From: a virus | IMG/VR virus record: IMGVR_UViG_3300044698_000419 | Location: 1 to 64,000 of that record | Length of the DNA: 64,000 nucleotides | Reading direction: 5' to 3' (one strand) | In this document: positions 1 to 64,000 of the stretch, piece by piece | Layout: the number at the start of each line of letters is the position of its first letter | Numbering within the stretch: position 1 is the stretch's first letter | Program-made: the position numbers and the translations under genes | The notes under the pieces: generated by a model | The model's input: only the letters and a program-made list of their open reading frames with translations | What the model was told of the DNA's origin: nothing | The model's database searches: none

Positions 1-44
1 GCTGGCAAAGGTACACTTGATGAATCACGACAGGAGGAGGTGAG

Positions 45-497
45 ATGGAGGATACGGCGCTCGAAACCGTTCAGCAGACGGGAGCCGACGTCCTCGCTCC
101 GTACATCGACGCGCCGCCGACCGCCACACGCCCCGCTTTCACCCAGGTACCCGACTGGGTGATGCTCTGCGAGAGGATCAGCGCCACCGCCTTCCGGCTG
201 TGGTGCGTCCTGCGTTCGATGCAGTTCGAGAAGGGGCCCGGCATACCGCCCATGACGCTCGACCAGGTGTGCTGGCTTCTTCCGGGCGTGAAGGGCAAGC
301 CGACCTCGCGTACGCGCGCACGGGAGGCCCTGGACAGCCTGCTCGAAGAAGGGCTGCTGAAGGACGTGAGCGAGGAAGGGCTGAGCAAGGCGGCACCCCG
401 GCTGTATCTCGCGATGGACGAGCCCCAGAGAGCCATGGGCTGGACCGGAGCGCGGCGCAAGTTCAGGGGCTACCGCCGCCTGTGGCGCAAGGGGTGA
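45..497 (+). CDS. Winged-HTH, phage replication-initiator-like protein
   Basis: SD AGGAGGAGG; N-terminal FTQVPDWVML..ISATAFRLW motif typical of phage initiator HTH domains and shared with 18053..19057. Confidence 0.65.
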   Translation: MEDTALETVQQTGADVLAPYIDAPPTATRPAFTQVPDWVMLCERISATAFRLWCVLRSMQFEKGPGIPPMTLDQVCWLLPGVKGKPTSRTRAREALDSLLEEGLLKDVSEEGLSKAAPRLYLAMDEPQRAMGWTGARRKFRGYRRLWRKG

Positions 498-502
498 CAC
501 CA

Positions 503-538
503 ACGGCCGCCCTCCACGGGGGGGAAGAGGGCGGCCGT
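503..538. terminator. GC-rich hairpin terminator
   Basis: ACGGCCGCCCTC...GAGGGCGGCCGT right after a stop codon. Confidence 0.6.
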
Positions 539-676
539 CAGGTGAAGAAAAGAGACCGGGGTGGCTCTCCTGGAACCACGGTAGCGCGGACCGCCGAAGA
601 TCGCACCAGGAACGCCGAACCTCTGGACTTGCTCAAGAAGAGTGACAGGGGCTTTCGTTGAGGGAAAGATGGAAGC

Positions 677-997
677 ATGACGATCCGAAACCCGTTCAAG
701 AAGAAGCCCGAAAAGAAGGTTGCCCCGGCCGCCGCGACCCCGCCGCCGCCGCGCATCCCCCACCAGACCCCGAGGGTCGAAACGGCGCCCCGCCCCGTCG
801 ACAACGGGCCCCTCTACACGACGCTCTACACGCCGCCGCCGACATCCTCGGGATCCAGCGACTGCGCCCCGACGAGCCACAGCAGTGGGGGCGGGCACAG
901 CAGCTCCTACGACTCGGGGTCCTCGCATTCGTCCAGCTCGTACGACAGCGGCTCCAGTTCCAGCTCAAGCTCCTGCGACAGCGGCGGGGGCTTCTGA
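677..997 (+). CDS. Hypothetical protein with Ser/Gly-rich low-complexity tail
   Basis: Purine-rich RBS; SSSYDSG repeats; GC3-rich codons. Confidence 0.65.
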   Translation: MTIRNPFKKKPEKKVAPAAATPPPPRIPHQTPRVETAPRPVDNGPLYTTLYTPPPTSSGSSDCAPTSHSSGGGHSSSYDSGSSHSSSSYDSGSSSSSSSCDSGGGF

Positions 998-1014
998 GAA
1001 GACCACGGACGGCC

Positions 1015-1049
1015 CTCCGCCCCGCGTTCCGGATGGACGCGGGGCGGAG
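1015..1049. terminator. Bidirectional hairpin terminator
   Basis: CTCCGCCCCGCGT...ACGCGGGGCGGAG between convergent genes. Confidence 0.65.
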
Positions 1050-1055
1050 CTGTGT

Positions 1056-4000
1056 TCAGGTGGCCAGCGCCACCCAGAAGCGGTTGCCACCGTCGGTGTT
1101 GATGGTCGGAAGGCTGGTCGGCAGAGTCGCACCGGGTGTGGTGTTGTAGCCGAAGCGCTTCACCGTGTTCAGGGCCAGCGTGTTCGGCGGAGCGCCCGCC
1201 GAGTTCTCGTACTGAAGAATCTGCGGGCCGTCGGCCGGTGAGGCGGTGTAGACGTGCCGCCAGGCCACCATGTAGATGCCCGCCGGGAGGTAGGTGGGAC
1301 CGGCGTCGAGCGGGGCGTAGTGCATGGCGCCGCCCACGTCGTCCACCACGGCCGGTTCACTGCCGGGTGCCGTCAGGTCGGCCACTCCGCCGAGACGGGT
1401 GGTTCCGTCGGCACTCCAGATACCGGCCCACGATCCAGTCAGAAGCCCGCCCGCGTAGCCGCCTGCGTACCAGACGATCTTCCCCACGGTCTGCGGGTTG
1501 TGCAGCACGATGGCCGTCACGCGCATGGTGCCGATGCCCGAGAAGGCCGTGTTCGACTGGCAGTTCGCCGGATCGGAGGACCAGGCAAGCAGGCCGACAT
1601 CCTGGGGAGCCCAGGTCTCCGCCAGATGCGACTGGGTGAGGTTCCTGACGGGAGCGCTGGTAGCTCCCGTGACGTAGGTGATGTTCGACCCGAGACGGAG
1701 AGCCCCGTTGCCGCCGCCGTCGTTGAGCCCGGCCGTGGCCGCGTGCAGGTAGGCATTGTCGATCTGTACGTATGCGGAGTCGGTGATCGAGCCGCCGTAC
1801 TCGGGGCTGCTCGTGCCCGCGCCGCCGTCGTCCACGCCGGGGAAGTTCGTCCAGTCTCCGATGATGACGGGCGTGGCCGCCGAGTTCACGGCGACACCCG
1901 CATACCCCCCGCCACCGGCACCTCCGTTGCGGCCGTCGCGCCGGGTCATGAGGTTCGAGATGACGAGCGGCGGGGTGCCCGAGGCGTCGATGAAGACGCC
2001 GTTGAAGCCGTTGCGGTCCGTGGAGCAGGCCGACATCAGCAGGCCGCCGGATCCCTGTCCGTCGCCCCAGTCGCCCGAGAGGTAGAACCCGTGGTTGCCG
2101 TGCCATTCCGCGCGGCAGCCGATGATCTGGGAGTTCGCGGCGTTCTGGAGCATGAAGCCGTTGGCGAAGTTCCCGATGGCCTGGCAGTCGACCATTGTCA
2201 GGTCGACCATGCGCTCGCCGAACATGCCGTGGGCTTCGTTGTTGTCCAGCATGACGCGGTGCATCCGCCAGGAGTACGGAGCGATGCCGCCTTCGAGCCC
2301 GCAGTAGATGCCGGAGTTCGGGAAGCGGCGGATCGTGACATCGCGCAGGGCCACATTCTGGATGTTGCCCTTGGCCTGGATGCCGTCGACTCCAGCCGCC
2401 ACGTTGCCGCCGTCGAGAGTGACGTTCAGGACCCGCTGTTCACCGGAGATGGCGGCGTATCCGCCAGTGGCCTGATCGAGGAACCGGATCGCGGCCACGC
2501 CTGTGAAACCGGCCGTCGGCATGATGACGACACCGGGCTCATAGAGACCCGTGACGGTCATCAGGTCCGAGCGGATGCCCATGAGCGTCTTACCGGGGTG
2601 CACGACGAGCGGAACGCCGATGGCGTACGGCTTGGCCGGAAGGGCGATGACGCTACCCGCAGGGGAGTTCGTCAGGATCGTGTTGATGGCCGCCGCGTCG
2701 TCGGTCACACCGTCACCGACGGCCCCGTGATCGAGCGCGTTGAAGTAGAGCGAGTCGATCGCCGAGTAGAGCGTGTCGGCCGTGGCCTGGTCGAGCGCTC
2801 CGACGTCGGCGGCATCCAGGGTGACGTCCCCGGCCTCTCCGTTGACGGAGGTGACCAGGGTCGCGGGCAGTTGCTCGGGCGGTACGGTCCCCGCCGCGTC
2901 GAGGGAGGCCACCCCGTTGGCGGCGCCCACCATGTCGGACGTGACGATCGGGTCACCGTCTGCGCCGCCGCCGAAGTTCGAGCGGGCCACGGTACCGGGG
3001 GCGTTCAGGTCGAGGGCTCCGACCGTGAGCGTGCCGTTCGTGATCAGCATGTTGCCGACGATGAGGTTGTCACCGGAGTCGCCGACGGCCTCTTCGCGGA
3101 TCAACGAGCGGGCGGCGCCGTCCACGGTGTGCGAGGAGATCGAGTTGTCGGAAATCAGGTTGCCGGTCGCCGCGAACTCCAGGTGGATACCAGAGTAGGT
3201 TCCGGCGGTGCCGATGGCCCCCACGCCGAAGATGGTGTTGCCTTCGATTACGCAGTTGGTCGCCGCGAGGAAGACTGCGTCACCACCGACTCCGTCGAAG
3301 TTGCATCCTGTGACCTTCGTGGCGGAGGCGTCCTGCACGCGGATGGCCGGGAGGCTGTTTCCTCCGCCGACGAAGTTGCAGCCCATGACCGTCTGCGTAC
3401 CGGCCTGGTCGTAAATACCGGCCGCCCCCGCCGCACCGGATCCACCGAGGAACTGGAAGTCGCTGGCCAGGATGACATTCTCGTCGTTCGACTGGATGAA
3501 GACGCCCCGGCCTTCCCCGGTGCTGTCCATCGCGTTGTCGAAGAGGCAGTGGAGCACCTGGTTGTTGTGACCAAAGACGGGGCCGGTCTGCGGCCCCAGG
3601 AACAGGCCGGTGCTGAGGCAGGCCGTGAAGTGGATGTGCTGGAAGACGCATTCGACGGCACCGGGGGCCCAGATTCCCCCGCTGGGCCCGGTGGTCTGGC
3701 CGGTCAGGTTGCCGTCGATCGTGAAGTGGGAGAACCGCGCCCTGGTTTCGAGCCCAGAGAAAGTGATCGCGTAGTCGTCGACCGCCGGGGACAGCTTCAG
3801 GATCGTGCCCCACCCTGATCCCCTCAGCTCCAGTCCGGCGCCGTCGGGGATGTTGAGTGTGGCCCCCAGCCAGAACGTGCCGTCGAGGAGACGAACGGTG
3901 CCCTTGCCGGTCGCCGCATCCACCAGGTCGATGGCCTGCTGGATGATGAGATGATCGTCCGTTCCGGTGCAGACGTAGTCCGCTCCGGAGGCGTTGCGGG

Positions 4001-6158
4001 AGTCGGCCGCCGCCACGATCACGTCGCCCACGCCGACGTCCCCGGCGGTGAGCAGCACATCCGGCCCGGCTTCGCCGTTGACGGTCTGCACAGCGGCTTC
4101 TCCGGCCGTCGTGGCATCCGTGATGAGGCCGACCAGTTCGAGGGCGTCCAGCAGGCTCTGGAGGGCCGCACCCGTAGTGCGCTCGCCAGAGACGGTCTGC
4201 CTGCCGACGGGAACCGCGCCGTAAAGGCCGATCTGGTTCGCCACACCGTCGATCGTGTGCACGGTCCCGTCGAAGGGCCCGTCGCCGAAGACCCACTTTC
4301 CGGAAGCGTGGGCCGTGAAGGTGCCGGACTCCAGCCGCAGGTACGTGTGCTGCGTTCCCAGGAAGTTGACCAGCTCGAAGACCGACAGAAACAGGTCTGC
4401 GCCGGACGCGTCGAGGTCGAGGGAAGCGCCGGACTGCCGGAAGCGGTACGCCTTCGCGTCCGTCTCGCCGATCAGGAGGTCGGTGTTCAGGAAGGCCAGC
4501 ACGCCCGCGCTCAGACGCCGCAGGAAGGTGTCTGCGGGGCCGGTGCCGGGGCCCCACTGCATCTCGCCGTCGATCAGCCTGCGCCAGAGATCGGCCACGC
4601 TGGTAGCGGAACGCGAGGACTGGGCGGTATCGGCTTCCGCGTCCATGACGGTGGAGATCTCGCCAGTGAACTCGGCACCCGAGAGCAGCGCGTACCCACT
4701 CAGATCGACCGAGGTTCCGCCGCCGGGCCCGGACCCGAACTTGCCCGCCTTGATGATCGAAGCCTGCGTGATGTCGGAGAGGTCGGTGGCCGATCCCTTC
4801 ACCGCGAGATATCCCAGGAGGATCGCGTTGCCGGGGAGTGCGGGGTTCGTCGCGAAGGGAGCGGTTCCGGCGGACGAAACGGCCTCGTCGAGCGTGGCGT
4901 AGGTCTGCTGGCCGTACTGGAGGACGTGGATCTCGGAGCCCTCGTTTGTGGGGAACATCCAGAGCTGGTGCACCACGGAGGTTTCGGCCGTGCCGCCGAC
5001 GGGGGTCAGCGTGCCGCCGCTGTCGTAGTTTCCGACGTCCACGGTGACCGTGGAGTCGAGGTAGGGCAGCTCGGAAGTGCGCAGGGCGTGCACCCAGGCG
5101 GCGGGCTCCTCGCCGATCGTGTTCACGATGTGCGGGTTCGACGTTTCCATGCCGCCGTCGAAGTGGTTCCAGCCCCGGGAGAAGACCTGCCCCGAACTCA
5201 CGTCGAGGGAGAGGTTCACGCCGTTCGGGCTCACATCGTTGCCGGTGATGCCGAAGGCTCCGATGGCATCCATCAGGTCGTAGAGCTGATTGACCGGATG
5301 CCCGGCGATCGTGGGAATCGACTGCGCCAGGAAGATGGATCCGTTGTCCTGGGCGACCATGCCGATCACGAGGAAGTTCCGGCGCTCTTCGGCGGAAGGC
5401 CGGGTCTCCTGCTGATAGACGGCCTGGTCGGCATCCATGAGAAGCCAGGTGATCGTGCGTTCCTGGGCCACCGCATCGAGCTGGACGGTGATCGGGGCGG
5501 TGACCTCGACCTCCTGGACCGTCACGGGGTCGGTGAGGTAGTTGACGATCCGGCCCGAGAGCGGGTTGATGATCACGGCGAGCGGATCGGTGCCGCTGGG
5601 GGAGATGTCTCCGCCCTCGGAGATGCCCGTGTCCAGGCCGCCGTCGATCCCCGCCTCGCCCTGCGGGCCGACGAGGGAGTCCAGCCACTCTTCCTCGGTC
5701 CCCTCGAAGCCGTTCTCGACCGCGATCTCGTAGGCCGAGTCACCCGTGGCGCCGGGATCCCCCTGGGGCCCCGTGGGACCCGGGACGGGGACGTAGTCCA
5801 CGCCGCAGATGTCGACCGAGAGCACATCGGTGATGTCGAGCGCGCCACTGCCGACGGGGACCTCGAAAATCCCTTCTTCCCAGTCGCCGCCCACGAACTG
5901 GCGCAGCCGCCACAGTCGGCCCTCTTCGGGAAGAACGTCTTCCGCGTCCGTGCAGACGACGTCCTCGGAGAAGCTGCCCTCGGCGTCGAGATTCACCTTT
6001 CCGCCGCCGAGGAGAATCTGGTTTCCGCCCTGATCGGTCCATCGCTCGGGAATGGGCTCGAAGATGACGTAGTGGTCACCGCTGGTTCCGTCGTACGGCT
6101 CGCCCGTAACCGGGTTGGTGTACGTACCGGTGACGGTCCGTTCGGTGGGCAGGGCCAT
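1056..6158 (-). CDS. Large tailspike/tail-fibre-like protein with collagen-like segment and two pectate-lyase-like beta-helix domains
   Basis: GPTGPQGDPG collagen repeat, SAYEIAVENGFEGTEEEWL motif, two VNGEAG-xxxxx-DVG linkers, two beta-helix cap motifs (ADYVCTGTDD; GAVGDGVTDD). Confidence 0.85.
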   Translation of the reverse strand: MALPTERTVTGTYTNPVTGEPYDGTSGDHYVIFEPIPERWTDQGGNQILLGGGKVNLDAEGSFSEDVVCTDAEDVLPEEGRLWRLRQFVGGDWEEGIFEVPVGSGALDITDVLSVDICGVDYVPVPGPTGPQGDPGATGDSAYEIAVENGFEGTEEEWLDSLVGPQGEAGIDGGLDTGISEGGDISPSGTDPLAVIINPLSGRIVNYLTDPVTVQEVEVTAPITVQLDAVAQERTITWLLMDADQAVYQQETRPSAEERRNFLVIGMVAQDNGSIFLAQSIPTIAGHPVNQLYDLMDAIGAFGITGNDVSPNGVNLSLDVSSGQVFSRGWNHFDGGMETSNPHIVNTIGEEPAAWVHALRTSELPYLDSTVTVDVGNYDSGGTLTPVGGTAETSVVHQLWMFPTNEGSEIHVLQYGQQTYATLDEAVSSAGTAPFATNPALPGNAILLGYLAVKGSATDLSDITQASIIKAGKFGSGPGGGTSVDLSGYALLSGAEFTGEISTVMDAEADTAQSSRSATSVADLWRRLIDGEMQWGPGTGPADTFLRRLSAGVLAFLNTDLLIGETDAKAYRFRQSGASLDLDASGADLFLSVFELVNFLGTQHTYLRLESGTFTAHASGKWVFGDGPFDGTVHTIDGVANQIGLYGAVPVGRQTVSGERTTGAALQSLLDALELVGLITDATTAGEAAVQTVNGEAGPDVLLTAGDVGVGDVIVAAADSRNASGADYVCTGTDDHLIIQQAIDLVDAATGKGTVRLLDGTFWLGATLNIPDGAGLELRGSGWGTILKLSPAVDDYAITFSGLETRARFSHFTIDGNLTGQTTGPSGGIWAPGAVECVFQHIHFTACLSTGLFLGPQTGPVFGHNNQVLHCLFDNAMDSTGEGRGVFIQSNDENVILASDFQFLGGSGAAGAAGIYDQAGTQTVMGCNFVGGGNSLPAIRVQDASATKVTGCNFDGVGGDAVFLAATNCVIEGNTIFGVGAIGTAGTYSGIHLEFAATGNLISDNSISSHTVDGAARSLIREEAVGDSGDNLIVGNMLITNGTLTVGALDLNAPGTVARSNFGGGADGDPIVTSDMVGAANGVASLDAAGTVPPEQLPATLVTSVNGEAGDVTLDAADVGALDQATADTLYSAIDSLYFNALDHGAVGDGVTDDAAAINTILTNSPAGSVIALPAKPYAIGVPLVVHPGKTLMGIRSDLMTVTGLYEPGVVIMPTAGFTGVAAIRFLDQATGGYAAISGEQRVLNVTLDGGNVAAGVDGIQAKGNIQNVALRDVTIRRFPNSGIYCGLEGGIAPYSWRMHRVMLDNNEAHGMFGERMVDLTMVDCQAIGNFANGFMLQNAANSQIIGCRAEWHGNHGFYLSGDWGDGQGSGGLLMSACSTDRNGFNGVFIDASGTPPLVISNLMTRRDGRNGGAGGGGYAGVAVNSAATPVIIGDWTNFPGVDDGGAGTSSPEYGGSITDSAYVQIDNAYLHAATAGLNDGGGNGALRLGSNITYVTGATSAPVRNLTQSHLAETWAPQDVGLLAWSSDPANCQSNTAFSGIGTMRVTAIVLHNPQTVGKIVWYAGGYAGGLLTGSWAGIWSADGTTRLGGVADLTAPGSEPAVVDDVGGAMHYAPLDAGPTYLPAGIYMVAWRHVYTASPADGPQILQYENSAGAPPNTLALNTVKRFGYNTTPGATLPTSLPTINTDGGNRFWVALAT

Positions 6159-6226
6159 TCGAGCCTCCTCCAGATGCTGAGAGCAGCGTAGACGGAGGTC
6201 AGGCCCGATGGGATCACGGGAACGCA

Positions 6227-6259
6227 GAACGGGCGGCCGATGTGTCCGGCCGCCCGTTC
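6227..6259. terminator. Hairpin terminator
   Basis: GAACGGGCGGCCG...CGGCCGCCCGTTC downstream of the vWA gene. Confidence 0.6.
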
Positions 6260-6278
6260 CGTGCCTTGCGCGTGCTGC

Positions 6279-7373
6279 CTACAGCATGACCAGGAGTCGC
6301 GTGTTCGGCTTCAGCTTGCGGTTCACCGACTTCGACTGCACGTAGACCTCCAGGTCGGTGTTGTGACCGGCCTTGACGGAAATCGAGCCCGCCGTGGTGC
6401 CGGGACCGAAGAGCAGGTCGCGGGCGGCCTGACCGGTGAAGACGCGGTCCGTGGACTTCTCCAGGATCGCGACCTCCTTCGACGCCTGAACGGTCACACG
6501 GGCGCCGAGCTGGTAGTACGCGCAGCCCTGGTAGTACGGCAGACCGTGCTGCTGCACGAAGGGACGGATCTCCGCCTCCGCCTTCACGGAGATCAGCTTG
6601 TACTTCCGGGCGTCCAGCGGCTCCAGGTTCGCCTTCACCTGGTCGACCGAGATGTCCTGGCCGACGGCGAAGAGGTTCTTGGTTCCGCGCACGCCCGCGT
6701 CACGCCCGCGCAGGAAGCTCGAAGCCGCCGCCGTCATGGTGCCGATGGCCTCTTCGACGCCCTTGGTCGTGTCGGCATCCCAGATGGAGATGTTGCCCGC
6801 CGGGAAGCCGTACTCCTGGGCCTTGCGCTTGGCCAGCGAGCTGGGCACGAGGATCGCGGAGGTCCAGTGGTCCTCCAGGCCGCCGAGCACCTTCTGGATC
6901 CGGCTCTTCCACTCCGCGAGCTGGCTCGGCCGCTTCACATAGCTGCCGTCGGGCGAGGAGTGCATCTCGCCGGTCTGCGAGCACCCCGACGCGTTCTCGA
7001 TGCCGTCCGTCCAGGTCACCTGGAGGAACGAGTGCTCGCCGTACTTCTCGGAGACCTCGTTCTTCAGGTCTTCGAGCGAGAGGCAGGTGGCCTCGATCAG
7101 GGAGGTGGCGCCGCCGTCGACCCGGTAGACACCCTGCATGGAGGGCAGGTCCTGAACGCTCATGTCCCAGACGAGGCACTTCACCTCGTGGTCGAAGGAG
7201 TAGAGCGAGATGCGGGTCTCGTGGCCGAGGGCCTTCGACTCTTCCTTGAGGCCCTTCACGAAACCGTCCACCACGCGGATGACGGTCCGCTCGTGCTGGT
7301 GCATCGAGCCGCTGCGGTCGATGACGAGGGCGACGTGGTTGACCTTGTGCTTCTTCAGTACGTCCGTGGTCAC
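6279..7373 (-). CDS. von Willebrand factor A (vWA) domain protein
   Basis: MIDAS motif VIDRSGSM, GATSL, TDGIEN; GTG start at 7373 behind AGGAG. Confidence 0.85.
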   Translation of the reverse strand: MTTDVLKKHKVNHVALVIDRSGSMHQHERTVIRVVDGFVKGLKEESKALGHETRISLYSFDHEVKCLVWDMSVQDLPSMQGVYRVDGGATSLIEATCLSLEDLKNEVSEKYGEHSFLQVTWTDGIENASGCSQTGEMHSSPDGSYVKRPSQLAEWKSRIQKVLGGLEDHWTSAILVPSSLAKRKAQEYGFPAGNISIWDADTTKGVEEAIGTMTAAASSFLRGRDAGVRGTKNLFAVGQDISVDQVKANLEPLDARKYKLISVKAEAEIRPFVQQHGLPYYQGCAYYQLGARVTVQASKEVAILEKSTDRVFTGQAARDLLFGPGTTAGSISVKAGHNTDLEVYVQSKSVNRKLKPNTRLLVML

Positions 7374-7437
7374 TTTTCTTCTCCTGGCCGTGTGTGTTTC
7401 GTTCTTGTTCTTGTGGACTGTTTCTCTCGTGGTACCC

Positions 7438-7460
7438 ACTCTATACGGTGGGTCTGACAA
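7438..7460 (-). promoter_or_regulatory. RecA-NDp/PafBC-type DNA-damage promoter
   Basis: Minus strand reads TTGTCAG-ACCCACCGTA-TAGAGT, matching TGTCRG-N10-TA-N3-T. Confidence 0.55.
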
Positions 7461-7526
7461 TGGCCTTCGCGTAGCCCTGACCTGCACTTATGGCAGGATC
7501 GAAAGGTCATCACCGAGGGAGGCCCC

Positions 7527-8153
7527 GTGAAGGAAGTCCGCGTCTACGCCTGGCGTGGCGGAGTGGAGAACTTCGGGGACGAGCTGGGGCCCGTGGTGCT
7601 GGCGAAACTGGGGTACAAAGTCACCCGGGTCGAGCACATCCATGAGGCCGACATGCTGACGGCCGGGTCCCTGCTGGAGAACGCCGCCGGGAACGCGCGG
7701 GAGGGGGCCGTGATCTGGGGATCGGGGCTTCTCTACGGGGAGCCGGTGGACGTCTCGCGCCTGGATGTGCGGGCCGTGCGGGGCACGCTGACCGCGCGGA
7801 CGCTCGGAGTGGATGTTCCAGTGGGGGATCCTGGGTGCCTGGTGCCCGAGCTGTGGGACCGGTCGCCCGTGGTGCGGGATCTGGGTGTCGTCAAGCACTA
7901 CGTGGACGAGCGGGAGTATTCGTGGGCCGACGCGGTGATCAGCGCGGACCGGCCAGTGGAAGAGGTGATCGACTTCATCGGGTCGTGTGAGCGGATCGCC
8001 TCGTCCAGCCTGCACGGACTGATCGTCGCCTCGGCGTGGGGGATTCCCGCCGTCCGGCTCCATCACGAGGAAGTGGCCGGAGGCGACTTCAAGTGGGCCG
8101 ACTGGCTCTCCGGGGCCGGAGATCCGGAGAGCCTGCTGCGGGCCCTGGACTAG
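7527..8153 (+). CDS. Polysaccharide pyruvyltransferase family protein
   Basis: NFGDEL, AGSLL, IWGSG, AVRG, GDPG and SSSLHGLIVA motifs. Confidence 0.85.
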   Translation: MKEVRVYAWRGGVENFGDELGPVVLAKLGYKVTRVEHIHEADMLTAGSLLENAAGNAREGAVIWGSGLLYGEPVDVSRLDVRAVRGTLTARTLGVDVPVGDPGCLVPELWDRSPVVRDLGVVKHYVDEREYSWADAVISADRPVEEVIDFIGSCERIASSSLHGLIVASAWGIPAVRLHHEEVAGGDFKWADWLSGAGDPESLLRALD

Positions 8154-8872
8154 GACCAGTAGACGTAGAGCACGGGGCGGAGCTGGAGCCACACGTCGGG
8201 CCCGTTGAAGAGGTTCAGCCACGAGATGACGTGCCTGATGTCGCTCGGTACGGCCGGTGCCATGTGCCTCTGCGCCTCGTCCGAGTCGTCGAATCCCAGC
8301 GCCCTGGCGAGATGGTCGGCGGCCTTCCGGCGCTCCGGCCTGACCTCTTCACTCTCGTCCTTGCGGTCGAGCAGGAGGTTGATCAGGCGTCTGGCCGTGG
8401 AGTCGATGCGCCTGCCGTCGCGGCTGTCCATGAAGATCCCCTCGAAGGGGAAGATGCCGTAGGGCATGGGAATCACGCGAGGCGTGATGGAGTCGTGCAG
8501 TGCGCACTCCTCGACGTGGTCGATCGGATCGTTGTAGCGGGACCACCGGTCGAAGCCGACCGGCTGGATGAGCAGGACGTCGCGGCGCCCTGCCTCCGGT
8601 GTGTGGGTGACGGGCCACGGCAGGCGACCGTCGCGCTTCTTCGCCTCCTCGACCATCGCGATCGTCATCGTCACGTCGAACCAGGCGTCGGATTCCGGTG
8701 CCTCTCCGTCGCGGATGGCCTCCAGGTATCCCAGGTACCCGGAGCCGACCTCGTCGGGCGGCATGAGCAGATGACTGGAGGCGCTGATGCGGGGATCGGT
8801 GATGTGACCGTTGTCGTCGTTCTGGACGTCGGTCAGGGCCCAGCCGAGCTTCTTGTGGATGCGGATGCCCAC
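8150..8872 (-). CDS. Hypothetical protein
   Basis: GTG behind GGAAAGGAAG; good codon bias. Confidence 0.7.
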   Translation of the reverse strand: MGIRIHKKLGWALTDVQNDDNGHITDPRISASSHLLMPPDEVGSGYLGYLEAIRDGEAPESDAWFDVTMTIAMVEEAKKRDGRLPWPVTHTPEAGRRDVLLIQPVGFDRWSRYNDPIDHVEECALHDSITPRVIPMPYGIFPFEGIFMDSRDGRRIDSTARRLINLLLDRKDESEEVRPERRKAADHLARALGFDDSDEAQRHMAPAVPSDIRHVISWLNLFNGPDVWLQLRPVLYVYWS

Positions 8873-8927
8873 GGTTTCTTCCTTTCCGTGCGACCAGCCG
8901 CCCGGCGGGATGCCGGGCGGCCTCACG

Positions 8928-9404
8928 TCAGACAGTGGCGATGACGAGCGCCGCGACCCCGAGCCAGAAGTGGTGCCAGCTCTGGTCCAGGGCGTACGCG
9001 CCCGTGCCGAGGGTCGGAGCGTACTCACCCTCAGCGGTCACCGGGTGTTCCGGATGAGCGGGGGTGCCGAGATCGTAGAACTCGCCCTTTCCGCAGGTCT
9101 TGGCGAAGGCGGCGAGCGTCGTACGGCGGTCTGCCCAGTAGTGGGTGACCGCGTCGATGCCGAACCCCAGCGCCAGGCCCAGGGCCGTTACAGGAAGATC
9201 GAGCAGGATGACAGCAGGCACGAGCAGGAATCCCTTGGTGAGGGTGAGGCCGACGACGTGCCTGCCGCACGCGAGCCTGCCGTGCCAGCCCGGCTTGCCC
9301 TTCTCCGCCGCCTGGCACGAGGTCTGGACCCAGTGGTCACCCACGGTGTGAGCGACGTAGAGGACGGCGAACACGGCCGCGAATACGGCGGCGGAGTCAG
9401 GCAT
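8928..9404 (-). CDS. DUF3307-like membrane protein
   Basis: HxxGDxxxQ, H-YWAD and DQxxH motifs; hydrophobic segments. Confidence 0.75.
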   Translation of the reverse strand: MPDSAAVFAAVFAVLYVAHTVGDHWVQTSCQAAEKGKPGWHGRLACGRHVVGLTLTKGFLLVPAVILLDLPVTALGLALGFGIDAVTHYWADRRTTLAAFAKTCGKGEFYDLGTPAHPEHPVTAEGEYAPTLGTGAYALDQSWHHFWLGVAALVIATV

Positions 9405-9667
9405 CAGACCATCTTCACTTCGTTCGTGCCCGCCCACCAGATCAAGCTGATGCTGCTCAGCTCTTCCAGGTGGCGGATCAGGTACCCGTGACTCTCGTCC
9501 ACGCGGATGCCGTGCGCCTGGCAGGTGAGCCGGACCAGGGCCGCCGTCGCCGCCGAGCTGACGCCGCTGCTCAGGGTCGACTGACCCAGGCGTCCGATGG
9601 AGTCGCGCTCGGAGGTGTCGTTCAGGAAGCCGACTGACGTGACGTGAATCATGTCGAGGCCGTTCAC
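9404..9667 (-). CDS. Hypothetical protein
   Basis: Coupled overlaps at both ends. Confidence 0.6.
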   Translation of the reverse strand: MNGLDMIHVTSVGFLNDTSERDSIGRLGQSTLSSGVSSAATAALVRLTCQAHGIRVDESHGYLIRHLEELSSISLIWWAGTNEVKMV

Positions 9668-9924
9668 AGCAGGATCACCTTGTCGCGGGCGGCCCACTTG
9701 ATCAGGCCCAGGGTCTCCAGCTCGTCGAGGTCGGCAGATGCGTGCGACATGGAGACGACCTTGTCGGACCCGCAGGCCAGCGCGGTCAGCAGAACCAGGG
9801 CCTGCACGGCGCCGGGGCTGGCCCGGTGGTAGGCGACGGCCATGACGAAGCGCTCGACGGTGGCCGTGGTCCCCTCTTCGGGGTTCTCGAAGAGGGCTTC
9901 GACGATAGCTACGGTGGGTTGCAT
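9664..9924 (-). CDS. Hypothetical protein
   Basis: Strong RBS GAAGGAGAAGG. Confidence 0.65.
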   Translation of the reverse strand: MQPTVAIVEALFENPEEGTTATVERFVMAVAYHRASPGAVQALVLLTALACGSDKVVSMSHASADLDELETLGLIKWAARDKVILL

Positions 9925-10036
9925 AGTGTCCTTCTCCTTCCGGAAAGCCGCGACCTCTTCGCGGCTACTGGGGAAAGCCTCGCAGGAATTCGCGAGGCCG
10001 AGTGTCCAGGACTGGTCACTACGGAGGTGATGCCCG

Positions 10037-10234
10037 TCACTTCCGGGGCGCGGCCAGGCCGGGGTTCTCGAAGGTCCGGTCGCTGTCCAGGTAGGACTTC
10101 CACGGCTGGTTGTACGAGTGCCCCAGCCCGGAGCGGCAGGTGTACTTCGAGGTGGGATTCATGGGCTTCGACCGGAGCTTCAACCGGCAGCCGCAAGTCA
10201 GGGTGACCTGGATCATCCGGTCGAACTCACTCAT
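10037..10234 (-). CDS. Small putative Zn-binding protein
   Basis: LxCGC...C-x-SGxGHxY motif, paralog of neighbour. Confidence 0.65.
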   Translation of the reverse strand: MSEFDRMIQVTLTCGCRLKLRSKPMNPTSKYTCRSGLGHSYNQPWKSYLDSDRTFENPGLAAPRK

Positions 10235-10439
10235 TCTCCTGCGCCCCTTCGAGCTTGCGGTTCGAACCGCTGCGGCCCTCGAACTCCCACGTCTTCCACG
10301 CCTGACCCCTGTAGCCGTGCCCCATCCCCGATTCGCAGATGAAGGTCTGGCCGTCCGACACCGGCACGTCGCGCCGGTTGATCGAGCAGCCGCACGCCAG
10401 CCGGATCCGTGCCGTCTTGAAGGAAGTCTTCTTCTTCAC
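10227..10439 (-). CDS. Small putative Zn-binding protein
   Basis: LACGC...CESGMGHGY; GTGA overlap start. Confidence 0.65.
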   Translation of the reverse strand: MKKKTSFKTARIRLACGCSINRRDVPVSDGQTFICESGMGHGYRGQAWKTWEFEGRSGSNRKLEGAQENE

Positions 10440-10873
10440 GGGCGGAACTCCAGCTTCAGCAGGTCGGCGGCCGGGAGGAACGCGTCGTTGCCCGCGTCGG
10501 CGATCCGTCCGTACACCCCGGGCTCGACAAGGGCCAGCCACACGCATCCGTTCTGCTCGGCCACCTCGTGCCACGGCTTGTCGACCTCGCCCCAGAAGGT
10601 CTCGAAGCGAAGCCCCATGAAGGAGTCGCCGCTGCCCTCGACGGTGATGACGACGCCGGTCTTCGAGATCACACAGTCCCCGACGGTGCCCAGATCCCAG
10701 GCCAGGCCCTCTTCGAGACTGACCACGGGTGCCTCGTGGATCTGGAAGACCCGCTGGAGCGCGGTGCGGATCTCGTCGTCGCTGGAGCTGATCAGCAGGA
10801 GCGCCGCGCTCCTGTCTCCGTAGTCACGCAAGGCGTTCATGACGCTGGCACTGTTGCTTTTCTGCACTCTCAT
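10436..10873 (-). CDS. Hypothetical protein
   Basis: ATG behind purine-rich leader. Confidence 0.65.
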   Translation of the reverse strand: MRVQKSNSASVMNALRDYGDRSAALLLISSSDDEIRTALQRVFQIHEAPVVSLEEGLAWDLGTVGDCVISKTGVVITVEGSGDSFMGLRFETFWGEVDKPWHEVAEQNGCVWLALVEPGVYGRIADAGNDAFLPAADLLKLEFRP

Positions 10874-10935
10874 CCTCGTTCTTCTCTCTTTCCCGTGAGG
10901 CCGAATTCGGCCTCTCTTTCTGTTCTCTGTGAATC

Positions 10936-11538
10936 TCAGGGATAAGGCTCTTCTTCTTTCGGCATCACGAAGCGCGCGAAAAGGCCGCCGTGAGCCCTGT
11001 GCTGAGCCAGCTCCTTGCCGACCAGCCAGCCTCGCTCCGTGAGGCCAAACCGGGCCCACGGCATCAGTAACCACTCGACATGGCCGGTGACCGGCTGATG
11101 CGGAGACGGATCGATCATCGCGTGCCCGTCGGGCCGCAGGTACGAGTTCCCCGTTGAGCTGCGCGGAGGCATCGTGATGGTGACCAGACCCTCGTCGACC
11201 AGGTCCATCAGGGCGTCGGCCTCACAAACGCCCTTCATCACCTCGGCGGCGTCCAGGTGACCTTGGGGCGCGAGGCGCAGGCCGTACTTCCCGGCACAGT
11301 CCTCGCCCCCCGGCGGCGACTTCTTGGCCGCGTAGAGCATCGGCCAGTGGGACCGGGAGATCATCACGTGATCCCAGTCGATACGGCCGCCCTCTTCGCG
11401 GACCACGTACCCCACGTAGGCGAAAAGGGACCAGTGATCCTTGCCCCATCTGACATGGGGAATTCTGGAGCGACTGCTGCGATCACGCCATTCAGGCGCC
11501 TCCCCCAGAATTTCTTCCATCGGCCTGCGGTATCGCAT
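10936..11538 (-). CDS. Hypothetical protein
   Basis: ATG behind AAAGGGG. Confidence 0.6.
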   Translation of the reverse strand: MRYRRPMEEILGEAPEWRDRSSRSRIPHVRWGKDHWSLFAYVGYVVREEGGRIDWDHVMISRSHWPMLYAAKKSPPGGEDCAGKYGLRLAPQGHLDAAEVMKGVCEADALMDLVDEGLVTITMPPRSSTGNSYLRPDGHAMIDPSPHQPVTGHVEWLLMPWARFGLTERGWLVGKELAQHRAHGGLFARFVMPKEEEPYP

Positions 11539-11549
11539 CGCCACCCCTT

Positions 11550-12083
11550 TCACGGGAGCTGGCTGTCGATCAGCCGGGCTATTTCCACCAGGTGACCGAA
11601 AATGAAACAGGTGAAGTCGTCGCACGTCTTGCGGTTGTGGTCCTGGATCAGCTCGGAATAGTCCTTGTCCATGGCAGCGATATCTTTCAGCGCCCGGGAA
11701 ATGACTTTGACCACCTCGGGCCCGAAAAGCGCGGCCATATCGCCGGTCGCCCCGCCCATGCCGTTGACCATGCCGTCGCGGTAGGCGAAAGCCGGGTCGT
11801 AGCAGCGGTAGTAGTCGCCGTTGCGCACGTCGAACGCCACGGCCTCGGCGTGCGCGGCCAGCATCAGGGAGACGCGCTTCGCCGCCCGTGCCACCTCGCT
11901 CATGTTGTCGGCGAAGACCGGTTCATGGTGGTCCGATTCATGGATGAACATCTCCGTGTCGGCCTCGGCCATGCCGACCGTCCGCTGGCCGAAGTTCTTC
12001 ACGATGTGGCGGGTGCCGCCCGCGCCGCAGTCGCGGCACAGGAGCAGCGAGCCCGCCATCTCGTAGCGTTCGAAGTCAGTCAC
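11550..12083 (-). CDS. Hypothetical protein
   Basis: Operon-coupled; CxxC near N-terminus. Confidence 0.6.
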   Translation of the reverse strand: MTDFERYEMAGSLLLCRDCGAGGTRHIVKNFGQRTVGMAEADTEMFIHESDHHEPVFADNMSEVARAAKRVSLMLAAHAEAVAFDVRNGDYYRCYDPAFAYRDGMVNGMGGATGDMAALFGPEVVKVISRALKDIAAMDKDYSELIQDHNRKTCDDFTCFIFGHLVEIARLIDSQLP

Positions 12084-12483
12084 AGTCCTCGGCCTTCTCG
12101 GGGAGCCGGACGACGACCTCGTGGAGGGTGTAGTCGGGCTCGCCTCCGCCGGAGTAGATCCGGCGCGAGGTCCAGTCCGAGACGAGGAAGGTGGCGCCGT
12201 CGCCCCCCAGGGTGATCTCCTCGTCGATGATGAAAGCGATGGGAATGCCTTCGCCCTCCATGTAGTGCACGAGGATCGGCATCCGGTACGGCGTGCCGTC
12301 CGGGCACTTGATCTCGTACTGGTACTCGATCTCGTCCTGGCCGTGGTCGTCCTCGGTTCCGCCGGGCTCGCCCCGGTAGCCGAACATGTCGTGCAGCTCG
12401 GCAGGGATCTGATCGCTGATCCACTTCGCGCGGTGCACCGGGAAGCGCCCGACACCCACGGCCTTGACCTCTCGGCCGGTCAT
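12076..12483 (-). CDS. Hypothetical protein
   Basis: ATG behind AAGGAG; TGATG coupling. Confidence 0.65.
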   Translation of the reverse strand: MTGREVKAVGVGRFPVHRAKWISDQIPAELHDMFGYRGEPGGTEDDHGQDEIEYQYEIKCPDGTPYRMPILVHYMEGEGIPIAFIIDEEITLGGDGATFLVSDWTSRRIYSGGGEPDYTLHEVVVRLPEKAEDCD

Positions 12484-12830
12484 CACTTCTCCTTTTCCCG
12501 ATGGGCCGAACAGTGGTGCTTGCATCCCTCGCAGGTGCAGCGGCAGATGTTCGGCTCCGTCTCGTAGCCGGGGCATCGGCCCTCGGCGATCCGCGCGGCA
12601 GCCTCGCCCCAGTAGCACAGGTCGTGCCATTCGCGGCGGACGATGGCGTTGCCCATGGCGCCCTGCATACCAAAGTCCGTAGGTTCGGACGAATGCCCGT
12701 CTTGCGGATTCACCGGCTCACGTGCTCTGTCGATCCTGAGTGCGTCCTGCCGAATTTTCTCGTAGATGTCACAGCAGACCAGCTCGGCCCGGATGCGGAG
12801 TGCCACTTGGTCCTGGACGTTGCCGGTCAC
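12483..12830 (-). CDS. Hypothetical Cys-rich protein
   Basis: C-terminal CRCTCEGCKHHC. Confidence 0.55.
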   Translation of the reverse strand: MTGNVQDQVALRIRAELVCCDIYEKIRQDALRIDRAREPVNPQDGHSSEPTDFGMQGAMGNAIVRREWHDLCYWGEAAARIAEGRCPGYETEPNICRCTCEGCKHHCSAHREKEK

Positions 12831-13357
12831 CGTTTTCCGCTCCTCGCCTTTGATGTCTTTCCGCTGTACCAGGGAAGCGCCAAACCGTCGTTCTCCTGCC
12901 TGGGAACCAGGTGGAGATGAAGATGGAAAATGCTCTGGGTAGCGGCCTTGCCCCGACTCGTGATGATGTTCATCGGCCGGTCCGTGAAGCGCATCAACTC
13001 AGCGGCACGCCGGGCGGTGGCGGCGAAGACCTCGGGGTCCTGTCCGAAGTCCTTCACGTGCACTTTCGGGACGATCAGGCAGTGCCCCTCGGTGACCGGA
13101 TCGAGGGGGATGAACGCGACCGCGTCGTGCCAGGTGTCGGGCATCAGGATCCACTCGACTTCGCTGCGGCCTGCGATGATCTCGCAGAACACGCAGGGTT
13201 CCGGAAGGATCTGGTCCTCGCAGCCCCGGCACCACACGAGCGGCGGAAGCTCCTCCGCGTAGACCGGATGGCGCTGGAGCCTGGCGACGTTCGAGCACTG
13301 CGGATGCACGTAGGAGCCGAGGACGATGTACGCCACCGGTTCGCGTTCGCTCACCAT
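12827..13357 (-). CDS. HIT (histidine triad) family nucleotide hydrolase
   Basis: CVFCEI, GHCLIVPKVH, QSIFHLHLHLVPR. Confidence 0.9.
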   Translation of the reverse strand: MVSEREPVAYIVLGSYVHPQCSNVARLQRHPVYAEELPPLVWCRGCEDQILPEPCVFCEIIAGRSEVEWILMPDTWHDAVAFIPLDPVTEGHCLIVPKVHVKDFGQDPEVFAATARRAAELMRFTDRPMNIITSRGKAATQSIFHLHLHLVPRQENDGLALPWYSGKTSKARSGKR

Positions 13358-13551
13358 GGGACGCCCCACCATCCGAAGAGAAGTCCGGCGCCCCACACCA
13401 CGCCGCCCGTGACGACACCGAAGACGAAGAGTACGAGGGCGATGCCCGCGAGACAGGAGGAATTCGCGTCGTCACTGTGGGCAGCTTTCAGCCAGAAAGC
13501 CACGACGATAAGACCCAGGATCAACGAGTTGAGAAGGGTCAGCCAGTCCAT
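13351..13551 (-). CDS. Small two-TM membrane protein
   Basis: Two hydrophobic helices. Confidence 0.55.
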   Translation of the reverse strand: MDWLTLLNSLILGLIVVAFWLKAAHSDDANSSCLAGIALVLFVFGVVTGGVVWGAGLLFGWWGVPW

Positions 13552-13880
13552 CCCGTGCTCACCACCTTCAGCATCCGGCGTCCAGCGCGCTCGGGGTCGT
13601 CGGCTTCCTGGACCTCGTACGTGCAGTTGCGCAGGACCGTGGTGTAGGCGGCCAGCATCTCCGGCTCGCGGTCCTTGGATCCTTCGAACGTCACCCGGAT
13701 CTCGCCGTCGGCCTCGCGGGCGGTGTAGCCGCCCTGCCGCAGCGATTCGGGCATCCGGCTGTTCGGCTCCTCGTGCATCCGGCGCATCTCTTCGATCTTG
13801 AGACTGGCGACCTTCTTCACCGAGTTGAACCCGCCGCTCGCCAGGAAGAACGAGACGCGGTGTGCCTTGAGCTGCGGCAT
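13539..13880 (-). CDS. Hypothetical protein
   Basis: RBS GGAAAGGAAG; downstream of TGGTAGAGT promoter. Confidence 0.65.
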   Translation of the reverse strand: MPQLKAHRVSFFLASGGFNSVKKVASLKIEEMRRMHEEPNSRMPESLRQGGYTAREADGEIRVTFEGSKDREPEMLAAYTTVLRNCTYEVQEADDPERAGRRMLKVVSTGWTG

Positions 13881-13907
13881 GTGGGGGTCTTCCTTTCCGT
13901 GAAAAGC

Positions 13908-13916
13908 ACTCTACCA
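13908..13916 (-). promoter_or_regulatory. Extended -10 element TGGTAGAGT
   Basis: Same motif recurs at 15067 and 15755 upstream of leftward genes. Confidence 0.55.
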
Positions 13917-13960
13917 GAGGATCATTGGGGATCTTTGGCCAAAGGTTCCCTTGGCATATG

Positions 13961-13993
13961 CAGGGGCCCCGGCATGGATCACCGGGGCCCCTG
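13961..13993. terminator. Hairpin terminator
   Basis: CAGGGGCCCCGG...CCGGGGCCCCTG. Confidence 0.65.
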
Positions 13994-14004
13994 CGGACGG
14001 ACGG

Positions 14005-14214
14005 TCAGGCCGGGCGGATGCCCGGCTCCTCGGGAACCTGCACCAGGGCGATGGCCACGAGCGCGTTCACGACGGCCCGCTCACGCTCGCGCCTCGGATC
14101 GAACGGCAAGTCCTTGTGCCGGTCGGCGTCGGCGTTGAGCCGGTCGGCCGCCTCCCTGGCGCGTGCCAGGTACGTGCGGGCCAGCTCGCCACGGTCTTCA
14201 TCGGGGTCGTACAT
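14005..14214 (-). CDS. Hypothetical protein
   Basis: RBS GGAGG. Confidence 0.6.
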   Translation of the reverse strand: MYDPDEDRGELARTYLARAREAADRLNADADRHKDLPFDPRRERERAVVNALVAIALVQVPEEPGIRPA

Positions 14215-14217
14215 GAT

Positions 14218-15021
14218 TCAGACCCTCCGGACCGCGTTCTTGCGGACGTCGACCGAGCCGAAGCCGGTGGCTCCCTGCTCACGGCCGCCGGGGATGAGGG
14301 GCACCTGCGAGGCCCGGGACTGCGCGCCCAGGATGCCCATCAGGTGCGACTCCAGGCCGTTCTCCAGGGCGTACGTCACGTCGTAACCCATGGCGTTGAC
14401 CGCCAGGCCGCCCGAGATCGACCACTCCATGGTGCCGCCGGTCGACAGGTAGCCGAAGAACAGGATGATCGCGGAGCCGTCGGCCTCATCGGACGTGTCG
14501 GTGACCGTGACCAGGTACTCCTTGCCGTCCTGCGAGATCGTGGGGACGGAGGTGACGGTGTCCTTCGTGGACGCCTTGCGCATCGCCGCCAGGCAGGTGG
14601 CCACGCCCTTGGGCAGGTACTGCTCGTCGACCGGCTTCGACTCCGGGAGCTTCGCCTTCTTGGCGCCCTTCGGCACGTGGTTCTTGCGGCCGTTGTCGGG
14701 GTCCTTGTAGATCGAGACGTACATGTCCCAGCCGGAGGCCAGCGGCTTCTTCTCGCCGTCGATGTAGAGCTTCGAATCGGCCCACCGCCAGGAGCGGCCG
14801 TCGAGCCGGAACGCGATCGTCATCTTGGTGCGCTCGCCCAGGTGGGTGAGCAGGATCTTGCCGTAGCCGCTGCGCTCCACGCTGGGCTCGACACCGGTCT
14901 CGTCCAGCAGGAAGGCGTAGGGCTCGTGCACTACGTCGGGCATGTCGTCGATGGCGACACTGGTACCCAAGATCTTCTCCATCCGATTCGGTTCGGCGAA
15001 GGCCGAAGCCCGGGATCTCAC
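14218..15021 (-). CDS. Hypothetical protein
   Basis: Strong codon bias; start uncertain (15021 or 14982). Confidence 0.7.
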   Translation of the reverse strand: MRSRASAFAEPNRMEKILGTSVAIDDMPDVVHEPYAFLLDETGVEPSVERSGYGKILLTHLGERTKMTIAFRLDGRSWRWADSKLYIDGEKKPLASGWDMYVSIYKDPDNGRKNHVPKGAKKAKLPESKPVDEQYLPKGVATCLAAMRKASTKDTVTSVPTISQDGKEYLVTVTDTSDEADGSAIILFFGYLSTGGTMEWSISGGLAVNAMGYDVTYALENGLESHLMGILGAQSRASQVPLIPGGREQGATGFGSVDVRKNAVRRV

Positions 15022-15066
15022 GTCTTGCGAAAGCGGGATCCCGGGCTTTCCTTCATCCCCAAGAGT

Positions 15067-15087
15067 ACTCTACCACAAGGAAGTTGA
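15067..15087 (-). repeat. 21-bp promoter-containing direct repeat, copy 1
   Basis: ACTCTACCACAAGGAAGTTGA, 19/21 identical to 15755..15775. Confidence 0.75.
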
Positions 15088-15092
15088 GAATT

Positions 15093-15398
15093 TCAGTCAA
15101 TGTGACGGCCGACGTATTCGACCTCGATGACCTTGACCTCGTCGTCCTGCTCGCCGTACGTCCACAGGATCCGTTCGCCGCCCGGTCCGATCCGGACGTA
15201 GGAGATCCACAGGTCGTCGCGATTGCCGAAGCGCGGCTCCGGCTTCATGCGGTGTGTGTGCAGCGATGGGTACGACGGATCATCCGCGAGCTGTGTGAGG
15301 GCTTTCTCCACCTGCTTCAGCTTCCCCCGGTCGCCGGACTTGCGGATCTTCGCAATGCCCTTCTTGGCGCCGGGGGTGATGTTCAGCTCGAAGTTCAC
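15093..15398 (-). CDS. RelE/ParE-superfamily toxin
   Basis: About 100 aa; K.EKALTQLADDPSYPSLHTH, RILWTYG, VGRH; GTGA-coupled to an AbrB-like gene. Confidence 0.7.
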   Translation of the reverse strand: MNFELNITPGAKKGIAKIRKSGDRGKLKQVEKALTQLADDPSYPSLHTHRMKPEPRFGNRDDLWISYVRIGPGGERILWTYGEQDDEVKVIEVEYVGRHID

Positions 15399-15712
15399 GC
15401 AGCACCACTCCAGATCAGGTCGTGCAGGGCCTGCGCGGTACGGATCCTGGTACCCCCGATGCCACGGGCCCGCATGTTCTCCTGGACCGCCGAGGCCGCC
15501 TCGATGGCGCCCCGCCTGCCGAACGCCTCCTCGGGGGAGAGCACCGGCCTCACCGGCATCAGCGCCTCGAACTCGCGCTTGCTCAGCACCACCGAGGGGG
15601 TCAGCGTGACTACCCCGTCGCCGTCCACGTCGACCGCGTACTGCGTGTCCCTCAGCACCTTGCGGCCGAGGGTGATGCGGCCCTGCGCGTCCGGCGACAT
15701 CAGGATGACCAT
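15395..15712 (-). CDS. AbrB/MazE-like antitoxin
   Basis: DAQGRITLG..Y.V.VDGDGVVTLTP swapped-hairpin pattern; upstream of toxin. Confidence 0.7.
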   Translation of the reverse strand: MVILMSPDAQGRITLGRKVLRDTQYAVDVDGDGVVTLTPSVVLSKREFEALMPVRPVLSPEEAFGRRGAIEAASAVQENMRARGIGGTRIRTAQALHDLIWSGAA

Positions 15713-15754
15713 GGTCTCCCCTTCCCATCCCGTCGGGTCTTGCTCACGAATATG

Positions 15755-15775
15755 ACTCTACCACAGGGATGTTGA
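15755..15775 (-). repeat. 21-bp promoter-containing direct repeat, copy 2
   Basis: ACTCTACCACAGGGATGTTGA. Confidence 0.75.
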
Positions 15776-15790
15776 CGGCATAGGCCATTC

Positions 15791-16159
15791 TCATCCCGTG
15801 ACGATGCAGCTTGAGAACGGGTTGTCCGGCAAGCTCAGTTCCACCGCGAAGGCCCGGTCCAGAGCCGCCTTCAACTTGGGCGTCAGCTCCTCGTGCCGCT
15901 TCCAGCGGATCTGCGTCAGGTCCATGCAGTCGTCGCACCAGGTCGGCCGGAGCTTCTGCACGAAGGCTTCGACCAGCTTGGGCGCGAAGCCCTTCGCCTT
16001 GCAGGTCTCGCAGTCGTACTCGAACGGCAGCAGGCTGACCAGCACCCGGTTGTCGTACGTGACGCTCGTATGGACGTACATCAGATCATCGCGGAAACCC
16101 TCGGCGTACAGGTGATCCGTGACCCGGTCCTTGAGCTTCCTCGCGTGCTCCGCGTTCAT
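15791..16159 (-). CDS. Hypothetical protein with two CxxC motifs
   Basis: CETC, CDDC; RBS GGAGAGGAG. Confidence 0.65.
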   Translation of the reverse strand: MNAEHARKLKDRVTDHLYAEGFRDDLMYVHTSVTYDNRVLVSLLPFEYDCETCKAKGFAPKLVEAFVQKLRPTWCDDCMDLTQIRWKRHEELTPKLKAALDRAFAVELSLPDNPFSSCIVTG

Positions 16160-16236
16160 CGTCCGTCTCCTCTCCGATGGGGCGCCGTTGCCCCAAAGGA
16201 GAGGATATCAGCGGACCTTCATGGCCTGGGCCAGAA

Positions 16237-16446
16237 TCATTCATGCAGCCTGGAGTACTGCCGCGCCAGGTAGGAGAGCACCAGCAGCCAGGCCCCCGCC
16301 GACGTGACCACGGGAACCGTGTCGTCGGTGACCGGGATGTCCAGCAGACGGCACGTGACCTCCGGGCCCAGAACGACCAGCAGGCCCACCACCGAGCCGG
16401 TGTTCGCCGCGATCAGGGGTGTCGGGTCCTGTTCGCCGAGATTCAT
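16237..16446 (-). CDS. Small membrane protein
   Basis: RBS AAGGAGG; two hydrophobic segments. Confidence 0.6.
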   Translation of the reverse strand: MNLGEQDPTPLIAANTGSVVGLLVVLGPEVTCRLLDIPVTDDTVPVVTSAGAWLLVLSYLARQYSRLHE

Positions 16447-16465
16447 ACGTTTCCTCCTTTTCGAG

Positions 16466-16597
16466 TCAGGGGTCCTGGGTTTCACGCCGGGCCATCTCGC
16501 CGACCTGCCGCGCGTCGGCCTCACCCCGGGCGATCACGTCCTCCAGCTCCCGCATGGCGTCCTTGACGTCGTGGATCTTCCAGTCGGCCTCGTTCAC
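16466..16597 (-). CDS. Small hypothetical protein
   Basis: GTGA coupling. Confidence 0.45.
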   Translation of the reverse strand: MNEADWKIHDVKDAMRELEDVIARGEADARQVGEMARRETQDP

Positions 16598-16830
16598 CGG
16601 CCCGTCCTGCGCAGATGACGAGCCCCCAGGGCGCGCAGCACCAGAACGCCGCCCACGAGCATGACGTGCGGCGGCGCCCACTCGGGCAGACCGGCCACAC
16701 CCGTCACGATGTCCGGTCCGAGCAGCATCACCGCTCCGGCCGCCCCCAGGGCATCGCTGACGAACAGCTCCTCACCAGGTACCTCGTGGGACTTCGTCAG
16801 GACCGCGTCCTGCACATCTTCCGTAGCCAT
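16594..16830 (-). CDS. Small membrane protein
   Basis: RBS GGAAGGTGG; hydrophobic. Confidence 0.55.
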   Translation of the reverse strand: MATEDVQDAVLTKSHEVPGEELFVSDALGAAGAVMLLGPDIVTGVAGLPEWAPPHVMLVGGVLVLRALGARHLRRTGR

Positions 16831-16859
16831 GAAGCCACCTTCCTTTCCGATTCCCTCAA

Positions 16860-17570
16860 CCTTAGCAAACGGCAAGGAAGTTGAACCTCAAGGGCGCCTC
16901 AGAAACCCCACCCTGTCTCTCACGTCTCCCCGAAGGGGCCCAGCGGCCCGCAGAAGGACGACGACGCCAGCCGACGACGCGAGAGACCCGAGCCGGACCC
17001 TGCGGCCCGCAGCGGGGTGCTCAGCCCCGTCGTGGCGGCACCAGGCCCACCGGCCCAAGCCGTCCGACCCGCACCCGCCCACCGGCAGAACCCCCTCCCC
17101 CGAAGCGAAGCGAATCCGTCTCCCTCCCCGCCAGGCAGCGGCGCCGCGCGCGTCAGGACGATGATGATGGTTTTGATTTTCCAGGCATCAGGGTGCGGAC
17201 CGGTGGGCGGAGCCCACTGGGACGTGGCCTGTGGCCTGGAAAATCTGAACCAGAAGAAGAGGACTTCTAACTACTTCTATAGGGCCCGCGATTTCCCCGT
17301 TTCCGCAGGTCAGAGAGTTATGGATCTTGTGCGGAGAGGATAACGTCGTTAACCTCTAGAGGGTAAGGTTATGGCCTACTTTAACCTCTAGAGGTCAAGG
17401 GCATCTTGGGAGAAATGGGGCACCTTGAAGGGTGTCCCGAGAGGGTGTCGTGTCGGAGCCGTTACTTCCCACCCCTTACACGGCGGGAGTAGGGAGGGTA
17501 TGCTTGGCCGGACAAGGGAGCGACCTCTAGCTGCGATGATTCGATCAATCTGTTAGAGTCGCTGTTACGG
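16860..17570. other. Divergent non-coding region, candidate replication origin/control region
   Basis: About 700 bp without a credible CDS at a strand switch; AT-rich patches; two TTAACCTCTAGAGG repeats; upstream of initiator and helicase. Confidence 0.45.
17349..17394. repeat. Two direct copies of TTAACCTCTAGAGG (palindromic core CCTCTAGAGG)
   Basis: 17349..17362 and 17381..17394, 32-bp period. Confidence 0.8.
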
Positions 17571-17576
17571 AGAGGA

Positions 17577-17981
17577 GTGACGGGCATGGGACACGAAGCC
17601 AGCGTCATCGACGGGGCCCTGATGAACGAGTTCGGGGAGTACGCCCGGACCGCGCCGATCCCCCTGTGGGTGGTGGCGAAGCTGCACTCTGAGTTCGAAA
17701 CGCTCGGGCTGTACAGCAGGATCGCCTCGGCCGCAGCGGAGGAGAGCGACACGGTGCTCCGCGTGACGATGAGCAAGGACTGGGGCGACATGCTCTTCCG
17801 CGAGGAGGGCGCGCTGGCCGGGGCGATGAAGCGCCTCATGGAGATCGGCGCCGTCACCAAGGTCGCCGAATACCAGAGCGGTAAGGTCCGCCTCCAGATG
17901 GAGTCGTACCCGCCTGAGATCCGCGAAGAGCTGGACGCTTACCGCCGACCGAACGGCAAGCTCGTGGCCGTCTTCTCCTGA
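17577..17981 (+). CDS. Hypothetical (possible wHTH) protein
   Basis: RBS GAGGAG; codon bias. Confidence 0.65.
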   Translation: MTGMGHEASVIDGALMNEFGEYARTAPIPLWVVAKLHSEFETLGLYSRIASAAAEESDTVLRVTMSKDWGDMLFREEGALAGAMKRLMEIGAVTKVAEYQSGKVRLQMESYPPEIREELDAYRRPNGKLVAVFS

Positions 17982-18052
17982 AAAAGGAGAAGGCCCCAGC
18001 GTGAACTGGGGCCTCGGCAAAGCAAACTGACAGGAAGGGTACTACGGCAGCC

Positions 18053-19057
18053 ATGTCGGATTCAAGGCACTTCACCGTGGTCGACGACTGGGTCATGCTG
18101 AACCCCGACGTGACGGCCACCGAGTACCGCGTCTACTCGATCATCAAGGGCAACCTCAAGCACGGTTACGGCGGCATCCCCGAGGCGGGATTCCGTGCCA
18201 CCGCAGCCTGGGTGGCGCAGGTCTCCGGCGGCATCGTCGCCGTGAGCACCGCCCACAAGGCGATGCAGGGGCTGGCGAAGAAGGGCGTGCTGCGGCGGCT
18301 CAACAACCCGCAGTCCGGCGAGGGTGCCGACTTCGAGTTCGTCATCGAGCCCGACGAGACCTACGAGGGGGCGCGCAGTGTGATGGCGCGTGCCGCCGAG
18401 GTCAGCCAGACCACGAGCAGGCGCGTCGCCTTCGTGACGATCCCCCTCATGCGCAGGCCGAAGAAGCCGAAGGCCGCCGACGCGGCGCCGCCGTTCGTGC
18501 TGGTGATGGACGAGACCGAGGAAGCGTCGCCGGTCGTCGAACCGGAGGAGCCGCCCGTGGAGGAGGAGCCCGAGTTCGACATGTCGGGCCTGAACGGCGG
18601 GGGCCAGCAGAACCGGCCGACCCAGGCGATGATCGAGTTCGCATCCGAGCTGGAGGCCATCACGAGCCAGCAGTCGGAGGTCAAGCTGCGGCTGATGACG
18701 GGGTCCTGCCGCCGGGTCGCCGAGGCGGTACGTCCGGCGCTGGAGAGGGGCTGGGCGCCCGCGATGCTGGCCAAGCGCCTCGCCGTCGAGCTGAACCCGA
18801 AGATCCACAGCCCCGAGAAGCTGCTGATCACCAAGGCCAGGGACCTGGGCGACCCGCCGCCGGTCGTCGACCGGCGTGACGGGAAGGTTCTGGTGAAGGG
18901 CCGGGCGGTCGACCTCGGTCAGTACGACCTCGGCTTCGGCCATGCCGCGAGCGGTGCACAGCAGCCGACGGCGTCGTTCGTGGCGGAGAAGTCCTTGCAG
19001 GGTGAGGAGAGCAAGGAAGAACGCCTGAAGCGGATCGCGCGCAAGTACAACCGGTAA
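18053..19057 (+). CDS. Phage replication initiator protein (N-terminal wHTH)
   Basis: FTVVDDWVML..VTATEYRVY; directly upstream of DnaB-like helicase. Confidence 0.7.
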   Translation: MSDSRHFTVVDDWVMLNPDVTATEYRVYSIIKGNLKHGYGGIPEAGFRATAAWVAQVSGGIVAVSTAHKAMQGLAKKGVLRRLNNPQSGEGADFEFVIEPDETYEGARSVMARAAEVSQTTSRRVAFVTIPLMRRPKKPKAADAAPPFVLVMDETEEASPVVEPEEPPVEEEPEFDMSGLNGGGQQNRPTQAMIEFASELEAITSQQSEVKLRLMTGSCRRVAEAVRPALERGWAPAMLAKRLAVELNPKIHSPEKLLITKARDLGDPPPVVDRRDGKVLVKGRAVDLGQYDLGFGHAASGAQQPTASFVAEKSLQGEESKEERLKRIARKYNR

Positions 19058-19083
19058 TCCGGACCCGGAAAGAGAAGAGAAAC

Positions 19084-20454
19084 GTGGACAACGTCAAGAA
19101 TTTTCCCGGTACCCAGATCCAGCTCGCCGACGTGGCCACCGAGGACAGCGTTCTCGGTGCGCTGCTGAACGCGGAAGGGCACCCCCTGGACTGCCGTGAG
19201 GAGATCATCGAGATCTTCGGCTCGGCGGGGTCCAGTACCTTCACGAATCCGATGAACGCCAGGATCTACGAGGCGTTCTTGCAGAGCCTGATCGAGCACT
19301 CCTCGACCGGGCCGCACGGGGTGACGTCCATCCTGCGCCGTGAAGGCGAGCTGTCGGACGAGGTGATGGAGCGGGTCTACCGCCTCAGTGGCTCGGCCGG
19401 TGGCCCCGTCGAGGCGACGCACGGCGCCAAGGTGCTGCGGGACCTGCACCGCAGGCGTGTCGTCTCCGCAGCGATGGACGACGGCTCGCGCATGGTCCGC
19501 TCCGGCGAGATGAGCTGCGACGTCGCGATCTCGGACGCCTTCTCGCAGGTGGCCACGGCCGTCGAACTGGGCGAGGTGCCCTCGTCGAGGTTCGAGCGGG
19601 GGCGGCTGGTCGACGAAGGGCTCGGAGTCATCCTGGGCCTGCGCCAGCGGGAGCCCGGCATCTCCTACGGCCTGCCCGACCTGGACGACCGGACCAGCGG
19701 GATGCACGACGGGCACATGACGGCCGTCGGGGCGCGGTCCGGCGGCGGCAAGACGGTTTTCGGGGTGAATGTCGGCAGGCACGCGGCGATCAAGCAGAAC
19801 GTGCCGACCGTGATCTTCTCGCTGGAGATGGGGCCCGGTGACCTGCTTCAGCGGTGCGCCTCGGCCGAGCTGGGCATCCCCTACAGCAAGATCCGGGAGA
19901 ACGACCTCACGTCCGAGGAGCGGGAGAAGGTCGGCCGGTTCGCCGACAGGGAGTACGAGAACCGCAACTTCCGGATCGAGTACGTGCCGGGGGCCACGGC
20001 GGGCGAACTGTACCTGCTGGCCAGGAAGTCGATCCGCGACATGGGCGCGAAGCTCTTCGTCGTCGACTACGCGCAGTCGGTGCAGTCGGACCGGGGCATC
20101 CCGGAGGAGAACGCGAAGATGTCGGAGACGGTGCCCCGGATCCACGACATCTCCACGAAGCTCGGCGTTCACGTGTTGCTGATGTCGCAGCTCAAGAAGC
20201 CGGTGCAGGGCCGGGAGGGCGAGGCGCCCGGAGTGAACGACCTGCTCTACGGAACGAAGATCGAGAACACCGCGACGACCATCATGATGCTTCACCGCAA
20301 GTTCGTGGAGGACAAGCCCGGCTCCGAAGTCGAGGCGCACACGGTGAAGAACCGCAACGGCACCCTCGGCGAGGACGACCTGATCTTCGACGGCGCGCGG
20401 ATGCGCTTCCTGCCGCCCGGCGCCCGCCTCTCCGGAGGGTGGGACCAGACGTGA
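19084..20454 (+). CDS. dnaB: DnaB-like replicative helicase
   Basis: EDSVLGALL N-domain, Walker A GARSGGGKT, FSLEM, VDYAQ, SQL, KNRNG. Confidence 0.95.
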   Translation: MDNVKNFPGTQIQLADVATEDSVLGALLNAEGHPLDCREEIIEIFGSAGSSTFTNPMNARIYEAFLQSLIEHSSTGPHGVTSILRREGELSDEVMERVYRLSGSAGGPVEATHGAKVLRDLHRRRVVSAAMDDGSRMVRSGEMSCDVAISDAFSQVATAVELGEVPSSRFERGRLVDEGLGVILGLRQREPGISYGLPDLDDRTSGMHDGHMTAVGARSGGGKTVFGVNVGRHAAIKQNVPTVIFSLEMGPGDLLQRCASAELGIPYSKIRENDLTSEEREKVGRFADREYENRNFRIEYVPGATAGELYLLARKSIRDMGAKLFVVDYAQSVQSDRGIPEENAKMSETVPRIHDISTKLGVHVLLMSQLKKPVQGREGEAPGVNDLLYGTKIENTATTIMMLHRKFVEDKPGSEVEAHTVKNRNGTLGEDDLIFDGARMRFLPPGARLSGGWDQT

Positions 20455-20891
20455 TCACGGGACAGTTCCTGGGAGTCGACGACCTCGGCCCGCTGGGACG
20501 GCTGGTGGCAAGGGGGGAGATGCTGGTCCTCGACCCCAACGAGAAGCGGATGGTCATCGCCGAACGCGAGTGGATCGCGATGAAGCTCCACGAGGCCGAG
20601 CGCTACTCCAGGGCGTACCGCAAGCGGCTGGCCACGGCGCACATGAGCAACAGCCGTGAGTGGGTCCGCGAGATGGTGGACGCATGGGAGCTGGAGATCG
20701 CCAAGTTCCTGGTCTGCGACAAGTGGCTTCTCCAGGTGCTGGGGAGGCTGGAAAGCAACGAGCAGATGGCGATGAACGTGCCCCCGGACTTCTCGTACGA
20801 CGGGTACGGCCCGGTCCGCGAGCTGAAGAAGCGGGTCCTGGGCGCGAGCGACCGCGAGATGATCGACGGCGCTCGGTTCCGGGTCCAGTAA
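20451..20891 (+). CDS. Hypothetical protein
   Basis: GTGA coupling to helicase. Confidence 0.65.
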   Translation: MITGQFLGVDDLGPLGRLVARGEMLVLDPNEKRMVIAEREWIAMKLHEAERYSRAYRKRLATAHMSNSREWVREMVDAWELEIAKFLVCDKWLLQVLGRLESNEQMAMNVPPDFSYDGYGPVRELKKRVLGASDREMIDGARFRVQ

Positions 20892-21161
20892 GCGCAAAAG
20901 CCAGGAGTCCAGCGTCCGCTGGATGTCCTGGCTTCGCTTCCAGCCCCTCCTGGGGCGGCTCCTTCAGGATGTCAGGCCGCCCCGGGAGGCGCAACGGAAA
21001 TGCGCCGCCCGCATCAGTAGGGGTAGTAGTGGCACCACGAACTGATCGTGATGCAGACCTCGATACACCATCCGCACATAACTGACACCCCCTCTCGCAT
21101 TGATCACCGGTGACCATATCGGAGATGGTGATTCCGCTTGGGGGTGTCGAAGAAGTAGAAG

Positions 21162-21184
21162 TGGCCCAGGCCATGTAGTACGCT
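21162..21184 (+). promoter_or_regulatory. Operator variant TGGCCCAGGCCA plus -10 TACGCT
   Basis: Same 5-bp operator-to--10 spacing as at 23368. Confidence 0.5.
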
Positions 21185-21232
21185 GGGACCAGCCCAACTT
21201 GATGTTGGGCGACCTTCGGGAAGGGTGACGGA

Positions 21233-21769
21233 ATGCTGGTGTCGACGGGACCCATCGCCATGGCCAGGCCGGGCTGGGGGCTGAAGAAGGGCAAGATCAC
21301 CTCGATCGTCGGCAACGACTCCGGCGGTCGGCCGGACGTGCTCTGCGCGCAGATGCTCCTGGGGGCCGCCGTGAGCGGCATCAAGGTGCTCGCACTGCTG
21401 CCGGGCCTACGCGGGGACGACCCCGTGTGGCAGGCGGTCGGCGAACTGCTGGGCGGCGGCGACAAGCGCGTGGCGGCCAGCGAGCTGCGGCAGATCCCCC
21501 TGGTGATGTACGCCTCCGGGACCGGCAGGGAGCACGTCGGCAAGGCCGACCTGGTGTACGCTCCGGGCCTCCGTCCGGGGGACCTGGAGGAGATCCAGAA
21601 GGCCACTTCCGCCGCCGTCCTGACGCTCGCCGACGTCGAGAGCGACGTAGCTGTGTACGGGTCGGCCGAGATCATCCGCGTGGGCGGGGACACGATTCTC
21701 CTCGACGCGGAGGGTGTCGAGATCTCCGTCGTGTACGACCCGAGCGGTCCGGTCTATCGCCCGGCATGA
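21233..21769 (+). CDS. Hypothetical protein, possibly degenerate RecA/DnaB-like fold
   Basis: GWGLKKGKITSIVG resembles a pre-Walker-A strand but no GKT follows. Confidence 0.6.
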   Translation: MLVSTGPIAMARPGWGLKKGKITSIVGNDSGGRPDVLCAQMLLGAAVSGIKVLALLPGLRGDDPVWQAVGELLGGGDKRVAASELRQIPLVMYASGTGREHVGKADLVYAPGLRPGDLEEIQKATSAAVLTLADVESDVAVYGSAEIIRVGGDTILLDAEGVEISVVYDPSGPVYRPA

Positions 21770-21832
21770 TGGTCGGCGCAGCACCCCGTTGTCTACGGGG
21801 TGTAGGCGGCGCCCGGTGAGGAAGGTGCACGG

Positions 21833-23365
21833 ATGGCACAAGGGTCAGGACTGAGGAACGTACTTGCCGCACTGGAGCGGCATGGAAGCCGGGTACGGTC
21901 GCACGGTGGATATCAGACGGCACAGTGCCCGGCGCACGACGACCGGAACGCGTCTCTCAGCATCACGCAGGGCGACAAGGGGGCGGTGCTGAACTGTCAC
22001 GCACGGTGCGACACGGGCGACATCCTCGCCGCCCTGGAGCTGAACTGGCCGGACGTTTTTGACAACGGCGGCAAGATGAACGACGTGGATCGACGTCTGG
22101 CCGCCGACCTGTGGATGCCCTGCCAGAATCCCAAGAGCAAGGGTGGAAACGACTGCCCGGGACACAAGGCGGCCGAATATAGGTACACCGATGAAAACGG
22201 TGTGCTGCTCTACGCCGTCGCGCGTTGTTCCCGTAAGGGTGACGGATGCCAGGGATTCCGGCAGTGGGTGCCGGACCCGACGAAGCCGCACGGCAAGACC
22301 TGGAGGATTCCCGAGGGAACTCGCCGGGTTCTGTACCGGCTGGCCGAAGTCCTCGCCGCCGCCAAGGCGGGCAAGCGGATCTTCCTGATGGAGGGCGAGA
22401 AGGACGCCGACCGGATGAAGGCCGACTATCCCGACGAGGTGGCGACCACGATTGCGGCGGGCGCCGGGCGTAGCAAGTGGAAGCCGGAGTACTGCCGGTA
22501 CTTCCGTGGAGCCTCCGAGGTCATCATTATCGCTGACTGCGACAAGACGGGCCTGGAGTATGCCGAAGAGGTGCATCGGTCGCTCAGTGGGGTGGTGAAG
22601 ACGCGCGTCGTCTGCTCTCCGCTCATGACCGAAGGTGCCGACTTCTCCGACCACCGGGATCACGGTTTTACGCTCGACGAGTTCGAGGTCGTGCCGTTCG
22701 AGCCGATCTCGAAGCGGCCGGACATGGTGATCCAGGTCGAGGAGCGGGACCGGGAGAAGAATGTCGTCTTCAGTGGGTACAGCCAGGAATCCGTGGAACG
22801 GAGTCTGGTCGGCTCGATGCTGAAGTACGGGCACTCGTACAAGATCGCACCCATCGACATCGTCACGGATGCACGTCTGAAGATCGCGGTGCAGGCTGCC
22901 GCACGACTGGCCAACAATGGCCGGTCGATCTCACCCGAGGACGTCGCTCTGGAGATCGAGGAGATGGGGGTGAGCACGTACGACAATGCACTCCCCGAAC
23001 TTCTCAAGGTTGAGAAGGCCGCTTTCTCCGACACCGAGAAGCCGAAAGTTGCAGCAAGGATTCTGCGCGAGCGGACCATGCGCACGCACATGGCTTCCTG
23101 GCTGAACGCGGCGAAGCGCCGGGTCATCAATGAGGCAGTTGACCTGGGTGTGATTCTCGACGAGATGCGGTCGGCTTTTGCCCGGCACGCCGAGGAGTAC
23201 GTGGACCTCAGCATCTACTGCGAGCCGGTCGGCGATGCCTTCTCCGGGGATGTCCTCGAAGAGATCGTCATGGACGAGGTCGAAGAGGCTCCGAAGACGA
23301 ACGTGCGGGCCATCCGGCCGCAGGTCGTCATCCGTACGAAGGAAGCAACGGCCCAGGGTGGCTGA
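21833..23365 (+). CDS. DNA primase (Zn-binding + TOPRIM) with C-terminal extension
   Basis: QCPAHDDRNASL...CHARC; EGEKDAD; ADCDKTG DxD. Confidence 0.9.
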   Translation: MAQGSGLRNVLAALERHGSRVRSHGGYQTAQCPAHDDRNASLSITQGDKGAVLNCHARCDTGDILAALELNWPDVFDNGGKMNDVDRRLAADLWMPCQNPKSKGGNDCPGHKAAEYRYTDENGVLLYAVARCSRKGDGCQGFRQWVPDPTKPHGKTWRIPEGTRRVLYRLAEVLAAAKAGKRIFLMEGEKDADRMKADYPDEVATTIAAGAGRSKWKPEYCRYFRGASEVIIIADCDKTGLEYAEEVHRSLSGVVKTRVVCSPLMTEGADFSDHRDHGFTLDEFEVVPFEPISKRPDMVIQVEERDREKNVVFSGYSQESVERSLVGSMLKYGHSYKIAPIDIVTDARLKIAVQAAARLANNGRSISPEDVALEIEEMGVSTYDNALPELLKVEKAAFSDTEKPKVAARILRERTMRTHMASWLNAAKRRVINEAVDLGVILDEMRSAFARHAEEYVDLSIYCEPVGDAFSGDVLEEIVMDEVEEAPKTNVRAIRPQVVIRTKEATAQGG

Positions 23366-23367
23366 CA

Positions 23368-23391
23368 TGACCTAGGCCATCTGTTAGCCTG
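23368..23391 (+). promoter_or_regulatory. Operator TGACCTAGGCCA plus -10 TAGCCT
   Basis: Recurrent intergenic pseudo-palindrome. Confidence 0.65.
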
Positions 23392-23444
23392 GTCTTACAG
23401 AAGCGGGGCCCCGGTTGAAACCGGGGCCCAGGGAGGGAGACGAA

Positions 23445-23696
23445 ATGGCTCGCACCGCAAGCAGCTCTTTCCGTGAGCGGTACTACGCGGAGGAACTGGA
23501 AGCCGCCGAGACGCCGAAGGAGCAGTTCGAAGTCCTCCGGAGCAGGCTCGCGGCGGACGTGAAGCGCCTGCCCGAAGACCTCCGGCACGGCGTCTACGAG
23601 GACGCGGCCAGCGCCCTCAAGGGAATCATCGAGGCCGTGCAGGATGCCATGGGAGACCTCGGGATCCAGTCCACGCGTGCGAGCGTGGACGCATGA
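23445..23696 (+). CDS. Hypothetical protein
   Basis: RBS GGAGGGAG. Confidence 0.65.
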   Translation: MARTASSSFRERYYAEELEAAETPKEQFEVLRSRLAADVKRLPEDLRHGVYEDAASALKGIIEAVQDAMGDLGIQSTRASVDA

Positions 23697-24076
23697 GACT
23701 CCACGACACCTACCTTGATCTGCACACGGTGGCGAACATGACCGACGGCAGGACGATGGTCGGCTGGCGGCGCCGGATCGAGGTCCGCGAGGACTGGGTC
23801 AGCGTCAGCGTTCTGGCCCCGCCCGAGGAGGCCGGGATCGGCATCGGCGAGCCGGGCCCCGAGGTGAGGATCCAGTGCAAGCCGGAACAGGGCCCCACGG
23901 GACCCGTCGACCGCGATGGCTGGCTCATCCTCGACCGTCTCGTGCCGAACCACGTCTACTGGCTGGAGCTGCGAGCGTTCGGCGGCATCAGCATCGAGCG
24001 CGAGGACGACGACCCGGACTACGTCTGGTACTGGAGTCTTCCGCCGAGCTTGTGGGAGAAGGTCAAGTGCGGGTGA
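23693..24076 (+). CDS. Hypothetical beta-rich protein (paralog pair)
   Basis: WLILDRLVPNHVYWLELRAFG. Confidence 0.65.
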   Translation: MRLHDTYLDLHTVANMTDGRTMVGWRRRIEVREDWVSVSVLAPPEEAGIGIGEPGPEVRIQCKPEQGPTGPVDRDGWLILDRLVPNHVYWLELRAFGGISIEREDDDPDYVWYWSLPPSLWEKVKCG

Positions 24077-24456
24077 ACCGTGGTCGCCTCGACCTGAAGA
24101 GCCTGACCCTGGGAATCCCCTGCACGATCATCACGGGGCTCTCCTCGATCTCGCTCACGCACGTCGGCCGCAACGTCCAGATGGGGATCTACCTGAAGGG
24201 CGTCGGACCGATGCGGCCGGGCGACGATCTCACGTCGTGCCAGGACGAGCACGGCAAGGGGTTCCAGACGTACTGGCTGCACCTCGACAGGCTCTCGCCG
24301 AACAGGCTCTACGAGCTGACGGTCACCAGCTTCGGTGATGGGGTGTGGCCCGGGACGAAGCTCTCGGACAGGACGCCGGGCAAGGATCACGAATACCGGC
24401 AGTACCGGACCGATAACAGGACGATGATCGACAAACTACTGGGGTGGGGAAGGTGA
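24073..24456 (+). CDS. Hypothetical beta-rich protein (paralog pair)
   Basis: WLHLDRLSPNRLYELTVTSFG. Confidence 0.65.
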   Translation: MNRGRLDLKSLTLGIPCTIITGLSSISLTHVGRNVQMGIYLKGVGPMRPGDDLTSCQDEHGKGFQTYWLHLDRLSPNRLYELTVTSFGDGVWPGTKLSDRTPGKDHEYRQYRTDNRTMIDKLLGWGR

Positions 24457-24926
24457 ACGGTTCTCAGAGATCCACCACGATCGACCTGCTGGGGCAGCGA
24501 GAGCACTGGATTGACACGCACGGCTCGACCCACCTGATCCGGGACATGGAACTGCGGTATTGCGAGAACGTCTACGGCTATCTCCTGCGCAACGGCCGGG
24601 GAATAGCCGAGCAGTTGTATCACCGGGTGGTGTTCGGCCCGCAGCCGAGCGGCGACATGGCCTGCGATGCGGTCGACGCCATGACCGAGGAACTGCTGGA
24701 CGCGATTGATCGGCCCGAAGCCTGGATGATGCGTCAGCCCCTCCTGGAGGCGCTGGCCGAACGGATCGAGAACTCCGGCCGCCAGCCGGGGGCGACCTAC
24801 GAAGTGACGGTTGTCCTGAAGCTGACCGTGCCGGTGAACAAGGGGACGGGGATGGCGCAGCGTGCTTTCGAACAGGCCCTGCGGGGACTGCCGTACGAGT
24901 ACGAGGTGATGACTTTTCTGGGATAG
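24453..24926 (+). CDS. Hypothetical protein
   Basis: GTGA coupling. Confidence 0.65.
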   Translation: MNGSQRSTTIDLLGQREHWIDTHGSTHLIRDMELRYCENVYGYLLRNGRGIAEQLYHRVVFGPQPSGDMACDAVDAMTEELLDAIDRPEAWMMRQPLLEALAERIENSGRQPGATYEVTVVLKLTVPVNKGTGMAQRAFEQALRGLPYEYEVMTFLG

Positions 24927-25031
24927 GAGGTGAGCAGGATGTGCGATTGGTGCGGCGCCGGAGACGCCGACCCGTGCCGGATTCCCACGGGAACGTCGGA
25001 GAACCCGGAGAACGAGTGACACGGAAAGGAG

Positions 25032-25406
25032 ATGGGCGTGAGCGCCTGGTCTGATCGCTTCCTCGGAAGCAGGTGGGTGAAGGGTCATGCGAACGGGGTC
25101 GTGACGCACGGCTCGACCGAACCCGTCTTGACGGTGCTGGAGTTGCGCGGCTTCGAGGTCCGCGACTTGTTCCTGATCGGCTTCAACGACAACTGCGGCT
25201 CGATCGTGGTCGAGACGGAGGAGCGGGCGGAGCAGATCGCGACGGCACTGGAGCCCGCGTACCGGGTGAAGATCAAGGCGGAGCGGGACTGCTGGTTCGC
25301 CCAGTTCGACCGGCGGGAGATGGATGGGACGGTGCCGAGCTGGCTCATCACGGACATCACCCTCAAGGACGGCCGCAAGGTCATGGAGAACGGACGCTGG
25401 CTGTGA
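25032..25406 (+). CDS. Hypothetical protein
   Basis: RBS GGAAAGGAG. Confidence 0.6.
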   Translation: MGVSAWSDRFLGSRWVKGHANGVVTHGSTEPVLTVLELRGFEVRDLFLIGFNDNCGSIVVETEERAEQIATALEPAYRVKIKAERDCWFAQFDRREMDGTVPSWLITDITLKDGRKVMENGRWL

Positions 25407-25711
25407 CGTACGTGGAGGAGGCGCGCGAGCGCCTGGTGGCGGCATTCCCCAAGCTGGGCGAGGAGTGCCGCAGTGACCTGCTGGACCTCTACACGCTGCT
25501 CGTGCTGATCAGGGGCGAGGAGGCCACCGAGAAGCACGTGCACGACACCTGGAGCGTGCGCACGTCGCGCGTCAGGCCGGATCACTGGTCGATCGTTCCG
25601 TTCGAGGAGCTGTCAGAGGAAACCCGGAGGCGGGACGCGAAGTACGCCGTCGAGATCCGCCGTATCGCCCGTGAGCTGAACGACCTCGTTCCGGCTCCTT
25701 CGGGAGCTTGA
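25403..25711 (+). CDS. RyR-repeat-like small phage protein
   Basis: HDTW...HWSIVPFEELSEETRRRD motif. Confidence 0.6.
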   Translation: MTYVEEARERLVAAFPKLGEECRSDLLDLYTLLVLIRGEEATEKHVHDTWSVRTSRVRPDHWSIVPFEELSEETRRRDAKYAVEIRRIARELNDLVPAPSGA

Positions 25712-25756
25712 GAAGTCAGATAGCTCACAGCGGAAAAACGCTATGAGATAGCGAAG

Positions 25757-25770
25757 TTCTGTTGTAGAGT
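25757..25770 (+). promoter_or_regulatory. Likely promoter of tRNA cluster (-10 TAGAGT)
   Basis: TGTTGTAGAGT followed by leader hairpin GCCGGGGAGG..CCTTCCCCGGC. Confidence 0.5.
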
Positions 25771-25812
25771 AGAAGACGTAGCCGGGGAGGGGAAACCTTC
25801 CCCGGCAGGCAA

Positions 25813-25885
25813 AGGGACGTAGCTCAATTGGTAGAGCGCTGGTCTCCAAAACCAGTACATGGGGGTTCAAGTCCCTCCGGCCCTG
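25813..25885 (+). tRNA. trnW: tRNA-Trp(CCA)
   Basis: Cloverleaf; anticodon arm CTGGT-CTCCAAA-ACCAG; GTTCAAGTC. Confidence 0.93.
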
Positions 25886-25931
25886 CTGGCTTCCGGGATT
25901 TCATCCCCCCCGATATCCCGGAAGCCGTTAA

Positions 25932-26006
25932 CGGAATGTGGCGCAGTTTGTGTAGCGCGCTCGCTTCGGGAGCGAGAGGTCGCGAGTTCAAATCTCACCA
26001 TTCCGA
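25932..26006 (+). tRNA. trnP: tRNA-Pro(CGG)
   Basis: CTCGC-TTCGGGA-GCGAG; acceptor CGGAATG/CATTCCG. Confidence 0.92.
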
Positions 26007-26175
26007 CTGGATCCCAGGAGTCGTACTTCTTTCCCGAAGGCGTCGTCCACAGCTCCTGGGATCCGAAGTTCCCGCGCCGCTGACGGTAGTCGGAAACGCA
26101 GGTGTGGCAACCTGCACAGAGAGCATCGCCCGCCGGGCAGGCGGGTGGTCGGTAGCAGAAAGGCGATGCTCTCGC

Positions 26176-26248
26176 GCCCTTGTAGCTCAGTTGGTAGAGC
26201 GCTTCTTTCGTAATGAAGATGTCGCAGGTTCGACTCCTGTCGAGGGCT
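26176..26248 (+). tRNA. trnT: tRNA-Thr(CGT)
   Basis: CTTCT-TTCGTAA-TGAAG; GTTCGACTC. Confidence 0.92.
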
Positions 26249-26394
26249 CGACGGTGCACGGTTCGGTCTCAGAAACCGACGCGTGTATGCCGATGGGAAT
26301 CCTGGTTGGACAGACCCGGGTTTTCGGTTGGCAGACCCCTGGTGAAACGCTGTCCCGGGAAGCCAGGGGTTCCGGTAAAATAGGGACGGAGAGG

Positions 26395-26508
26395 ATGAGA
26401 AAAGTGTTGATGGACATCCTGGATGCGTGGTTGCATCACTGGGGATGGCTGTGGATGGTCGTCGGACTCTGTGGGTTCGTCGTCGTGGCAGCCGTTTCCA
26501 ACAACTGA
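26395..26508 (+). CDS. 37-aa single-TM peptide inside tRNA cluster
   Basis: MRKVLMDILDAWLHHWGWLWMVVGLCGFVVVAAVSNN with GGAGAGG RBS. Confidence 0.4.
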   Translation: MRKVLMDILDAWLHHWGWLWMVVGLCGFVVVAAVSNN

Positions 26509-26514
26509 ATACGG

Positions 26515-26587
26515 GCGCCCTTAGCTCAGTTGGCAGAGCAGTGGATTCTTAATCCACGTGTCACTGGTTCAAGTCCAGTAGGGCGTA
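26515..26587 (+). tRNA. trnK: tRNA-Lys(CTT)
   Basis: GTGGA-TTCTTAA-TCCAC. Confidence 0.93.
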
Positions 26588-26669
26588 CTGTCGCATTCGG
26601 ATGGCTTTCCATGGACGGTATGATCCGATGCGATCGGTCTGAGATTCTGGATCGGGGTCTCAGGCTGAA

Positions 26670-26742
26670 TGGGGTGTAGCTCAGTGGAAGGAGCGCCCGA
26701 CTACGGATCCGGAGGACGGGAGTTCGAATCTCCCTACCCCAA
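26670..26742 (+). tRNA. trnR: tRNA-Arg(ACG)
   Basis: Loop CTACGGA; one anticodon-stem mismatch; GTTCGAATC. Confidence 0.88.
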
Positions 26743-26765
26743 CGCAATAAACGAACGATAAACGA

Positions 26766-26841
26766 GCGCCTGTGGAGGAGTCTGGCCGTCCTCACCGCCC
26801 TGTCAAGGCGGATATCGCGGGTTCAAATCCCGTCAGGTGCG
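26766..26841 (+). tRNA. trnD: tRNA-Asp(GTC)
   Basis: CCGCC-CTGTCAA-GGCGG. Confidence 0.93.
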
Positions 26842-26987
26842 CTGGCTTTGGAGAACGTCCGACGGAGTCCGTCATCCCCGAGATGGCTATCCGATGGGCG
26901 GTGAGTGAGCCAGGTGAGTCCATGCCAACCTCGATCCAGGAGGCACTTGGATGGCGGCCCCTGCCTAACCGAAATCAAGGGGTGCAA

Positions 26988-27061
26988 GGATCTGTAGCTC
27001 AGGTGCGAAGAGCGCTCGTCTGAAAAACGAGAGGTCGCTGGTTCAACTCCAGCCGGATCCA
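26988..27061 (+). tRNA. trnF: tRNA-Phe(GAA)
   Basis: CTCGT-CTGAAAA-ACGAG. Confidence 0.92.
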
Positions 27062-27161
27062 CAGGTCGGACGGTAAGTCGTTGACGTCGATCCACTGTGG
27101 CAGGTGGGTCATTCGCGGCGAAAGCGGCCCGTGCGCGGAGTGTTTGCCGTCCGACTGCCAT

Positions 27162-27233
27162 TCCCCTGTAGTTTAACTGGCAGAACACCGGCCTCTGGAG
27201 TCGGGAATCTTGGTTCAAATCCAGGCGGGGGAG
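27162..27233 (+). tRNA. trnQ: tRNA-Gln(CTG)
   Basis: CCGGC-CTCTGGA-GTCGG. Confidence 0.92.
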
Positions 27234-27261
27234 CCGGTCGAAAAGGAGAGGAAGGGAACAA

Positions 27262-27468
27262 GTGAAGTTCACTCTGGAGCTGGACCTGTCGAGCGAAGAG
27301 TTCGCCAACCGCAGTAACAGCGACATGGTCCAGGGTGGAAGCATCGGCTTCTACCTGACCGAGGCCGCGAAGCGCATCGACGGCCACGCGATGGCGGCCG
27401 GAGAGAACGGTAAGATCCTTTCGGATGACGATGACACTGTCATCGGATCATGGAGGATCGAGCCTTGA
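27262..27468 (+). CDS. Hypothetical protein
   Basis: Purine-rich RBS; codon bias. Confidence 0.65.
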   Translation: MKFTLELDLSSEEFANRSNSDMVQGGSIGFYLTEAAKRIDGHAMAAGENGKILSDDDDTVIGSWRIEP

Positions 27469-27481
27469 TCGACGAGTTCAA

Positions 27482-27554
27482 TCTCCTGTAGCTCAATCGG
27501 CAGAGCGCCGGATTGTTAATCCGGATGTTACTGGTTCAAGTCCAGTCAGGAGAG
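27482..27554 (+). tRNA. trnN: tRNA-Asn(GTT)
   Basis: CCGGA-TTGTTAA-TCCGG. Confidence 0.93.
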
Positions 27555-27644
27555 CGTGTGCCGACGACACTATGCAATCCTTTGGTCTGAAAAACCGGGG
27601 AGAGCCGCAGTCGGTGGTAAAGGGCCATGGTGCGCACCGTGGCC

Positions 27645-27742
27645 GCTCGGGAAACGGAACTCCGAGTCAGAGCCTGGAAAACGGGGCACTCGGAATGGCC
27701 TTGAGGGGACGCCTTCAGCAGGTTCGAAGCCTGCCCCGAGCA
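27645..27742 (+). ncRNA. tRNA-like element (acceptor + T arm, non-canonical middle)
   Basis: GCTCGGG/CCCGAGC-A acceptor; GCAGG-TTCGAAG-CCTGC T arm; no normal D/anticodon arm. Confidence 0.55.
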
Positions 27743-27839
27743 CTCAGATGTGACCGCATCGAATCTGGAGGGATCGAGATGTTCTCCACCGGCTTCACCT
27801 AGGTCCGCGAAATTCGCGGCCCTAGGAGGATGAATTCCG

Positions 27840-28235
27840 ATGGGCAAGACGGCACATCACCTGAAGGGCAAGTTCGACACGCGCGAATGGCCCGACGGGT
27901 ACATGATGTACTGGCGGGGACGGCCCGTTGTCCCCGTACGTGAGCACACCGTCCACGACCTGCGCTACAGCGCTGCGGAACTCCGCGACGCGGAAGAACA
28001 GGGACGTCGGGCCCGGCCCAGGAAGGTGCGGCGCACCGCGCGCTGGTGGACCTACACCGGGGCCTGGACGCCGAGTTCCAGCCGGACCTACTGGGCAGGC
28101 AAGAACGAACGCGCCAACCGGCGTTACGTGAAGAGCCAGCTCGACGGAGGACGCCGGACCAAGGGCGAACTCGAACGAAGGCTGTACGAGAAGGCCGAGA
28201 GGAAGCCTCGCCGGATGCTTTACGACATCTGGTGA
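27840..28235 (+). CDS. Basic hypothetical protein
   Basis: RBS AGGAGG. Confidence 0.6.
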   Translation: MGKTAHHLKGKFDTREWPDGYMMYWRGRPVVPVREHTVHDLRYSAAELRDAEEQGRRARPRKVRRTARWWTYTGAWTPSSSRTYWAGKNERANRRYVKSQLDGGRRTKGELERRLYEKAERKPRRMLYDIW

Positions 28236-28244
28236 GGGAGGAAA

Positions 28245-28318
28245 GCTCCTGTAGCTCAGGGGATAGAGCACTGGTTTCCTAAACCGGGTTGTCGCAGGTT
28301 CGATTCCTGTCAGGAGCA
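28245..28318 (+). tRNA. trnR: tRNA-Arg(CCT)
   Basis: CTGGT-TTCCTAA-ACCGG. Confidence 0.92.
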
Positions 28319-28554
28319 CGGCGCGGGTAATGGGGTACCAACCGCTGGGCTAGATACCCAGTGGGGGTCCTGCCGATGAAAACCCCAGCAAGGACTGATT
28401 GGTGAGCGTAGGCCGGTTCGATTCCGGTCGTGCCCGAGGTTGGGCGTGGGGTTCGATTCCCCTTAATCTTGGAGACGAAAAGGATTGCCCGCAGATGTGG
28501 AGACCACGGTGATTGCGGGAACCGCGCAGAGGAGTTCGACTCTCTTCCAGTCCA
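28319..28554 (+). ncRNA. Three abutting tRNA-like elements (28319-28436, 28436-28471, 28482-28554)
   Basis: Three T-loops (TTCGATT, TTCGATT, TTCGACT) each in a stem and followed by an acceptor-like strand. Confidence 0.5.
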
Positions 28555-28697
28555 CGGCGGTGCCTGCGGAAATCCTTACTCCGCTCGGGCAGGGCGAGGC
28601 CAACTCCAGTGATCCGCGTGGCGGCTCTCCTGGAGAAAGATCCCCTGCGGTCGTAGTAGGCGGCCCCCGCGTTCTTGTCTCGGAAAGGAAGAAGAAA

Positions 28698-29024
28698 GTG
28701 GACCACGGGATTGACGAGATCAACGTGATCGAGCTGCCCAAGAGCAGCGGCATTTCGTCCGACTGGCCTCAGCGTTACCAAATCACGGTCGCCCCTGCGG
28801 CGCTCGGCCAGGTACTGCCCGACCTGCCCTTCTTGCACAAGGGAGACGGGATCACCCTGTTGGACGGCCGGACGTACTGGGTAGAGAGCGCCAGGCAGGT
28901 GCCCGTGAAGGAGGGTCACGTCTACTGGACGTGGGTCTACACGGCCACGCGCGACACCTCGGACGACCCCACCCCGTGGGACGAGGACGACGACATGTCG
29001 CTCGACTCGAAGTTCGGGCGGTGA
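28698..29024 (+). CDS. Hypothetical protein
   Basis: Leader CGGAAAGGAAG. Confidence 0.6.
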   Translation: MDHGIDEINVIELPKSSGISSDWPQRYQITVAPAALGQVLPDLPFLHKGDGITLLDGRTYWVESARQVPVKEGHVYWTWVYTATRDTSDDPTPWDEDDDMSLDSKFGR

Positions 29025-29527
29025 TGAACGTGGCGGAGTACAAGGCCGGAAACATCAAGCACGCCGGGATCTGGTTCAAGCTGCGGGTCGATGACGATGG
29101 CGACTGGCTGACCGAGATGGATGGCCAGGATCTGAAGCACCCCACCCGGGCCAAGCTGTTCGCCGACATCGACCGCCTGGTGCGCCTGAAGAAGAAGGCC
29201 GTCAACATCCCCTTCACGAAGGTCGAGTCGAAGAACAACGGCTACGTCTCCCTGAAGCACGGGGTCGTCACCGGCATCCACTCGGGCACGGGCAACCTGC
29301 TCGTCTCCTGGGACGACGGCACGAACGGCCAGCTCACGACCGGATACGGCACGGAGGTCATGCAGCGGCTGACGATCGCCGAGGAGGGGAAGCTGGCCCG
29401 GCTGGCGCGCGAGGCGCACCAGAGCGCGGAGGCTCTGCGTGAGTTCACTGGTCGCAAGCAGGTCTACAAAGGAACCAAGGGCCTGGAGGACCAGGTCAAG
29501 ACCCTGCTGGCGAAGGACGCGAAGTGA
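29024..29527 (+). CDS. Hypothetical protein
   Basis: TGATG coupling; codon bias. Confidence 0.7.
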   Translation: MNVAEYKAGNIKHAGIWFKLRVDDDGDWLTEMDGQDLKHPTRAKLFADIDRLVRLKKKAVNIPFTKVESKNNGYVSLKHGVVTGIHSGTGNLLVSWDDGTNGQLTTGYGTEVMQRLTIAEEGKLARLAREAHQSAEALREFTGRKQVYKGTKGLEDQVKTLLAKDAK

Positions 29528-29796
29528 GCGAGAAGAACCTGATCACGGTCAAGGGGTCGGTCGAGTTCCGGGACGCGGTGATGCGGCTGACGAACGGCGG
29601 CATCGAAGGTGTCTACGCACAGGAGCACGGCACGAACGAGCCGACCTACCGGATCATCCACGGACCCGACCACCCCGTGATTACGACAAGCGACCTGTTC
29701 CGGAGTCACTTCGCTCCGGTCCACATGGAGGACTTCGCTTCCGCGCTCAGTGCGGCGGGCGACATGGCCCCCAGGGTTGACGTCTTCAACCTCTGA
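29524..29796 (+). CDS. Hypothetical protein
   Basis: GTGA coupling. Confidence 0.6.
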   Translation: MSEKNLITVKGSVEFRDAVMRLTNGGIEGVYAQEHGTNEPTYRIIHGPDHPVITTSDLFRSHFAPVHMEDFASALSAAGDMAPRVDVFNL

Positions 29797-29846
29797 TCAA
29801 CTGGCCGCCGGGATAGCCCCGGCGGATGAACGGACAGGAGAACACG

Positions 29847-30050
29847 ATGGGTCAGTACGACGGTGGTCAGGTAACGCCGGACGGTTCGGGATGGCAGCGC
29901 CCCACCAGCCACAAGCCCGGGGAGTCCGGCCCCGCACCCACGGAGCGGGACCCGGAGACCGGCACGATGAAGCGTTCCGTGACCCCCGACCCCTACGCGA
30001 ACGGCGGCAACGGTCACACGGTCCGCAACTTCAGCCGGAACAGCAACTGA
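29847..30050 (+). CDS. Hypothetical protein
   Basis: RBS AGGAG. Confidence 0.6.
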   Translation: MGQYDGGQVTPDGSGWQRPTSHKPGESGPAPTERDPETGTMKRSVTPDPYANGGNGHTVRNFSRNSN

Positions 30051-30478
30051 TGGCCGCGATCGAGAGCGAGTACGACGTCGCCACGGTGCTCGGCTCGCTC
30101 GACACGAGCCGCTGGCCGGAGGTCCGTCAGGCCATCGAGAAGGGCGGCAAGGGGCACGACTTCGCCCCCGAGCTGGACTTCGGCCAGCCGCCGGAGGGCG
30201 GTGCCAGCGAGGCCGAGTACATCTTCGACGAGGCCCGGGAGATCGCCGACACGAACCGTCTCATGCGGCAGGCGGCACGCAGCCTGCACGGGAACATCGG
30301 CGAGGCGCTGGCGCATGTGAGGAAGGCTCAGCGGAACATCGGCGAGCTGCGGGATCTGGGGGCCGCCGAGTTCCTGGACGGGGACGGTGACGTCGAGCAG
30401 TTCCTGAAGGACGCCATGCGTCTGCTGCGGGCCGCACAGGAGATGAAGGGCACCGACGAGACGGGGGAGATGAAGTGA
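30050..30478 (+). CDS. Hypothetical protein
   Basis: TGATG coupling. Confidence 0.65.
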   Translation: MAAIESEYDVATVLGSLDTSRWPEVRQAIEKGGKGHDFAPELDFGQPPEGGASEAEYIFDEAREIADTNRLMRQAARSLHGNIGEALAHVRKAQRNIGELRDLGAAEFLDGDGDVEQFLKDAMRLLRAAQEMKGTDETGEMK

Positions 30479-30738
30479 CTTCGGGCTCGGGCTGGGACAG
30501 CCACGGTCACGTGAGCGACAGGGGCCGGTCGGGCACCGCCTGCCGGAACCGGAAGGAGCACTTCGGGAGCTGGGTGGTGACGATGCGGCGGGTGAACTAC
30601 TCCGCCTTCAACGGCTACCACCGCACCCCCTCGGACTACTCCGAGATCCGCTGCACGGCGTGCCCCACGAGGTGGCGTACGAAGGCCGCCTATGTGGACC
30701 AGCTTCCGAACGAAGTTCGGGGTCCCGGGACCGGCTGA
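30475..30738 (+). CDS. Hypothetical Zn-ribbon-like protein
   Basis: C..H and CTAC..RWRT. Confidence 0.6.
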   Translation: MTSGSGWDSHGHVSDRGRSGTACRNRKEHFGSWVVTMRRVNYSAFNGYHRTPSDYSEIRCTACPTRWRTKAAYVDQLPNEVRGPGTG

Positions 30739-30790
30739 AACGAGGTAGATTCCCTCCGGTAAGACAGCGCAAGGAAACCGGAGAACAGAT

Positions 30791-30997
30791 ATGCCGCTCG
30801 GCGTCGTTAAGTGGTTCAACGCGGAGAAGGGGTACGGGTTCATCGCGCAGGATGACGGTGGCCCGGACGTCTTCGTGCACTACTCGCAGATCAACGGACA
30901 GGGCTACCGCGAACTGGCCGAGGGGCAGCGTGTGCTCTTCGAGACCCAGCAGGGCAAGAAGGGGATCGAAGCGCAGAACGTCTCCGTCACTTCATGA
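30791..30997 (+). CDS. cspA: Cold-shock protein (CSD)
   Basis: [15 protein letters not shown] (RNP1), DVFVHYS (RNP2). Confidence 0.95.
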
Positions 30998-31533
30998 CCA
31001 CAGATGCATACGAGCGCCCAGGCTGGTCGGCCTGGGCGCTCGGCATTGCCGAGGCCGTTTCCCTGCGTGGAGACTGCACGCGAAGGCGCGTAGGTGCCGT
31101 CCTGCTGGATTCCCAGCACCGGATTTTCGGCTCGGGATACAACGGGACGGAGCCCGGCGGGAAGAGCTGCCTGGAGGGCGACTGCCCGCGCGGCAGGCAC
31201 TTCGAATACGGGGCGAACTCGAAGTGGGAGAAGTCCGGGGATGCCCTGCTGGAATGCAGGTGTGGGAACCCCTGGCCCTGCTCCGAGGCGGTGCCTCCGG
31301 GCAGCTCCTACGACACGGGCCCCGGGATATGCATCGCATCTCACGCGGAGATCAATGCGCTTATGGACGTTGAGGCGCGGTACCGACTGGACGGGGCTTC
31401 GATGTACGTAACCGAAGAACCTTGCGGAGGTTGCGCAAAGATCATCAAGAATTCCACCAAAATTGTCCAAATTGTCTGGCCAGATGGGGTTATTGAACTT
31501 GATCGAAAAGAGTTCGTTTACTACACTGAGTGA
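30994..31533 (+). CDS. dCMP deaminase
   Basis: RRVGAV, GYNG, HAEINAL, PCGGC. Confidence 0.92.
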
Positions 31534-32010
31534 GTGAATAAAACGGACTGGCCGCAGCAGGGTGAGTGCGCGCAGTGTGGCGGGCGCTTCGAGAGGTACC
31601 GGCCGCAGAACATCTACTGCCAGGGGAGAGAGTGTCAGAACGCTCGCCGGAAAGTCCGGTGGGACCGATGGAGGGAGAAGCAAGAGGCGGACGGGACGTA
31701 CCGGCAGACCGTTAACGGATACCAGCAGAAATTTCGAGAGCGAACCGGATATGGCCGCGATTGGGAACTGCGCAACAGATATGGAATCACTCTCGAAGAG
31801 TGGATCCACATGGTGGAAACGGTTGACGGAAAGTGTGAAATCTGCGGAGGTGAAGATCACCTTTGCGTAGACCATTGTCATGAGACGGGGAAGATTCGTG
31901 GCGTTCTTTGCCGCAGATGCAATCTTGTCATCGGTCAGCTCGGTGACACCGTCGAGCATGTGCGCCGAGCAGTGAAGTACCTGGAGAAGGATCTGGACCT
32001 TCGGGCATAG
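31534..32010 (+). CDS. Endonuclease VII-like (HNH) nuclease, probable homing endonuclease
   Basis: RYGIT, CEIC, VDHCHETGKIRGVLCRRCN; AT-richer codons than neighbours. Confidence 0.88.
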   Translation: MNKTDWPQQGECAQCGGRFERYRPQNIYCQGRECQNARRKVRWDRWREKQEADGTYRQTVNGYQQKFRERTGYGRDWELRNRYGITLEEWIHMVETVDGKCEICGGEDHLCVDHCHETGKIRGVLCRRCNLVIGQLGDTVEHVRRAVKYLEKDLDLRA

Positions 32011-32021
32011 GTGCGGAACGT

Positions 32022-32050
32022 GAGGGGCCTCTCCTCCCGAGGGGCCCTTC
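32022..32050. terminator. Hairpin terminator
   Basis: GAGGGGCCTCTC...GAGGGGCCCTTC. Confidence 0.55.
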
Positions 32051-32133
32051 GTCACGCCTGAAATGGCCTGAGCCATGGTAAGCTCTGAGGACCAACAGAG
32101 CTTAATGGCAACGCACTTCGGAAGGGGAGCGGG

Positions 32134-32562
32134 ATGAGCGCGCACCACCTGCTGGGCAAGAGCAACGAGGGGAACCTGATCCTGGTCGCGGGGCCCGACC
32201 ACCGCCGCATGTACGGCATGGCCGAGGCCGCAGGGATCTCCGTACTGGACCCCCGGAACGTGACCGACATCGAGTCCCTGAAGACCCGGATCAGCCTGAG
32301 CCGCGAGTCCGTCGCCGTCGTCGCCTCCATGCCGGAGATCGAGGGCACCCTGGACCGCAGCGCCTTCGACCGGCGCCTCATCGACCTCGCGTACGCCGCC
32401 GACCGGGTGGTCTACGCCGGTCTCCTCGGTGCCGTCCTGGTCTGGCCGCAGCACCCCGACACCCGCACGTCGATCCGCAACGGCCGGGTGAGCGTGCACC
32501 AGAAGCTCGACGTGGTGGCGGCCGGTGAGACCGTCGTCGGCCTGACCGTGGACCGCCTGTGA
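32134..32562 (+). CDS. Hypothetical protein
   Basis: RBS GGGAG. Confidence 0.65.
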   Translation: MSAHHLLGKSNEGNLILVAGPDHRRMYGMAEAAGISVLDPRNVTDIESLKTRISLSRESVAVVASMPEIEGTLDRSAFDRRLIDLAYAADRVVYAGLLGAVLVWPQHPDTRTSIRNGRVSVHQKLDVVAAGETVVGLTVDRL

Positions 32563-33080
32563 TCACGGACATCCACACCCTGGACCAGTACATCGGCAAG
32601 TACGTCGATCTGAGCGAGGGGGAGGACGGGATGGCGGGATTCCTGGTCGATGTGTACGACGTCGTCGACTACATCCCGCACCCGGTCCGCGCGGTGAGCC
32701 TGGACTACGGATACGGCTTCCGGGTGAGCGCCGACACTGTCATCAGGGTGCTGGAGGCGCCGGACGGGCAGGAGCCCCCGAAGGTTGAGAACCCGGTGCA
32801 GCTCGTGCACGCCGTCATGGACGGCAGGCCCTGCTCGGACGCCGGATGCGCCAACCGGGGAAGGGCACTGCTGGCGGTGCGCGCCATGCGTGTATGGCGG
32901 ATGCGGCAGGAAGACGCGTTCTGGGAGTACAAGTACGTACGCCAAGTGCGCGGCTACGCGAAGAGCTGCCTCACATCCGCCAGCGACATCGCCCGGGAGG
33001 CCCGGGACGAAGGGGCACCGCCGCACATCATGGAGAAGATGGACGCCATCCTCAAGCGGGCCATGGAGGGTCAGGGGTGA
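32559..33080 (+). CDS. Hypothetical protein
   Basis: GTGA coupling. Confidence 0.65.
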   Translation: MITDIHTLDQYIGKYVDLSEGEDGMAGFLVDVYDVVDYIPHPVRAVSLDYGYGFRVSADTVIRVLEAPDGQEPPKVENPVQLVHAVMDGRPCSDAGCANRGRALLAVRAMRVWRMRQEDAFWEYKYVRQVRGYAKSCLTSASDIAREARDEGAPPHIMEKMDAILKRAMEGQG

Positions 33081-33250
33081 CCGGCGGCCAGATGCTCGGG
33101 ATGGCCGTGGCCGGTTCCTCGTTCATCTCGCTGGCGGCGATCGGAGTCATCTGGGCATACGAGAAAGTCGTCACATGCCTGACCCCGAAGGCCGCCGTCG
33201 AGCTTCCGAAGCTGGTACTTCCTCCCGAGGAGAGAGATGAAGAAGGGTGA
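33077..33250 (+). CDS. Small membrane protein
   Basis: One TM; coupled. Confidence 0.5.
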   Translation: MTGGQMLGMAVAGSSFISLAAIGVIWAYEKVVTCLTPKAAVELPKLVLPPEERDEEG

Positions 33251-33707
33251 GCCCACCCGGGCCGAGCTGGCGCTGAACGCGCTGGCCGAGGTGCGGGCGG
33301 TGCTGGACGAGTGGACCGGAAGCGACTGGAGCCACACGAACCCGGCCCAGGAGATCGACCACATCCTGCATCTGACGTACGCGAAGCTGAGGATGCAGTC
33401 GATGCAGCGCGAGCGGCGCCCGGCGACCTGGCTGGCCCAGCCGGTCAGCACGGTCTGGCCGAAGGAGATCGCGTGGCGCCGCAACGAGGAATCGGTGACG
33501 GCCCTCTGCTTCGAGGTGCGCATCACCGACGGGACCAAGGACGCCGTCGGCCGCAGGGTCGAGGTCCGCATGTCGGCGAACGACGCCGGTTTCCTGGCCA
33601 TGTCGATGAAAGGCATGGCCGAATGGGGCGACGGCAAACCCGGACCGGCCGACGTACTGGACGAGCTGCTTCCCGGCGGTTCCGTGAAGGAGGAGAACGA
33701 GACGTGA
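33237..33707 (+). CDS. Hypothetical protein
   Basis: RBS GAGGAG. Confidence 0.6.
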   Translation: MKKGEPTRAELALNALAEVRAVLDEWTGSDWSHTNPAQEIDHILHLTYAKLRMQSMQRERRPATWLAQPVSTVWPKEIAWRRNEESVTALCFEVRITDGTKDAVGRRVEVRMSANDAGFLAMSMKGMAEWGDGKPGPADVLDELLPGGSVKEENET

Positions 33708-34033
33708 GCTATCCGAGGATCTTCGCGACGCCCGGCGTGGGCGACTTCGCTGAAGCGGTCGACGACGAGCGTCAGCGCCAGCTCAAAAAGTGGGGCGACC
33801 AGGAACACCCGGACGGGACCGGCGGCCCCGTGATGCACGAGATGGCCGACGAGATGCGGGCCCGCTGCCAGTACCTCGACGAGAACGGCGGCGCCGACTG
33901 GCGGGCCATCCTCCTGGAGGAGATCTACGAGGCGATGGCCGAGGAGGACCCCGAGAGGCTGGTCGTGGAGCTGACGCAGTCGGCGGCCGTCATCGCGGCG
34001 TGGATCTACGACCTCAAGCGGCGGACGCCGTGA
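33704..34033 (+). CDS. MazG-like all-alpha NTP pyrophosphohydrolase
   Basis: ERQRQLKKWG, ILLEEIYEA, ELTQSAAV. Confidence 0.65.
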   Translation: MSYPRIFATPGVGDFAEAVDDERQRQLKKWGDQEHPDGTGGPVMHEMADEMRARCQYLDENGGADWRAILLEEIYEAMAEEDPERLVVELTQSAAVIAAWIYDLKRRTP

Positions 34034-34230
34034 GCGAGGGCCTGGAGAACTACCGCAGCAGAGCCCTCGCCGCGCGCCGGGCCGATATCGTCGCCCGGTT
34101 CGAGCACCCCGTCACCGCAGCGCCCATGGTGACCTGGTATCAGTTCGCTCCCCTCCTGAACGAGGAGGGCGAGTTCTACTCGGCCAGCGAGAAGGAGTTC
34201 CACGGCTGGTTCGAACCCGTGGAGAAGTGA
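34030..34230 (+). CDS. Hypothetical protein
   Basis: Coupled at both ends. Confidence 0.55.
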   Translation: MSEGLENYRSRALAARRADIVARFEHPVTAAPMVTWYQFAPLLNEEGEFYSASEKEFHGWFEPVEK

Positions 34231-34529
34231 TGGACATCCGGCGTCCCGATCTGGACAAGTGGGGCGTGTACTGCCCGCACGGAAAGAAGATCGTCGAGGC
34301 GATCCCCGCCGAGCACACCTGCGGCGGGAAGCCTCAGCCGATCCCCCGGGTCGGCCCTTTCGAGGCAGAGCCTGAGCGGGAGTACTGCAAGGCGTGCTAC
34401 CCGGAGGGCCGGAAAGTGCTTCCGTGGGCCTGCGAGAAAACGGGCTGCGACGAGGCGGCCTACGACCGGGAAATGCAGGAAGAGATAGACCGGTACTACG
34501 AGGAAATGCGCCAGTCGTACTACGGGTGA
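34227..34529 (+). CDS. Hypothetical Cys-rich protein
   Basis: CPH, CKAC, C..GC. Confidence 0.6.
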   Translation: MMDIRRPDLDKWGVYCPHGKKIVEAIPAEHTCGGKPQPIPRVGPFEAEPEREYCKACYPEGRKVLPWACEKTGCDEAAYDREMQEEIDRYYEEMRQSYYG

Positions 34530-34547
34530 ATCGGAAAGGGTGAAGAG

Positions 34548-35363
34548 ATGGAGAGGCCCAAGAATTCGCGGGTCCGGCACGGCATGGCGTCGTGCGCGCG
34601 GTACGGATGCAAGCAGGAAGCGTGCCTGGAGGCGCAGCGCCGGGCCACGCGGGAGAACTACCACGGCCAGAAGGACGGCGGCGCCCGGGTCTCCTGCACG
34701 GAGGTGACGCCCTACGTAGTGAAGCTCGTGAACGCGGGCATGTCGGTGGTCGACATCTCAGACCGGTCGGGCGTCTCGCCGACACAGGTACGCCTGATCT
34801 TCCGGAGCAAGCTGGAGCGCGTCCACCGGGTCACCGCCGAGGCGATCCTGGGGATCCCCTTCCCGGAAGAGGGCCGCTTCCCCGACACGGACGGTCTGAC
34901 CGACGCGACCGGCGCCCGCAGGAGGCTTCAGGCGCTCACCGTGCAGGGCTTCTCCGTGGCGCTGATGGCCGAGGAGGGAGACATGCAGACCAGGACCATC
35001 AGCGCCATCCGCTCCGGCCTGCGCGAGCAGGTGCGTGTGTCCCGGCTCCGGGCCATCGTCGTCATGCACGACGCGCTCTACGACGCGGACCCGCAGGAGA
35101 TGGGGCTCGCGGCCAGCGCGTCCACCAGGGCCAGGCAGTGGGCGGCCGAGCAGGGGTGGTGGCCCACGGAAGCGTGGGCCGACATCGACGACCCCAACTG
35201 CAAGCCGAACCTGAAGACCCCCAGGTACGTGATCCTCACGGAGAACTACCGCGAGCTGAGCGCGGTGCAGGGCTACGACAAGAGGGATGCCGCCGACCGC
35301 CTCGGAGTCACCGTGGGCACCCTCGACAAGGCGGTCCGCTACTACGACGCGAAGGCGTCCTGA
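34548..35363 (+). CDS. Multi-HTH DNA-binding protein
   Basis: HG..C...GC...C Zn motif; AGMSVVDISDRSGVS and AADRLGVT HTHs; RRLQAL motif common in actinophage regulators. Confidence 0.75.
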   Translation: MERPKNSRVRHGMASCARYGCKQEACLEAQRRATRENYHGQKDGGARVSCTEVTPYVVKLVNAGMSVVDISDRSGVSPTQVRLIFRSKLERVHRVTAEAILGIPFPEEGRFPDTDGLTDATGARRRLQALTVQGFSVALMAEEGDMQTRTISAIRSGLREQVRVSRLRAIVVMHDALYDADPQEMGLAASASTRARQWAAEQGWWPTEAWADIDDPNCKPNLKTPRYVILTENYRELSAVQGYDKRDAADRLGVTVGTLDKAVRYYDAKAS

Positions 35364-35380
35364 CGGAAAGGGAGAGAGCC

Positions 35381-36196
35381 GTGGCGACGCCTGGAGAAAT
35401 GAGTACGCACGAACTGGACGGCCTGTTGCACAAGCACTTCATCAGCGAGAAGGACCAGCTTGACCTGGCCGGAGCCGGGGCGGTGTACCTGACGGAGGTC
35501 ACCGTGCCCGGCGGCAACCGGCGGGCGGACGCGGTGCATGTGGGACTGTGGAACTCGCGCGGCGCTGGAACGATCGAGGTCTGCGAGCTGAAGGTGAGCC
35601 GGGCCGACTGGCTGGTGGAGTTGAAGAAGCCGCAGAAGGCGGAAGCCTGGTGGCCGTACTGCAACATGTTCTGGCTGGTCGTGCCGCACGAGGGAATCGT
35701 GCGGGATGGCGAACTGCCCAAGGGCTGGGGCCTGATGATGCCGGGCAGCCGGGGCCGCAGGTTCAAGGTGATCGTGAAGCCGGAGGAGCGCGAGGCGGAG
35801 ATCACCCCGGGTCTGCTCGTCACCCTGCTGAAGAACACCGAGACGACCCGGACAAACGCCCTCCAGCGTCAGGATCGTGAGCTTCGGCAGAAGTTCTACG
35901 AGCAGGAGCGGCAGGCCCAGCGCCAGCGGGGCACCTTCAACCAGAAGGACAAGGAACGCCTCGAAGTCCTGGACCGGCTGGAGAAGGCACTCGGCATGAG
36001 CGTGGACCGCTACCCCTGGGGCGACCGGCTGGCCCCGGAGGGCGCTGCCGACGTCCTGAAGGAACTCGCCCTGGGGAGGGCGGCCCTGGACGGCGCACGG
36101 CACCGGGCGGAGTCGGCCGTGAGGGAGCTGGAGCGCGTGGCCCGGACCGCCGAGGAGACGGCGGCCAGGTTGAAGGAAAAGCTGGACATCCGATGA
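35381..36196 (+). CDS. MmcB-like PD-(D/E)XK nuclease with coiled-coil tail
   Basis: EV..RRADAV...ELKVSRADW..ELK.P.K, ELPKGWGL. Confidence 0.75.
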   Translation: MATPGEMSTHELDGLLHKHFISEKDQLDLAGAGAVYLTEVTVPGGNRRADAVHVGLWNSRGAGTIEVCELKVSRADWLVELKKPQKAEAWWPYCNMFWLVVPHEGIVRDGELPKGWGLMMPGSRGRRFKVIVKPEEREAEITPGLLVTLLKNTETTRTNALQRQDRELRQKFYEQERQAQRQRGTFNQKDKERLEVLDRLEKALGMSVDRYPWGDRLAPEGAADVLKELALGRAALDGARHRAESAVRELERVARTAEETAARLKEKLDIR

Positions 36197-36218
36197 AGGA
36201 AGAGGAGGAAAACGCACA

Positions 36219-36527
36219 ATGAGGCGAATTCTGCGGTACGAGGTCGACGTCAACGACGAGCCGCAAAGGCACCTGATTCACGGCGAGGTGCGGAAGGTGG
36301 CGGCGACGTACCGGGAGGATGGGGGGAGGCTTCGCCCCGTGGTGGAGTTCTGGGCCGAGGACATCCAGCCCGCCCCGGACGGGGAGCTGCTTCAGCGCAC
36401 CTTCCAGGTCGTCGGCACCGGCCACCCGCTGCCCGAGGGCGCCGTCTGGCGGGGCACCACGGACCGGACCAGGGAAGGCTTCGTCTGGCACCTGTACGAA
36501 CTGACCGGAGAAGGAGAGAAGGCGTGA
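36219..36527 (+). CDS. Conserved phage hypothetical protein
   Basis: RTFQVVGTGHPLP...FVWHLYE. Confidence 0.7.
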   Translation: MRRILRYEVDVNDEPQRHLIHGEVRKVAATYREDGGRLRPVVEFWAEDIQPAPDGELLQRTFQVVGTGHPLPEGAVWRGTTDRTREGFVWHLYELTGEGEKA

Positions 36528-36754
36528 TCGAGAAGGACGATGTGTACGAGTCGGCCGACCCGCGTGACGACGGACGGCAGATCCGGATCGTGTCGTGGTT
36601 CCCGGGGTACGCGAAGGCGCAGATCGTCAGCCACCCCAGCGGCAAGAACCACCGGCAGATCAACGTGAAGCACCTGCACCGGGACCGCAACACCGGTAAG
36701 GGCGAACCGCGCCGGAACGGCTACTTCCTGGTGAACCAGGACGACACGGCCTGA
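36524..36754 (+). CDS. Hypothetical protein
   Basis: YESADPRD.GRQIRI; coupled. Confidence 0.65.
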   Translation: MIEKDDVYESADPRDDGRQIRIVSWFPGYAKAQIVSHPSGKNHRQINVKHLHRDRNTGKGEPRRNGYFLVNQDDTA

Positions 36755-36889
36755 CGCCAGCGGAAGAAGCTGCGCCTGACCCGCCACGAGGGCGGCAGGC
36801 GCAGCTCTTCTGTCGGGACACCGTCGGTGTAGAAGATCTCGACGGTGTCCTCGCCCGGCTCCGGCTCAGCCCAGGACGGAGGCCGGAAC

Positions 36890-37321
36890 TTAGCCACGCG
36901 TCCATTGGACCTGCTGCGTGGCAGCCCGGTTTCTCTCCTGCTGATCGGCCTCACGCTCGTCGTTGCGCAGGAGACTCTTCACCACGGACGGGGCCAGCCC
37001 CAGTTCCGCAGCGTGCGCACGCACCTGATCCGCGCACTCCCTGAAGCCCTCCACCCAGCGCTGCGACGCCTCGTCGGAGATCCTGTTGATGCCGTCGTGC
37101 AGCTCACGTGTGACCTTCTCGCTCTGCACGATCTGCTTGATCAGAGCGTTCTGGATCCGGCAGATACGTTCCACCAGGTCATCCGGAAGCCCGGCGGGGA
37201 GGTGATCGTCGAGCACCGTGCGGACTGCGGCCTCGTTCTCCATGCGCATCCGCACATCGAGCGCGCGGAGCCGCCTGCTCTCCGCGCGCGACCTCTCGAA
37301 CTCCTCGCGTGTGACGCTCAC
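36890..37321 (-). CDS. Hypothetical helical protein
   Basis: GTGA coupling. Confidence 0.6.
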   Translation of the reverse strand: MSVTREEFERSRAESRRLRALDVRMRMENEAAVRTVLDDHLPAGLPDDLVERICRIQNALIKQIVQSEKVTRELHDGINRISDEASQRWVEGFRECADQVRAHAAELGLAPSVVKSLLRNDEREADQQERNRAATQQVQWTRG

Positions 37322-38052
37322 GCGCCCTCCGTCTCCAGCTCCTGCTGCTTCACGGCTGCCCGTTCCACCTGGAACTCCATCTCCGGGACGGCCTTGCGCT
37401 TCTTCGCCAGGACGGCGGGAAGGTTCGGGTGCCTAGGTTCGTCCTTCAGCCACCGCTCGTAGAGCTTGATGCGGCCCTTCAGTACGGCGAGCCGGGCATC
37501 CGCCGCCTCGACGAGGTTCCCCGTGAAGTTGCCGCCCTCGATCCGCACCTGCTCTTCACGCAGACGGGCCGACTCCGGCAGGACGTAGTCCGGGGTGCGC
37601 GGCGTCACCTCCAGACCGGCTTCCACGCGCCGATCCTTCAGAACCCACGGCGGGGTGCCCTTCTTGGCGCCCCGGCCCGGGTTGTGGCTCGGAGCGCGAC
37701 GGGGCGGCGGGGTGCTGGCGCGGGGTGCGGCGGGACGGCGTTCGTCCATGAAGCGGCGCGGAACGCGGGGCTGGAAGCCGCCGAGCCGTACCGACATGGG
37801 CCGGTCGTTGTTCATGCCGTACACGGAGACGATCTTCATGTCCCCGAGTGTCTTGACGATGTCCTTCGCCTCGGTCAGGCCGAGCTTCTTGCCGTCGCGG
37901 TCCTCCAGCTCCGCCACGTCGGCGGAAGTGACGGGCCGGTTGGCGGCGGTCGACCAGGACAGCAGGGCGAGGATCGCCATCTCTTCGTAGTCGAGCTGAG
38001 CGAGAACCGTAGGCGACGGGGCGATGCCCGTCCAGGTCTGCCTCTCGTTCAT
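37318..38052 (-). CDS. Hypothetical protein, N-terminal wHTH-like
   Basis: RBS GGAGAAG. Confidence 0.6.
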   Translation of the reverse strand: MNERQTWTGIAPSPTVLAQLDYEEMAILALLSWSTAANRPVTSADVAELEDRDGKKLGLTEAKDIVKTLGDMKIVSVYGMNNDRPMSVRLGGFQPRVPRRFMDERRPAAPRASTPPPRRAPSHNPGRGAKKGTPPWVLKDRRVEAGLEVTPRTPDYVLPESARLREEQVRIEGGNFTGNLVEAADARLAVLKGRIKLYERWLKDEPRHPNLPAVLAKKRKAVPEMEFQVERAAVKQQELETEGA

Positions 38053-38221
38053 GACTTCTCCCTTCCTTGTCCCCGAATCACGGGGATCATGATAGGCATG
38101 ATAGCCCCGTTGACCTGGGCCTGTCACTCTCGGTTCAACCCTCTGGGGTTAAGAGGAAAAGCGAGATGTTCCTGTGACGCAGATCGCCAAGGGCGGCTTG
38201 CGCCAAACATGTTGATCTGGA

Positions 38222-38238
38222 TAGACTGGCCTAGGCAG
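38222..38238 (+). promoter_or_regulatory. -10 TAGACT plus operator variant TGGCCTAGGCAG
   Basis: Same arrangement as 53756 and 63069. Confidence 0.5.
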
Positions 38239-38437
38239 CAACGGAAAAAGCCGTAAATGAAGCCGAGGAAAGGCAGAAGAGCGTGACGCTCGAATTCCGA
38301 GACGGAAGCGGAAGTGGTGGCAGCTCCGGCGGGGACGGGGACACCACGGGGATCCCGGCTGGTAACCGGGGCCAGGGCAGTGACAACAGCGGCAAGTCCA
38401 TCAAGGACTGGCGCGCGGGACGAGGAGCGGTCTGACG

Positions 38438-39127
38438 ATGGCGAACATGAACAAGGACCAGGCGCCGCCCACCCTTTCGGACGCGCAGATCGCACCGGCC
38501 GGACTCCCCATGCTGGACGAGGGCGACGTCGCCACCGTCTCCGGCACCATCAGCGTCGGCGTCGCGTGGGACGCCTCCACCCGGGGCAAGAGCGGCTTCG
38601 TCGGCAAGCTGTTCCGCAAGGTCGGCGCCGACCTCGACGCCTCCGTGGTTCTCTTCCAGGACCAGGAGCCGGTGACCCTCTGTATCGGCTTCACGCCCGA
38701 GCTGATGAACCCGCTGCACGGCCAGCCCGGCGACGGTTCGGTTCTGCACTCCGGCGACAACGAGACCGGCGACGGCGAGGGCGACGACGAGACGGTCACC
38801 CTGCACCTCGACAAGATCCCGGCCGAGTTCCACCGGATCGTCGTCCAGGTCTCCGCCTTCAAGGAGAAGAACAAGAAGCTCGGCGACAAGGGCTTCCAGG
38901 GCGCGAACAACGTGCTGTTCACCGTCTACGACGGCGCGGGCGCGGGCGCGGACAAGCAGTTCTGCATCCGGCCATCGCTGGTCGGCACCGAGAACTGCGT
39001 CATCGTCGCGGTCCTCGACCGCGTCGGCAACACCGTCAACTGGAACCTGAGCAAGCGCAAGGTCCGGGTCAACGTCAAGCACGGCGACCTCACCGACCTG
39101 ATCCGCAAGGCCGCCGCCGCCAACTGA
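38438..39127 (+). CDS. terD: TerD-family protein
   Basis: VGVAWD, DLDAS, HSGDNETGDGEGDDETVTLHLDKIP. Confidence 0.88.
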   Translation: MANMNKDQAPPTLSDAQIAPAGLPMLDEGDVATVSGTISVGVAWDASTRGKSGFVGKLFRKVGADLDASVVLFQDQEPVTLCIGFTPELMNPLHGQPGDGSVLHSGDNETGDGEGDDETVTLHLDKIPAEFHRIVVQVSAFKEKNKKLGDKGFQGANNVLFTVYDGAGAGADKQFCIRPSLVGTENCVIVAVLDRVGNTVNWNLSKRKVRVNVKHGDLTDLIRKAAAAN

Positions 39128-39246
39128 CGACACGGCCGCACCAAGTGCTGAAGAGCCTGCCTCCACACCCCCGGGAGGCGGGCTCTTCTTCGTTGTCACG
39201 GATACGCTTTCGTCCTGACGACGAACCCAGGAATGGGGTGGACCGG

Positions 39247-40041
39247 ATGGCCAACGGATACGACGGCATCAGCCTCAAGGCGACCAGGCTCAACGAGGCG
39301 AGCAGTTCATCGCTGCCGATGTCTGTCGCAGTGCGGGACAAGCGCTTCACGAAGAAGGGGATCGGCTTCCGCACGCAGAAGGAGGCCGCCGCGAGCAAGG
39401 ACTACCCCGGAGGCGAAGCGAAGAGGAAGCGCGGGGACGACGACCGCAAGCTGCCCTGGGAGACCGCGCAGGAGGCGACCAGCCCCCAGATCAAGCCGCG
39501 CGACACCCTGGAGAGGTCGGGACTCCTGGAGGCCCTTCCTCCGTGGCTGAAGAAGAAGGGCGAGGGTGACGAGGAAGAGCAGAAGGAGGCGGTCGCCCAG
39601 TTCGTACAGGAGAACATGTACGGCTTCCCCTACGAGGACGACGCCCGGATGGCGCTCGCCATTCTCAGTCAGTTCGTGGACGGCGACATTCTCGACGACC
39701 TCCAGCAGGCCATCGAGGACCAGTTCGGCGACCCCTCCGAGGTGCCCGAGGATATGCACGTCATGCCGGACGGAACGATCATGCCGGATGCGATGCACGA
39801 GAGCGCGCTCCAGGAGGCCCCTCTCACCGCCGACCAGCGCAACAAGCTGCCGAACTCCGCCTTCGCACTTCCCGGCGAACGGGCGTATCCCATCGACACC
39901 CCCGAGAGGGCCAGGGCCGCGCTTTCCCGGGTCGAGCAGTTCGGCTCGGACGAGGAGAAGCGCAAGGTGCGCGCCGCCGTGAAGAAGAAGTACCCGAACA
40001 TGGATGTGGAGCCGAAGCGCGGAGAGCGCGGAAGCGACTGA
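39247..40041 (+). CDS. Hypothetical protein with C-terminal DUF6582-like domain
   Basis: LTADQRNKLPNSAFALPGERAYPIDTPERARAALSRV; HVMPDGTIM motif. Confidence 0.7.
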   Translation: MANGYDGISLKATRLNEASSSSLPMSVAVRDKRFTKKGIGFRTQKEAAASKDYPGGEAKRKRGDDDRKLPWETAQEATSPQIKPRDTLERSGLLEALPPWLKKKGEGDEEEQKEAVAQFVQENMYGFPYEDDARMALAILSQFVDGDILDDLQQAIEDQFGDPSEVPEDMHVMPDGTIMPDAMHESALQEAPLTADQRNKLPNSAFALPGERAYPIDTPERARAALSRVEQFGSDEEKRKVRAAVKKKYPNMDVEPKRGERGSD

Positions 40042-40189
40042 GCGCGGACATGGGCGGACCCCGCTGCGGTAGGAATGGCCGGGCAACGGCCACGCAACGG
40101 GGTCCTGAAGGAGCCGTCCGGGTCAGTAGGGCGCCTCGTGAAGCACGACCATCATCCCGTCCGAGGATGGCCGGAGGCAAGCGTTTCGG

Positions 40190-40783
40190 TCAGTCCTGCT
40201 GATCTTCCGTGTGGTACAGCAGGCCGGTCGGCAGAGCCATCACCGAACAGTTCACCCAACGGCAGACATCCTGGGCGGCCGGGCCGTACTGCACGTACAT
40301 CGCCGTGGTGGTCGCCCGGTCGGCCAGGGTGTATTCACTGCCTTCGCGTCGAGCCTGTTCGACCTCGGCTCCCCACGTCTCATGGGAGCAAGTCCACTCC
40401 TCGCGTTCGCCCAGGAAAATGCCGAACCCCTCGACCATCGCGTTCTTCTCGGCCTGGGTCTCGAACCTGGGGCGCCTGGCGGTGCCCAGCTCGGCAACGA
40501 GATCTCCCGTGCGGGGGGTGTCCATGCGTTCGTACGCGGCACGTCCCTGCTCGGTATGGGCGCCCCGCAGGGTGGCCTGCCAGAGCTGGTAGGCGATGGT
40601 GAGAATGACCGCACGACGTCTGACCGCCGGACCTTCCAGGCTCAGCAGGTCGTCCCTCGTGCGGTCGATTCCACGAACGTTCTCATGCGGTTGCGGCCAA
40701 CTTGATTCCGTCAGCATTCCCGGCACCCTTCCTCTCGCTTTCCGGGTAGGAATTGTACCGGGAAATGAGTTCAGAGTCGCCAC
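40190..40783 (-). CDS. Hypothetical protein (start uncertain)
   Basis: Codon bias in 3' two-thirds. Confidence 0.5.
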   Translation of the reverse strand: MATLNSFPGTIPTRKARGRVPGMLTESSWPQPHENVRGIDRTRDDLLSLEGPAVRRRAVILTIAYQLWQATLRGAHTEQGRAAYERMDTPRTGDLVAELGTARRPRFETQAEKNAMVEGFGIFLGEREEWTCSHETWGAEVEQARREGSEYTLADRATTTAMYVQYGPAAQDVCRWVNCSVMALPTGLLYHTEDQQD

Positions 40784-40930
40784 ATGGTGGCGGTCCGATT
40801 TCGCTCATTGATGAAGTTCGACTTGGGGGTCTGGTCGTGGTCGGGCCAGTAGTTGCGGGTCGGGACCCGGGTCGTACGGCCCGTCATGCTGCCGTGGATG
40901 CCCGACGTCGTGGTGGAGCATCCGGAAGAG

Positions 40931-41128
40931 CTAGCTGTCGCCACCGTCGGCCTCCTTGTACGGACCCAGCCTGTTCTGCCGCATCCATTCTCCCAGGGGA
41001 AGGCCGCTGGCGAGCCATTCGTCCCTGGAGTGGAAGGACATGACGAGTTCGCCGGGTTCCAGCCTGATCTTGACCGGCTCGACGGGCAGCACCAGGCCGC
41101 CCGGACTGAAGGGGGTGTCGGTGGTCAT
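40931..41128 (-). CDS. Hypothetical protein
   Basis: RBS GGGAG; ATGA coupling. Confidence 0.5.
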   Translation of the reverse strand: MTTDTPFSPGGLVLPVEPVKIRLEPGELVMSFHSRDEWLASGLPLGEWMRQNRLGPYKEADGGDS

Positions 41129-41319
41129 GCGGACAGCTCTCCCAGCCATTGAAGGATCTGGTACCAGTCGTAGATCAGGATCGCCATCTGTATGTCGACG
41201 TACAGGGCGGTGGCGACGAGGGCGTAGAAGAGACACTGAAGGGCGCCGCGCAGCGGCGAGGGAATGGGCACGGTGAGTTCCTGCGGTGAAGCACCTGTGA
41301 GGGGGACAGGAAATATCAT
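41125..41319 (-). CDS. Small membrane protein
   Basis: Hydrophobic; coupled. Confidence 0.45.
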   Translation of the reverse strand: MIFPVPLTGASPQELTVPIPSPLRGALQCLFYALVATALYVDIQMAILIYDWYQILQWLGELSA

Positions 41320-41975
41320 CGCAGGCCGAACGCCTTGCCGAAGTGCTCCATCAGGTCATTCCGGCCGACAATCGGCCAACCTGACGCAATGGCGTGGGTG
41401 CGCAGCTTCTCCGACGGCTCGAACGCCACCGGGTGGCCGACCCGCTGGAGCATCCCGATGTCGTTGTAGCCGTTGCCGACGGCCCCCACTCGCCCATCCC
41501 GCTCATTGCGGTCAGCCATCGCCTGCCAGGTGAGAACCGACTTCACCGTGGACGAGTCGACGATCCGGCGGAAGTCTTCCCCCGGCGTGATGGTGCAGGC
41601 GTACACGGCCTCGGCGTCGAACAGTTCGCCGACCTTCTCCGCGAGCACCTGCGGGGCGCCGGAGATCAGGACCACGCCGACCCGCTGGCGCCGGAGCAGC
41701 CCCGCCAGCTCCTCCGTGAAGGGCATCAGCTCTACCCGCCCCCATGCCCGGTCGGCCACGTCCCGGTAGCACCCCGGAGGGATCCCCTTCAGGGCCGTGG
41801 GGATGTCGCGGCGGATGGCCTGCATCCCGCTGCGGTCCGGGTCCTCCAGGGCCTCCACGACGCCTTGCAGCAGGACGGCGTCACCGAACCCTTCCTCCAT
41901 GAGCTGTTCGATCAAGCAGCACCACAGGCCCTCTTCGACCAGCGTCCCGTCGATGTCCAGATAGATCGATCGCAC
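41316..41975 (-). CDS. HAD-family (SerB-like) phosphatase
   Basis: DIDGT, LISG, K, VGNGYND. Confidence 0.85.
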   Translation of the reverse strand: MRSIYLDIDGTLVEEGLWCCLIEQLMEEGFGDAVLLQGVVEALEDPDRSGMQAIRRDIPTALKGIPPGCYRDVADRAWGRVELMPFTEELAGLLRRQRVGVVLISGAPQVLAEKVGELFDAEAVYACTITPGEDFRRIVDSSTVKSVLTWQAMADRNERDGRVGAVGNGYNDIGMLQRVGHPVAFEPSEKLRTHAIASGWPIVGRNDLMEHFGKAFGLR

Positions 41976-42052
41976 GTCTCTTTCCTCTCCTCACGCGTTC
42001 CGAATAGGACTAGAATAGCGGTAGGAAAAGAGATGGAACGACTGGGGGAAAC

Positions 42053-42346
42053 ATGACAACGAAGCTGGAGACCGGGAGCGTCGAGCCGGACGCCATCGAG
42101 CGGTCACTGGAGTTCGCCGGGCTTCCGTGGGAGTCGCTACGGCGCGGCTCACACCCGGACAGCGGCGATGACTGCCTCTTCCTGGAGGGAACGATCCAGC
42201 AGTACAGCGCCTTCCTGGTGGCGCTCGCCGTGCAGCACAGGGGGGCGGGGCGCATGTCCTTCCTGGTGGACCAGGTGCAGCTCCAGACGGACAACGAGGG
42301 CGACACCAGGTTCTGGATGCCGGGGCTGACGGTCCGGGGTATCTGA
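42053..42346 (+). CDS. Hypothetical protein
   Basis: Lone rightward gene with own terminator. Confidence 0.6.
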   Translation: MTTKLETGSVEPDAIERSLEFAGLPWESLRRGSHPDSGDDCLFLEGTIQQYSAFLVALAVQHRGAGRMSFLVDQVQLQTDNEGDTRFWMPGLTVRGI

Positions 42347-42354
42347 GAAACGAC

Positions 42355-42390
42355 GAAGGGGCCGCTTCCCGGGTGGGAGGCGGCCCCTTC
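42355..42390. terminator. Bidirectional hairpin terminator
   Basis: GAAGGGGCCGCTTCCC...GGGAGGCGGCCCCTTC. Confidence 0.7.
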
Positions 42391-42397
42391 TGTGTGC

Positions 42398-42928
42398 TCA
42401 GCGTTCGACGCAGGTCTTCGTCACCCGGCCGCCCAGCAGCGGGCCGGGCCAGTTCGTCTCGGGGTCCACGTAGCGCATGATCCAGCCGTAGTCGTCGGCG
42501 AACCAGTCCCAGCGGGGCTCGGACCCCACCTCGCCCTTCAGGTGCTCGACGCAGGCTCCCTGTGCCGCCTCCAGGCTCGTGTGCACGCGCGAGGGCTGCC
42601 CGTCGTACTCGGAGACGTAGACGTTCTCACTGACGCCCTGGGTAGATCCCCGGGGGTGCTGGAGCAGGCGCTGGAGCAGCCCGGCGGCCCGGCCCTTGTG
42701 TTTCTGCGGGATGAGCCCCAGCAGGGCCCTGCGGATGCCGTCCTCGCTCATCTCTTCTTCATCCTCTCCGGTGATCTTCCGTGCCAGCCAGCGGGCCAGG
42801 TCCACAGCCGTGATGACGACCTTGCTCACGATCATGAAGACCATGAAGCTGGAGAGCAGGAGGAACGTGATCACGATGATCCTCAGCCAGAACTCGTTCC
42901 ACCCAAGCTCTCCGGGATCGAGGTTCAC
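42398..42928 (-). CDS. Hypothetical protein with N-terminal TM
   Basis: RBS AAGGAG. Confidence 0.6.
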   Translation of the reverse strand: MNLDPGELGWNEFWLRIIVITFLLLSSFMVFMIVSKVVITAVDLARWLARKITGEDEEEMSEDGIRRALLGLIPQKHKGRAAGLLQRLLQHPRGSTQGVSENVYVSEYDGQPSRVHTSLEAAQGACVEHLKGEVGSEPRWDWFADDYGWIMRYVDPETNWPGPLLGGRVTKTCVER

Positions 42929-43089
42929 TCCTTCTCCTCGACCGCCACCACCGCTACCTCCCAGTCGGTCCCCTGGGCGATGCGTTCCCCCAGGATGTTC
43001 AGGAAATCAAGATCCCCTGGGGTCAGTTCCCCGGTCAGCGCGACTGACCTGTCTGAGGTGTTGTCCCTGATCACGACGCGTACCTTCAC
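42925..43089 (-). CDS. Small hypothetical protein
   Basis: RBS AAAGGAG. Confidence 0.5.
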   Translation of the reverse strand: MKVRVVIRDNTSDRSVALTGELTPGDLDFLNILGERIAQGTDWEVAVVAVEEKE

Positions 43090-43142
43090 CCTCGCTCTCC
43101 TTTCCTGCGAAAGCGGGGCCGCACCTGGCGGCCCCGCTCCGT

Positions 43143-43613
43143 TCAGTTCTTGCGGCGCTTCCGGCTGCCCGGAGCGCTCACGGTCTCTTCCCAGCCTTCG
43201 GGCACGTGAGGATGGACGCCGACCAGCAGCACCCATCCGCCGACCTCGACCCCCTCCTCCTTCAGGACGGACTCGACCGAGCCGACGGACTCTTCGTTCT
43301 GGCCGATGACCTCGCCGTCCTTGACGAAGCCGATCACCTCGACGGCGCCCTCGGCCCCCTCCTTGTGGCGGATCCGCAGCACGACGTCCTGGGCGTACTC
43401 CCAGACGGCGAAGAACTCGCCGTTGGACCAGTCGCCACGGCCGCCCGAGTTCACACGGAAGGCGGCGTTCTTGACCGACTCCATCTTGTTCTTCGGGAAG
43501 GCCGCGTCGGCAACGAGCAGCGTGGGCGACGCGGCCAGGGCCGCTTCCTTGGATGTGTAGGCGGAAGGCCCCTTCGGTGGTTTCCTCAGATACACACCGT
43601 GAACGCGTGCCAT
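43143..43613 (-). CDS. Hypothetical protein
   Basis: RBS GAGGGAG. Confidence 0.65.
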   Translation of the reverse strand: MARVHGVYLRKPPKGPSAYTSKEAALAASPTLLVADAAFPKNKMESVKNAAFRVNSGGRGDWSNGEFFAVWEYAQDVVLRIRHKEGAEGAVEVIGFVKDGEVIGQNEESVGSVESVLKEEGVEVGGWVLLVGVHPHVPEGWEETVSAPGSRKRRKN

Positions 43614-43682
43614 TTGCTCAACTCCCTCACAAGCGGAAACAGGGCAGGATGTTACCCGCGCAAGACGGTTCCTGCGTCCAGC

Positions 43683-43970
43683 CTATGCGGCAATGAGTTC
43701 CCCGGAAAACTCCGGCACGAAAAGCTGCTGGCGAAGGAAGAAGACTTCCTTGAACTCACCTTCGGGGTTGGCCGGAATCTTCGTGTCCCCCGCCGGGTAC
43801 ATGAACCCCTCGGCTCCGTCCCACGCGTCCTCCAGCGAGCCGAAGAGGACGCCGCCGTGGTTCCGGATGGCTCTGGCCGTCAGCGGGCCCACGGCCAGGG
43901 GCTCCAGTCCACGGTGGAACTGGGGAAACAGGTTGATGGTCCACAGATTGTGCCTGACGAGGGTGTACAC
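43683..43970 (-). CDS. Hypothetical protein
   Basis: GTG behind AAGGAG. Confidence 0.55.
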   Translation of the reverse strand: MYTLVRHNLWTINLFPQFHRGLEPLAVGPLTARAIRNHGGVLFGSLEDAWDGAEGFMYPAGDTKIPANPEGEFKEVFFLRQQLFVPEFSGELIAA

Positions 43971-43981
43971 GGCAGTCTCCT

Positions 43982-44182
43982 TCAGACGTTGATCGTCTTG
44001 ATACTGCGGACGGGCCCCTCCTCGGGCGGAACGAAGTCGTACTCGATGTGGCTCCACAGCTTTCGCCGGAGATCGTCCATCGCCTGTTCCTCGGTGTCAC
44101 CCTCACCGGAGAGCCCCGTCCGGGGCTCCTTCACTACGCATCCATACCGGCCGTAGTCCAAGATTTCGACCCTGAACTCCAC
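43982..44182 (-). CDS. HicB-like small protein
   Basis: GLSGEGDTEEQAMDDL resembles HicB N-domain. Confidence 0.45.
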   Translation of the reverse strand: MEFRVEILDYGRYGCVVKEPRTGLSGEGDTEEQAMDDLRRKLWSHIEYDFVPPEEGPVRSIKTINV

Positions 44183-44337
44183 GGTATTGCCCTTTCCTTG
44201 ACGAATAAGGTACCACGAAAAGAGGGCGGCGAAGAGGTCATCCCACAACCCCTTCGCCGCCCTCTTTCGTTACTTCACGGCCCTCAGAAAGACGGCCAGA
44301 AGAACCATTGCCGCGAGTAGCGGCAGCAGCACAGGCA

Positions 44338-44754
44338 CTACTCGGCCTGCTCCAGGAAGGCCAGCTCCTCCGCCGTGCTCCTGCGCTGGCGACGGAACTT
44401 CGTCAGGTCGTACCTGGCCTTCTCCAGGTCGCGCTCACGGTCCGAGACGCGCTCCTCGGCCTCCTCGATCGAGTTGTCCAGGCGGGCCAGCTCGGCGCGG
44501 CGGACGTCGGCCTCGGTCCTCTTGCCCGAGTTCTCCGAGATCCACTCCACGAAGCCGTCCAGTTCGGAGGCGACGAAGTACTTCGTCTTGCCCCACTTCT
44601 TGACGACTCCCGGGATGCGGTCGGCATAGCGGGTGAACATCGAGGAGAGGGACTGGGTGGTGATCCCCGTCCTCTTCTCGAAGTCGGTACGGGTCTCCAG
44701 CTCGTTCTCGCGGCCCTTGTACTGGGGACGCAGCCACTTGTCAGCCGTGGACAT
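44338..44754 (-). CDS. HTH + coiled-coil protein
   Basis: RTDFEKRTGITTQSLS, YF...EL..F, then heptad repeats. Confidence 0.65.
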   Translation of the reverse strand: MSTADKWLRPQYKGRENELETRTDFEKRTGITTQSLSSMFTRYADRIPGVVKKWGKTKYFVASELDGFVEWISENSGKRTEADVRRAELARLDNSIEEAEERVSDRERDLEKARYDLTKFRRQRRSTAEELAFLEQAE

Positions 44755-45839
44755 CAGGAAACCCTCTCTTCGTGGAACTTGCGGACGTCGTCGGCGTGCC
44801 AGACCACGGGCAGGCTGGCGTTCTCGGCGGCGGCCTGGAGCTTTTCGAGCTGGATCAGCTCCGAACCGGAGCGGTACTCCAGCCAGACTTCCATGGCCCG
44901 GCGCACGTGACTGACCTGGTCACGCCGGTCCTTGTTGGTGGCCTTCTTGTTGCTGGCCTTGTTCATGTACTGCTTGCGCAGCAGGTAACGCGGGTCGTCG
45001 CCCTTCTCCCCGAGCTTCGGAAAGCCCTCGCGGTAGCCGGGCTTCAGCGCGTTCAGGAACTCCTGGACGTGCGAGGCGTTCGCCCCGGCGGCCAGCGCCA
45101 TCATGACGGAAGCAGCCAGCGGGCTCGGCGGGATCCGGCTGGAGGCCGCCTGGAGGACGTGCTTCATCCAGGAGCCGTTGTCCCACGTCTCGTGGAAGAA
45201 CGGCCAGCCGTTGACCAGGTCGTAGATGTCCTGGTTGGTGGCGTCATCGACGATCCACTGGTCACGCTCGACACCGTAGAGCACCGGCAGGATGAGCTTG
45301 GCGGCAGCCGCCGACTGGTCCGGGTAGGGCACCTCGCCCAGGAGCTGACCGGCGTTGCGGACGCGGCCGGTGTCGAGCACCGAGAAGGTCCCCCACTGGC
45401 CGTTCGTGGTGATCGGGACCTCGATAGTCCGGCCCGCCAGGAGGCACGCGGCGAACCGGTGCTGGCCGTCGAGCAGGAAGCCGTCGGGGGTGAAGACCAC
45501 GGGGGTCGAGATGCGGGGGTCCCAGTCGCCGTCCTTGACGGTGGAGACCAGGCCCTTCTTCTTCGCGGTTCCCCGCAGGGTGGTGATGAGGAACTTCCGG
45601 TTGCCCGTCATCTCGCCGTGCTTGATGGACCGGGGCATCCGCTCCATCCGGATGACCCGGTACGTCAGGACGTCCCTGGCCATCTCCGGGGTGATCTTCA
45701 TGGACGGGTGGGGGAACGGCCGGTCGGACGGGTGTCCCTCCGGGGTTGCGGGAATCGGGAAGCGGGCTCCGCGCGGGTCGGAAACGAACGTCAGACCCAG
45801 CAGCTTCTCGATGGCGCTCGCGTACTCTTCCTGCGCCAT
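44754..45839 (-). CDS. ParB/Srx-like (DGQHR) domain protein
   Basis: ITPEMA..L, NRK, GFLLDGQHRFAA, LDTGRVR. Confidence 0.75.
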   Translation of the reverse strand: MAQEEYASAIEKLLGLTFVSDPRGARFPIPATPEGHPSDRPFPHPSMKITPEMARDVLTYRVIRMERMPRSIKHGEMTGNRKFLITTLRGTAKKKGLVSTVKDGDWDPRISTPVVFTPDGFLLDGQHRFAACLLAGRTIEVPITTNGQWGTFSVLDTGRVRNAGQLLGEVPYPDQSAAAAKLILPVLYGVERDQWIVDDATNQDIYDLVNGWPFFHETWDNGSWMKHVLQAASSRIPPSPLAASVMMALAAGANASHVQEFLNALKPGYREGFPKLGEKGDDPRYLLRKQYMNKASNKKATNKDRRDQVSHVRRAMEVWLEYRSGSELIQLEKLQAAAENASLPVVWHADDVRKFHEERVS

Positions 45840-45933
45840 GCGTCTCTCCTTTCCGAGAGGTTCTTGGTACATAAAACACGATGGACGTGGAGGGCGTCAA
45901 CACGCCTGGTGAAACGCCCTCCACGAAGGGCAT

Positions 45934-46338
45934 TCAGTCGCCCAGGATCTTGCCCAGCGCACCGCCGACGGCGTCTCCGATCGCCTCGCCGATGTCCTCG
46001 ACCACGTCGAGCACGCGACCGGCGCCCGACCTGCGGTTGCCCGAGCCGCCGCCCCTGGCCGTAACAGGGGCGGAAGAACCGGGAACCGAGCCGTGCTTCG
46101 ACCGGCAGTGCGAGATGACCTTCTGGTGGGCGGTGTACTCCCCGGGGTGCAGCGGGTCGCCGCAGAGCTTGCAGACCCACATCAGGGACTCATCGTCGTA
46201 CCTGACCAGGTTCGCCGGGTTGTTCCTGCTGGGTTCGTGCTCCTTGGTGTGGGCCGAAAGGGCGAAGTCGAAAAGCCGGTCCTCCGTGTCGAACGGCTTG
46301 TCGCAGACCGGACAGAGGTAGATCCCCTCGCCGCTCAC
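45934..46338 (-). CDS. C2H2-like Zn-finger protein
   Basis: CPVC..H...H and CKLC..H...H. Confidence 0.65.
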   Translation of the reverse strand: MSGEGIYLCPVCDKPFDTEDRLFDFALSAHTKEHEPSRNNPANLVRYDDESLMWVCKLCGDPLHPGEYTAHQKVISHCRSKHGSVPGSSAPVTARGGGSGNRRSGAGRVLDVVEDIGEAIGDAVGGALGKILGD

Positions 46339-46832
46339 GACTCCCCCTCCGCCCGGTCCTCCACGGTGCTCTGGAGGTAGCCGACCCCCGCACAGAGACC
46401 GGCGCAGGCGGTGAAGCTCAGGGCGTCCTCCTCGCCGAGGTCCGTGAGGATGGCGATCGGAACCGTCCAGGCCCCACTGTCCCTGGCGCCCTGCTCGACC
46501 GCGATCGGAAGCATCCTCAGCAGCCCCAGGGTTTCCGGGGTGACGGAGGACAGTTCGGGAATCGTCGCCTGGGTGTACCGGTGGGCGAAGCACATGGACA
46601 GGACCGTCGTCGTGGCGAACCAGCCGTGCTCGGAGGTCAGCTCCCGAAGTCCCTCCAGGAGCGTGTCGACGGGGTCCCCATCCTGCTCCATCTTCTCGAA
46701 CATGCTGTTGAGCAGGTTCGGTTCGGCCTCCTGAAGCGCCTCGATCGTGGCGTCGGACGGCGCCGGGTACTTCTCCTGGGGGAGCTTCTGGCCGTTGGCC
46801 ATCAGCTTCAGGACATCCATCAGGTCGAGCAT
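46335..46832 (-). CDS. Hypothetical protein
   Basis: Coupled. Confidence 0.6.
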   Translation of the reverse strand: MLDLMDVLKLMANGQKLPQEKYPAPSDATIEALQEAEPNLLNSMFEKMEQDGDPVDTLLEGLRELTSEHGWFATTTVLSMCFAHRYTQATIPELSSVTPETLGLLRMLPIAVEQGARDSGAWTVPIAILTDLGEEDALSFTACAGLCAGVGYLQSTVEDRAEGES

Positions 46833-47332
46833 CACAACCCCTTCCGGGTGGTGGAAACGTGGGGCAGGGAGGGGTCGGTGAACTGCTCGTCCCAGCCGGG
46901 GACGATTTCCGTCTCGATGCCCTCGTCCTCCCACAACTTGATCACTGCCGGGTTGTCGTCGTGCGCCTTGATCACCCGGTACTGGAGCCGGATGCGGTCC
47001 AGGATCTCCTTCTTCACGACGTAGTCCTTGCGGAGGTCGTCGTTGGCCCGGGTCCAGATGCCGTCGAAGGGGATCTGGCAGCTCTCCAGCCACTTCCTGG
47101 TGAGCGTGCGGTACCTGGCCATGCGGGCGGTCACGATGAGCGCCGCGCGGCCCTTCCCTCTGGCCTCGTGAAGTCGTTCCACGACTTCCAGGTTGGGCGG
47201 GCAGAACGCGGAAGCCATGTGGAAGGAATGGAAGTCCCGGTTCGGCGGCGTTACGTAGTGGCGAATGCTCCGCACGTCGCACAGGGTGCCGTCGACATCA
47301 AAAAGCTCCGCTTCGGGCAACTTCTCAGTCAT
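46832..47332 (-). CDS. Polynucleotide 3'-phosphatase (T4 PNKP C-terminal HAD domain-like)
   Basis: FDVDGTL, IVTAR, T..WL, R..DD.RKDYVVK, DDNPAVIKLW. Confidence 0.85.
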   Translation of the reverse strand: MTEKLPEAELFDVDGTLCDVRSIRHYVTPPNRDFHSFHMASAFCPPNLEVVERLHEARGKGRAALIVTARMARYRTLTRKWLESCQIPFDGIWTRANDDLRKDYVVKKEILDRIRLQYRVIKAHDDNPAVIKLWEDEGIETEIVPGWDEQFTDPSLPHVSTTRKGL

Positions 47333-47843
47333 TCTGAAATCTCCTCCTGCTCCGAATTCTGCTGATAGTGGTTGTCGAGACGCCGAACTCCTTGGCGATG
47401 GATTCGTTCGTCCTGCCGTTCGCGATGCGAGTTCTGATCTCTTCCAGGGAATCGGAATCGACGCAGGCTCGCGTGTTCTTCAAGCCCTCGTCATCGGTTC
47501 CGTGGAGCTTCCTCTTCGCCCTGTTCTCGATCTTGGTTTCCCACGCCAGGTTCGAGGGGCGGTTGTCCAGGCAGTTGCCGTTCTGATGGGACGCCTCTGT
47601 CCCTTCGGGTCGGGCCCCATGAAAGGCTTCGGCCACCAGAACGTGTACCAGCCGCAACCGATACAACCCGTTCCCCAGGGGGAGGTTCACGTGTTGGTAG
47701 CCAGTACTGCCGATGCCGGGCTTGAGCGGCCTATACTCCCGCCCCCTGCTTATCCGCGTCGAGTAGATCTTGCCATCGGCGCCAGCCCAGTAGCCGTCGA
47801 ACCCCAGCAGGGGCCTCAGCTCAGCTTCGGGAAGTTCGTTCAC
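47325..47843 (-). CDS. HNH endonuclease (NUMOD4/HNH_3-like)
   Basis: VHVLVAEAFHG, SHQNGNCLDNRPSNLAW, C-terminal HTH; AT-richer. Confidence 0.88.
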   Translation of the reverse strand: MNELPEAELRPLLGFDGYWAGADGKIYSTRISRGREYRPLKPGIGSTGYQHVNLPLGNGLYRLRLVHVLVAEAFHGARPEGTEASHQNGNCLDNRPSNLAWETKIENRAKRKLHGTDDEGLKNTRACVDSDSLEEIRTRIANGRTNESIAKEFGVSTTTISRIRSRRRFQND

Positions 47844-47883
47844 GTTCGCTCCTTTCATGGTGATTCGCGAGTATTGGAAGCGC

Positions 47884-48360
47884 TCAGAACCCCATCGACT
47901 CCCAGCGCACGCCGTACAGGCCGAGCCGGGGGCTCCCCGTGAACACGAGCATGACCTTGTAGTGCGCCTTGCAGGAGCTGCACTGCTCGGACCAGCCGCC
48001 GCTCCGGGCCGCCAGGTCGGACGTGAGGTCACCGAAGTCCAGACGCCGCATGTAGAGCTGGCAGCACGGCGAGGTGGTGACCACCTTGTCCTTGCCGCTG
48101 ACGCCACCCGAGAAGACGGCGGGCCGGATCACGGCGACACCCTTGCGCAGGCTGCTGGCCTTGTAGTGCTCGCCGATCTCGTAGGTGAGGGGCGCCGACT
48201 TCCTCTGCCACACCCCGTCCTGGTTCTTCTCGAAGTCGGAGATGCACACCCACTGCCCGTTGCGCAGGAAGGTCCCGTCGTCCTCGCTAAAGCTGTCGAT
48301 CGTCGTGATCGTGTCTCGGTGGACGATGCGGTCTCCAGCCTTGGGCTCCACGTATTCCAT
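47884..48360 (-). CDS. Hypothetical protein
   Basis: ATG behind repeated SD; CC and CxxC. Confidence 0.65.
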   Translation of the reverse strand: MEYVEPKAGDRIVHRDTITTIDSFSEDDGTFLRNGQWVCISDFEKNQDGVWQRKSAPLTYEIGEHYKASSLRKGVAVIRPAVFSGGVSGKDKVVTTSPCCQLYMRRLDFGDLTSDLAARSGGWSEQCSSCKAHYKVMLVFTGSPRLGLYGVRWESMGF

Positions 48361-48361
48361 G

Positions 48362-48445
48362 CCTCTTCCTCTCCTCTTCCTCTCCTCTTCCTCTCCTCTT
48401 CCGAATGTCTTCCGAATGTCTTCCAGGTGCTTCCAGACGGCTTCC
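48362..48445. repeat. 11-bp-period tandem repeat tract
   Basis: (CCTCTTCCTCT)x3, (CTTCCGAATGT)x2; CTTCC at 48365, 48376, 48387, 48398, 48409, 48420, 48430, 48441. Confidence 0.85.
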
Positions 48446-48448
48446 AGG

Positions 48449-48817
48449 TCAGGAAGCGGTGGGCGCCGTACGGGACTTGATCTCATATTCGAGCTGGCCG
48501 TTCTCGACGAACTCCAGCGAGTCCTTCAGGTGCTTGACCGACTCTTCGCTCACGGAGGACGCCACCGGGTGCGGCAGGCCCTCCCGGAACAGGAAGTAGA
48601 TCTCGAAGGCGCGGTTGTAGCCAGGGGTCTCCCAGACTTCGAGCTGCCGACGGTGGTTCCCCACGTGACGGAAGCCGGTCGCCTCCAGGACGTCCTTGCA
48701 GTACCGGACCAGTTCGTCGTTGCCTCCGAGGACGTTCAGGACCAGCTCTTCGCTGGCCTCGTCCTCGTTGTAGTTGACCTGATCGAGCGTGAAGCTGATC
48801 GTTGTCCCTCGGTCCAT
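48449..48817 (-). CDS. Hypothetical protein
   Basis: RBS GAGGAG. Confidence 0.65.
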   Translation of the reverse strand: MDRGTTISFTLDQVNYNEDEASEELVLNVLGGNDELVRYCKDVLEATGFRHVGNHRRQLEVWETPGYNRAFEIYFLFREGLPHPVASSVSEESVKHLKDSLEFVENGQLEYEIKSRTAPTAS

Positions 48818-48827
48818 CGTCTTCTCC

Positions 48828-49028
48828 TCAGTCGTCGATCGCGGGAAAGCCGGTCTTCCTGGCGGCAACCCTGCGCCGCCAGACCCTCGCCGCCAGCCTC
48901 AGCCTCAGCTCCTTGCGTGCAAGGCCCAAGAACTGGACGGCGAAGGCGTCGGGAGCCGGAACTTCGTTCGCAACGGCCCAGTCGTAAACCTCGTCCACGG
49001 TGGGCTGATCCTTCTCAGCCACATCCAT
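48828..49028 (-). CDS. Hypothetical protein downstream of hammerhead 1
   Basis: RBS GAAGGAG. Confidence 0.6.
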   Translation of the reverse strand: MDVAEKDQPTVDEVYDWAVANEVPAPDAFAVQFLGLARKELRLRLAARVWRRRVAARKTGFPAIDD

Positions 49029-49042
49029 CTCCTTCCGAATCA

Positions 49043-49112
49043 CTGACGGCCATCGTCAGGCAGCACCTCATGCTGCGACCCCACTGGCTGTGGGGTTTCG
49101 GCCTCGGGTCAG
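49043..49112 (-). ncRNA. Hammerhead ribozyme (type II), HHR1
   Basis: CUGAC-CCGA-GGCC GAAA CCCCAC-AGCCA-GUGGGG UC GCAGCA-UGAGG-UGCUGC CUGACGA U GGCC-GUCAG; predicted cut 49077/49076. Confidence 0.9.
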
Positions 49113-49113
49113 G

Positions 49114-49329
49114 TCAGCCGCCGAGCTTCTTCAGGCCCTCCGCGATGGCGGCCAGGTAGTTCACCTGGGCGATCTGCGCCAGGGTGCCGAGGTCCAGTTC
49201 GGAGACCTCGTAGCCCTCCTCCTGGGCAGCCTTGAACTGCTCCCCGATGACCCCGTTCAGGGCGTCGGCGGTCTGCCGGGCGATCTCCAGGTAGTTCGTC
49301 GGGTCCGTGATGACGGGAATACCGGCCAT
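49114..49329 (-). CDS. 71-aa helical hypothetical protein flanked by two hammerheads
   Basis: RBS GGAAAGAGG; strong codon bias. Confidence 0.75.
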   Translation of the reverse strand: MAGIPVITDPTNYLEIARQTADALNGVIGEQFKAAQEEGYEVSELDLGTLAQIAQVNYLAAIAEGLKKLGG

Positions 49330-49356
49330 GGCTTTTCCTCTTTCCGATTCTTCTCA

Positions 49357-49426
49357 CTGACGGCCATCGTCAGGTGCGGCACCACCGCACGACGTCGCTG
49401 GCTGCGACGTTTCGGCCTCGGGTCAG
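49357..49426 (-). ncRNA. Hammerhead ribozyme (type II), HHR2
   Basis: CUGAC-CCGA-GGCC GAAA CGUCGC-AGCCA-GCGACG UC GUGCGG-UGGUG-CCGCAC CUGACGA U GGCC-GUCAG; predicted cut 49391/49390. Confidence 0.9.
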
Positions 49427-49713
49427 TTCTTCTCGTCGGCGGGCCCGTCCTCGGCGTAGTCCGGGTCCATCCAGTTCGCCGCCTGGATGGCGCCACAGGC
49501 ACCGCACTCACCGCCGTCGGCGGAGTGCTCGTGGTACTTCCCGAACTCGCGCCGGATGCGCTCCGCCCACAGGCGACGCACGGCCAGCTCGTCCTCGTGG
49601 TGGCGCAGGAGCTTGTCCAGGATCGGACCACCACCCTCGGCCTCGGTGAGACCTTGCACCACCAGCTCGGCGAGTCGCGCCGTCTCCCCCTTCTTCGGCT
49701 TCTCTCTGATCAC
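49423..49713 (-). CDS. Hypothetical protein
   Basis: GTGA coupling; stop codon lies inside HHR2 stem II. Confidence 0.6.
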   Translation of the reverse strand: MIREKPKKGETARLAELVVQGLTEAEGGGPILDKLLRHHEDELAVRRLWAERIRREFGKYHEHSADGGECGACGAIQAANWMDPDYAEDGPADEKN

Positions 49714-49997
49714 GATCCCTCTCCTTCCTCCGGCGGCAGGCTCGGGAGCCTCGGGGACAGGCGCGTGCCCAGTCCCCATCCCTGAATCCTGCGGTTCTGC
49801 TGCATGTCCTCGGCGATCATGCTGACAAGCTCACTCCGGAAGTACTCGCTCCAGAAGCGGGTGAAGTCCTCCGGGTCCTGATCGAAGTTCTCGATCATCT
49901 TCTCGGTGCTGGCGTACGCCAGCGGGATACCGAACAGCTCCAGGATGATGACCTCGTGTCCGTTCTCCTGCACCTTGCCGATGCGGATCACGTCCAT
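49710..49997 (-). CDS. Hypothetical protein (paralog pair)
   Basis: GHEVIILELFGIPLAYA. Confidence 0.65.
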   Translation of the reverse strand: MDVIRIGKVQENGHEVIILELFGIPLAYASTEKMIENFDQDPEDFTRFWSEYFRSELVSMIAEDMQQNRRIQGWGLGTRLSPRLPSLPPEEGEGS

Positions 49998-50299
49998 CAC
50001 TCGCTCCCGAAGGGACCGAGGCGGTACACCTCGCGGCCGGTCGGAGACTCGGTACGCCACTTCACGTAGTCGTGGTCGTAGCCCTCGGTCAGCGACTTGG
50101 CCAGCAGACTCCCGAGCCGGGCCGAGAAGGTCTCCTCCCAGTCCTCGGTGTCCTGGTGGCCGGACTCGAACTCGTGGGCGTCGGCGTACAGGACCGGGAT
50201 GCCCAGGATCTCCAGGACGTAGACCTCGTTGCCCTTCTGGTCCGTAGCCAGGCCGACCCGGAAGAGTCCGCGCACTTCGTTCACGTCGATCTGTGCCAT
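49997..50299 (-). CDS. Hypothetical protein (paralog pair)
   Basis: GNEVYVLEILGIPVLYA. Confidence 0.65.
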   Translation of the reverse strand: MAQIDVNEVRGLFRVGLATDQKGNEVYVLEILGIPVLYADAHEFESGHQDTEDWEETFSARLGSLLAKSLTEGYDHDYVKWRTESPTGREVYRLGPFGSE

Positions 50300-50300
50300 G

Positions 50301-50510
50301 TCATCGCCATCCCGTGGGGTAGTGGGACCCGGCCGTCAGGCTCTCGTCCAGCTTCTCGAAGTCATCGAGCAGGGCCTGCGTCTCCTGCTCGATGTTCGTT
50401 CCGTACTGCGGGTTCTCCCAGCCGTCCCGGATTTTCTTCGCCCGGTCCCTGATGTCCACCAGCAGGTCGTTCAGCGCCACCTCGTCGAGGATCGCCGGTT
50501 CCTTCGCCAT
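50301..50510 (-). CDS. Hypothetical protein
   Basis: RBS GGGGAGG. Confidence 0.65.
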   Translation of the reverse strand: MAKEPAILDEVALNDLLVDIRDRAKKIRDGWENPQYGTNIEQETQALLDDFEKLDESLTAGSHYPTGWR

Positions 50511-50521
50511 GCCCTCCCCCT

Positions 50522-50851
50522 TCAGGAGTTGTATCGGGGCGCCGTGCGCTCCAGGTAGACGCGCCAGGAACCGGGGCTCTCGCCTTCACCCTCGTTCAGG
50601 TAGGTCTGCCGACGGGCGAAGAACGCAGCCCGGATCTCGTGCGTTTCACCCAGGTACGGCTTCACGTCCGAAGGGGCGCCCCACGTGGTCACCCCGCCCA
50701 GGCAGTCGCAGATCAGGCCGCTGCCCTGGCGGGAAAGGCAATTCGAGCCGTGTTCGTCCGGGGAGATTTCCCGGAAGCCCATCTCCTTGAGGATCTGGAG
50801 CTTGGTCTCGGGGCTCAGCCCTGCGTAGTCGATGTTCACTCCGTGCTGCAT
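50522..50851 (-). CDS. Hypothetical protein
   Basis: Leader CGGAAACGGAGAAGG. Confidence 0.65.
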   Translation of the reverse strand: MQHGVNIDYAGLSPETKLQILKEMGFREISPDEHGSNCLSRQGSGLICDCLGGVTTWGAPSDVKPYLGETHEIRAAFFARRQTYLNEGEGESPGSWRVYLERTAPRYNS

Positions 50852-50870
50852 GTCCTTCTCCGTTTCCGAT

Positions 50871-51347
50871 TCAGTTCACATCGAGCAGGCCCTGACCGGC
50901 CGCGTCTCCCAGGGTCATCACCTGGCCGCCGTAGTCGACGGTGACGGGACCGTGGTCCTTCATGTCCAGGTAGCTCCCGGCCGGAACCGTGAGGCGCACA
51001 CCGGGCTCCCGGTCGACGCCCATCGACGTGGTCCCGGCGCACTGGATGGTCGTTCCCGTGCTGGCCGAGGAAACCTGGGAGAACGAGGCTCCCGGCATGA
51101 TCATCGACATGGTGCGCCGGACCGTGGACGGGTCCTCGTTGACGGCGCGGACCTTCACGCCGGTCCCGTGCCTGCCGCCGGGGCCGAGCTGGACCGTGTT
51201 GGCGCCGAGGGGCACCATCTCGGCACTCACCCGGGCGCCATGGTGGTCGACGACCTGGATGTACACCGGAAGACCGGTCACCTCGACCTCGACTGACGTG
51301 GTGCCGGTGAGCGGGTGGACGTAGGTGAGCAGGGTCTTCTTCTTCAT
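50871..51347 (-). CDS. Hypothetical beta-rich protein (paralog pair)
   Basis: LPVYI...PGVRLTVP...KD.G.V.V. Confidence 0.65.
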   Translation of the reverse strand: MKKKTLLTYVHPLTGTTSVEVEVTGLPVYIQVVDHHGARVSAEMVPLGANTVQLGPGGRHGTGVKVRAVNEDPSTVRRTMSMIMPGASFSQVSSASTGTTIQCAGTTSMGVDREPGVRLTVPAGSYLDMKDHGPVTVDYGGQVMTLGDAAGQGLLDVN

Positions 51348-51862
51348 CGCGCGATCCCCAGGATTCCCTCGGCGGCGGCGGCTTCGATGGTCATGTCCCG
51401 CCCCTCATGGAGAACGGAAACCGCTCCGACGTCCTTCAGCTCGAAGGTGCAGTACAACGGAACCGTGAGGTGCACGCCGGGACCTGACGGCAGATCCGCC
51501 TTGCCGTCCACGAAGACCCTCGCGCCGTCCCCGGTGGCGCAGTGGGTGATGCTCCCGCCCGAGACGACAGAGCCCCTTCCGGTGGACCTGATGGAGCTGC
51601 CGCCGCCGGAGATCGAAGACCCCTGCCGCAGGCCGAGGGTGTCCTTCAGGCTGTCGAGGAAGGAGGGCCTTCCGACCTTGACCTCCATGGCGACACCACG
51701 GATCCCCGTGGGTCCTACGTGGGCGGCGAGGCCACGGTCGGCCAGAATGTCGGCCTCCCGGTATTCGGCTTCGGGGGTGGCGGTGATGTAGACCGGAAGA
51801 TCCGGCGAGGTGATGACCACCCGGCCAGCCCCGGCCAGGTGGTGCCTGTGCATCAGACGCAT
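51344..51862 (-). CDS. Hypothetical beta-rich protein (paralog pair)
   Basis: LPVYI...PGVHLTVP...KD.G.V.V. Confidence 0.65.
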   Translation of the reverse strand: MRLMHRHHLAGAGRVVITSPDLPVYITATPEAEYREADILADRGLAAHVGPTGIRGVAMEVKVGRPSFLDSLKDTLGLRQGSSISGGGSSIRSTGRGSVVSGGSITHCATGDGARVFVDGKADLPSGPGVHLTVPLYCTFELKDVGAVSVLHEGRDMTIEAAAAEGILGIAR

Positions 51863-51885
51863 CGTGCTCTTCTCCGTTTCCGAGT

Positions 51886-52251
51886 TCAGTCGTTGGTTCC
51901 CAGTGCCTGTCGGCACCCGTCCGTGAAGTGCTTCTGCGCGGCGCGGGTCTTCTCGCGTGAGCCACCCATGGACTCTTCGATCGCGGCGTTGCGCAGTGCG
52001 CGCATCCTGTCGAGGAGTTCGCCGTTGCAGAAGAGCGTCGCCACGTCCATCGCCCGGTCCAGCTCGACCGCCGAGTCCACCAGTCCCTCCCCCTTGGAGG
52101 GAGGGCGACAAGCCTCGGAGACCTTCATGAGGACGTCGAGGAAGGCTTCCTTCGCCGTGTGGCTGTAGTGCGGTTCGTCCCACCCGGCCAAGCGGGGAAC
52201 CTGCGGAACGGGCTCCAGCTCCTCTTCCTTCCTCCGGCCGAACAGTCTCAT
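51886..52251 (-). CDS. Hypothetical protein
   Basis: ATGA coupling. Confidence 0.6.
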   Translation of the reverse strand: MRLFGRRKEEELEPVPQVPRLAGWDEPHYSHTAKEAFLDVLMKVSEACRPPSKGEGLVDSAVELDRAMDVATLFCNGELLDRMRALRNAAIEESMGGSREKTRAAQKHFTDGCRQALGTND

Positions 52252-52751
52252 TTGCCGGAGTCCTTGTCGCCGAGGAACGTGAGAATCAGGGGGGAGCGGA
52301 TGAAGCAGGTGTGAAGCTGGTGCAGCAGCAGAACCCCGGACGGGGAAAGATCCTCCCACCGGGCCTGCCAGTACTCACCGGTCTCCCTGGACTTCAGAGT
52401 GCGGTCGGTGGAGCCGAGGTGCACAGCGGCCACCATCTCCTGCGAGAGCGCGGCGAGGGGCAACTGAGCCCTCACGAGAGCGGCCTTACCGTGCTCACCC
52501 TTCTCGTCGAAGAGTTCACCGGCCTGTTCGAACAGCTTTTCGTCGCCCTCCAGGCTCTCCTTGGTGGACCAGAACTGCGAACCCGGCATGATCGGGCCGT
52601 CGCCGGGCCGGAGCACGGTGATCGCGGCGCCGACGGCACACTCGTCCGTCTCGTCCTGGCGGGGGAGCATGGTCAGGACGTACATGCCCGGCCCGTCCAC
52701 CTCTTCCCAGGATTCCCCAGCCTTGGGGAATTTCACCAACTGGTTTGCCAT
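52248..52751 (-). CDS. Hypothetical protein
   Basis: RBS AAGGAGAGG. Confidence 0.7.
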   Translation of the reverse strand: MANQLVKFPKAGESWEEVDGPGMYVLTMLPRQDETDECAVGAAITVLRPGDGPIMPGSQFWSTKESLEGDEKLFEQAGELFDEKGEHGKAALVRAQLPLAALSQEMVAAVHLGSTDRTLKSRETGEYWQARWEDLSPSGVLLLHQLHTCFIRSPLILTFLGDKDSGK

Positions 52752-52773
52752 TACCTCTCCTTCCGTCGCGGGA

Positions 52774-52799
52774 ATCGTATCACTGATCGGCCTAGGTCA
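52774..52799 (-). promoter_or_regulatory. Operator TGACCTAGGCCG plus -10 TACGAT
   Basis: Recurrent motif after terminator. Confidence 0.6.
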
Positions 52800-52811
52800 C
52801 GCGGAAACGCA

Positions 52812-52846
52812 ACGAGGGGCGGCCCCGGAATGGGACCGCCCCTCGT
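52812..52846. terminator. Hairpin terminator
   Basis: ACGAGGGGCGG...CCGCCCCTCGT. Confidence 0.65.
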
Positions 52847-52853
52847 GATGACG

Positions 52854-53165
52854 TCAGACCCGGAGCATCCCGCCGACGACCTCGTACTCGTGCCACAAGT
52901 ACGGCTCGCCGCTGTCGTCGTCGTCCTCGTGCAGCAGCGCGGTCAGCACCGTCCAGAGAGTTCCCTGACCGTCGTCCAGCCAATCCCCACGGTGCAGGAA
53001 CGGGCGGTGCGGCGAGTGGTGGTCCTCCTTCGGGATGACGTCGATCGAAGCGAAGGTGTCCTTCTCGATGACGTCAGTCCGCAGGATCGAGGACTTCACC
53101 ACGTCCTGAGCGGCGTCCCCGAGGTCCGCGTACTTGCGGGGAACGACGGTGACCTTGTCCAGCAT
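52854..53165 (-). CDS. Hypothetical protein
   Basis: Codon bias. Confidence 0.6.
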   Translation of the reverse strand: MLDKVTVVPRKYADLGDAAQDVVKSSILRTDVIEKDTFASIDVIPKEDHHSPHRPFLHRGDWLDDGQGTLWTVLTALLHEDDDDSGEPYLWHEYEVVGGMLRV

Positions 53166-53167
53166 GT

Positions 53168-53596
53168 TCAGGCCCCCTTCATCCACAGGTAGTCCTTGCG
53201 GAACAGCCAGATGCCGTTCGCGTTGTTGACCACGATGTGTTCGGTCTTCTGCTTCTCCAGGAAGTTGCGGACCAGGGCCTTCTTGATCTCCTCCATCAGG
53301 CCGGAGGAGAAACCCTGCTCGTCGGTGGCGTCCCAGTACTCCTCGAACTCGACCGAGACCAGCTCGCCTTCGTCGTCCCAGCGCTGGACCTTCGCGAGCA
53401 TGGCGGTGATCACCATTCGTTCGTTCAGCTCGGTGACGTCGAGGTTGTTCCGGAGGGCGAGGGCCCACAGCGCCTCGGCCGCCGCGCGGATGTCGTACTG
53501 GCTGGCGCTTCGCAGAAGCGGGTAGCGGGAGTAGTCGGAGTCGGCCGCCTTGGCGGCGAAGTCGTCGGCGAACTGGCTGCGTCCATATGCCTGCAT
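53168..53596 (-). CDS. Hypothetical protein
   Basis: RBS AGGAG. Confidence 0.65.
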   Translation of the reverse strand: MQAYGRSQFADDFAAKAADSDYSRYPLLRSASQYDIRAAAEALWALALRNNLDVTELNERMVITAMLAKVQRWDDEGELVSVEFEEYWDATDEQGFSSGLMEEIKKALVRNFLEKQKTEHIVVNNANGIWLFRKDYLWMKGA

Positions 53597-53625
53597 GTCT
53601 TCTCCTGATCCGTGGTTCAAGACGA

Positions 53626-53651
53626 AGGGGCGCCCGGCGTGGGCGCCCCTC
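53626..53651. terminator. Hairpin terminator
   Basis: AGGGGCGCCC...GGGCGCCCCT. Confidence 0.6.
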
Positions 53652-53659
53652 GATGGGAC

Positions 53660-53737
53660 TCAGCGTCCCTGCTCCTCGGCCTTGCGCGCGTCTTCCAGCG
53701 CCTTGCCGGGCTCCCGCTTGGGCAGCTTGTCAGCCAT
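53660..53737 (-). CDS. 25-aa micro-ORF MADKLPKREPGKALEDARKAEEQGR
   Basis: Own -10, operator, SD GAGGAGG and terminator; below ORF-track cutoff. Confidence 0.6.
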   Translation of the reverse strand: MADKLPKREPGKALEDARKAEEQGR

Positions 53738-53755
53738 GCCGCTTCCTCCTCTCCG

Positions 53756-53772
53756 TGACCTAGGCCAGTCTA
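53756..53772 (-). promoter_or_regulatory. -10 TAGACT plus operator TGGCCTAGGTCA
   Basis: Exact operator overlapping predicted start site. Confidence 0.65.
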
Positions 53773-53789
53773 GCGTGCTCCGGACGTGA

Positions 53790-54158
53790 TCAGAAGTGCG
53801 GGTCGAAGTACTTGTCCCGGCTGCCCAGGATCAGACCCGACCCCTTCCCGCCCTGGCCCTTCGGGACCCACCTGCCCTTCAGGTTCACGGTGTACGTGGC
53901 GATGGCGCCCTCGGTGTCCCTCCCGTACTCGTACTTCGCCGAGCCGTCCCCCGCGCTCCCCGACACCACCTTCCAGGTGTCGTGCTGGACGTCGATCTCC
54001 CGGGGCTGACCCTTGCGGGCGCCGGACTTGAACTCCCGCACGGCCACGACGGTGACCGGGTCCCGGTCGGACCAGTGGGTAACCGTCGCCCCCATCCCGA
54101 CCTCCGGGACCTTCTTCGTGGGGCCTTCGCTCAGACGGTTGACCAGCGATCCCTGCAT
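53790..54158 (-). CDS. Conserved phage hypothetical protein
   Basis: PEVGMGAT..WSDR.P.TV...G.RDKYFDPHF. Confidence 0.7.
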   Translation of the reverse strand: MQGSLVNRLSEGPTKKVPEVGMGATVTHWSDRDPVTVVAVREFKSGARKGQPREIDVQHDTWKVVSGSAGDGSAKYEYGRDTEGAIATYTVNLKGRWVPKGQGGKGSGLILGSRDKYFDPHF

Positions 54159-54442
54159 CAGATCTCCCTTTCCGGAGGAAGCTGGTTCCCGAGGTTCGGG
54201 TCACAGCGGTAGAACAGAACCGAAAACTTGGCCAGGTTGGGCTCAAGGCTCGGCTTCAGCGGGGCGTCCAGGCGGAGTTCCGCCGAAGCGGCCAGCAGGG
54301 TCTTCGCGAACCTGCCCTTCTCGTTCAGATCGTCCGAGTCGTAGAAGATCCCGCTGGCCGACGACACCCGCTCGTGACCGCCCGTCGGGTTCACCAACTG
54401 GATGGTCAGCAGGTAGAAGTACGAGATCGCGCGGCCGTTCAC
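54158..54442 (-). CDS. Hypothetical protein
   Basis: Coupled at both ends. Confidence 0.55.
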   Translation of the reverse strand: MNGRAISYFYLLTIQLVNPTGGHERVSSASGIFYDSDDLNEKGRFAKTLLAASAELRLDAPLKPSLEPNLAKFSVLFYRCDPNLGNQLPPEREI

Positions 54443-54702
54443 AGCGTCTCTTCGATCATCCGCAGCGCTTCGGCCTTGCCGATCTGGCCCGCCAGAACGA
54501 GCAGTGCCTGCGCCCCCTGTTCGCTCGTCAGGGCGACGATCGTGGACTCCGGGTTCCGGCTGTCGACGGGGACCAGGATGTCGCACCCGTCCACCGCGCC
54601 CAGGCCCTCCAGGAGGATCGGCCGGTCGCCGTAGATGCTGTCCTCCAGGTCGGCGTCGGCGTTCCCGATCCTCGCCTCGTGGTCGATCTCGCTGTAGTGC
54701 AT
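54439..54702 (-). CDS. Hypothetical protein
   Basis: RBS GGAGAAG. Confidence 0.6.
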   Translation of the reverse strand: MHYSEIDHEARIGNADADLEDSIYGDRPILLEGLGAVDGCDILVPVDSRNPESTIVALTSEQGAQALLVLAGQIGKAEALRMIEETL

Positions 54703-54770
54703 TTCTTCTCCCTCTCCGTGAGATTCCACGGCGAAGGCGCGGCCCGCAGGCCACGCCCCACCGAAGCGCC

Positions 54771-54956
54771 TCAGTCCTGTCGTTCTTCCGGCTTCCGGAT
54801 CTCGACCTCGGCCGGTCCCCGCCACTGCGGAGGGTTCTCCGTCAGGAAGTCCGCGACCCGGCGCTGGACGATCTCCGCCAGGTGCCGGTCGCTCCGACTG
54901 TGGAAGCCGTCCGACTTCGGGAGCCGGATCACGATCTCGAACTCGTTGCCGCTCAT
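54771..54956 (-). CDS. Hypothetical protein
   Basis: ATGA coupling. Confidence 0.55.
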   Translation of the reverse strand: MSGNEFEIVIRLPKSDGFHSRSDRHLAEIVQRRVADFLTENPPQWRGPAEVEIRKPEERQD

Positions 54957-55555
54957 CGCTCACCCTTCCCGTTGTCCAGGATCATGGCGTTCGGGTCCCA
55001 GCCGCCGTCGCCCCGCTCGATGTAGCAGGAGACCGACGTGGCCGACTGGCCCCGGGTGGCGACCCATGCCGGAGCGAGAACGGCCCCGAAGTAGAAGCCC
55101 TTCTTCGCGTTGTTGCGGTCCCGGACCTTCTCGCTCTGTGCCTGCGACTCGTTGAAAGTGGCTCCGGTGCGGTTCCCTTCGTCGTCCAGGAGGGACCAGA
55201 AGGCCCCGTACTGGCCGTACACCTCCTTCGCCGGAACTAGGTTGCCCTCCAGGTCGAAGAGGGCGGAGAAGGACCACATGCCGCCGTTCTCGGCGACGTC
55301 GGCGCGCAGCCGGTACTTCTCGGCGGTGATCCCGCTCGCCCACTGGGAGAGGAACCCGTCGGTGTCGCACCGGTCGAAGGAGTCGGCCGCGTCCCGGTCC
55401 TTGCCTTTCGCCATCTCCCGGAGTTCAGCCGCCTTCTTGCGTGCGGCCTCCACGTCGTACTCGAAGCCGACCTGGGCGGCGAACGGAAGGTTCAGGCCCG
55501 TCTCCTCGGCCATCTCCTTCGCCAACACCGTCTCCTCCTCGCGCGTCATTGCCAT
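54953..55555 (-). CDS. Hypothetical protein
   Basis: SFDRCDTDGFLSQWA; codon bias. Confidence 0.7.
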   Translation of the reverse strand: MAMTREEETVLAKEMAEETGLNLPFAAQVGFEYDVEAARKKAAELREMAKGKDRDAADSFDRCDTDGFLSQWASGITAEKYRLRADVAENGGMWSFSALFDLEGNLVPAKEVYGQYGAFWSLLDDEGNRTGATFNESQAQSEKVRDRNNAKKGFYFGAVLAPAWVATRGQSATSVSCYIERGDGGWDPNAMILDNGKGER

Positions 55556-55572
55556 GCCGTGTCCCCTTTCCG

Positions 55573-55770
55573 TTACGAGATGGTGAAAGACCCAAGCCGG
55601 ACGGACTTCGCTCCCTTGTCGGCGAGCGTGTCCACCAGGAGTTTCGGGTCTTCGGTGAAGTTCTTCCGGTCGATCTCGACACGTTCTCCCGGGCTGCTGG
55701 CGCCCGGGTACAGCTCGGGATCGACCTCGTACTCGAAGACGACCGTGACCCGGATGAACTCTCCGGCCAT
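55573..55770 (-). CDS. Hypothetical protein
   Basis: TGATG coupling. Confidence 0.6.
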   Translation of the reverse strand: MAGEFIRVTVVFEYEVDPELYPGASSPGERVEIDRKNFTEDPKLLVDTLADKGAKSVRLGSFTIS

Positions 55771-56225
55771 CAGCCCTCCCTGACGTTCAGCCCGTACACG
55801 TGGACATCCGCAGCACTGTCGCCCAGCCAGTGCTGCACCAGGTGAGCGACCTCCCGCTTCGGAAGGCCGCCGAGCCCGCAGCCGAGCGGGGGGAGGGCGA
55901 CCGAGGCGAGGCCCGTCTCGTCCAGGTACCGGCGCAGCCCGGCCAGCCCGGCGGACACGTCGTAGATGTGGGACGAATCCTTCCAGTGCCGCTTGGTGGC
56001 CACGTTCAGGATCCTCTTCCCGCCCGGCAGGAGGATGTCGTGAACCACGCCGGGCCGCATCTTCCCCGCCTCACAGAAGGCCGTGTACTCCCGCATCTGC
56101 ACGGGCCAGCGGTTGCGGAACTGAAGCGCCAGCCCGGCCCCGGCCACGCCGACGCAGTTCACGGCGTTGACCAGACCCAGGGCTGGGGACTCGAAGAGAT
56201 CCCCCTCCGCCTTAATCAGGGTCAC
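55770..56225 (-). CDS. Macrodomain protein (DarG/Poa1p-like ADP-ribose hydrolase)
   Basis: GDLF, VNAVNCVGVAGAGLA, TK.HW, ALPPLGCGLGGL. Confidence 0.9.
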   Translation of the reverse strand: MTLIKAEGDLFESPALGLVNAVNCVGVAGAGLALQFRNRWPVQMREYTAFCEAGKMRPGVVHDILLPGGKRILNVATKRHWKDSSHIYDVSAGLAGLRRYLDETGLASVALPPLGCGLGGLPKREVAHLVQHWLGDSAADVHVYGLNVREG

Positions 56226-56557
56226 GACGCGTCCGCCTTCCAGATGTCGATGCTCTCCTCGGTCATCATGTCGATCCAGTCGGAGAGGTGGATCAGCCAG
56301 TGGCCGCCGATCGTGAGACCGGGGATCTGGTCGTGCAGCGTCAACCCCTTCTCCCGGGGTGCGTGGATGACCGAACCGGCACGGTAGGAGACCAGCGGGC
56401 GCAGCCCGTGCGGGGTGTGCTCCTGGACTTCGAGCAGGCTGTCGTAGCCGAACCGTCCGGACTTCTCCTCCAGGTGCATGGTCAGCCGCAGCAGCGTACC
56501 GTCCTGGGCGGGGAGGTCCATGGCGACGGACTCGGGGCTCTTCTTCATGTCCCGCAC
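56222..56557 (-). CDS. Hypothetical protein
   Basis: Coupled. Confidence 0.6.
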   Translation of the reverse strand: MRDMKKSPESVAMDLPAQDGTLLRLTMHLEEKSGRFGYDSLLEVQEHTPHGLRPLVSYRAGSVIHAPREKGLTLHDQIPGLTIGGHWLIHLSDWIDMMTEESIDIWKADAS

Positions 56558-56558
56558 C

Positions 56559-56855
56559 TCAGTTGTAGGGAACGATCAGGATGTAGAGCGCGCCCGGCAG
56601 GCGGCCTGTGACGACCAGATTGTTCAGCATGACCATCACGCCGGGCTGGTTCTCTCCACTGTCCCGCCAGAGCTGGATGGCCATGATCTCGGGGACTGAC
56701 GGATAGCAGTACCGCAGGTCGAAGACGTGTCGGGATCCGTCCTCCGGGTTTCCCAGCGCCGCCATCACGTCGTACTCGCGGCCGAACTGGTCCGAGATTT
56801 CCCGCTGCGCCTCGCGGAGCAGCACGGTCTCAGCCTCGATCTTCTCGGTTTCCAT
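56559..56855 (-). CDS. Hypothetical protein
   Basis: RBS GAGGAG. Confidence 0.6.
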   Translation of the reverse strand: METEKIEAETVLLREAQREISDQFGREYDVMAALGNPEDGSRHVFDLRYCYPSVPEIMAIQLWRDSGENQPGVMVMLNNLVVTGRLPGALYILIVPYN

Positions 56856-56872
56856 CTTCTCCTCATTCCGAA

Positions 56873-56892
56873 TGGCCTAGGTCACAAGATAC
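56873..56892 (-). promoter_or_regulatory. -10-like TATCTT plus operator TGACCTAGGCCA
   Basis: Exact operator after terminator. Confidence 0.6.
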
Positions 56893-56895
56893 GCA

Positions 56896-56927
56896 GAAGG
56901 GGCCCCGGTCGCAACCAGAGCCCCTTC
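56896..56927. terminator. Hairpin terminator
   Basis: GAAGGGGC...GCCCCTTC. Confidence 0.6.
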
Positions 56928-56941
56928 CCGTGCCGTTGGCG

Positions 56942-57169
56942 TCAGACGGCGACCATACGCACGCAGGCGAGCGCCAGGAGGATCGCGTTCTCCTCACCGG
57001 CACGCAGGGCGCGCTCGACCTCGACGTAGAACTCCCGGTCGGCAGTGTCGGCGTCGGCCTCGATCTTGTCGGAGAGCATCCCCGACACCCACTCCAGGGT
57101 GTCGGTCGGCAGGCCGGGGAAACCCCGGGCGATCTGCGAACGGATCTCTTCGCGGCTGGGCAGCTTCAC
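56942..57169 (-). CDS. Hypothetical protein downstream of hammerhead 3
   Basis: GTG behind AAGGAGAAG. Confidence 0.6.
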   Translation of the reverse strand: MKLPSREEIRSQIARGFPGLPTDTLEWVSGMLSDKIEADADTADREFYVEVERALRAGEENAILLALACVRMVAV

Positions 57170-57192
57170 GTTCTTCTCCTTCTCGTTCTTCA

Positions 57193-57265
57193 CTGACGGC
57201 CATCGTCAGGCGGGGCTTCCGTTCGCCCCGCGACCCCCTCTCAGGGGTTTCGGCCTCGGAGTCAG
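57193..57265 (-). ncRNA. Hammerhead ribozyme (type II), HHR3
   Basis: CUGAC-UCCGA-GGCC GAAA CCCCU-GAGA-GGGGG UC GCGGGGC-GAACGGAA-GCCCCGC CUGACGA U GGCC-GUCAG; predicted cut 57232/57231. Confidence 0.9.
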
Positions 57266-57726
57266 CGCCAGTTCTTGCGGGCCTCGTTGACGACCTCCTC
57301 GGCGTCGGCCAGCGCGGCGGCCAGCCGGTACACCGAGCCCATCCCGGGGGTGCTGAGCGAGCTGATCCCCAGCAGGCCGCGCACCCGGGAGTAGGCGGCC
57401 GTCACCGAGAAGCATCCCGGACTCCGGGTGCACGGCCGGTGCGTGCCCCGGTCGAGCTGGCCCAGCTCCCGGCGCAGCTCCTCCCCGTACTTCAGCTTCC
57501 GGCGGGCCTTGCCCTCCGGCGTGGCGTACGCCTGAAGCACTTCGACGTGCGGGTGACCGGGGTCGACGACCCACCCCTCCCGCTCGACGTAGTCACGCAT
57601 GGAGTCGACGTAGGAGGTGGCGATCTTCCGCATCACCGGATATGCGTCGTTCCACAGTCCGGCGATCTCGGCGGCGGCCTCCCCGGAGAGGGGGCTGTGA
57701 TCCTGGACGACGGGCGCGGTGACCAC
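57262..57726 (-). CDS. Hypothetical protein
   Basis: Stop codon inside HHR3 stem II. Confidence 0.6.
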   Translation of the reverse strand: MVTAPVVQDHSPLSGEAAAEIAGLWNDAYPVMRKIATSYVDSMRDYVEREGWVVDPGHPHVEVLQAYATPEGKARRKLKYGEELRRELGQLDRGTHRPCTRSPGCFSVTAAYSRVRGLLGISSLSTPGMGSVYRLAAALADAEEVVNEARKNWR

Positions 57727-57727
57727 G

Positions 57728-58021
57728 TCAGACCTCGCCGTGGTATTCGTACGCCTTCGCGTTCTCCAGGGCGTCGTAGGCGTTCATCCCCGAGAGGATG
57801 CTCTCGTAGAAGCCGTCCTTGTTCTCGGTTCCGAGGAGCTTGAGGGTGGCGACCAGCGCCTCGTTGAGGTGGTGGTAGGGGGTGCCGCCGTTGCGGCCGT
57901 CCTGTACCACCATGGGCAGTTCGTCGATCACGTTCCACTTGTAGAGCAGGTCGGCCAGCTCCTTGGCCGCTGCCAGCATGTGGATCTCCCGCATCGTGAG
58001 GTCTTCAGCCGTCTTCGCCAT
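57728..58021 (-). CDS. Hypothetical protein
   Basis: RBS GAGGAG. Confidence 0.65.
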   Translation of the reverse strand: MAKTAEDLTMREIHMLAAAKELADLLYKWNVIDELPMVVQDGRNGGTPYHHLNEALVATLKLLGTENKDGFYESILSGMNAYDALENAKAYEYHGEV

Positions 58022-58125
58022 CGTCTCTTTCTCCTCTTCCGGTTTGTTCGGGGTTGTTCAGCGGTTGTCGCGTCGGATGATGAACATCGCGAACAGCGTG
58101 GTGATTGCGCGCAGGGCGTGCTCCA

Positions 58126-58440
58126 TCAGGTCTTGCTCCTTCTTTTCCCGAGTTCGATGATCTCTTCGACCAGGTTCAGGCCGGTTCGCTCTCCTGCCGT
58201 TCCGGGCTTCATCGCCCGGCCCCACCGCGCCGCCTCGTAGAAGGCTTCCAGCGCCCTCCACTCGACCGTCACGGTGACCAGGCAGGTCCCCGTGCAGTCG
58301 GGCCGCGTGCAGTGCTTCCCGTGCTGCCCCGTGCGATCCGGGTACAACTCGTCCCGCTCGGGCGGCGGCGGGCAGGTGCAGGGCTCGCTCCCGATCCCCG
58401 TGCAGCACGTCCCGTCGCAGCCCCGGCATCCGTAGCTCAC
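58126..58440 (-). CDS. Cys-rich hypothetical protein
   Basis: GCRGCDGTCCTG..CTC; coupled. Confidence 0.55.
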   Translation of the reverse strand: MSYGCRGCDGTCCTGIGSEPCTCPPPPERDELYPDRTGQHGKHCTRPDCTGTCLVTVTVEWRALEAFYEAARWGRAMKPGTAGERTGLNLVEEIIELGKRRSKT

Positions 58441-58739
58441 GACCCCGCCCTCTCCACGTCCCGCTCGCAGCGGGCGATGAGCGACGATCCGTTGCGGACC
58501 ACGTCCATCAGGGCCGTGTCGTCGTGGGCGACCGGCTTCAGGTGGGCCGGGTCCCGGTCGGTGTAGCGGCCCAGCGTCTCCAGCAGGAAGATGAACCGCC
58601 ACTGCGTCATGTCGGCGCCGACGCCGGTCTGTCTGCTCTCGCCGTTCTCGATCATCTGGACCATGCGGGCGAACACGGCGGTCTCCTCGACCAGCCACCG
58701 CTCGAAGTCCTTCTGATCGTGGACGATGGGCGGCCTCAT
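58437..58739 (-). CDS. Hypothetical protein
   Basis: Coupled. Confidence 0.6.
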   Translation of the reverse strand: MRPPIVHDQKDFERWLVEETAVFARMVQMIENGESRQTGVGADMTQWRFIFLLETLGRYTDRDPAHLKPVAHDDTALMDVVRNGSSLIARCERDVERAGS

Positions 58740-59158
58740 CGCCGGGTCTCCCGGATCTCCATCCCCGCCCTGCACTGGGGGTATCCGGGGCACGGCTCCA
58801 TGACCGGCTTCATCGCCCGGTGCGGCGGCTTCCTGCCGGTGTCGTGGTGCGGGCAGACCAGGCGCGAGGGGTAGTACCCGTCGAAGTCCTTGTGGTCGGG
58901 GTCCAGCATGTTCAGCACGGTCTCGCTCAGCAGGATGACGTCCTGCGGTACGTCGCCGCGCTGCTTGACGGCGTGACGGAACGCGTCCCGCAGCCCCCGT
59001 ACCGCCTCCCGCATTCCGGCCTCGGCGACCCGCTGCTGGTATGGCAGGATCACGTCCTCCGGGAACACCGCGCGCAGGAAGTCGGCCACCTGGTCCGGCT
59101 TCGCCTTCCATCCCGGCGTGCGGATGGTGATCTCGTCCCACTCGTTGACGTCCTTCAT
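58736..59158 (-). CDS. Hypothetical protein
   Basis: RBS AAGGAG; coupled. Confidence 0.6.
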   Translation of the reverse strand: MKDVNEWDEITIRTPGWKAKPDQVADFLRAVFPEDVILPYQQRVAEAGMREAVRGLRDAFRHAVKQRGDVPQDVILLSETVLNMLDPDHKDFDGYYPSRLVCPHHDTGRKPPHRAMKPVMEPCPGYPQCRAGMEIRETRR

Positions 59159-59541
59159 GCCTTCTTCTCCTTCACGAAGATGTTGACCACGGCGCCGCTG
59201 TCGTGGACTCCGTCCCGGACGGGGGCGTACCGATTCGGCAGCGCGAAGTCGCCCTCGAAGTCGAAACGCTCCCGCAGGAGCAGAATCAGGTCCAGCTTCA
59301 GGAGGGAGACGTTGATCCGGTTGTCGCTCCGGATCGTCTCGCAGGCGTTGCACCGGCCCATCAGGCGAGTCCCGAGACTGGGCCCCTTGTTCGTGCACCG
59401 CTCGCACTTGGACTCGGTGGGGGCCAGCTTGATGCGGCAGCTCCCGCCGGTATGCGCCGTGACGGAGATCTTCACCCCGTCCGGGTCCCCGTAGCCGTTG
59501 TCGTCGATCCAGTCCCGCACCGTGGCGAGAAATGCGTTCAC
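59155..59541 (-). CDS. Hypothetical protein with two CxxC
   Basis: CERC, CNAC. Confidence 0.6.
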   Translation of the reverse strand: MNAFLATVRDWIDDNGYGDPDGVKISVTAHTGGSCRIKLAPTESKCERCTNKGPSLGTRLMGRCNACETIRSDNRINVSLLKLDLILLLRERFDFEGDFALPNRYAPVRDGVHDSGAVVNIFVKEKKA

Positions 59542-59747
59542 GTCCTCTTCTCCTTCCGCTCCCATCGCCCGTGCGACCAGCACCAGGCGGTTCCCTTGAT
59601 CACCGGGCTGCCGGGCAGCCAGGTCTGGACGGTGTCCCGGTTTTCGATCCGGGGCCGTTCCGTGTAGTCCATCTCCTCGTGGATGCAGTCCTCGCCGGGC
59701 TCGGGGACCTCCCGGTTCAGGCGTTCCGTCGTGGTCTCTGCGGTCAC
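59538..59747 (-). CDS. Hypothetical protein
   Basis: Coupled. Confidence 0.5.
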   Translation of the reverse strand: MTAETTTERLNREVPEPGEDCIHEEMDYTERPRIENRDTVQTWLPGSPVIKGTAWCWSHGRWERKEKRT

Positions 59748-60079
59748 AGCGCCGCCTTGGCAACCCGGATCATCCGGTCGAACGCCTCGGGGGTGATGAG
59801 TCCGGCGTTCGTCCACAACGCCGTGTTCCTGTCCATCGCCTCCGTCAGGATCTTGCGGGTCATGGCGATCTCGTCGCCGCTCTCGATGTCCCGCAGCGTC
59901 GTGCCGCCGATGTAGGTGTCGTACAGGTCGGCCCGGCGAACGAACTCGTCGATCGTCTCGTCGTCGATCCGCCGGATCCCGGTGGCCCCGGTCAGGTACA
60001 CGATCACGCTCAGCTCGGGGCTCATCGGATCCGGGACCGGAACCGTCTCGCCGTTGCTCTTCTCGAAGTACGCCCTCAC
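59744..60079 (-). CDS. Hypothetical protein
   Basis: Leader CGGAAAGGGGAG. Confidence 0.6.
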   Translation of the reverse strand: MRAYFEKSNGETVPVPDPMSPELSVIVYLTGATGIRRIDDETIDEFVRRADLYDTYIGGTTLRDIESGDEIAMTRKILTEAMDRNTALWTNAGLITPEAFDRMIRVAKAAL

Positions 60080-60164
60080 CCTTGCTCCCCTTTCCGTTCT
60101 CCTGCCACGGCGGCAGTACGGCAGACGCACGGACCTGAGCCCGTGCGCCGCCGAGCCGAAGCCG

Positions 60165-60542
60165 TCAGCCCTTCGCCTCACGTTCGGTGCGGGCACTCAC
60201 CTTGAGAAGGCCCGCGAAGTGCCCTTTCAGTGCCTCTCCCATCGCGGTGTTGCACTCCAGGACCCTGCTGACCTTCTCGGAGAAGGCCCGGCGCTCCTCG
60301 ACGGTCCGCATGGCGTACGCCGCTGCCGTCAGGCCGTCCGTGAGGTGTTCCTGGTAGCGCCTGATCACCATGTAGACGGCCCAGTCCCGGCTCCCGCCGT
60401 TGCAGATCAGTTCATCCGTGGTGGAGCCGGACCACTCGATCCAGCCGTCCCAGACCCCCGTCTGCGGGTCCCATTCCTGGACGTAGCCGATGCGGCCGGA
60501 GACCGGGAGCTGGATCTCGTTCGGGTCGGTGGACATCACCAT
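60165..60542 (-). CDS. Hypothetical protein
   Basis: Codon bias. Confidence 0.6.
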   Translation of the reverse strand: MVMSTDPNEIQLPVSGRIGYVQEWDPQTGVWDGWIEWSGSTTDELICNGGSRDWAVYMVIRRYQEHLTDGLTAAAYAMRTVEERRAFSEKVSRVLECNTAMGEALKGHFAGLLKVSARTEREAKG

Positions 60543-60549
60543 CGCGGGG

Positions 60550-61092
60550 TCACAGCTCCTGGGTTTCGTACGCGGCGTTCTCGGCGGCGTGGATCTGGTC
60601 CCCGAACGCCTTGCCGACCAGCCACGCGTCGTCGTACCGGTCGTTGAAGTAGTGGTCGGCCACCTGCGAGGCGAGGTGCACCGTGGCCGCCGTGAGCGAG
60701 CACCAGTTGAAGCCCCAGAAGGTACCGCCCTGGTGCGGCAGCAGCTTCTCGTTCGTGGTGTAGCCGAGCGAGCAGAAGGTGGTGGCGAACCGCTCGCACT
60801 GGTCCTTGGTGTCCACCTGATAGAAGGGCTTGGTGGTGATCTTCTTGCCGTTCCACGAACCGTTGTCGATGTGCAGGATCTGGCGCTTGCTGGTGTGGTC
60901 CTCCTGCGGGACCGGGAAGTCGGTCCCCGCCGGGTAGTACGTGAAGAGGCCGTTCAGCTCGGGCTCGATCGAGATCGCCAGGATCCAGCCGGTCTTACGG
61001 GTGCGGGACTTCTTGCTCTCCGGCATCTCCGCGTACGGCCACGCCGAGGTCTTCCGGATGCCCTTGGGGAGGGACTGAATGCGTGCGCCCAT
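60550..61092 (-). CDS. Hypothetical protein
   Basis: RBS AAGGAG. Confidence 0.7.
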   Translation of the reverse strand: MGARIQSLPKGIRKTSAWPYAEMPESKKSRTRKTGWILAISIEPELNGLFTYYPAGTDFPVPQEDHTSKRQILHIDNGSWNGKKITTKPFYQVDTKDQCERFATTFCSLGYTTNEKLLPHQGGTFWGFNWCSLTAATVHLASQVADHYFNDRYDDAWLVGKAFGDQIHAAENAAYETQEL

Positions 61093-61548
61093 CGTGATCT
61101 TCTCCTTGTTCCAGGTCTCGTGCGGTACGTTCCATGTCGCCCCACCGGGAGACGGCACGGGTCAGGGGTCCCGGACTGAAAGCGGTCCGAGGTGTGGACC
61201 AGGCCCGCTTCCAGCTCTGCTCGAACTCTTCGGCGAGCCGAGCAGCACGCTCTTCTCCGGCGTGCTGCTGTGCGCCATCCTCTTCAGGAGGGAGGAGAAC
61301 TCCGCCTTCTCCTTCAGTGTCATCCGGTCCCAGGCGAGCATGTCTTCCGCGCGGCGGACCGATGCGCCCCACCGTTCGTCGAACTCCTCGCCCGGATCCG
61401 TCACGACCGCTGGGGGTGCTGCTTGGCACCGTCCCTCCGCTGCTCCAGACCCTTCTCGTGCTCGGGGTCGTCGCTCGTCTTCACTGCGTTCTCCTCGGCG
61501 GCTTGCTCCGGTCGGTGATGTCCCGCTCGGGCATCCTCCCCTCATCCT

Positions 61549-61851
61549 TCACGGCCTGTCCTCCACCCGGACCGAGACGAACGTATCGAACGTCACCTCG
61601 GGGACCAGCTCGCCGTCGTCGGCCAGAACCTCCCAGTTGGCACGGTCCGTCAGCCTGGTGATGCGCCCCTGGTAGAAGGTGCCGTGATCCTCCCGGACGG
61701 CGACGCGCAGGATCTCGTTGCCCTTCAGACCGTCCCACAGGATCACCAGGGCCCGGCGGTTCACCGGACTGCGGAAGTCCTCGAACGCCTTGAGCTGCTG
61801 CGCGGCCCTTTCCAGCTCGTCCCGGAGCCGACCGATGTGCGTGCGTGCCAT
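61549..61851 (-). CDS. Hypothetical protein
   Basis: Leader CGGAAAGGGG. Confidence 0.65.
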   Translation of the reverse strand: MARTHIGRLRDELERAAQQLKAFEDFRSPVNRRALVILWDGLKGNEILRVAVREDHGTFYQGRITRLTDRANWEVLADDGELVPEVTFDTFVSVRVEDRP

Positions 61852-61926
61852 GTTCCGTTCCCCTTTCCGCTCCCGGTCTGAGAGCACTCCGCGAACGGCC
61901 GGTCTCCCGGCCGCCACGGGGCACCA

Positions 61927-62202
61927 TCAGTTCTTGGTGTCTATCAGCAGTTCGATCGCGGTCATCATGACCCGCAGGGTGATGTCCTTCTGCTGCTCGG
62001 GCGTCCCGTACTCCTTCAGTACGCCCTGCTGCCGGGGCTTCAGCCCCTCCATCGCGAACGCCCCGTCCAGGGCTTCCGCGTACGCGATGTGCTCGGGTTC
62101 GCCGTTCCGTGCGATGTCGTCTCCCTGTGCCCGGCGCACCCGGCACAGTTCGATCCACTTCTCGGCGGCATCCACGATCCACATGTCCTCGGGGATCTTC
62201 AC
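61927..62202 (-). CDS. Hypothetical protein
   Basis: GTGA coupling. Confidence 0.6.
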   Translation of the reverse strand: MKIPEDMWIVDAAEKWIELCRVRRAQGDDIARNGEPEHIAYAEALDGAFAMEGLKPRQQGVLKEYGTPEQQKDITLRVMMTAIELLIDTKN

Positions 62203-62573
62203 TTCGCGTACTCCTTCATCTCCGGGAAAGCGTCGGTGACCAAGTCCCGCAGCCATCCCCAGGCGTACTCGGTGCGCATCTCGCCGATGTCGTCGGCCCA
62301 GGTCGACAGGTTCGTCCCCCAGTAGGAGAACTGCTCCCGGTAGATCTTCAGGATCTCCGCCTGCGTGAGACTGGCCGGAAGGTTCTCGGGGCGGTCGCTG
62401 TCCCGTTGGTCGTCCTCCGTCACCTCGTTGCGGAAGTACTCGCTCCCCAGCCCCCGCACCAGGTCGAAAACCTCCAGCTCCAGCCGGATCGACGTCACCA
62501 CCCATGCGGCGGGGCGCTCGAATCCCGCACCGTCGGTCGACGTTCCTTTGTGAACCGTGATCTCTCGTGCCAC
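62199..62573 (-). CDS. Hypothetical protein
   Basis: RBS AAGGAG. Confidence 0.65.
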   Translation of the reverse strand: MAREITVHKGTSTDGAGFERPAAWVVTSIRLELEVFDLVRGLGSEYFRNEVTEDDQRDSDRPENLPASLTQAEILKIYREQFSYWGTNLSTWADDIGEMRTEYAWGWLRDLVTDAFPEMKEYAK

Positions 62574-62590
62574 GTTCTTCTCCTTCTTCG

Positions 62591-63052
62591 TCAGACCGAG
62601 TCCCGCATCCGGTACTTGTTGTCCTTGTCGGGCGTCTCGCCAGGCTCCAGGATCCACAGGGCCTGGATGAACACCCGGCCCCCGCTGTAGAGGTCCAGAG
62701 CCAGGCCGTACCGCAGGCCCGTCTCCTTGGTCTCGCTGTACCGCCTCATCGTTCTCACGTGAGGACCGGCGGCCGACTGCCCGATCCAGGCCGCGATGGA
62801 CGCCTCGACGTCCGCGCACACCAGTAGATCCGGCTCGGCCGGGACCGCTTCGGGATATGCCGCCGGAGGTCCGTCTCCGGCGAGCTGGCCGTCCTTCTGT
62901 ATGGCCACCTGCCAGGCGATGCGGGCACCATGCCGTCCCGTCACGATGAACCCGTGCTCCACGCCTGATCCCGACTTACCCTCGGCAGGCTTGACCGATG
63001 CTCCCGGAATCTCCAATTCCCGGAACAGGGCCGGGAATTCACTGGCCTCCAC
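62591..63052 (-). CDS. Hypothetical protein
   Basis: RBS GGAGAGG downstream of operator. Confidence 0.6.
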   Translation of the reverse strand: MEASEFPALFRELEIPGASVKPAEGKSGSGVEHGFIVTGRHGARIAWQVAIQKDGQLAGDGPPAAYPEAVPAEPDLLVCADVEASIAAWIGQSAAGPHVRTMRRYSETKETGLRYGLALDLYSGGRVFIQALWILEPGETPDKDNKYRMRDSV

Positions 63053-63068
63053 GCTTCTTTCCTCTCCT

Positions 63069-63085
63069 TGACCTAGGCCATCGTA
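63069..63085 (-). promoter_or_regulatory. -10 TACGAT plus operator TGGCCTAGGTCA
   Basis: Exact operator after terminator 63093..63116. Confidence 0.65.
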
Positions 63086-63131
63086 CAACGAAGGGGCCCG
63101 CCGTCAAGCGGGCCCCGTGAGTCCGTTCCGT

Positions 63132-63473
63132 TCAGCAGGAACCCCGGTGGTTCCGACTCCGGCCACACCGGTTCCCGCCGCCGTCGAGCCCGTCGCACTG
63201 CTTCGACGGATCCTCCGGCAGGTCGGTCGACTTCAGCAGGACGTACCGCTCGTCGTCGACCGGCTGCCGGAACTCCAGCGGCTGCGTGAAGCAGTCCATC
63301 ACGCGCGCCCGCCGGTACTTCCGGGCCTGCTCGACGGCCAGCCTCCCGAAGGACTCGGCCGCCTTCGGGTCCATCCCGGTCCCGATCAGGATCCCGGCGT
63401 AGCCCGCCAGGATGCCCTCGTTGTCGTAGACCGTGAGTCCCGGCCCCTCTCCCAGTGAAACCGTCCAGCTCAC
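63132..63473 (-). CDS. Hypothetical protein
   Basis: GTGA coupling. Confidence 0.6.
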   Translation of the reverse strand: MSWTVSLGEGPGLTVYDNEGILAGYAGILIGTGMDPKAAESFGRLAVEQARKYRRARVMDCFTQPLEFRQPVDDERYVLLKSTDLPEDPSKQCDGLDGGGNRCGRSRNHRGSC

Positions 63474-63955
63474 TTCTCGTCCTCCCACCAGACGCGCAGG
63501 TCGCTGCCGTCCTTCAGTTCCGTGAGGATCCGTTCGGGGTAGTTGCCGCCCTCCGACAGGCAGTGCGCCACGCCTTCGGCCATCGCCGCCGCCCGCTCCA
63601 GCCCGATGCCCTCGCTGGCCATCAGGACCCCCATCAGGTGAGCCACCAGCGGCGCTTCGGCGTCGGTCCGGAAGGCGGGTCCCAGGTCCCTGGCCTTCAC
63701 GTAGTAGAACCGGCCCGGGACGTCCCGGGCGCGCTCCCGCCAGACCAGCAGCTCTCCGATGCTGGCCAGCCTCATCCCCTGCGTCTGGTCGGACGGCAGT
63801 CCGTCGGCGAGGCGGAGCAGCGCGTCGGCCTTCTCCTGCACCGACACCGGCTCGTTGAATCCGGCGGCCAGCATGACGCCGACGACGACCGACTTGATCT
63901 CTTCGCGGCTCCCGGTCAGCACCCTGCCGTCGTTCACCGTGATCCCGTACCTCAT
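63470..63955 (-). CDS. Hypothetical protein
   Basis: Leader CGGAAAGG. Confidence 0.6.
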   Translation of the reverse strand: MRYGITVNDGRVLTGSREEIKSVVVGVMLAAGFNEPVSVQEKADALLRLADGLPSDQTQGMRLASIGELLVWRERARDVPGRFYYVKARDLGPAFRTDAEAPLVAHLMGVLMASEGIGLERAAAMAEGVAHCLSEGGNYPERILTELKDGSDLRVWWEDEK

Positions 63956-64000
63956 GCCTGAACCTTTCCGTCGATCTTCTCGGCCAGCAGCCAGCGGCCC

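Follow-up and report, generated by a model that had tools for sequence, protein, structure and literature searches.

Candidate type II hammerhead ribozymes bracketing a single gene in a relative of Streptomyces jumbo phages

Background

[quoted passage not shown] Cleavage was shown in vitro for three of these prophage clusters and in E. coli for one, and the authors proposed that it processes transcripts into mRNAs the length of an operon or of a single gene. They considered that spliced or circular products might arise, but detected neither (PMC3088659). Processing of polycistronic transcripts was still the suggested role in a review published in 2019 (PMC6765202).

In this report, we analyze a locus of similar layout in an IMG/VR record of an uncultivated virus. 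The record is 102 kb long and is estimated to be ~54% complete; its first 64 kb are the stretch analyzed here, hereafter called the window. A preliminary description of the locus knew of no case in an actinophage. We likewise found no literature on hammerheads in Streptomyces phages or actinobacteriophages; however, both the gene-flanking layout and the idea of circular or spliced products were published in 2011 (PMC3088659). The arrangement of one gene between two hammerheads has therefore been known in phages since then, and what is new is its occurrence in phages of the Satis/Kela group, where it is unannotated.

Results and discussion

Layout of the locus

The pair of hammerheads and the surrounding genes lie on the minus strand, as does a third, solitary copy. 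Their features, with positions in the window, are as follows.

57193..57265, minus strand: HH-C, predicted solitary type II hammerhead of the same subfamily (RF02276, 24.1 bits; R1, 67.6 bits)
57232/57231, minus strand: predicted HH-C cut, between these two nucleotides
49423..49779, minus strand: upstream gene, 118 aa, homologous to Kela gp250 and Satis gp249
49357..49426, minus strand: HH-A, predicted type II hammerhead (sequence, RF02276 match and MFE fold)
49426..49422, 49417..49414 and 49413..49410, minus strand: distal stem II CUGAC, GGCC and GAAA of HH-A
49391/49390, minus strand: predicted HH-A cut, between C17 (49391) and G1.1 (49390)
49373..49357, minus strand: core and 3' strand of HH-A, CUGACGAUGGCCGUCAG
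49077..49390, minus strand: predicted released RNA, 314 nt (coordinates from the sequence, on the assumption of double cleavage)
49341..49336, minus strand: RBS of ORF71, AGAGGA
49114..49329, minus strand: ORF71 (protein P0001), the cargo gene, 71 aa (homology and conserved blocks)
49043..49112, minus strand: HH-B, predicted type II hammerhead (sequence and RF02276 match); 49043..49117 with both CUGAC copies
49117..49113, minus strand: first CUGAC copy of HH-B, containing the ORF71 stop
49112..49108, minus strand: second CUGAC copy of HH-B, pairing with the 3' GUCAG
49103..49100 and 49059..49043, minus strand: GGCC and 17-mer of HH-B
49077/49076, minus strand: predicted HH-B cut, between these two nucleotides
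48828..49025, minus strand: downstream gene, ~65 aa, homologous to Kela gp249

Read along the minus strand, HH-A and HH-B each consist of CUGAC, a 4-nt linker, GGCC, GAAA, a stem III hairpin and GUC, then the predicted cut, and then a 3' half made up of a stem I hairpin, CUGACGA, U, GGCC and GUCAG. In this type II architecture, stem II is open, whereas loops cap stems I and III. The two copies have the same stem II with its CUGAC/GUCAG extension but differ in stem III (GUCGC/GCGAC in HH-A, CCCAC/GUGGG in HH-B) and in stem I (GUGCGG/CCGCAC in HH-A, GCAGCA/UGCUGC in HH-B), both of which remain paired. The catalytic core (CUGACGA, GAAA, the A15.1-U16.1 closing pair and GUC) is present in all three window copies, and each of them has one extra U between A9 and G10.1.

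Most of this agrees with the preliminary description. We confirmed on the sequence that the two hammerheads, spaced 314 nt apart, enclose only the 71-aa ORF and its RBS, and that stem II is identical between the copies while stems I and III are different. The cut positions that it gave for both copies coincide with the placement of C17 and G1.1 on the minus strand. Its account of the core holds as to the motifs, but overlooked the extra U. The predicted 314-nt RNA contains, from 5' to 3', the stem I hairpin, a CUGAC/GUCAG hairpin, the RBS, ORF71 and a stem III hairpin ending in GUC.

Evidence that the motif is a hammerhead

RF02276 (Hammerhead_II) is by far the best Rfam family for each of the three copies, and each covers model positions 1-66. 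The scores are 32.9 bits for HH-A, 28.1 for HH-B and 24.1 for HH-C, with E values between 1e-4 (HH-A) and 3e-3 in short searches. A scan at Rfam gathering thresholds returned no hammerhead match, as all three copies fall below the RF02276 gathering score of 37. Three features account for the shortfall: CUGACGA is followed by a 2-nt insertion, stem I is short and the 3' tail differs from that of the model. With our own model, R1, the copies score 86.8 bits (HH-A), 87.6 (HH-B) and 67.6 (HH-C).

The 17-mer CTGACGATGGCCGTCAG occurs three times in the window, compared with 0.42 expected occurrences. An exact search for it in IMG/VR found 64 stretches, most of which are complete hammerheads of the same build, and hammerheads with this 17-mer extend to phages as distant as Burkholderia phages. 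To assess covariation, we aligned 48 hammerhead sequences, including relatives from other phages and solitary copies. The proposed pairs are standard in 94.5% of cells, as against 74% after shuffling and 33-53% with slid partners. Changes on both sides of a pair occur in 10 pairs (165 cells, compared with 66 after shuffling). The strong covariation resides in stems I and III; the GGCC/GGCC of stem II does not vary in any of the 48 sequences and consequently gives no covariation signal either way. In the cultured phage Satis, the same arrangement of hammerhead, gene and hammerhead surrounds gp248, and its upstream copy carries compensatory changes in stems I and III.

No pseudoknot joining loop I to the 3' tail, the usual one in type II hammerheads, was identified in the window copies, whose 3' tail is taken up by the CUGAC/GUCAG extension. 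Complementarity between loop I and the linker amounts to 2.27 versus 2.07 bp, a small difference that is confounded by relatedness. A candidate pairing of loop III (AGCCA) with UGGC was dropped, because AGCCA is missing from the third copy and from many relatives. A loose pattern search of genomes gave a single match, which spans the end of an ORF and is coincidental.

The extra U has a parallel in the CChMVd hammerhead. For that ribozyme, an A10-to-U change at the same position increased the cleavage rate 3-4 fold (PMC3705267), so an extra U is compatible with activity and, by analogy, should not block it here. Judged by their sequences, HH-A, HH-B and HH-C are genuine hammerhead ribozymes, for which cleavage is predicted.

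The solitary copy and the wider subfamily

HH-C is found 7.8 kb upstream of HH-A and HH-B and has stems unlike theirs, with a longer stem I and GAGA as loop III. Homologues of HH-C are present in Kela, Frankenweenie and a 187-kb relative, G001. The whole 102-kb record has exactly three hammerhead copies. The hammerhead model also matched, less well or only in part (24-33 bits), sites in the Kela record (162057..162142 and 5316..5358) and in G001 (65504..65589 and 93932..93974), which may be divergent or decayed copies.

Throughout the family, position is conserved as well as structure. The hammerhead starts 2-24 nt past the stop codon of the upstream ORF in all 52 family members, which makes it a precise intercistronic element, and in these 52 the next RBS and start codon lie within ~35 nt of its 3' end.

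Genomic setting and cargo gene

The closest cultured relatives around the hammerhead pair are the Streptomyces phages Satis, Kradal, Quantum, EhyElimayoE, Kela, JustBecause and Frankenweenie. Their genomes are 185-200 kb long, and their DNA is ~80-83% identical to the window near the pair. All Satis genes of the homologous region are on a single strand, and a simple scan of the window detected neither promoter-like nor terminator-like sites from 48.5 to 50 kb. Elsewhere in the window, at 25813..28318 on the plus strand, is a tRNA cluster of at least 10 genes in 2.5 kb, as is typical of large Streptomyces phages.

P0001 is 72% identical to a metagenomic protein, P0004, and 63% identical to the 72-aa Satis gp248. 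Conserved blocks across the three proteins form a pattern typical of a real protein. No family was found for P0001 in Pfam or PHROGs, and the protein atlas gave no informative neighbour. A search for homologous proteins yielded one relative besides P0001 itself, and a related-locus search with P0001 among viral contigs yielded none. An AlphaFold model consists of two helices in a helical hairpin, with low confidence (pLDDT 64). On the upstream side, the UGA stop of the 118-aa gene sits in the distal stem II of HH-A. On the downstream side, the ~65-aa gene begins 17 nt past HH-B, with a GUG start 6 nt after GGAAGGAG.

Probable processing into a linear single-gene mRNA

The sequences compared above directly support the motif itself, the covariation of its stems, its constant position and its retention in relatives. 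The best explanation of these data, to which we assign a probability of roughly 0.7, is constitutive or nearly constitutive self-cleavage between cistrons that yields a linear 314-nt mRNA carrying one gene.

According to this model, HH-A and HH-B would be active type II ribozymes within a long, leftward polycistronic phage transcript, each beginning at the stop codon of one gene and leaving ~17-30 nt between its end and the next start codon. By cutting themselves after GUC, they would sever the transcript between cistrons and free ORF71 as a linear monocistronic mRNA of 314 nt. This mRNA would start with a 5'-OH, followed by the stem I and CUGAC/GUCAG hairpins immediately ahead of the RBS, and would end in the stem III hairpin and a 2',3'-cyclic phosphate. 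Such processing would uncouple the stability and translation of adjacent cistrons. Once the RNA is cut, the CUGAC of the core could pair with the 3' GUCAG and thereby favour release over religation. The model assumes fast cleavage at physiological Mg2+. The cleavage itself, the chemistry of the ends, the consequences for stability and the refolding are all inferred.

In folding models, the MFE structure of HH-A is the hammerhead fold (-35.0 kcal/mol). For HH-B, the hammerhead fold (-33.2 kcal/mol) is about equal to an alternative (-33.3 kcal/mol) in which the CUGAC of the core is paired with the 3' GUCAG. Re-association of the cleaved halves is modelled at a net -7.0 kcal/mol for HH-A and -2.4 kcal/mol for HH-B, and the 3' cleavage product alone is predicted to fold into two hairpins of its own. 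Overall, the modelled energies favour product release.

Several observations argue for processing: the intact cores of all three copies, their full-length matches to Hammerhead_II, the covariation of stems I and III, the Satis arrangement with its compensatory stems and the intercistronic position in 52 of 52 family members. The lack of a promoter-like or terminator-like site at 48.5-50 kb and the single-strand orientation of the Satis genes point the same way, as do the cleavage data of Perreault et al. on comparable prophage clusters, with which the 2019 review concurs. Against processing stand the Rfam scores below the gathering threshold and the failure to find the typical pseudoknot that joins loop I to the 3' tail.

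Hammerheads as possible boundaries of gene cassettes

The hammerheads might instead act mainly at the level of DNA, with their conserved 12-nt and 20-nt blocks serving as direct repeats for recombination of single-gene cassettes. Units could then be inserted, deleted or swapped regardless of whether the RNA is cut, and this activity is compatible with processing. We consider it unlikely to be the main role of the motif. In Kela, Frankenweenie, JustBecause and G001, a single hammerhead separates the homologues of the genes upstream (49423..49779) and downstream (48828..49025) of the pair, and exactly one unit of hammerhead plus ORF71 is missing; in Kela, gp249 directly follows the single hammerhead. 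The Kela copy combines a linker like that of Satis A with stems III and I like those of Satis B, whereas the Frankenweenie copy is A-like throughout, as would fit crossovers in different conserved blocks. Moreover, the gene that follows HH-B is not the same in the window and in Satis.

Paired hammerheads with varied cargo, which the preliminary description had proposed to look for in related genomes, are seen around gp248 in Satis and in two further phages. In L046, a pair 242 nt apart encloses one 51-aa ORF, and in L048 a pair 621 nt apart encloses two ORFs. Both phages carry tandem units of a hammerhead plus a small gene with near-identical hammerheads, and those of L046 look like recently duplicated cassettes. 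At L046 6241..6620 and L038, the tandem units of an unrelated phage each comprise a near-identical hammerhead, the same leader and a small ORF that begins with MKV.

Were the motif purely a site of recombination, it would need neither the intact catalytic core nor the compensatory changes in the stems, yet both are strictly kept. In addition, contigs from four metagenome runs contain no DNA joint without the cassette at 48500..50000. A 47.8-kb contig has the cassette intact, and the sole joint reported in these runs is the third hammerhead copy mapping back. In one run, X1, a 356-nt contig of low depth has the last part of the upstream gene (to 49423) at its beginning and the start of HH-A (49431..49397) at its end; ~290 letters between these two ends, which together correspond to window positions 49397..49452, are unmatched. 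An abundant contig of the same run (depth ~400) ends at 49423. A variant in the X1 population may carry another unit at the HH-A junction.

Given the indel pattern in Kela, Frankenweenie, JustBecause and G001, hammerhead-bounded units appear to behave as cassettes in genome mosaicism, and the sequences fit ordinary recombination between repeats, or insertion by the same route, as a sufficient cause. Intercistronic processing remains our preferred account of the motif itself.

Possible conditional cleavage

A second alternative is that cleavage is conditional, the ribozymes being translation-coupled or slow switches rather than constitutive cutters. A ribosome terminating at a UGA inside CUGAC would melt stem II and so occlude the ribozyme. 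All three window copies, like 24 of the 52 family members overall, do have the UGA stop within CUGAC, and the active and alternative folds of HH-B are iso-energetic in the model. Perreault et al. also raised regulated cleavage of phage hammerheads (PMC3088659). The remaining family members, about half of the total, have UAA or UAG beside GGCC and no upstream CUGAC extension, which indicates that the overlap with the stop codon is no defining feature. We regard conditional cleavage as quite improbable compared with near-constitutive processing.

The proposed circular mini-mRNA

The preliminary description proposed that the excised 314-nt RNA is circularised through a chimeric hammerhead built on the shared stem II and is religated by the hammerhead or by RtcB. 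The product would be an exonuclease-resistant circular mini-mRNA, and the outer fragments might also join, skipping ORF71. In window terms, the predicted junctions are ...GUGGGGUC/GUGCGGUGG... for the circle and ...GCGACGUC/GCAGCAUGA... for the skipped product. We judge this course of events very unlikely.

The ends of the 314-nt RNA are complementary, as claimed, and the conserved layout in Satis and the chemistry of hammerhead ends, which suits religation or RtcB (PMC6765202), would both be in keeping with a circle. In the folding model of the 314-nt RNA, the end-joined chimeric hammerhead is only 2.5 kcal/mol above the MFE and is thus possible in principle, but its stem II pairs have a probability of just ~2%. 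Association of the circle ends is likewise modelled at a net of just -1.0 kcal/mol, in competition with the CUGAC/GUCAG hairpin of the 3' product; the corresponding value for the skipped product is -7.0 kcal/mol.

The identity of stem II, which had been taken as a hint of circularisation, carries no signal specific to the pair. All 48 family members, solitary copies such as HH-C among them, have the same GGCC/GGCC, and its invariance in unrelated phages makes it a trait of the subfamily. A search for rtcB in the 102-kb record and in the Satis and Kela genomes found none. Circular and spliced products also went undetected in the comparable clusters of Perreault et al. (PMC3088659), and ORF71 ends in an ordinary stop codon, so nothing special would be gained from a circle. 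Nor do the single hammerheads of Kela and Frankenweenie match the chimera of stem III(A) and stem I(B) expected from a fixed splice at the RNA level. Taken together, the invariant stem II, ~2% end pairing, weak re-association and lack of RtcB in three genomes leave the circular mini-mRNA unsupported. The fullest version of the idea is likewise very unlikely. In it, a translatable mRNA with a single gene is produced as a circle by an actinobacterial DNA phage, the invariant stem II would allow a ligation-competent ribozyme to form from any two copies, and the units may also be shuffled as cassettes.

Comparison with known systems

The extra core nucleotide links the window copies to the CChMVd (+) hammerhead, which has one at the same position and tolerates U well there (De la Pena and Flores 2001, as summarised in PMC3705267). 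The viroid ribozyme is of type III and naturally has A as its extra base, whereas the window copies are type II with U.

Retrozymes and viroid-like RNAs resemble the locus in having a unit of a few hundred nucleotides between two hammerheads, with ends able to rebuild one (PMC7761336). However, they are non-coding RNAs of eukaryotes with type I or III hammerheads, form abundant circles and spread by reverse transcription or rolling-circle replication (PMC7761336). The window pair is of type II and has a conserved protein gene as its cargo within a DNA phage operon, with no reverse transcriptase or ligase in evidence.

With RF02276, the copies share a full-length match, a common core and the same order of helices, but their scores of 24-33 bits lie below 37. 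As a result, routine annotation misses this subfamily with its extra U and GGCC stem II, which spans phages from Burkholderia to Streptomyces.

The closest likeness is to the clusters of Perreault et al., in which same-strand type II hammerheads also lie between the cistrons of phage operons and bracket one gene of varying identity. The window subfamily differs from those clusters in the extra U after A9, in the invariant GGCC of stem II, in the extension of stem II by CUGAC/GUCAG over an internal loop and in having no evident loop I to 3' tail pseudoknot. The hammerhead-bounded indel between close relatives suggests that the motifs, in addition, delimit cassettes in phage mosaicism. New, too, is the host group: gene-flanking hammerheads are here extended to Streptomyces-type jumbo phages of the Satis/Kela group. 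Because Satis and related phages are in culture, the role of phage hammerheads can be studied there in a tractable system.

What the first reader, a model, noticed from the sequence alone, without database searches (positions are those of the whole stretch)
49043..57265. Family of three type II hammerhead ribozymes with full stem covariation
Seen: all three share GGCC-GAAA, stem III, GUC, stem I, CUGACGA-U-GGCC-GUCAG. Stem III is CCCCAC/GUGGGG, CGUCGC/GCGACG or CCCCU/GGGGG. Stem I is GCAGCA/UGCUGC, GUGCGG/CCGCAC or GCGGGGC/GCCCCGC. Sequence changes while pairing is kept, which indicates selection on RNA structure. All carry one extra U between A9 and G10.1; established: single insertions there are tolerated in natural hammerheads such as CChMVd(+) and sLTSV(+). 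Each sits between a stop codon and the next RBS. Inference: programmed processing of phage polycistronic mRNA.
Basis: partly seen in the sequence, partly recalled or inferred. Interest (0 to 1): 0.88.

Follow-up and report, generated by a model that had tools for sequence, protein, structure and literature searches.

The report
Phage hammerhead ribozymes with masking tail
Three genuine self-cutting RNA motifs (type II hammerhead ribozymes) lie between small genes of a Streptomyces phage. The kind has been known in phages since 2011, but these carry a five-base tail that can either clamp the active shape, by pairing with a stretch holding the upstream stop codon, or fold back and hide the catalytic core.

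Summary
Three minus-strand elements (49357-49426, 49043-49112, 57193-57265) have the full hammerhead core, type II topology, one extra U between A9 and G10.1, and differing but paired stems I and III. Rfam's type II model is the best match for each (32.9, 28.1, 24.1 bits) but below its cut-off of 37.

A model built from two copies finds the third. It also finds orthologues in the cultured Streptomyces phages Satis, Kela and Frankenweenie, and about 100 copies in uncultured phage contigs. Across 90 distinct copies 99% of stem cells pair and 15 of 17 pairs show compensatory change.

The extra U is common in this phage subclass (34 of 72). This scan has reported that self-masking tail several times on other DNA, and I confirmed it independently.

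New here: in 24 of 53 tail-bearing copies, including all three in the window, a copy of the core five-mer lies 2-5 nt (once 9) upstream of stem II. It usually holds or abuts the upstream stop codon, and it can take the tail instead, extending stem II.

Cleavage itself and any regulation are untested. I class this as a new variant of a known kind, of moderate interest.

The parts
49357..49426 (-). Hammerhead A, whole element. Upstream five-mer 49426-49422 (holds stop UGA 49425-49423); bulge 49421-49418; stem II 5' strand 49417-49414; G12-A14 49413-49411; stem III hairpin 49410-49392; C17 49391; cut 49391|49390; stem I hairpin 49390-49374; core C3-A9 49373-49367; inserted U 49366; stem II 3' strand 49365-49362; tail 49361-49357.
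   Evidence: Sequence; RF02276 32.9 bits, E 8e-5; own model 101.7 bits. The minimum-energy fold is the three-way junction with extended stem II, -35.0 kcal/mol, z -2.68.
49043..49112 (-). Hammerhead B, whole element. Upstream five-mer 49112-49108, with a second copy at 49117-49113 that holds stop UGA 49116-49114; bulge 49107-49104; stem II 5' strand 49103-49100; stem III hairpin 49096-49078; C17 49077; cut 49077|49076; stem I hairpin 49076-49060; core 49059-49053; inserted U 49052; stem II 3' strand 49051-49048; tail 49047-49043.
   Evidence: Sequence; RF02276 28.1 bits; own model 100.1 bits. The isolated element folds as the hammerhead junction. With longer flanks the masked fold is 1.4 kcal/mol better.
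57193..57265 (-). Hammerhead C, whole element. Upstream five-mer 57265-57261 (holds stop UGA 57264-57262); 5-nt bulge 57260-57256; stem II 5' strand 57255-57252; stem III hairpin 57248-57233; C17 57232; cut 57232|57231; stem I hairpin 57231-57210 (7 bp, 8-nt loop); core 57209-57203; inserted U 57202; stem II 3' strand 57201-57198; tail 57197-57193.
   Evidence: Sequence; RF02276 24.1 bits; own model 63.1 bits although it was not used to build the model. Orthologues in Frankenweenie and Kela show a compensatory stem II change.
49423..49779 (-). 118-aa ORF upstream of hammerhead A; its stop codon lies inside the upstream five-mer.
   Evidence: ORF list; no Pfam or PHROG family; co-oriented hypothetical genes in Satis.
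49114..49329 (-). 71-aa ORF bracketed by hammerheads A and B; cutting at both would release a 314-nt RNA (49390 down to 49077).
   Evidence: ORF list; the same bracket occurs in Satis but not in Kela or Frankenweenie.
56942..57169 (-). 75-aa ORF downstream of hammerhead C, starting at GTG 57169-57167 behind a GAAGGAG ribosome-binding site.
   Evidence: Sequence; the N-terminus matches Satis gene 269.
57262..57726 (-). 154-aa ORF upstream of hammerhead C; its stop codon lies inside the upstream five-mer.
   Evidence: ORF list.

Best explanation
The three elements are working type II hammerhead ribozymes, transcribed as part of minus-strand polycistronic phage messages. Each folds into stems I and III (capped hairpins) and an open 4-bp stem II around a complete catalytic core. 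One U is looped out between A9 and G10.1. Each cuts itself after GUC, which separates the upstream gene's message from the next gene's ribosome-binding site.

They belong to a wide phage-borne subclass with these features:
- an A before a GGCC stem II;
- a 17-nt stem I hairpin whose loop starts with U;
- a purine after stem II.

This subclass scores below Rfam's cut-off.

The five bases after stem II have two possible partners. Pairing with the upstream five-mer, which holds or abuts the upstream stop codon, lengthens stem II across a 4-5 nt bulge and favours the active fold. Pairing with core C3-N7 (plus G8 with the last stem II base) gives a hairpin that hides the core.

My preferred reading is as follows. 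The active fold forms first. After the cut, the tail flips onto the core. That frees the 3' product from the 5' product, blocks re-ligation, and leaves the downstream message with a 5'-OH end buried in two adjacent hairpins, which should protect it.

Shown: the sequence features, covariation, enrichment and predicted energies. Inferred: cleavage, the order of folding, and the effect on message stability.
For: Core and topology can be read directly. RF02276 is the best Rfam match for each copy, with E from 8e-5 to 8e-3.

A model from copies A and B finds C at 63 bits. It also finds nine strong (two further weak) co-oriented intergenic copies in Satis, Kela and Frankenweenie. These include a G-C to A-U change in stem II and an inserted C in Kela.

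On 90 distinct phage copies 99.1% of cells pair and 15 of 17 pairs change on both sides. No shuffle of 500 reaches this, and slid controls pair 40-46%.

Insertion: 34 U and 1 C among 72 copies found by a pattern that did not fix that position. The precedent is CChMVd A10 (PMC1636495).

Tail and core:
- 20 of 72 copies have full five-base complementarity, against 1.1 expected (maximum 6).
- N7 pairs with the first tail base as U:A 9, C:G 9, A:U 1, U:G 1, with 1 mismatch.
- On the alignment the counts are CG 27, UA 20, UG 10; 77.8% of cells pair against 6-33% when slid.

Upstream partner: present in 24 of 53 tail-bearing copies and 2 of 57 tail-less copies, with a shuffle mean of 2.3 and maximum of 8. 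The upstream ORF's UGA lies inside the partner in 15 of 24 and just before it in 4 more.

Energies: the active and masked folds lie within 1.4-4 kcal/mol of each other for the three copies. The 3' products fold as two adjacent hairpins in 80-96% of the ensemble. Across the family the upstream partner shifts the median balance from +1.95 to -1.4 kcal/mol.

Tertiary motif: A before stem II in 107 of 110, a purine after it in 95 of 101, and U first in loop 1 in 98 of 110. This matches the loop 1 / loop 2 motif of natural hammerheads (PMC2632901).

Clustered hammerheads that cut polycistronic prophage RNA in vitro and in vivo are documented in PMC3088659.
Against: - No cleavage assay and no RNA data exist for this phage.
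- All three copies score below Rfam's gathering cut-off.
- The inserted base lies next to the A9/G10.1 site, and in CChMVd it lowers the rate moderately (PMC1636495).
- The family samples were drawn with patterns that fixed the core and one stem II strand, so core invariance in them is not independent evidence. The alignment was also fitted to the model.
- The upstream five-mer and the tail hardly vary, so that helix rests on enrichment, not covariation. Stop codon context could add to the enrichment.
- The energy gain from the extra helix follows by construction.
- Nearest-neighbour energies ignore tertiary contacts and ribosomes.
- Copy C lacks the 17-nt stem I hairpin with a leading U.
Confidence: 0.8

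Rival explanations
1. The three-strand layout is a translation-sensing switch. A ribosome stopping on the UGA inside the upstream five-mer would free the tail to mask the core, so cutting is off. Alternatively, a 30S subunit loading on the nearby ribosome-binding site would hold the tail away from the core, so cutting is on. Either way each message would be cut according to how it is being translated.
For: The stop codon lies inside or just before the upstream partner in 19 of 24 family copies and in all three window copies. The two folds are nearly iso-energetic. The tail ends 14-27 nt before the next start codon.
Against: More than half of tail-bearing copies (29 of 53) have no upstream partner. 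Stop codons next to or inside hammerheads are common in compact phage operons generally, according to earlier notes of this scan, which are unchecked. There are no ribosome or RNA data.
Confidence: 0.15
2. The elements are structured intergenic repeats or decayed ribozymes kept for another purpose, such as an RNase or protein site or a barrier to exonucleases. They no longer self-cleave, because the inserted U or the masking hairpin disables them.
For: Rfam scores are sub-threshold. The masked fold is predicted to be the better one for copy B and for 25 of 28 family copies that lack the upstream partner.
Against: Every catalytic position is kept in all window copies and their strong orthologues, while the stems change by compensation. 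The inserted U is held in about half of an otherwise canonical family. A related locus in Frankenweenie has no insertion at all. Type II hammerheads near phage-like genes cleave in vivo in D. vulgaris (PMC8782182).
Confidence: 0.07
3. Hammerheads A and B act as a pair that excises the 314-nt RNA carrying the 71-aa gene. Its ends rebuild a chimeric hammerhead and are joined into a circular mRNA, either by the ribozyme or by a host RtcB-type ligase.
For: Both copies have identical stem II arms and tails. The excised RNA's 5' end (stem I of A plus the stem II 3' strand and tail) and its 3' end (upstream five-mer, stem II 5' strand and stem III of B) could therefore reassemble a full ribozyme. The bracket is kept in Satis.
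Against: Kela and Frankenweenie have only one of the two copies. Neither 314 nt nor the 310 nt in Satis is a multiple of three, and the ORF has a stop, so there is no endless frame. The tail hairpin would work against reassembly. A similar bold reading on other DNA failed a later check (e1-2575356).
Confidence: 0.05

Closest known systems
Type II hammerhead ribozymes of bacteria and prophages (Rfam RF02276; Perreault et al. 2011, PMC3088659)
   Same: Same core, same permuted topology (stems I and III capped, stem II open) and the same A before stem II. The context is also the same: several copies flanking single small genes in phage DNA, proposed to cut polycistronic RNA.
   Different: - Stem II is 4 bp (GGCC) rather than about 2 bp.
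- There is one inserted U after A9.
- There is no loop I / 3'-tail pseudoknot.
- The 3' tail instead pairs with the core or with an upstream five-mer.
- Scores are 24-33 bits against a cut-off of 37. Only 1 of more than 25 such copies in 19 loci passes the cut-off.
CChMVd (+) hammerhead with extra A10 between A9 and G10.1 (PMC1636495)
   Same: A single extra nucleotide at the same core position in a natural, functional hammerhead.
   Different: It is a type III viroid ribozyme; the extra base is A, and it serves the viroid's global fold. Here the base is U (C in Kela), and it recurs in about half of a phage subclass.
Loop 1 / loop 2 tertiary motif of natural hammerheads (Dufour et al. 2009, PMC2632901)
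   Same: A U at the 5' side of loop 1, an A at the 3' side of the loop 2 position, and a purine opposite that A. All three are kept in 89-97% of the family.
   Different: There is no closed loop 2. The A is the last base of a bulge or of a single-stranded 5' flank. Copy C has a different loop 1. The contact itself is inferred, not tested.
Engineered allosteric hammerheads and riboswitch expression platforms
   Same: Mutually exclusive helices decide whether a functional fold forms.
   Different: No ligand or aptamer is present. The competing strands are the ribozyme's own core, its tail, and a stretch overlapping a stop codon.
Type II hammerheads of Desulfovibrio vulgaris shown active in vivo by cyPhyRNA-seq (PMC8782182)
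   Same: Type II ribozymes near phage-like genes. That method would directly test the sites predicted here.
   Different: A different host and subclass; no masking tail is described there.

Membership tests
Hammerhead ribozyme (class) | Conserved core: C3 U4 G5 A6 N7 G8 A9, G12 A13 A14, A15.1-U16.1, H17 | tested here: met
   Read directly in all three copies, with H17 = C and N7 = C. The core is unchanged in the nine strong copies (window plus orthologues).
Hammerhead ribozyme (class) | Three helices around the core, supported by covariation | tested here: met
   99.1% of cells pair, 15 of 17 pairs are compensatory, 0 of 500 shuffles reach this, and slid controls pair 40-46%. Caveat: the alignment was fitted to the model.
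Hammerhead ribozyme (class) | G10.1-C11.1 pair directly following A9 | tested here: not met
   One U lies between A9 and G10.1 in all three copies; the pair itself is present. The same insertion is in 35 of 72 family copies and is tolerated in CChMVd (PMC1636495). Frankenweenie has a related copy with no insertion.
Hammerhead ribozyme (class) | Mg2+-dependent self-cleavage 3' of H17 giving 2',3'-cyclic phosphate and 5'-OH ends | not testable with these tools
   No RNA run holds this sequence.
Type II hammerhead (Rfam RF02276) | Stems I and III closed by loops, stem II open | tested here: met
   Descriptor scan and folds.
Type II hammerhead (Rfam RF02276) | Score at or above the curated gathering cut-off (37 bits) | tested here: not met
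   32.9, 28.1 and 24.1 bits; no match at the gathering cut-off.
Type II hammerhead (Rfam RF02276) | Pseudoknot between loop I and the bases just 3' of stem II (the majority form in PMC3088659) | tested here: not met
   At most 3 bp of complementarity in some copies, and it is not conserved. The tail covaries with core N7 instead.
Self-masking-tail subclass of phage type II hammerheads (this scan's earlier notes; not found in print) | Five bases after stem II complementary to C3-N7, covarying with N7 | tested here: met
   All three copies have it. In the family, 20 of 72 against 1.1 expected; U:A 9 and C:G 9.

The most novel reading that the evidence does not exclude
The upstream five-mer, the core and the tail form a three-strand switch read by ribosomes. 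Termination on the UGA inside the upstream strand, or 30S loading beside the tail, decides whether the tail clamps stem II (cutting on) or masks the core (cutting off). Each phage message would then be cut according to its own translation. That would be a natural protein-free, ligand-free link between translation and ribozyme activity.
Probability: 0.15. Interest if true: 0.8.

Novelty: new variant of a known kind. Interest (0 to 1): 0.5.

Why it matters
What genomic hammerheads do in bacteria and phages is still an open question (PMC6765202). These copies add three things.

First, the same ribozymes are present but unannotated in cultured phages: Satis on S. lividans, and Kela and Frankenweenie on S. 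scabiei; close relatives of Satis (Kradal, Quantum, EhyElimayoE) match the region but were not scanned for the ribozymes. Cleavage and its effect on neighbouring genes can therefore be tested by ordinary phage genetics.

Second, a large phage subclass falls below Rfam's cut-off, so routine annotation misses it.

Third, the tail has two conserved partners, one of which overlaps a stop codon. This gives a concrete, mutable handle on whether phage hammerheads are regulated or merely constitutive cutters.

Tried and rejected
- Rfam at the gathering cut-off found only tRNAs in the window.
- Pfam and PHROGs gave no family for seven flanking ORFs.
- The sigma-70 promoter and terminator scan of 46-60 kb was uninformative apart from one terminator-like hairpin at 52827-52813.
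- Loop I / 3'-tail pseudoknot, as in the Rfam consensus: at most a 3-bp match in some copies and not conserved, so rejected.
- A loop I to loop III kissing contact (loop III is conserved in the A/B type): it does not hold for copy B, and the geometry is unlikely, so dropped.
- Reading the U as position 10.1 rather than as an insertion: this leaves C11.1 unpaired and breaks stem II register, so rejected.
- Exact-word search of the six held supplementary files of PMC3088659 for the 3' block found no occurrence. Not all files are held.
- Literature searches for a masking tail, for Streptomyces phage hammerheads, and for actinobacteriophage ribozymes found nothing relevant.
- No fourth copy was found in the 102-kb contig. 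The contig is about 54% complete, so a copy like the one at Kela 162 kb or Frankenweenie 177 kb may lie in the missing part.


Full report
WHAT IS THERE

On the minus strand there are three elements, each about 70 nt long: A 49357-49426, B 49043-49112 and C 57193-57265. Each reads, 5' to 3':
- a five-mer that is a copy of core C3-N7;
- a 4-5 nt bulge ending in A;
- a 4-base stem II strand;
- GAAA;
- a capped stem III;
- GUC;
- a capped stem I;
- the seven core bases;
- one extra U;
- the other stem II strand;
- a five-base tail.

The 17-base 3' block is exact in three places and nowhere else. Shuffles give 0.42 matches even when 3 mismatches are allowed. A descriptor I wrote for type II hammerheads finds only these three in the 102-kb contig.

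IS IT A HAMMERHEAD?

At Rfam's gathering cut-off nothing but ten tRNAs is reported. With permissive thresholds the type II hammerhead model RF02276 is the top match for each copy: A 32.9 bits, B 28.1 bits and C 24.1 bits, against a cut-off of 37. The alignments show why the scores fall short. There are extra bases after A9, and the tail does not fit the pseudoknot-forming consensus tail.

A covariance model built from A and B alone finds C at 63 bits.

The window comes from a Streptomyces phage related to Satis, Kradal, Quantum and EhyElimayoE (81-87% identity) and to Kela, JustBecause and Frankenweenie (about 75%). The model finds co-oriented intergenic copies in Satis (2), Kela (2 strong, 1 weak) and Frankenweenie (2 strong, 1 weak). 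None is annotated in those records.

Between orthologues the core is unchanged while the stems change by compensation. Kela's copy of C has an A-U pair in place of a G-C pair in stem II, and an inserted C instead of U. The weak locus in Frankenweenie is a fully canonical hammerhead with no insertion and H17 = A. Its Kela orthologue starts stem II with U opposite U, the mismatch that PMC3088659 reports as the best tolerated.

A WIDE PHAGE SUBCLASS

Together with the model they gave more than 100 distinct copies, often several per contig.

On 90 distinct sequences 99.1% of stem cells pair and 15 of 17 pairs show changes on both sides. No shuffle out of 500 reaches these values, and sliding the partner drops pairing to 40-46%.

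There are two caveats. The patterns fixed the core and one stem II strand, and the alignment was fitted to the model.

In the 72 copies found by a pattern that left N7, the insertion site and the 3' flank free, 34 have an inserted U, 1 an inserted C, and 37 none. The insertion is therefore a standard variant of this subclass, not a defect. CChMVd(+) is a published precedent for an extra base at this spot (PMC1636495). I could not verify the sLTSV(+) example.

Three further features are strongly kept:
- A before stem II in 107 of 110;
- a purine after stem II in 95 of 101;
- U as the first loop 1 base in 98 of 110, within a 17-nt stem I hairpin in 92 of 110.

These are the hallmarks of the loop 1 / loop 2 contact described for natural hammerheads (PMC2632901). 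A and B fit this motif; C has a longer loop 1.

Rfam at its gathering cut-off detects only 1 of more than 25 such copies in 19 loci. The U-bearing form also occurs in 16 bacterial genomes or MAGs of many phyla, presumably in prophages.

THE TAIL

The five bases after stem II are complementary to core C3-N7. In the less biased sample 20 of 72 copies have all five pairs, against 1.1 expected from shuffled tails (maximum 6). The only variable core base, N7, tracks the first tail base: U:A 9, C:G 9, A:U 1, U:G 1, with one mismatch. On the model alignment the helix is 77.8% paired, against 6-33% when slid, and the N7 pair reads CG 27, UA 20, UG 10.

This hairpin cannot coexist with the catalytic fold. 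I reached this reading before consulting the scan's earlier notes. Those notes show that the same self-masking tail has already been reported several times on other phage DNA, so it is not new to this scan. I found no paper that describes it.

WHAT IS NEW HERE

All three window copies and all six strong orthologues have, 4-5 nt upstream of stem II, a copy of the core five-mer. The tail can pair with this copy instead of with the core. That extends stem II to 9-10 bp across a bulge whose last base is the conserved A.

In the family sample the partner is present within 0-9 nt in 24 of 53 tail-bearing copies but in only 2 of 57 tail-less ones. Shuffled upstream flanks give 2.3 on average, with a maximum of 8. 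In 15 of the 24 the upstream ORF's UGA lies inside the partner, and in 4 more it lies just upstream, as in window copy B. An earlier-notes search for this feature found nothing.

The helix hardly varies, so the evidence for it is enrichment rather than covariation.

ENERGIES

- For A, the hammerhead with extended stem II is the minimum-energy fold: -35.0 kcal/mol against -31.0 for the masked fold.
- For B, the masked fold is better by 1.4 kcal/mol.
- For C, the active-like fold is better by 1.5 kcal/mol.

Across the family the upstream partner moves the median difference (active minus masked) from +1.95 to -1.4 kcal/mol. That shift is expected by construction. The predicted 3' cleavage products fold, in 80-96% of the ensemble, into stem I followed directly by a 6-bp core-tail hairpin.

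HOW IT MOST LIKELY WORKS

Transcription of the minus-strand operons yields the ribozyme between each stop codon and the next ribosome-binding site. Stem II and its extension form as the 3' strand and tail emerge, and the RNA cuts after C17.

The two products are held together only by stem II. The tail then swaps onto the core, which releases the products and prevents re-ligation. The downstream message is left with a 5'-OH end that is base-paired from its first nucleotide.

All steps after the fold are inference. A ribosome-sensing version is possible but less likely (about 0.15).

CONTEXT

- All flanking ORFs are small, co-oriented and without known families.
- C and the A/B pair are separated by terminator-like hairpins and by a plus-strand block, so they probably lie on different transcripts.
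- Copy number varies among relatives. Satis lacks the ribozyme at the C site, although the upstream five-mer and bulge bases remain there. Kela and Frankenweenie have one copy where the window and Satis have two.

VERDICT

These are real hammerheads of a known kind, in an under-annotated phage subclass, with a two-partner tail that makes regulation testable in cultured phages.

Noticed in passing
window 25813-28318 (+): An array of ten tRNA genes within 2.5 kb (Rfam scores 55-72 bits), typical of large phages.
   Followed up: no
window 52789-52800 (-), 56874-56885 (-), 53755-53766 (+); one-mismatch copies at 23367 (+) and 63068 (+): An exact 12-base near-palindromic motif. At the two minus-strand sites it lies just after a terminator-like GC hairpin and 15-35 nt before a ribosome-binding site. 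The same arrangement occurs in Satis. It may be a promoter or operator element marking transcription-unit boundaries. At 52.8 kb the bases that follow it resemble the hammerhead's stem II 3' strand plus tail, differing by one inserted base, which is why the ribozyme model gives weak hits there.
   Followed up: partly
L226 890-925 (Satis, orthologous to window 57190-57270): Satis has no hammerhead at the site of copy C, yet it keeps the upstream five-mer with the stop codon and the four bulge bases, directly followed by the next gene's leader. It also has one extra small gene there. This suggests loss or gain of the ribozyme as a module.
   Followed up: partly
L013 1501-1578 (Kela 162056-162133) and L014 1501-1579 (Frankenweenie 176645-176723): A fourth hammerhead locus in relatives, with a long stem III loop. 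Frankenweenie's copy is canonical, with no insertion and H17 = A. Kela's has U opposite U at 10.1/11.1 and H17 = U. No counterpart exists in the 102-kb contig, which is about half of the genome.
   Followed up: partly
window 49077-49390 (-): Cutting at A and B would release a 314-nt RNA carrying only the 71-aa ORF and its ribosome-binding site. Its two ends could rebuild a complete chimeric hammerhead. The length is not a multiple of three, and the bracket is absent in Kela and Frankenweenie.
   Followed up: partly
L026 (IMGVR_UViG_3300047160_002917) 1214-3498: An uncultured phage contig with at least six hammerheads of this subclass within 2.3 kb. Its stem II covaries as G-A-C-C with G-G-U-C, and one copy has A-A-C-C with G-G-U-U.
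   Followed up: no

Follow-up and report, generated by a model that had tools for sequence, protein, structure and literature searches.

The window analysed here is a stretch of 64,000 nucleotides of viral DNA, part of a 102-kb viral record whose relatives are Streptomyces phages of the Satis/Kradal/Frankenweenie group. At 25813-28318 its plus strand carries a tRNA array, with at least ten genes packed into 2.5 kb (Rfam tRNA, 54.8-72.3 bits), as is typical of large Streptomyces phages. The minus strand carries three type II hammerheads, HHR1 (49043-49112), HHR2 (49357-49426) and HHR3 (57193-57265), sitting between small genes, HHR2 in an intergenic gap. The order of elements is an upstream CUGAC, a bulge of 4-5 nt, GGCC, GAAA, the stem III hairpin and GUC followed by the cut, and then the stem I hairpin, CUGACGA, one extra U, GGCC and the tail GUCAG. 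The features are as follows.

49357-49426, minus strand: HHR2, complete type II hammerhead from upstream CUGAC to tail GUCAG
49422-49426, minus strand: HHR2 upstream strand CUGAC, which pairs with the tail GUCAG (49361-49357) and lengthens stem II
49417-49414 with 49365-49362, minus strand: HHR2 stem II, GGCC with GGCC
49413-49410, minus strand: HHR2 GAAA
49410-49392, minus strand: HHR2 stem III hairpin
49391, minus strand: HHR2 C17, cut predicted between 49391 and 49390
49390-49374, minus strand: HHR2 stem I hairpin
49373-49367, minus strand: HHR2 core CUGACGA, followed by the extra U at 49366
49357-49373, minus strand: HHR2 competing hairpin, CUGACG (49373-49368), loop AUGGC (49367-49363), CGUCAG (49362-49357)
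49043-49112, minus strand: HHR1, complete type II hammerhead, CUGAC at 49112-49108 and GGCC at 49103-49100
49059-49053, minus strand: HHR1 core; competing hairpin at 49059-49043, cut predicted between 49077 and 49076
57193-57265, minus strand: HHR3, complete type II hammerhead, CUGAC at 57265-57261, bulge UCCGA at 57260-57256 and GGCC at 57255-57252
57209-57203, minus strand: HHR3 core; competing hairpin at 57209-57193, cut predicted between 57232 and 57231
49114-49329, minus strand: 71-aa ORF starting at ATG 49329, lying between HHR2 and HHR1 and forming the cistron downstream of HHR2

The 17-mer CUGACGAUGGCCGUCAG is common to all three hammerheads, and the core bases C3-G8 can pair with the CGUCAG inside it. 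Exactly three matches to CTGACGATGGCCGTCAG were found, all on the minus strand (49043-49059, 49357-49373 and 57193-57209); the chance expectation was ∼0.42 matches with three mismatches allowed, and none of 100 shuffles reached three. When the three sites are aligned, stems I and III vary between copies yet remain paired, and the parts of stem II and the tail are identical.

The ORF at 49423-49779 (minus strand) ends in UGA 49425-49423, within the CUGAC of HHR2 (49426-49422), and the ORF at 57262-57726 (minus strand) ends in UGA 57264-57262, within that of HHR3 (57265-57261). The stop of the 71-aa ORF (UGA 49116-49114) is placed one base before the CUGAC of HHR1. These ORF ends bear out the first-pass annotation, which had located a UGA stop inside CUGAC in HHR2 and HHR3 and 1 nt before it in HHR1. 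The stop-bearing ORFs have GC3 values of 0.81-0.93, compared with 0.41 for a competing 82-codon ORF at 49109-49357; thus, the former were taken as real frames and the latter as spurious. At both orthologous ribozymes of Satis, the UGA of CUGAC is the annotated CDS end, and in Frankenweenie the stop is one base before CUGAC. On the other side, ATG 49329 lies 27 nt 3′ of the HHR2 competing hairpin, and the downstream starts follow the hairpin by 20-27 nt; in relatives that have no such hairpin, the ribosome-binding site is found directly 3′ of stem II. Pfam and PHROGs gave no family match for the five flanking ORFs. Cutting at both HHR2 and HHR1 (49043-49426, minus strand) would excise a 314-nt piece holding only the 71-aa ORF. 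Because the stem II strands of the copies are identical, the 5′ half from HHR2 and the 3′ half from HHR1 on this piece could rebuild a chimeric hammerhead that brings its two ends together, and its circularisation is conceivable, which the hairpin would oppose; Perreault et al. (PMC3088659) sought such products elsewhere and saw none.

All three copies have the conserved core (CUGACGA, GAAA, the A-U pair closing stem III and GUC before the cut) and the type II topology, with stem II open-ended and stems I and III closed by loops. At gathering thresholds, the Rfam scan of the window returned tRNAs only and no hammerhead. At relaxed thresholds, the type II hammerhead model RF02276 (clan CL00010) matched 49355-49417 with 32.9 bits (HHR2) and 57191-57255 with 24.1 bits (HHR3), both below the gathering score of 37 bits, and HHR1 had no listed match even then. 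This shortfall is due to the extra U, the short stems and a tail unlike the pseudoknot tail of the model, and we take the sub-threshold scores as a limit of the model and not as a ground for excluding the copies. Minimum free energy folding of the minimal RNA gave the hammerhead for HHR1 and HHR2, and for HHR3 a fold 0.3 kcal/mol below the hammerhead.

A covariance model was then built from HHR1 and HHR2 only, HHR3 being left out because MAFFT misaligned it. It found 135 hammerheads in 100 of the loci from the pattern scan described below, often several per contig. Among these 135 relatives the hammerhead fold covaries strongly, with 96.6% of cells paired and none of 500 shuffles reaching the observed score; stem III was 97.8% and stem I 99.5% paired, and 12 of 13 pairs showed changes on both sides. 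In the window copies, A9 is followed by one unpaired U before stem II begins with its first G-C pair, where the criterion of Perreault et al. 2011 (PMC3088659) is a standard pair N10.1-N11.1 adjoining the core. An extra base after A9, mostly U but sometimes A or G and sometimes absent, recurs in most of 130 distinct relatives, which makes it a conserved trait of a subfamily and not a sign of decay. On this conservation of sequence and fold, the three copies are self-cleaving type II hammerheads, the cleavage itself being predicted.

In each of the three copies, CUGACG (C3-G8 of the core) is complementary to CGUCAG across the loop AUGGC. Of the stem II strand GGCC, the last C is paired in the hairpin and the other three bases fall in its loop; thus, hairpin and stem II are mutually exclusive. 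A pairing of the core with the downstream CGUCAG that excludes stem II in all three copies had been claimed beforehand, and both the complementarity and the exclusivity were confirmed. The stem II region is invariant in the window copies and their close relatives, and no covariation can come from these alone. For this reason, we scanned viral contigs blind to the tail, with a pattern in which only GGCCGAAAC, GTC and CTGANGANGGCC were fixed and N7 and both flanks were free. In this sample, which is seeded by the GGCC stem II pattern, NUCAG stands directly 3′ of stem II in 44 of 108 distinct ribozyme bodies, and its N is complementary to N7, the one free base of the core, in 43 of the 44 (C-G 32, U-A 10, G-C 1). 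The model-based set of 135 gave C7/G 50, U7/A 10 and G7/C 1 with zero mismatches among NUCAG tails, and its six hairpin pairs were 87.6% paired compared with 5.6-36.1% in registers slid by 1-3 columns (no shuffle of 500 reached the score), values that are biased towards the tail because the model contains it, so that the tail-blind count is the fairer one.

These counts overstate the number of independent events, since related sequences share ancestry. The loci L094 (C7, GUCAG) and L087 (U7, AUCAG) are 97% identical in their variable regions, with one loop I base different, and carry exactly the double change of N7 and its partner N′; both have no upstream CUGAN strand. U7 sequences do not form one clade, most of them being no more similar to the closest U7 ribozyme than to the closest C7 one. 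C stands at N7 in 50 of 65 ribozymes of the hairpin class and in 21 of 65 others, an enrichment that fits selection for a stronger hairpin. A scan of genome contigs returned mostly chance matches: 9 of 120 fold as hammerheads, the GUCAG tail is found in four of the five with C7, and the experimentally tested Agrobacterium and Azorhizobium ribozymes were not identified among them. The hairpin is optional in the family, being present in about 41-47%. From these comparisons we consider it very probable that the tail-core pairing is under selection; judged by its conservation, the hairpin really exists as an off or locked state, in competition with the catalytic fold.

Two related loci depart from this pattern. 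At L111:4787-4869 (minus strand), the core reads CCGAUGA (U4 to C) and the tail GUCGG, an A-to-G change that restores pairing with the core; a matching upstream CCGAC lies 10 nt off, inside the coding region, and was not counted as an upstream strand. This locus could represent a natural variant of the core or a copy in decay. At L105:8766-8842 (minus strand), a decayed orthologue of HHR3 in a related viral contig keeps CUGAC, the bulge, GGCC, GAAA and stem III intact, and has lost the CUGANGA core; its tail reads GUCUG.

A third strand is involved in part of the hairpin class. Depending on the criterion, 25-32 of ∼60 hairpin-bearing ribozymes have an upstream CUGAN a few bases 5′ of stem II that can pair with the same tail, and 22 to 29, about half of the class, do not. 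Extensions of stem II of at least 5 bp occur only as CUGAN with N′UCAG (32/61 in the hairpin class); in the hairpin-less class, helices of at least 5 bp between upstream flank and tail occur in 6 of 67, compared with a shuffled mean of 9.9. A generic extension of stem II was rejected on these numbers. Because stem II is extended only by a copy of the core, the upstream CUGAC, as read from these alignments, behaves like an anti-sequestor and not like a generic stabiliser. The three-way match is kept in L025 and L050, where the upstream strand is CUGAU, the core CUGAU and the tail AUCAG. The CUGAC subgroup spans the window phage, its Streptomyces relatives and the Burkholderia phages BcepGomr and Bm1. 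In these two cultured phages, hammerheads with CUGAC...GUCAG are found at 43868-43948 of BcepGomr (EF523948 / NC_009447) and 56937-57017 of Bm1 (PP183292); thus, the design spans distant hosts and model systems exist. Outside the window, a fourth hammerhead lies on the minus strand at G000:C1:67800-68080 (locus L138). Its stem II is GGAU/UUCC, where a U faces a U beside the core, its cleavage triplet is GUA and its stem III is longer; its upstream CUGAC overlaps a UGA, and its tail GUCGG can pair with both CUGAC strands through a U-G wobble.

Stop codons were also compared across the family. In 54 of 60 hairpin-bearing and 50 of 59 hairpin-less ribozymes, a stop is found no more than 13 nt from stem II, often overlapping the first G of GGCC as UAG. 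Stop adjacency as a hallmark of the hairpin class was therefore rejected, and the overlap reflects tight gene packing in the whole family.

The published tertiary feature of type II hammerheads is a pseudoknot between loop I and nucleotides just 3′ of stem II (PMC3088659). Here, at most three loop I-tail pairs are possible in HHR1 (UGA with UCA) and fewer in HHR2 and HHR3. In the family, loop I varies (roughly U-R-A-N-G) and the tail stays UCAG, the same loop types occurring with and without the tail. A loop I-tail pseudoknot was rejected, as the variation in loop I is unmatched by the tail. In HHR3 (57210-57260, minus strand), loop I CGGA is complementary to UCCG in the enlarged stem II bulge, and the HHR3 orthologues of Frankenweenie and L075 keep this complementarity as UGGA with UCCG, wobble allowed; such a pairing may be a tertiary contact replacing the usual pseudoknot. 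Among ∼130 related hammerheads (loci L020-L137), loop I U-R-A-N-G and an A before GGCC recur with or without the tail hairpin. Together with the extra base, this shared pattern may define an undescribed tertiary contact of the subfamily.

Energies of the two folds were computed with nearest-neighbour parameters for secondary structure only, so that tertiary stabilisation of the hammerhead core is ignored. In the minimal RNAs of the window, the active fold is the more stable one by 2.4-2.8 kcal/mol; once natural flanks are included, the folds are about equal or the hairpin wins, and overall the predicted active and hairpin folds differ by no more than about 3 kcal/mol. Family-wide, the median of active minus hairpin energy is +1.0 kcal/mol with an upstream strand and +3.0 kcal/mol without. 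Barriers along the direct path are ∼12 kcal/mol from active to hairpin and 9.4 kcal/mol from hairpin to active, from which we infer an exchange over seconds to minutes. On these predictions the element is a naturally bistable hammerhead. The 3′ cleavage products are predicted to fold into stem I with the hairpin immediately after it (P 0.79-0.99), which agrees with the earlier proposal that the hairpin and stem I would stand at the new 5′ end after cleavage.

We tentatively prefer the reading that the hairpin is a lock after cleavage. Each element would be a self-cleaving type II hammerhead built as a three-strand exchange. In the cutting form, the tail (C)GUCAG would pair with the upstream CUGAC, extending stem II from 4 to 9 bp and leaving the core free; in the locked form, the tail would pair with its own core CUGACG, so that C3-G8 are hidden and stem II is unzipped. 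Cutting presumably occurs in the open form. The products of a type II hammerhead are held together by stem II alone. The 5′ piece, which carries the upstream strand, would leave or be driven out by the core, whose sequence is identical to that strand; where stem II has 9 bp, this identity would provide a strand-exchange route for expelling it. The freed 3′ piece would then snap into stem I plus hairpin, in which the core and the stem II strand are no longer open to religation. Cutting would thereby become irreversible, and the downstream message would receive a 5′-OH end made of two adjacent hairpins. Uncut RNA would form the same lock whenever the upstream strand is unavailable, e.g. under a terminating ribosome. 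Cutting would then be tunable through the availability of the upstream strand, and we rank this as a secondary consequence of the lock. Against this reading, about half of the hairpin bearers have a 4-bp stem II, whose products should separate unaided, so that a role in product release is unnecessary for that class. Moreover, predictions for a 4-bp stem II already favour the hairpin over the active fold before cutting. The 4-bp class would therefore fit an off switch or a kinetic trap at least as well as a lock.

One alternative makes translation the input. A ribosome terminating upstream would mask CUGAC and GGCC, the tail would pair with the core and the ribozyme would be off, so that cutting is found mainly on messages whose upstream gene is untranslated, an attenuator-like logic with self-cleavage as output. 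We regard this switch as rather unlikely, although a ribosome on a stop inside CUGAC covers this strand and GGCC, and some transient inhibition would then be physically unavoidable. In its favour, each of the three copies, like the orthologues in Satis and Frankenweenie, has the stop in CUGAC or 1 nt before it. Every upstream strand repeats the core sequence, which is what one expects of an anti-sequestor, and refolding from hairpin to active fold on a seconds scale, as derived from the barriers, would be similar to ribosome spacing. When a terminating ribosome was modelled as a mask from -15 to +12 around the stop, stem II was blocked and the predicted hairpin P was 0.97 for HHR2 and 0.99 for HHR3; for HHR1 the same mask did not favour the hairpin (P only 0.07), as other pairings intervene. 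Thus, the claim of the first-pass annotation that a terminating ribosome favours the hairpin holds as a prediction for two copies and fails for the third. Moreover, stops adjoin stem II as often where the hairpin is lacking (50/59) as where it is present (54/60), and the 22 to 29 hairpin-bearing ribozymes with no upstream strand have nothing there to mask. Of the coupling that had been claimed, the real and competing hairpin therefore stands; the stop adjacency turned out not to be specific to the hairpin, and about half of the class has no upstream CUGAN. Coupling to translation is physically plausible and possible, the sequences giving it no specific support, and it would be most attractive for the CUGAC subgroup. 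There is some chance, a small one in our judgement, that these are the first natural translation-gated self-cleaving ribozymes, with each terminating ribosome handing the sequestor to the core and turning cutting off. In that event, the phage would restrict the cutting of its early polycistronic messages to places where the upstream gene is untranslated.

Other explanations dispense with the ribosome. A fast local trap could put a fixed share of nascent transcripts into an uncuttable state during transcription and so set the cut:uncut ratio of the polycistronic message without any outside signal. The hairpin closes locally around a 5-nt loop, and stem II is a long-range pairing; the two folds are predicted to be similar in energy or the hairpin to be the better one, and with barriers of 9-12 kcal/mol they would interconvert slowly compared with folding. 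A hairpin found in only about 41-47% of the family is also what a tuning device might look like. However, clustered prophage hammerheads cleaved almost completely during in vitro transcription in Perreault et al. 2011 (PMC3088659), ribozymes that may or may not carry the tail, and we think such a kinetic partition improbable. It is more doubtful still that the hairpin serves another role, as a protein or RNase site or in initiation of downstream translation, with the hiding of the core as a side effect. Its distance of 20-27 nt from downstream start codons, and the ribosome-binding site that directly follows stem II in hairpin-less relatives, would suit such a role. However, one arm of the hairpin is the catalytic core, which ties any such site to the state of the ribozyme; no conserved loop or flanking motif is seen beyond what the ribozyme needs, there is no known partner protein, and the family searches matched none of the flanking genes. 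Finally, the tail could be nothing but the 3′ side of a longer stem II, matching the core by inherited coincidence, as would agree with the invariance of the stem II region, and hence the missing covariation, in the window and close relatives. We give very little credit to this explanation, as N7 and N′ co-vary in ribozymes without any upstream strand and NUCAG recurs at a fixed position in the tail-blind matches (44/108).

What is new here is that the hairpin is kept far beyond the window phage, by compensatory change at the only free position of the core. A 2019 review (PMC6765202) names glmS as the only regulated bacterial self-cleaver and leaves the role of phage-associated ones unresolved. 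A conserved hairpin that hides the core, in ∼41% of the tail-blind sample, suggests that a large share of phage type II hammerheads does not simply cut constitutively. In one subgroup the hairpin is balanced by an upstream strand that mimics the core and overlaps a stop codon, and the two together amount to a three-strand model concrete enough to test by mutation. For such tests, the Burkholderia phage BcepGomr and, on S. lividans or S. scabiei, the Streptomyces phages Satis, Kradal and Frankenweenie are available in culture. The tail also helps to account for sub-threshold scores in standard models, and suggests a natural design for ribozyme switches. A literature search, in which subscription journals were thinly covered, found neither a core-sequestering hairpin nor translation control described for phage hammerheads.

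Clustered type II hammerheads between prophage or phage genes have been described, with the cutting of polycistronic messages as their proposed role (PMC3088659), and such ribozymes of D. vulgaris cleave in vivo (PMC8782182). The window copies resemble the ribozymes of Perreault et al. 2011 (PMC3088659; RF02276) in their CUGANGA and GAAA cores, GUC triplet, open stem II and capped stems I and III, and also in their arrangement, with several copies within a few kb flanking single small genes on the coding strand. Unlike those, their tail after stem II pairs with the catalytic core and not with loop I, an extra U stands between A9 and G10.1, and their scores are below gathering. The core-sequestering hairpin is not mentioned in the text or text supplements of PMC3088659, and the motif is absent from those supplements.

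Hammerheads masked by alternative folds are known from viroids and satellite RNAs, e.g. satRPV (cited in PMC6765202) and ASBVd (PMC4960562). There, too, the ribozyme is held in a stable alternative structure and is thought to be active only transiently or in particular conformers, the alternative folds being thought to prevent unwanted cutting or to allow other functions. However, those hammerheads are of type I or III, belong to circular replicating RNAs with long-range rod or double-hammerhead structures and involve no translation, whereas the element in the window is a local hairpin of 6 bp.

By analogy, the element also resembles the leader-peptide attenuators of the trp type, with three strands, two exclusive pairings and a ribosome on the first strand that could decide between them. 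This likeness would concern a possible way of working and not membership of the class: the output would be self-cleavage and not termination, and the ribosome would stand at the normal stop of a full-length gene and not in a leader peptide. Self-cleavage of the glmS ribozyme is controlled by a metabolite cofactor and is not constitutive, and in engineered hammerhead aptazymes, which are synthetic, a competing strand hides the hammerhead core by strand displacement. Unlike in these systems, no ligand is evident here, and the competing strand is natural and conserved.
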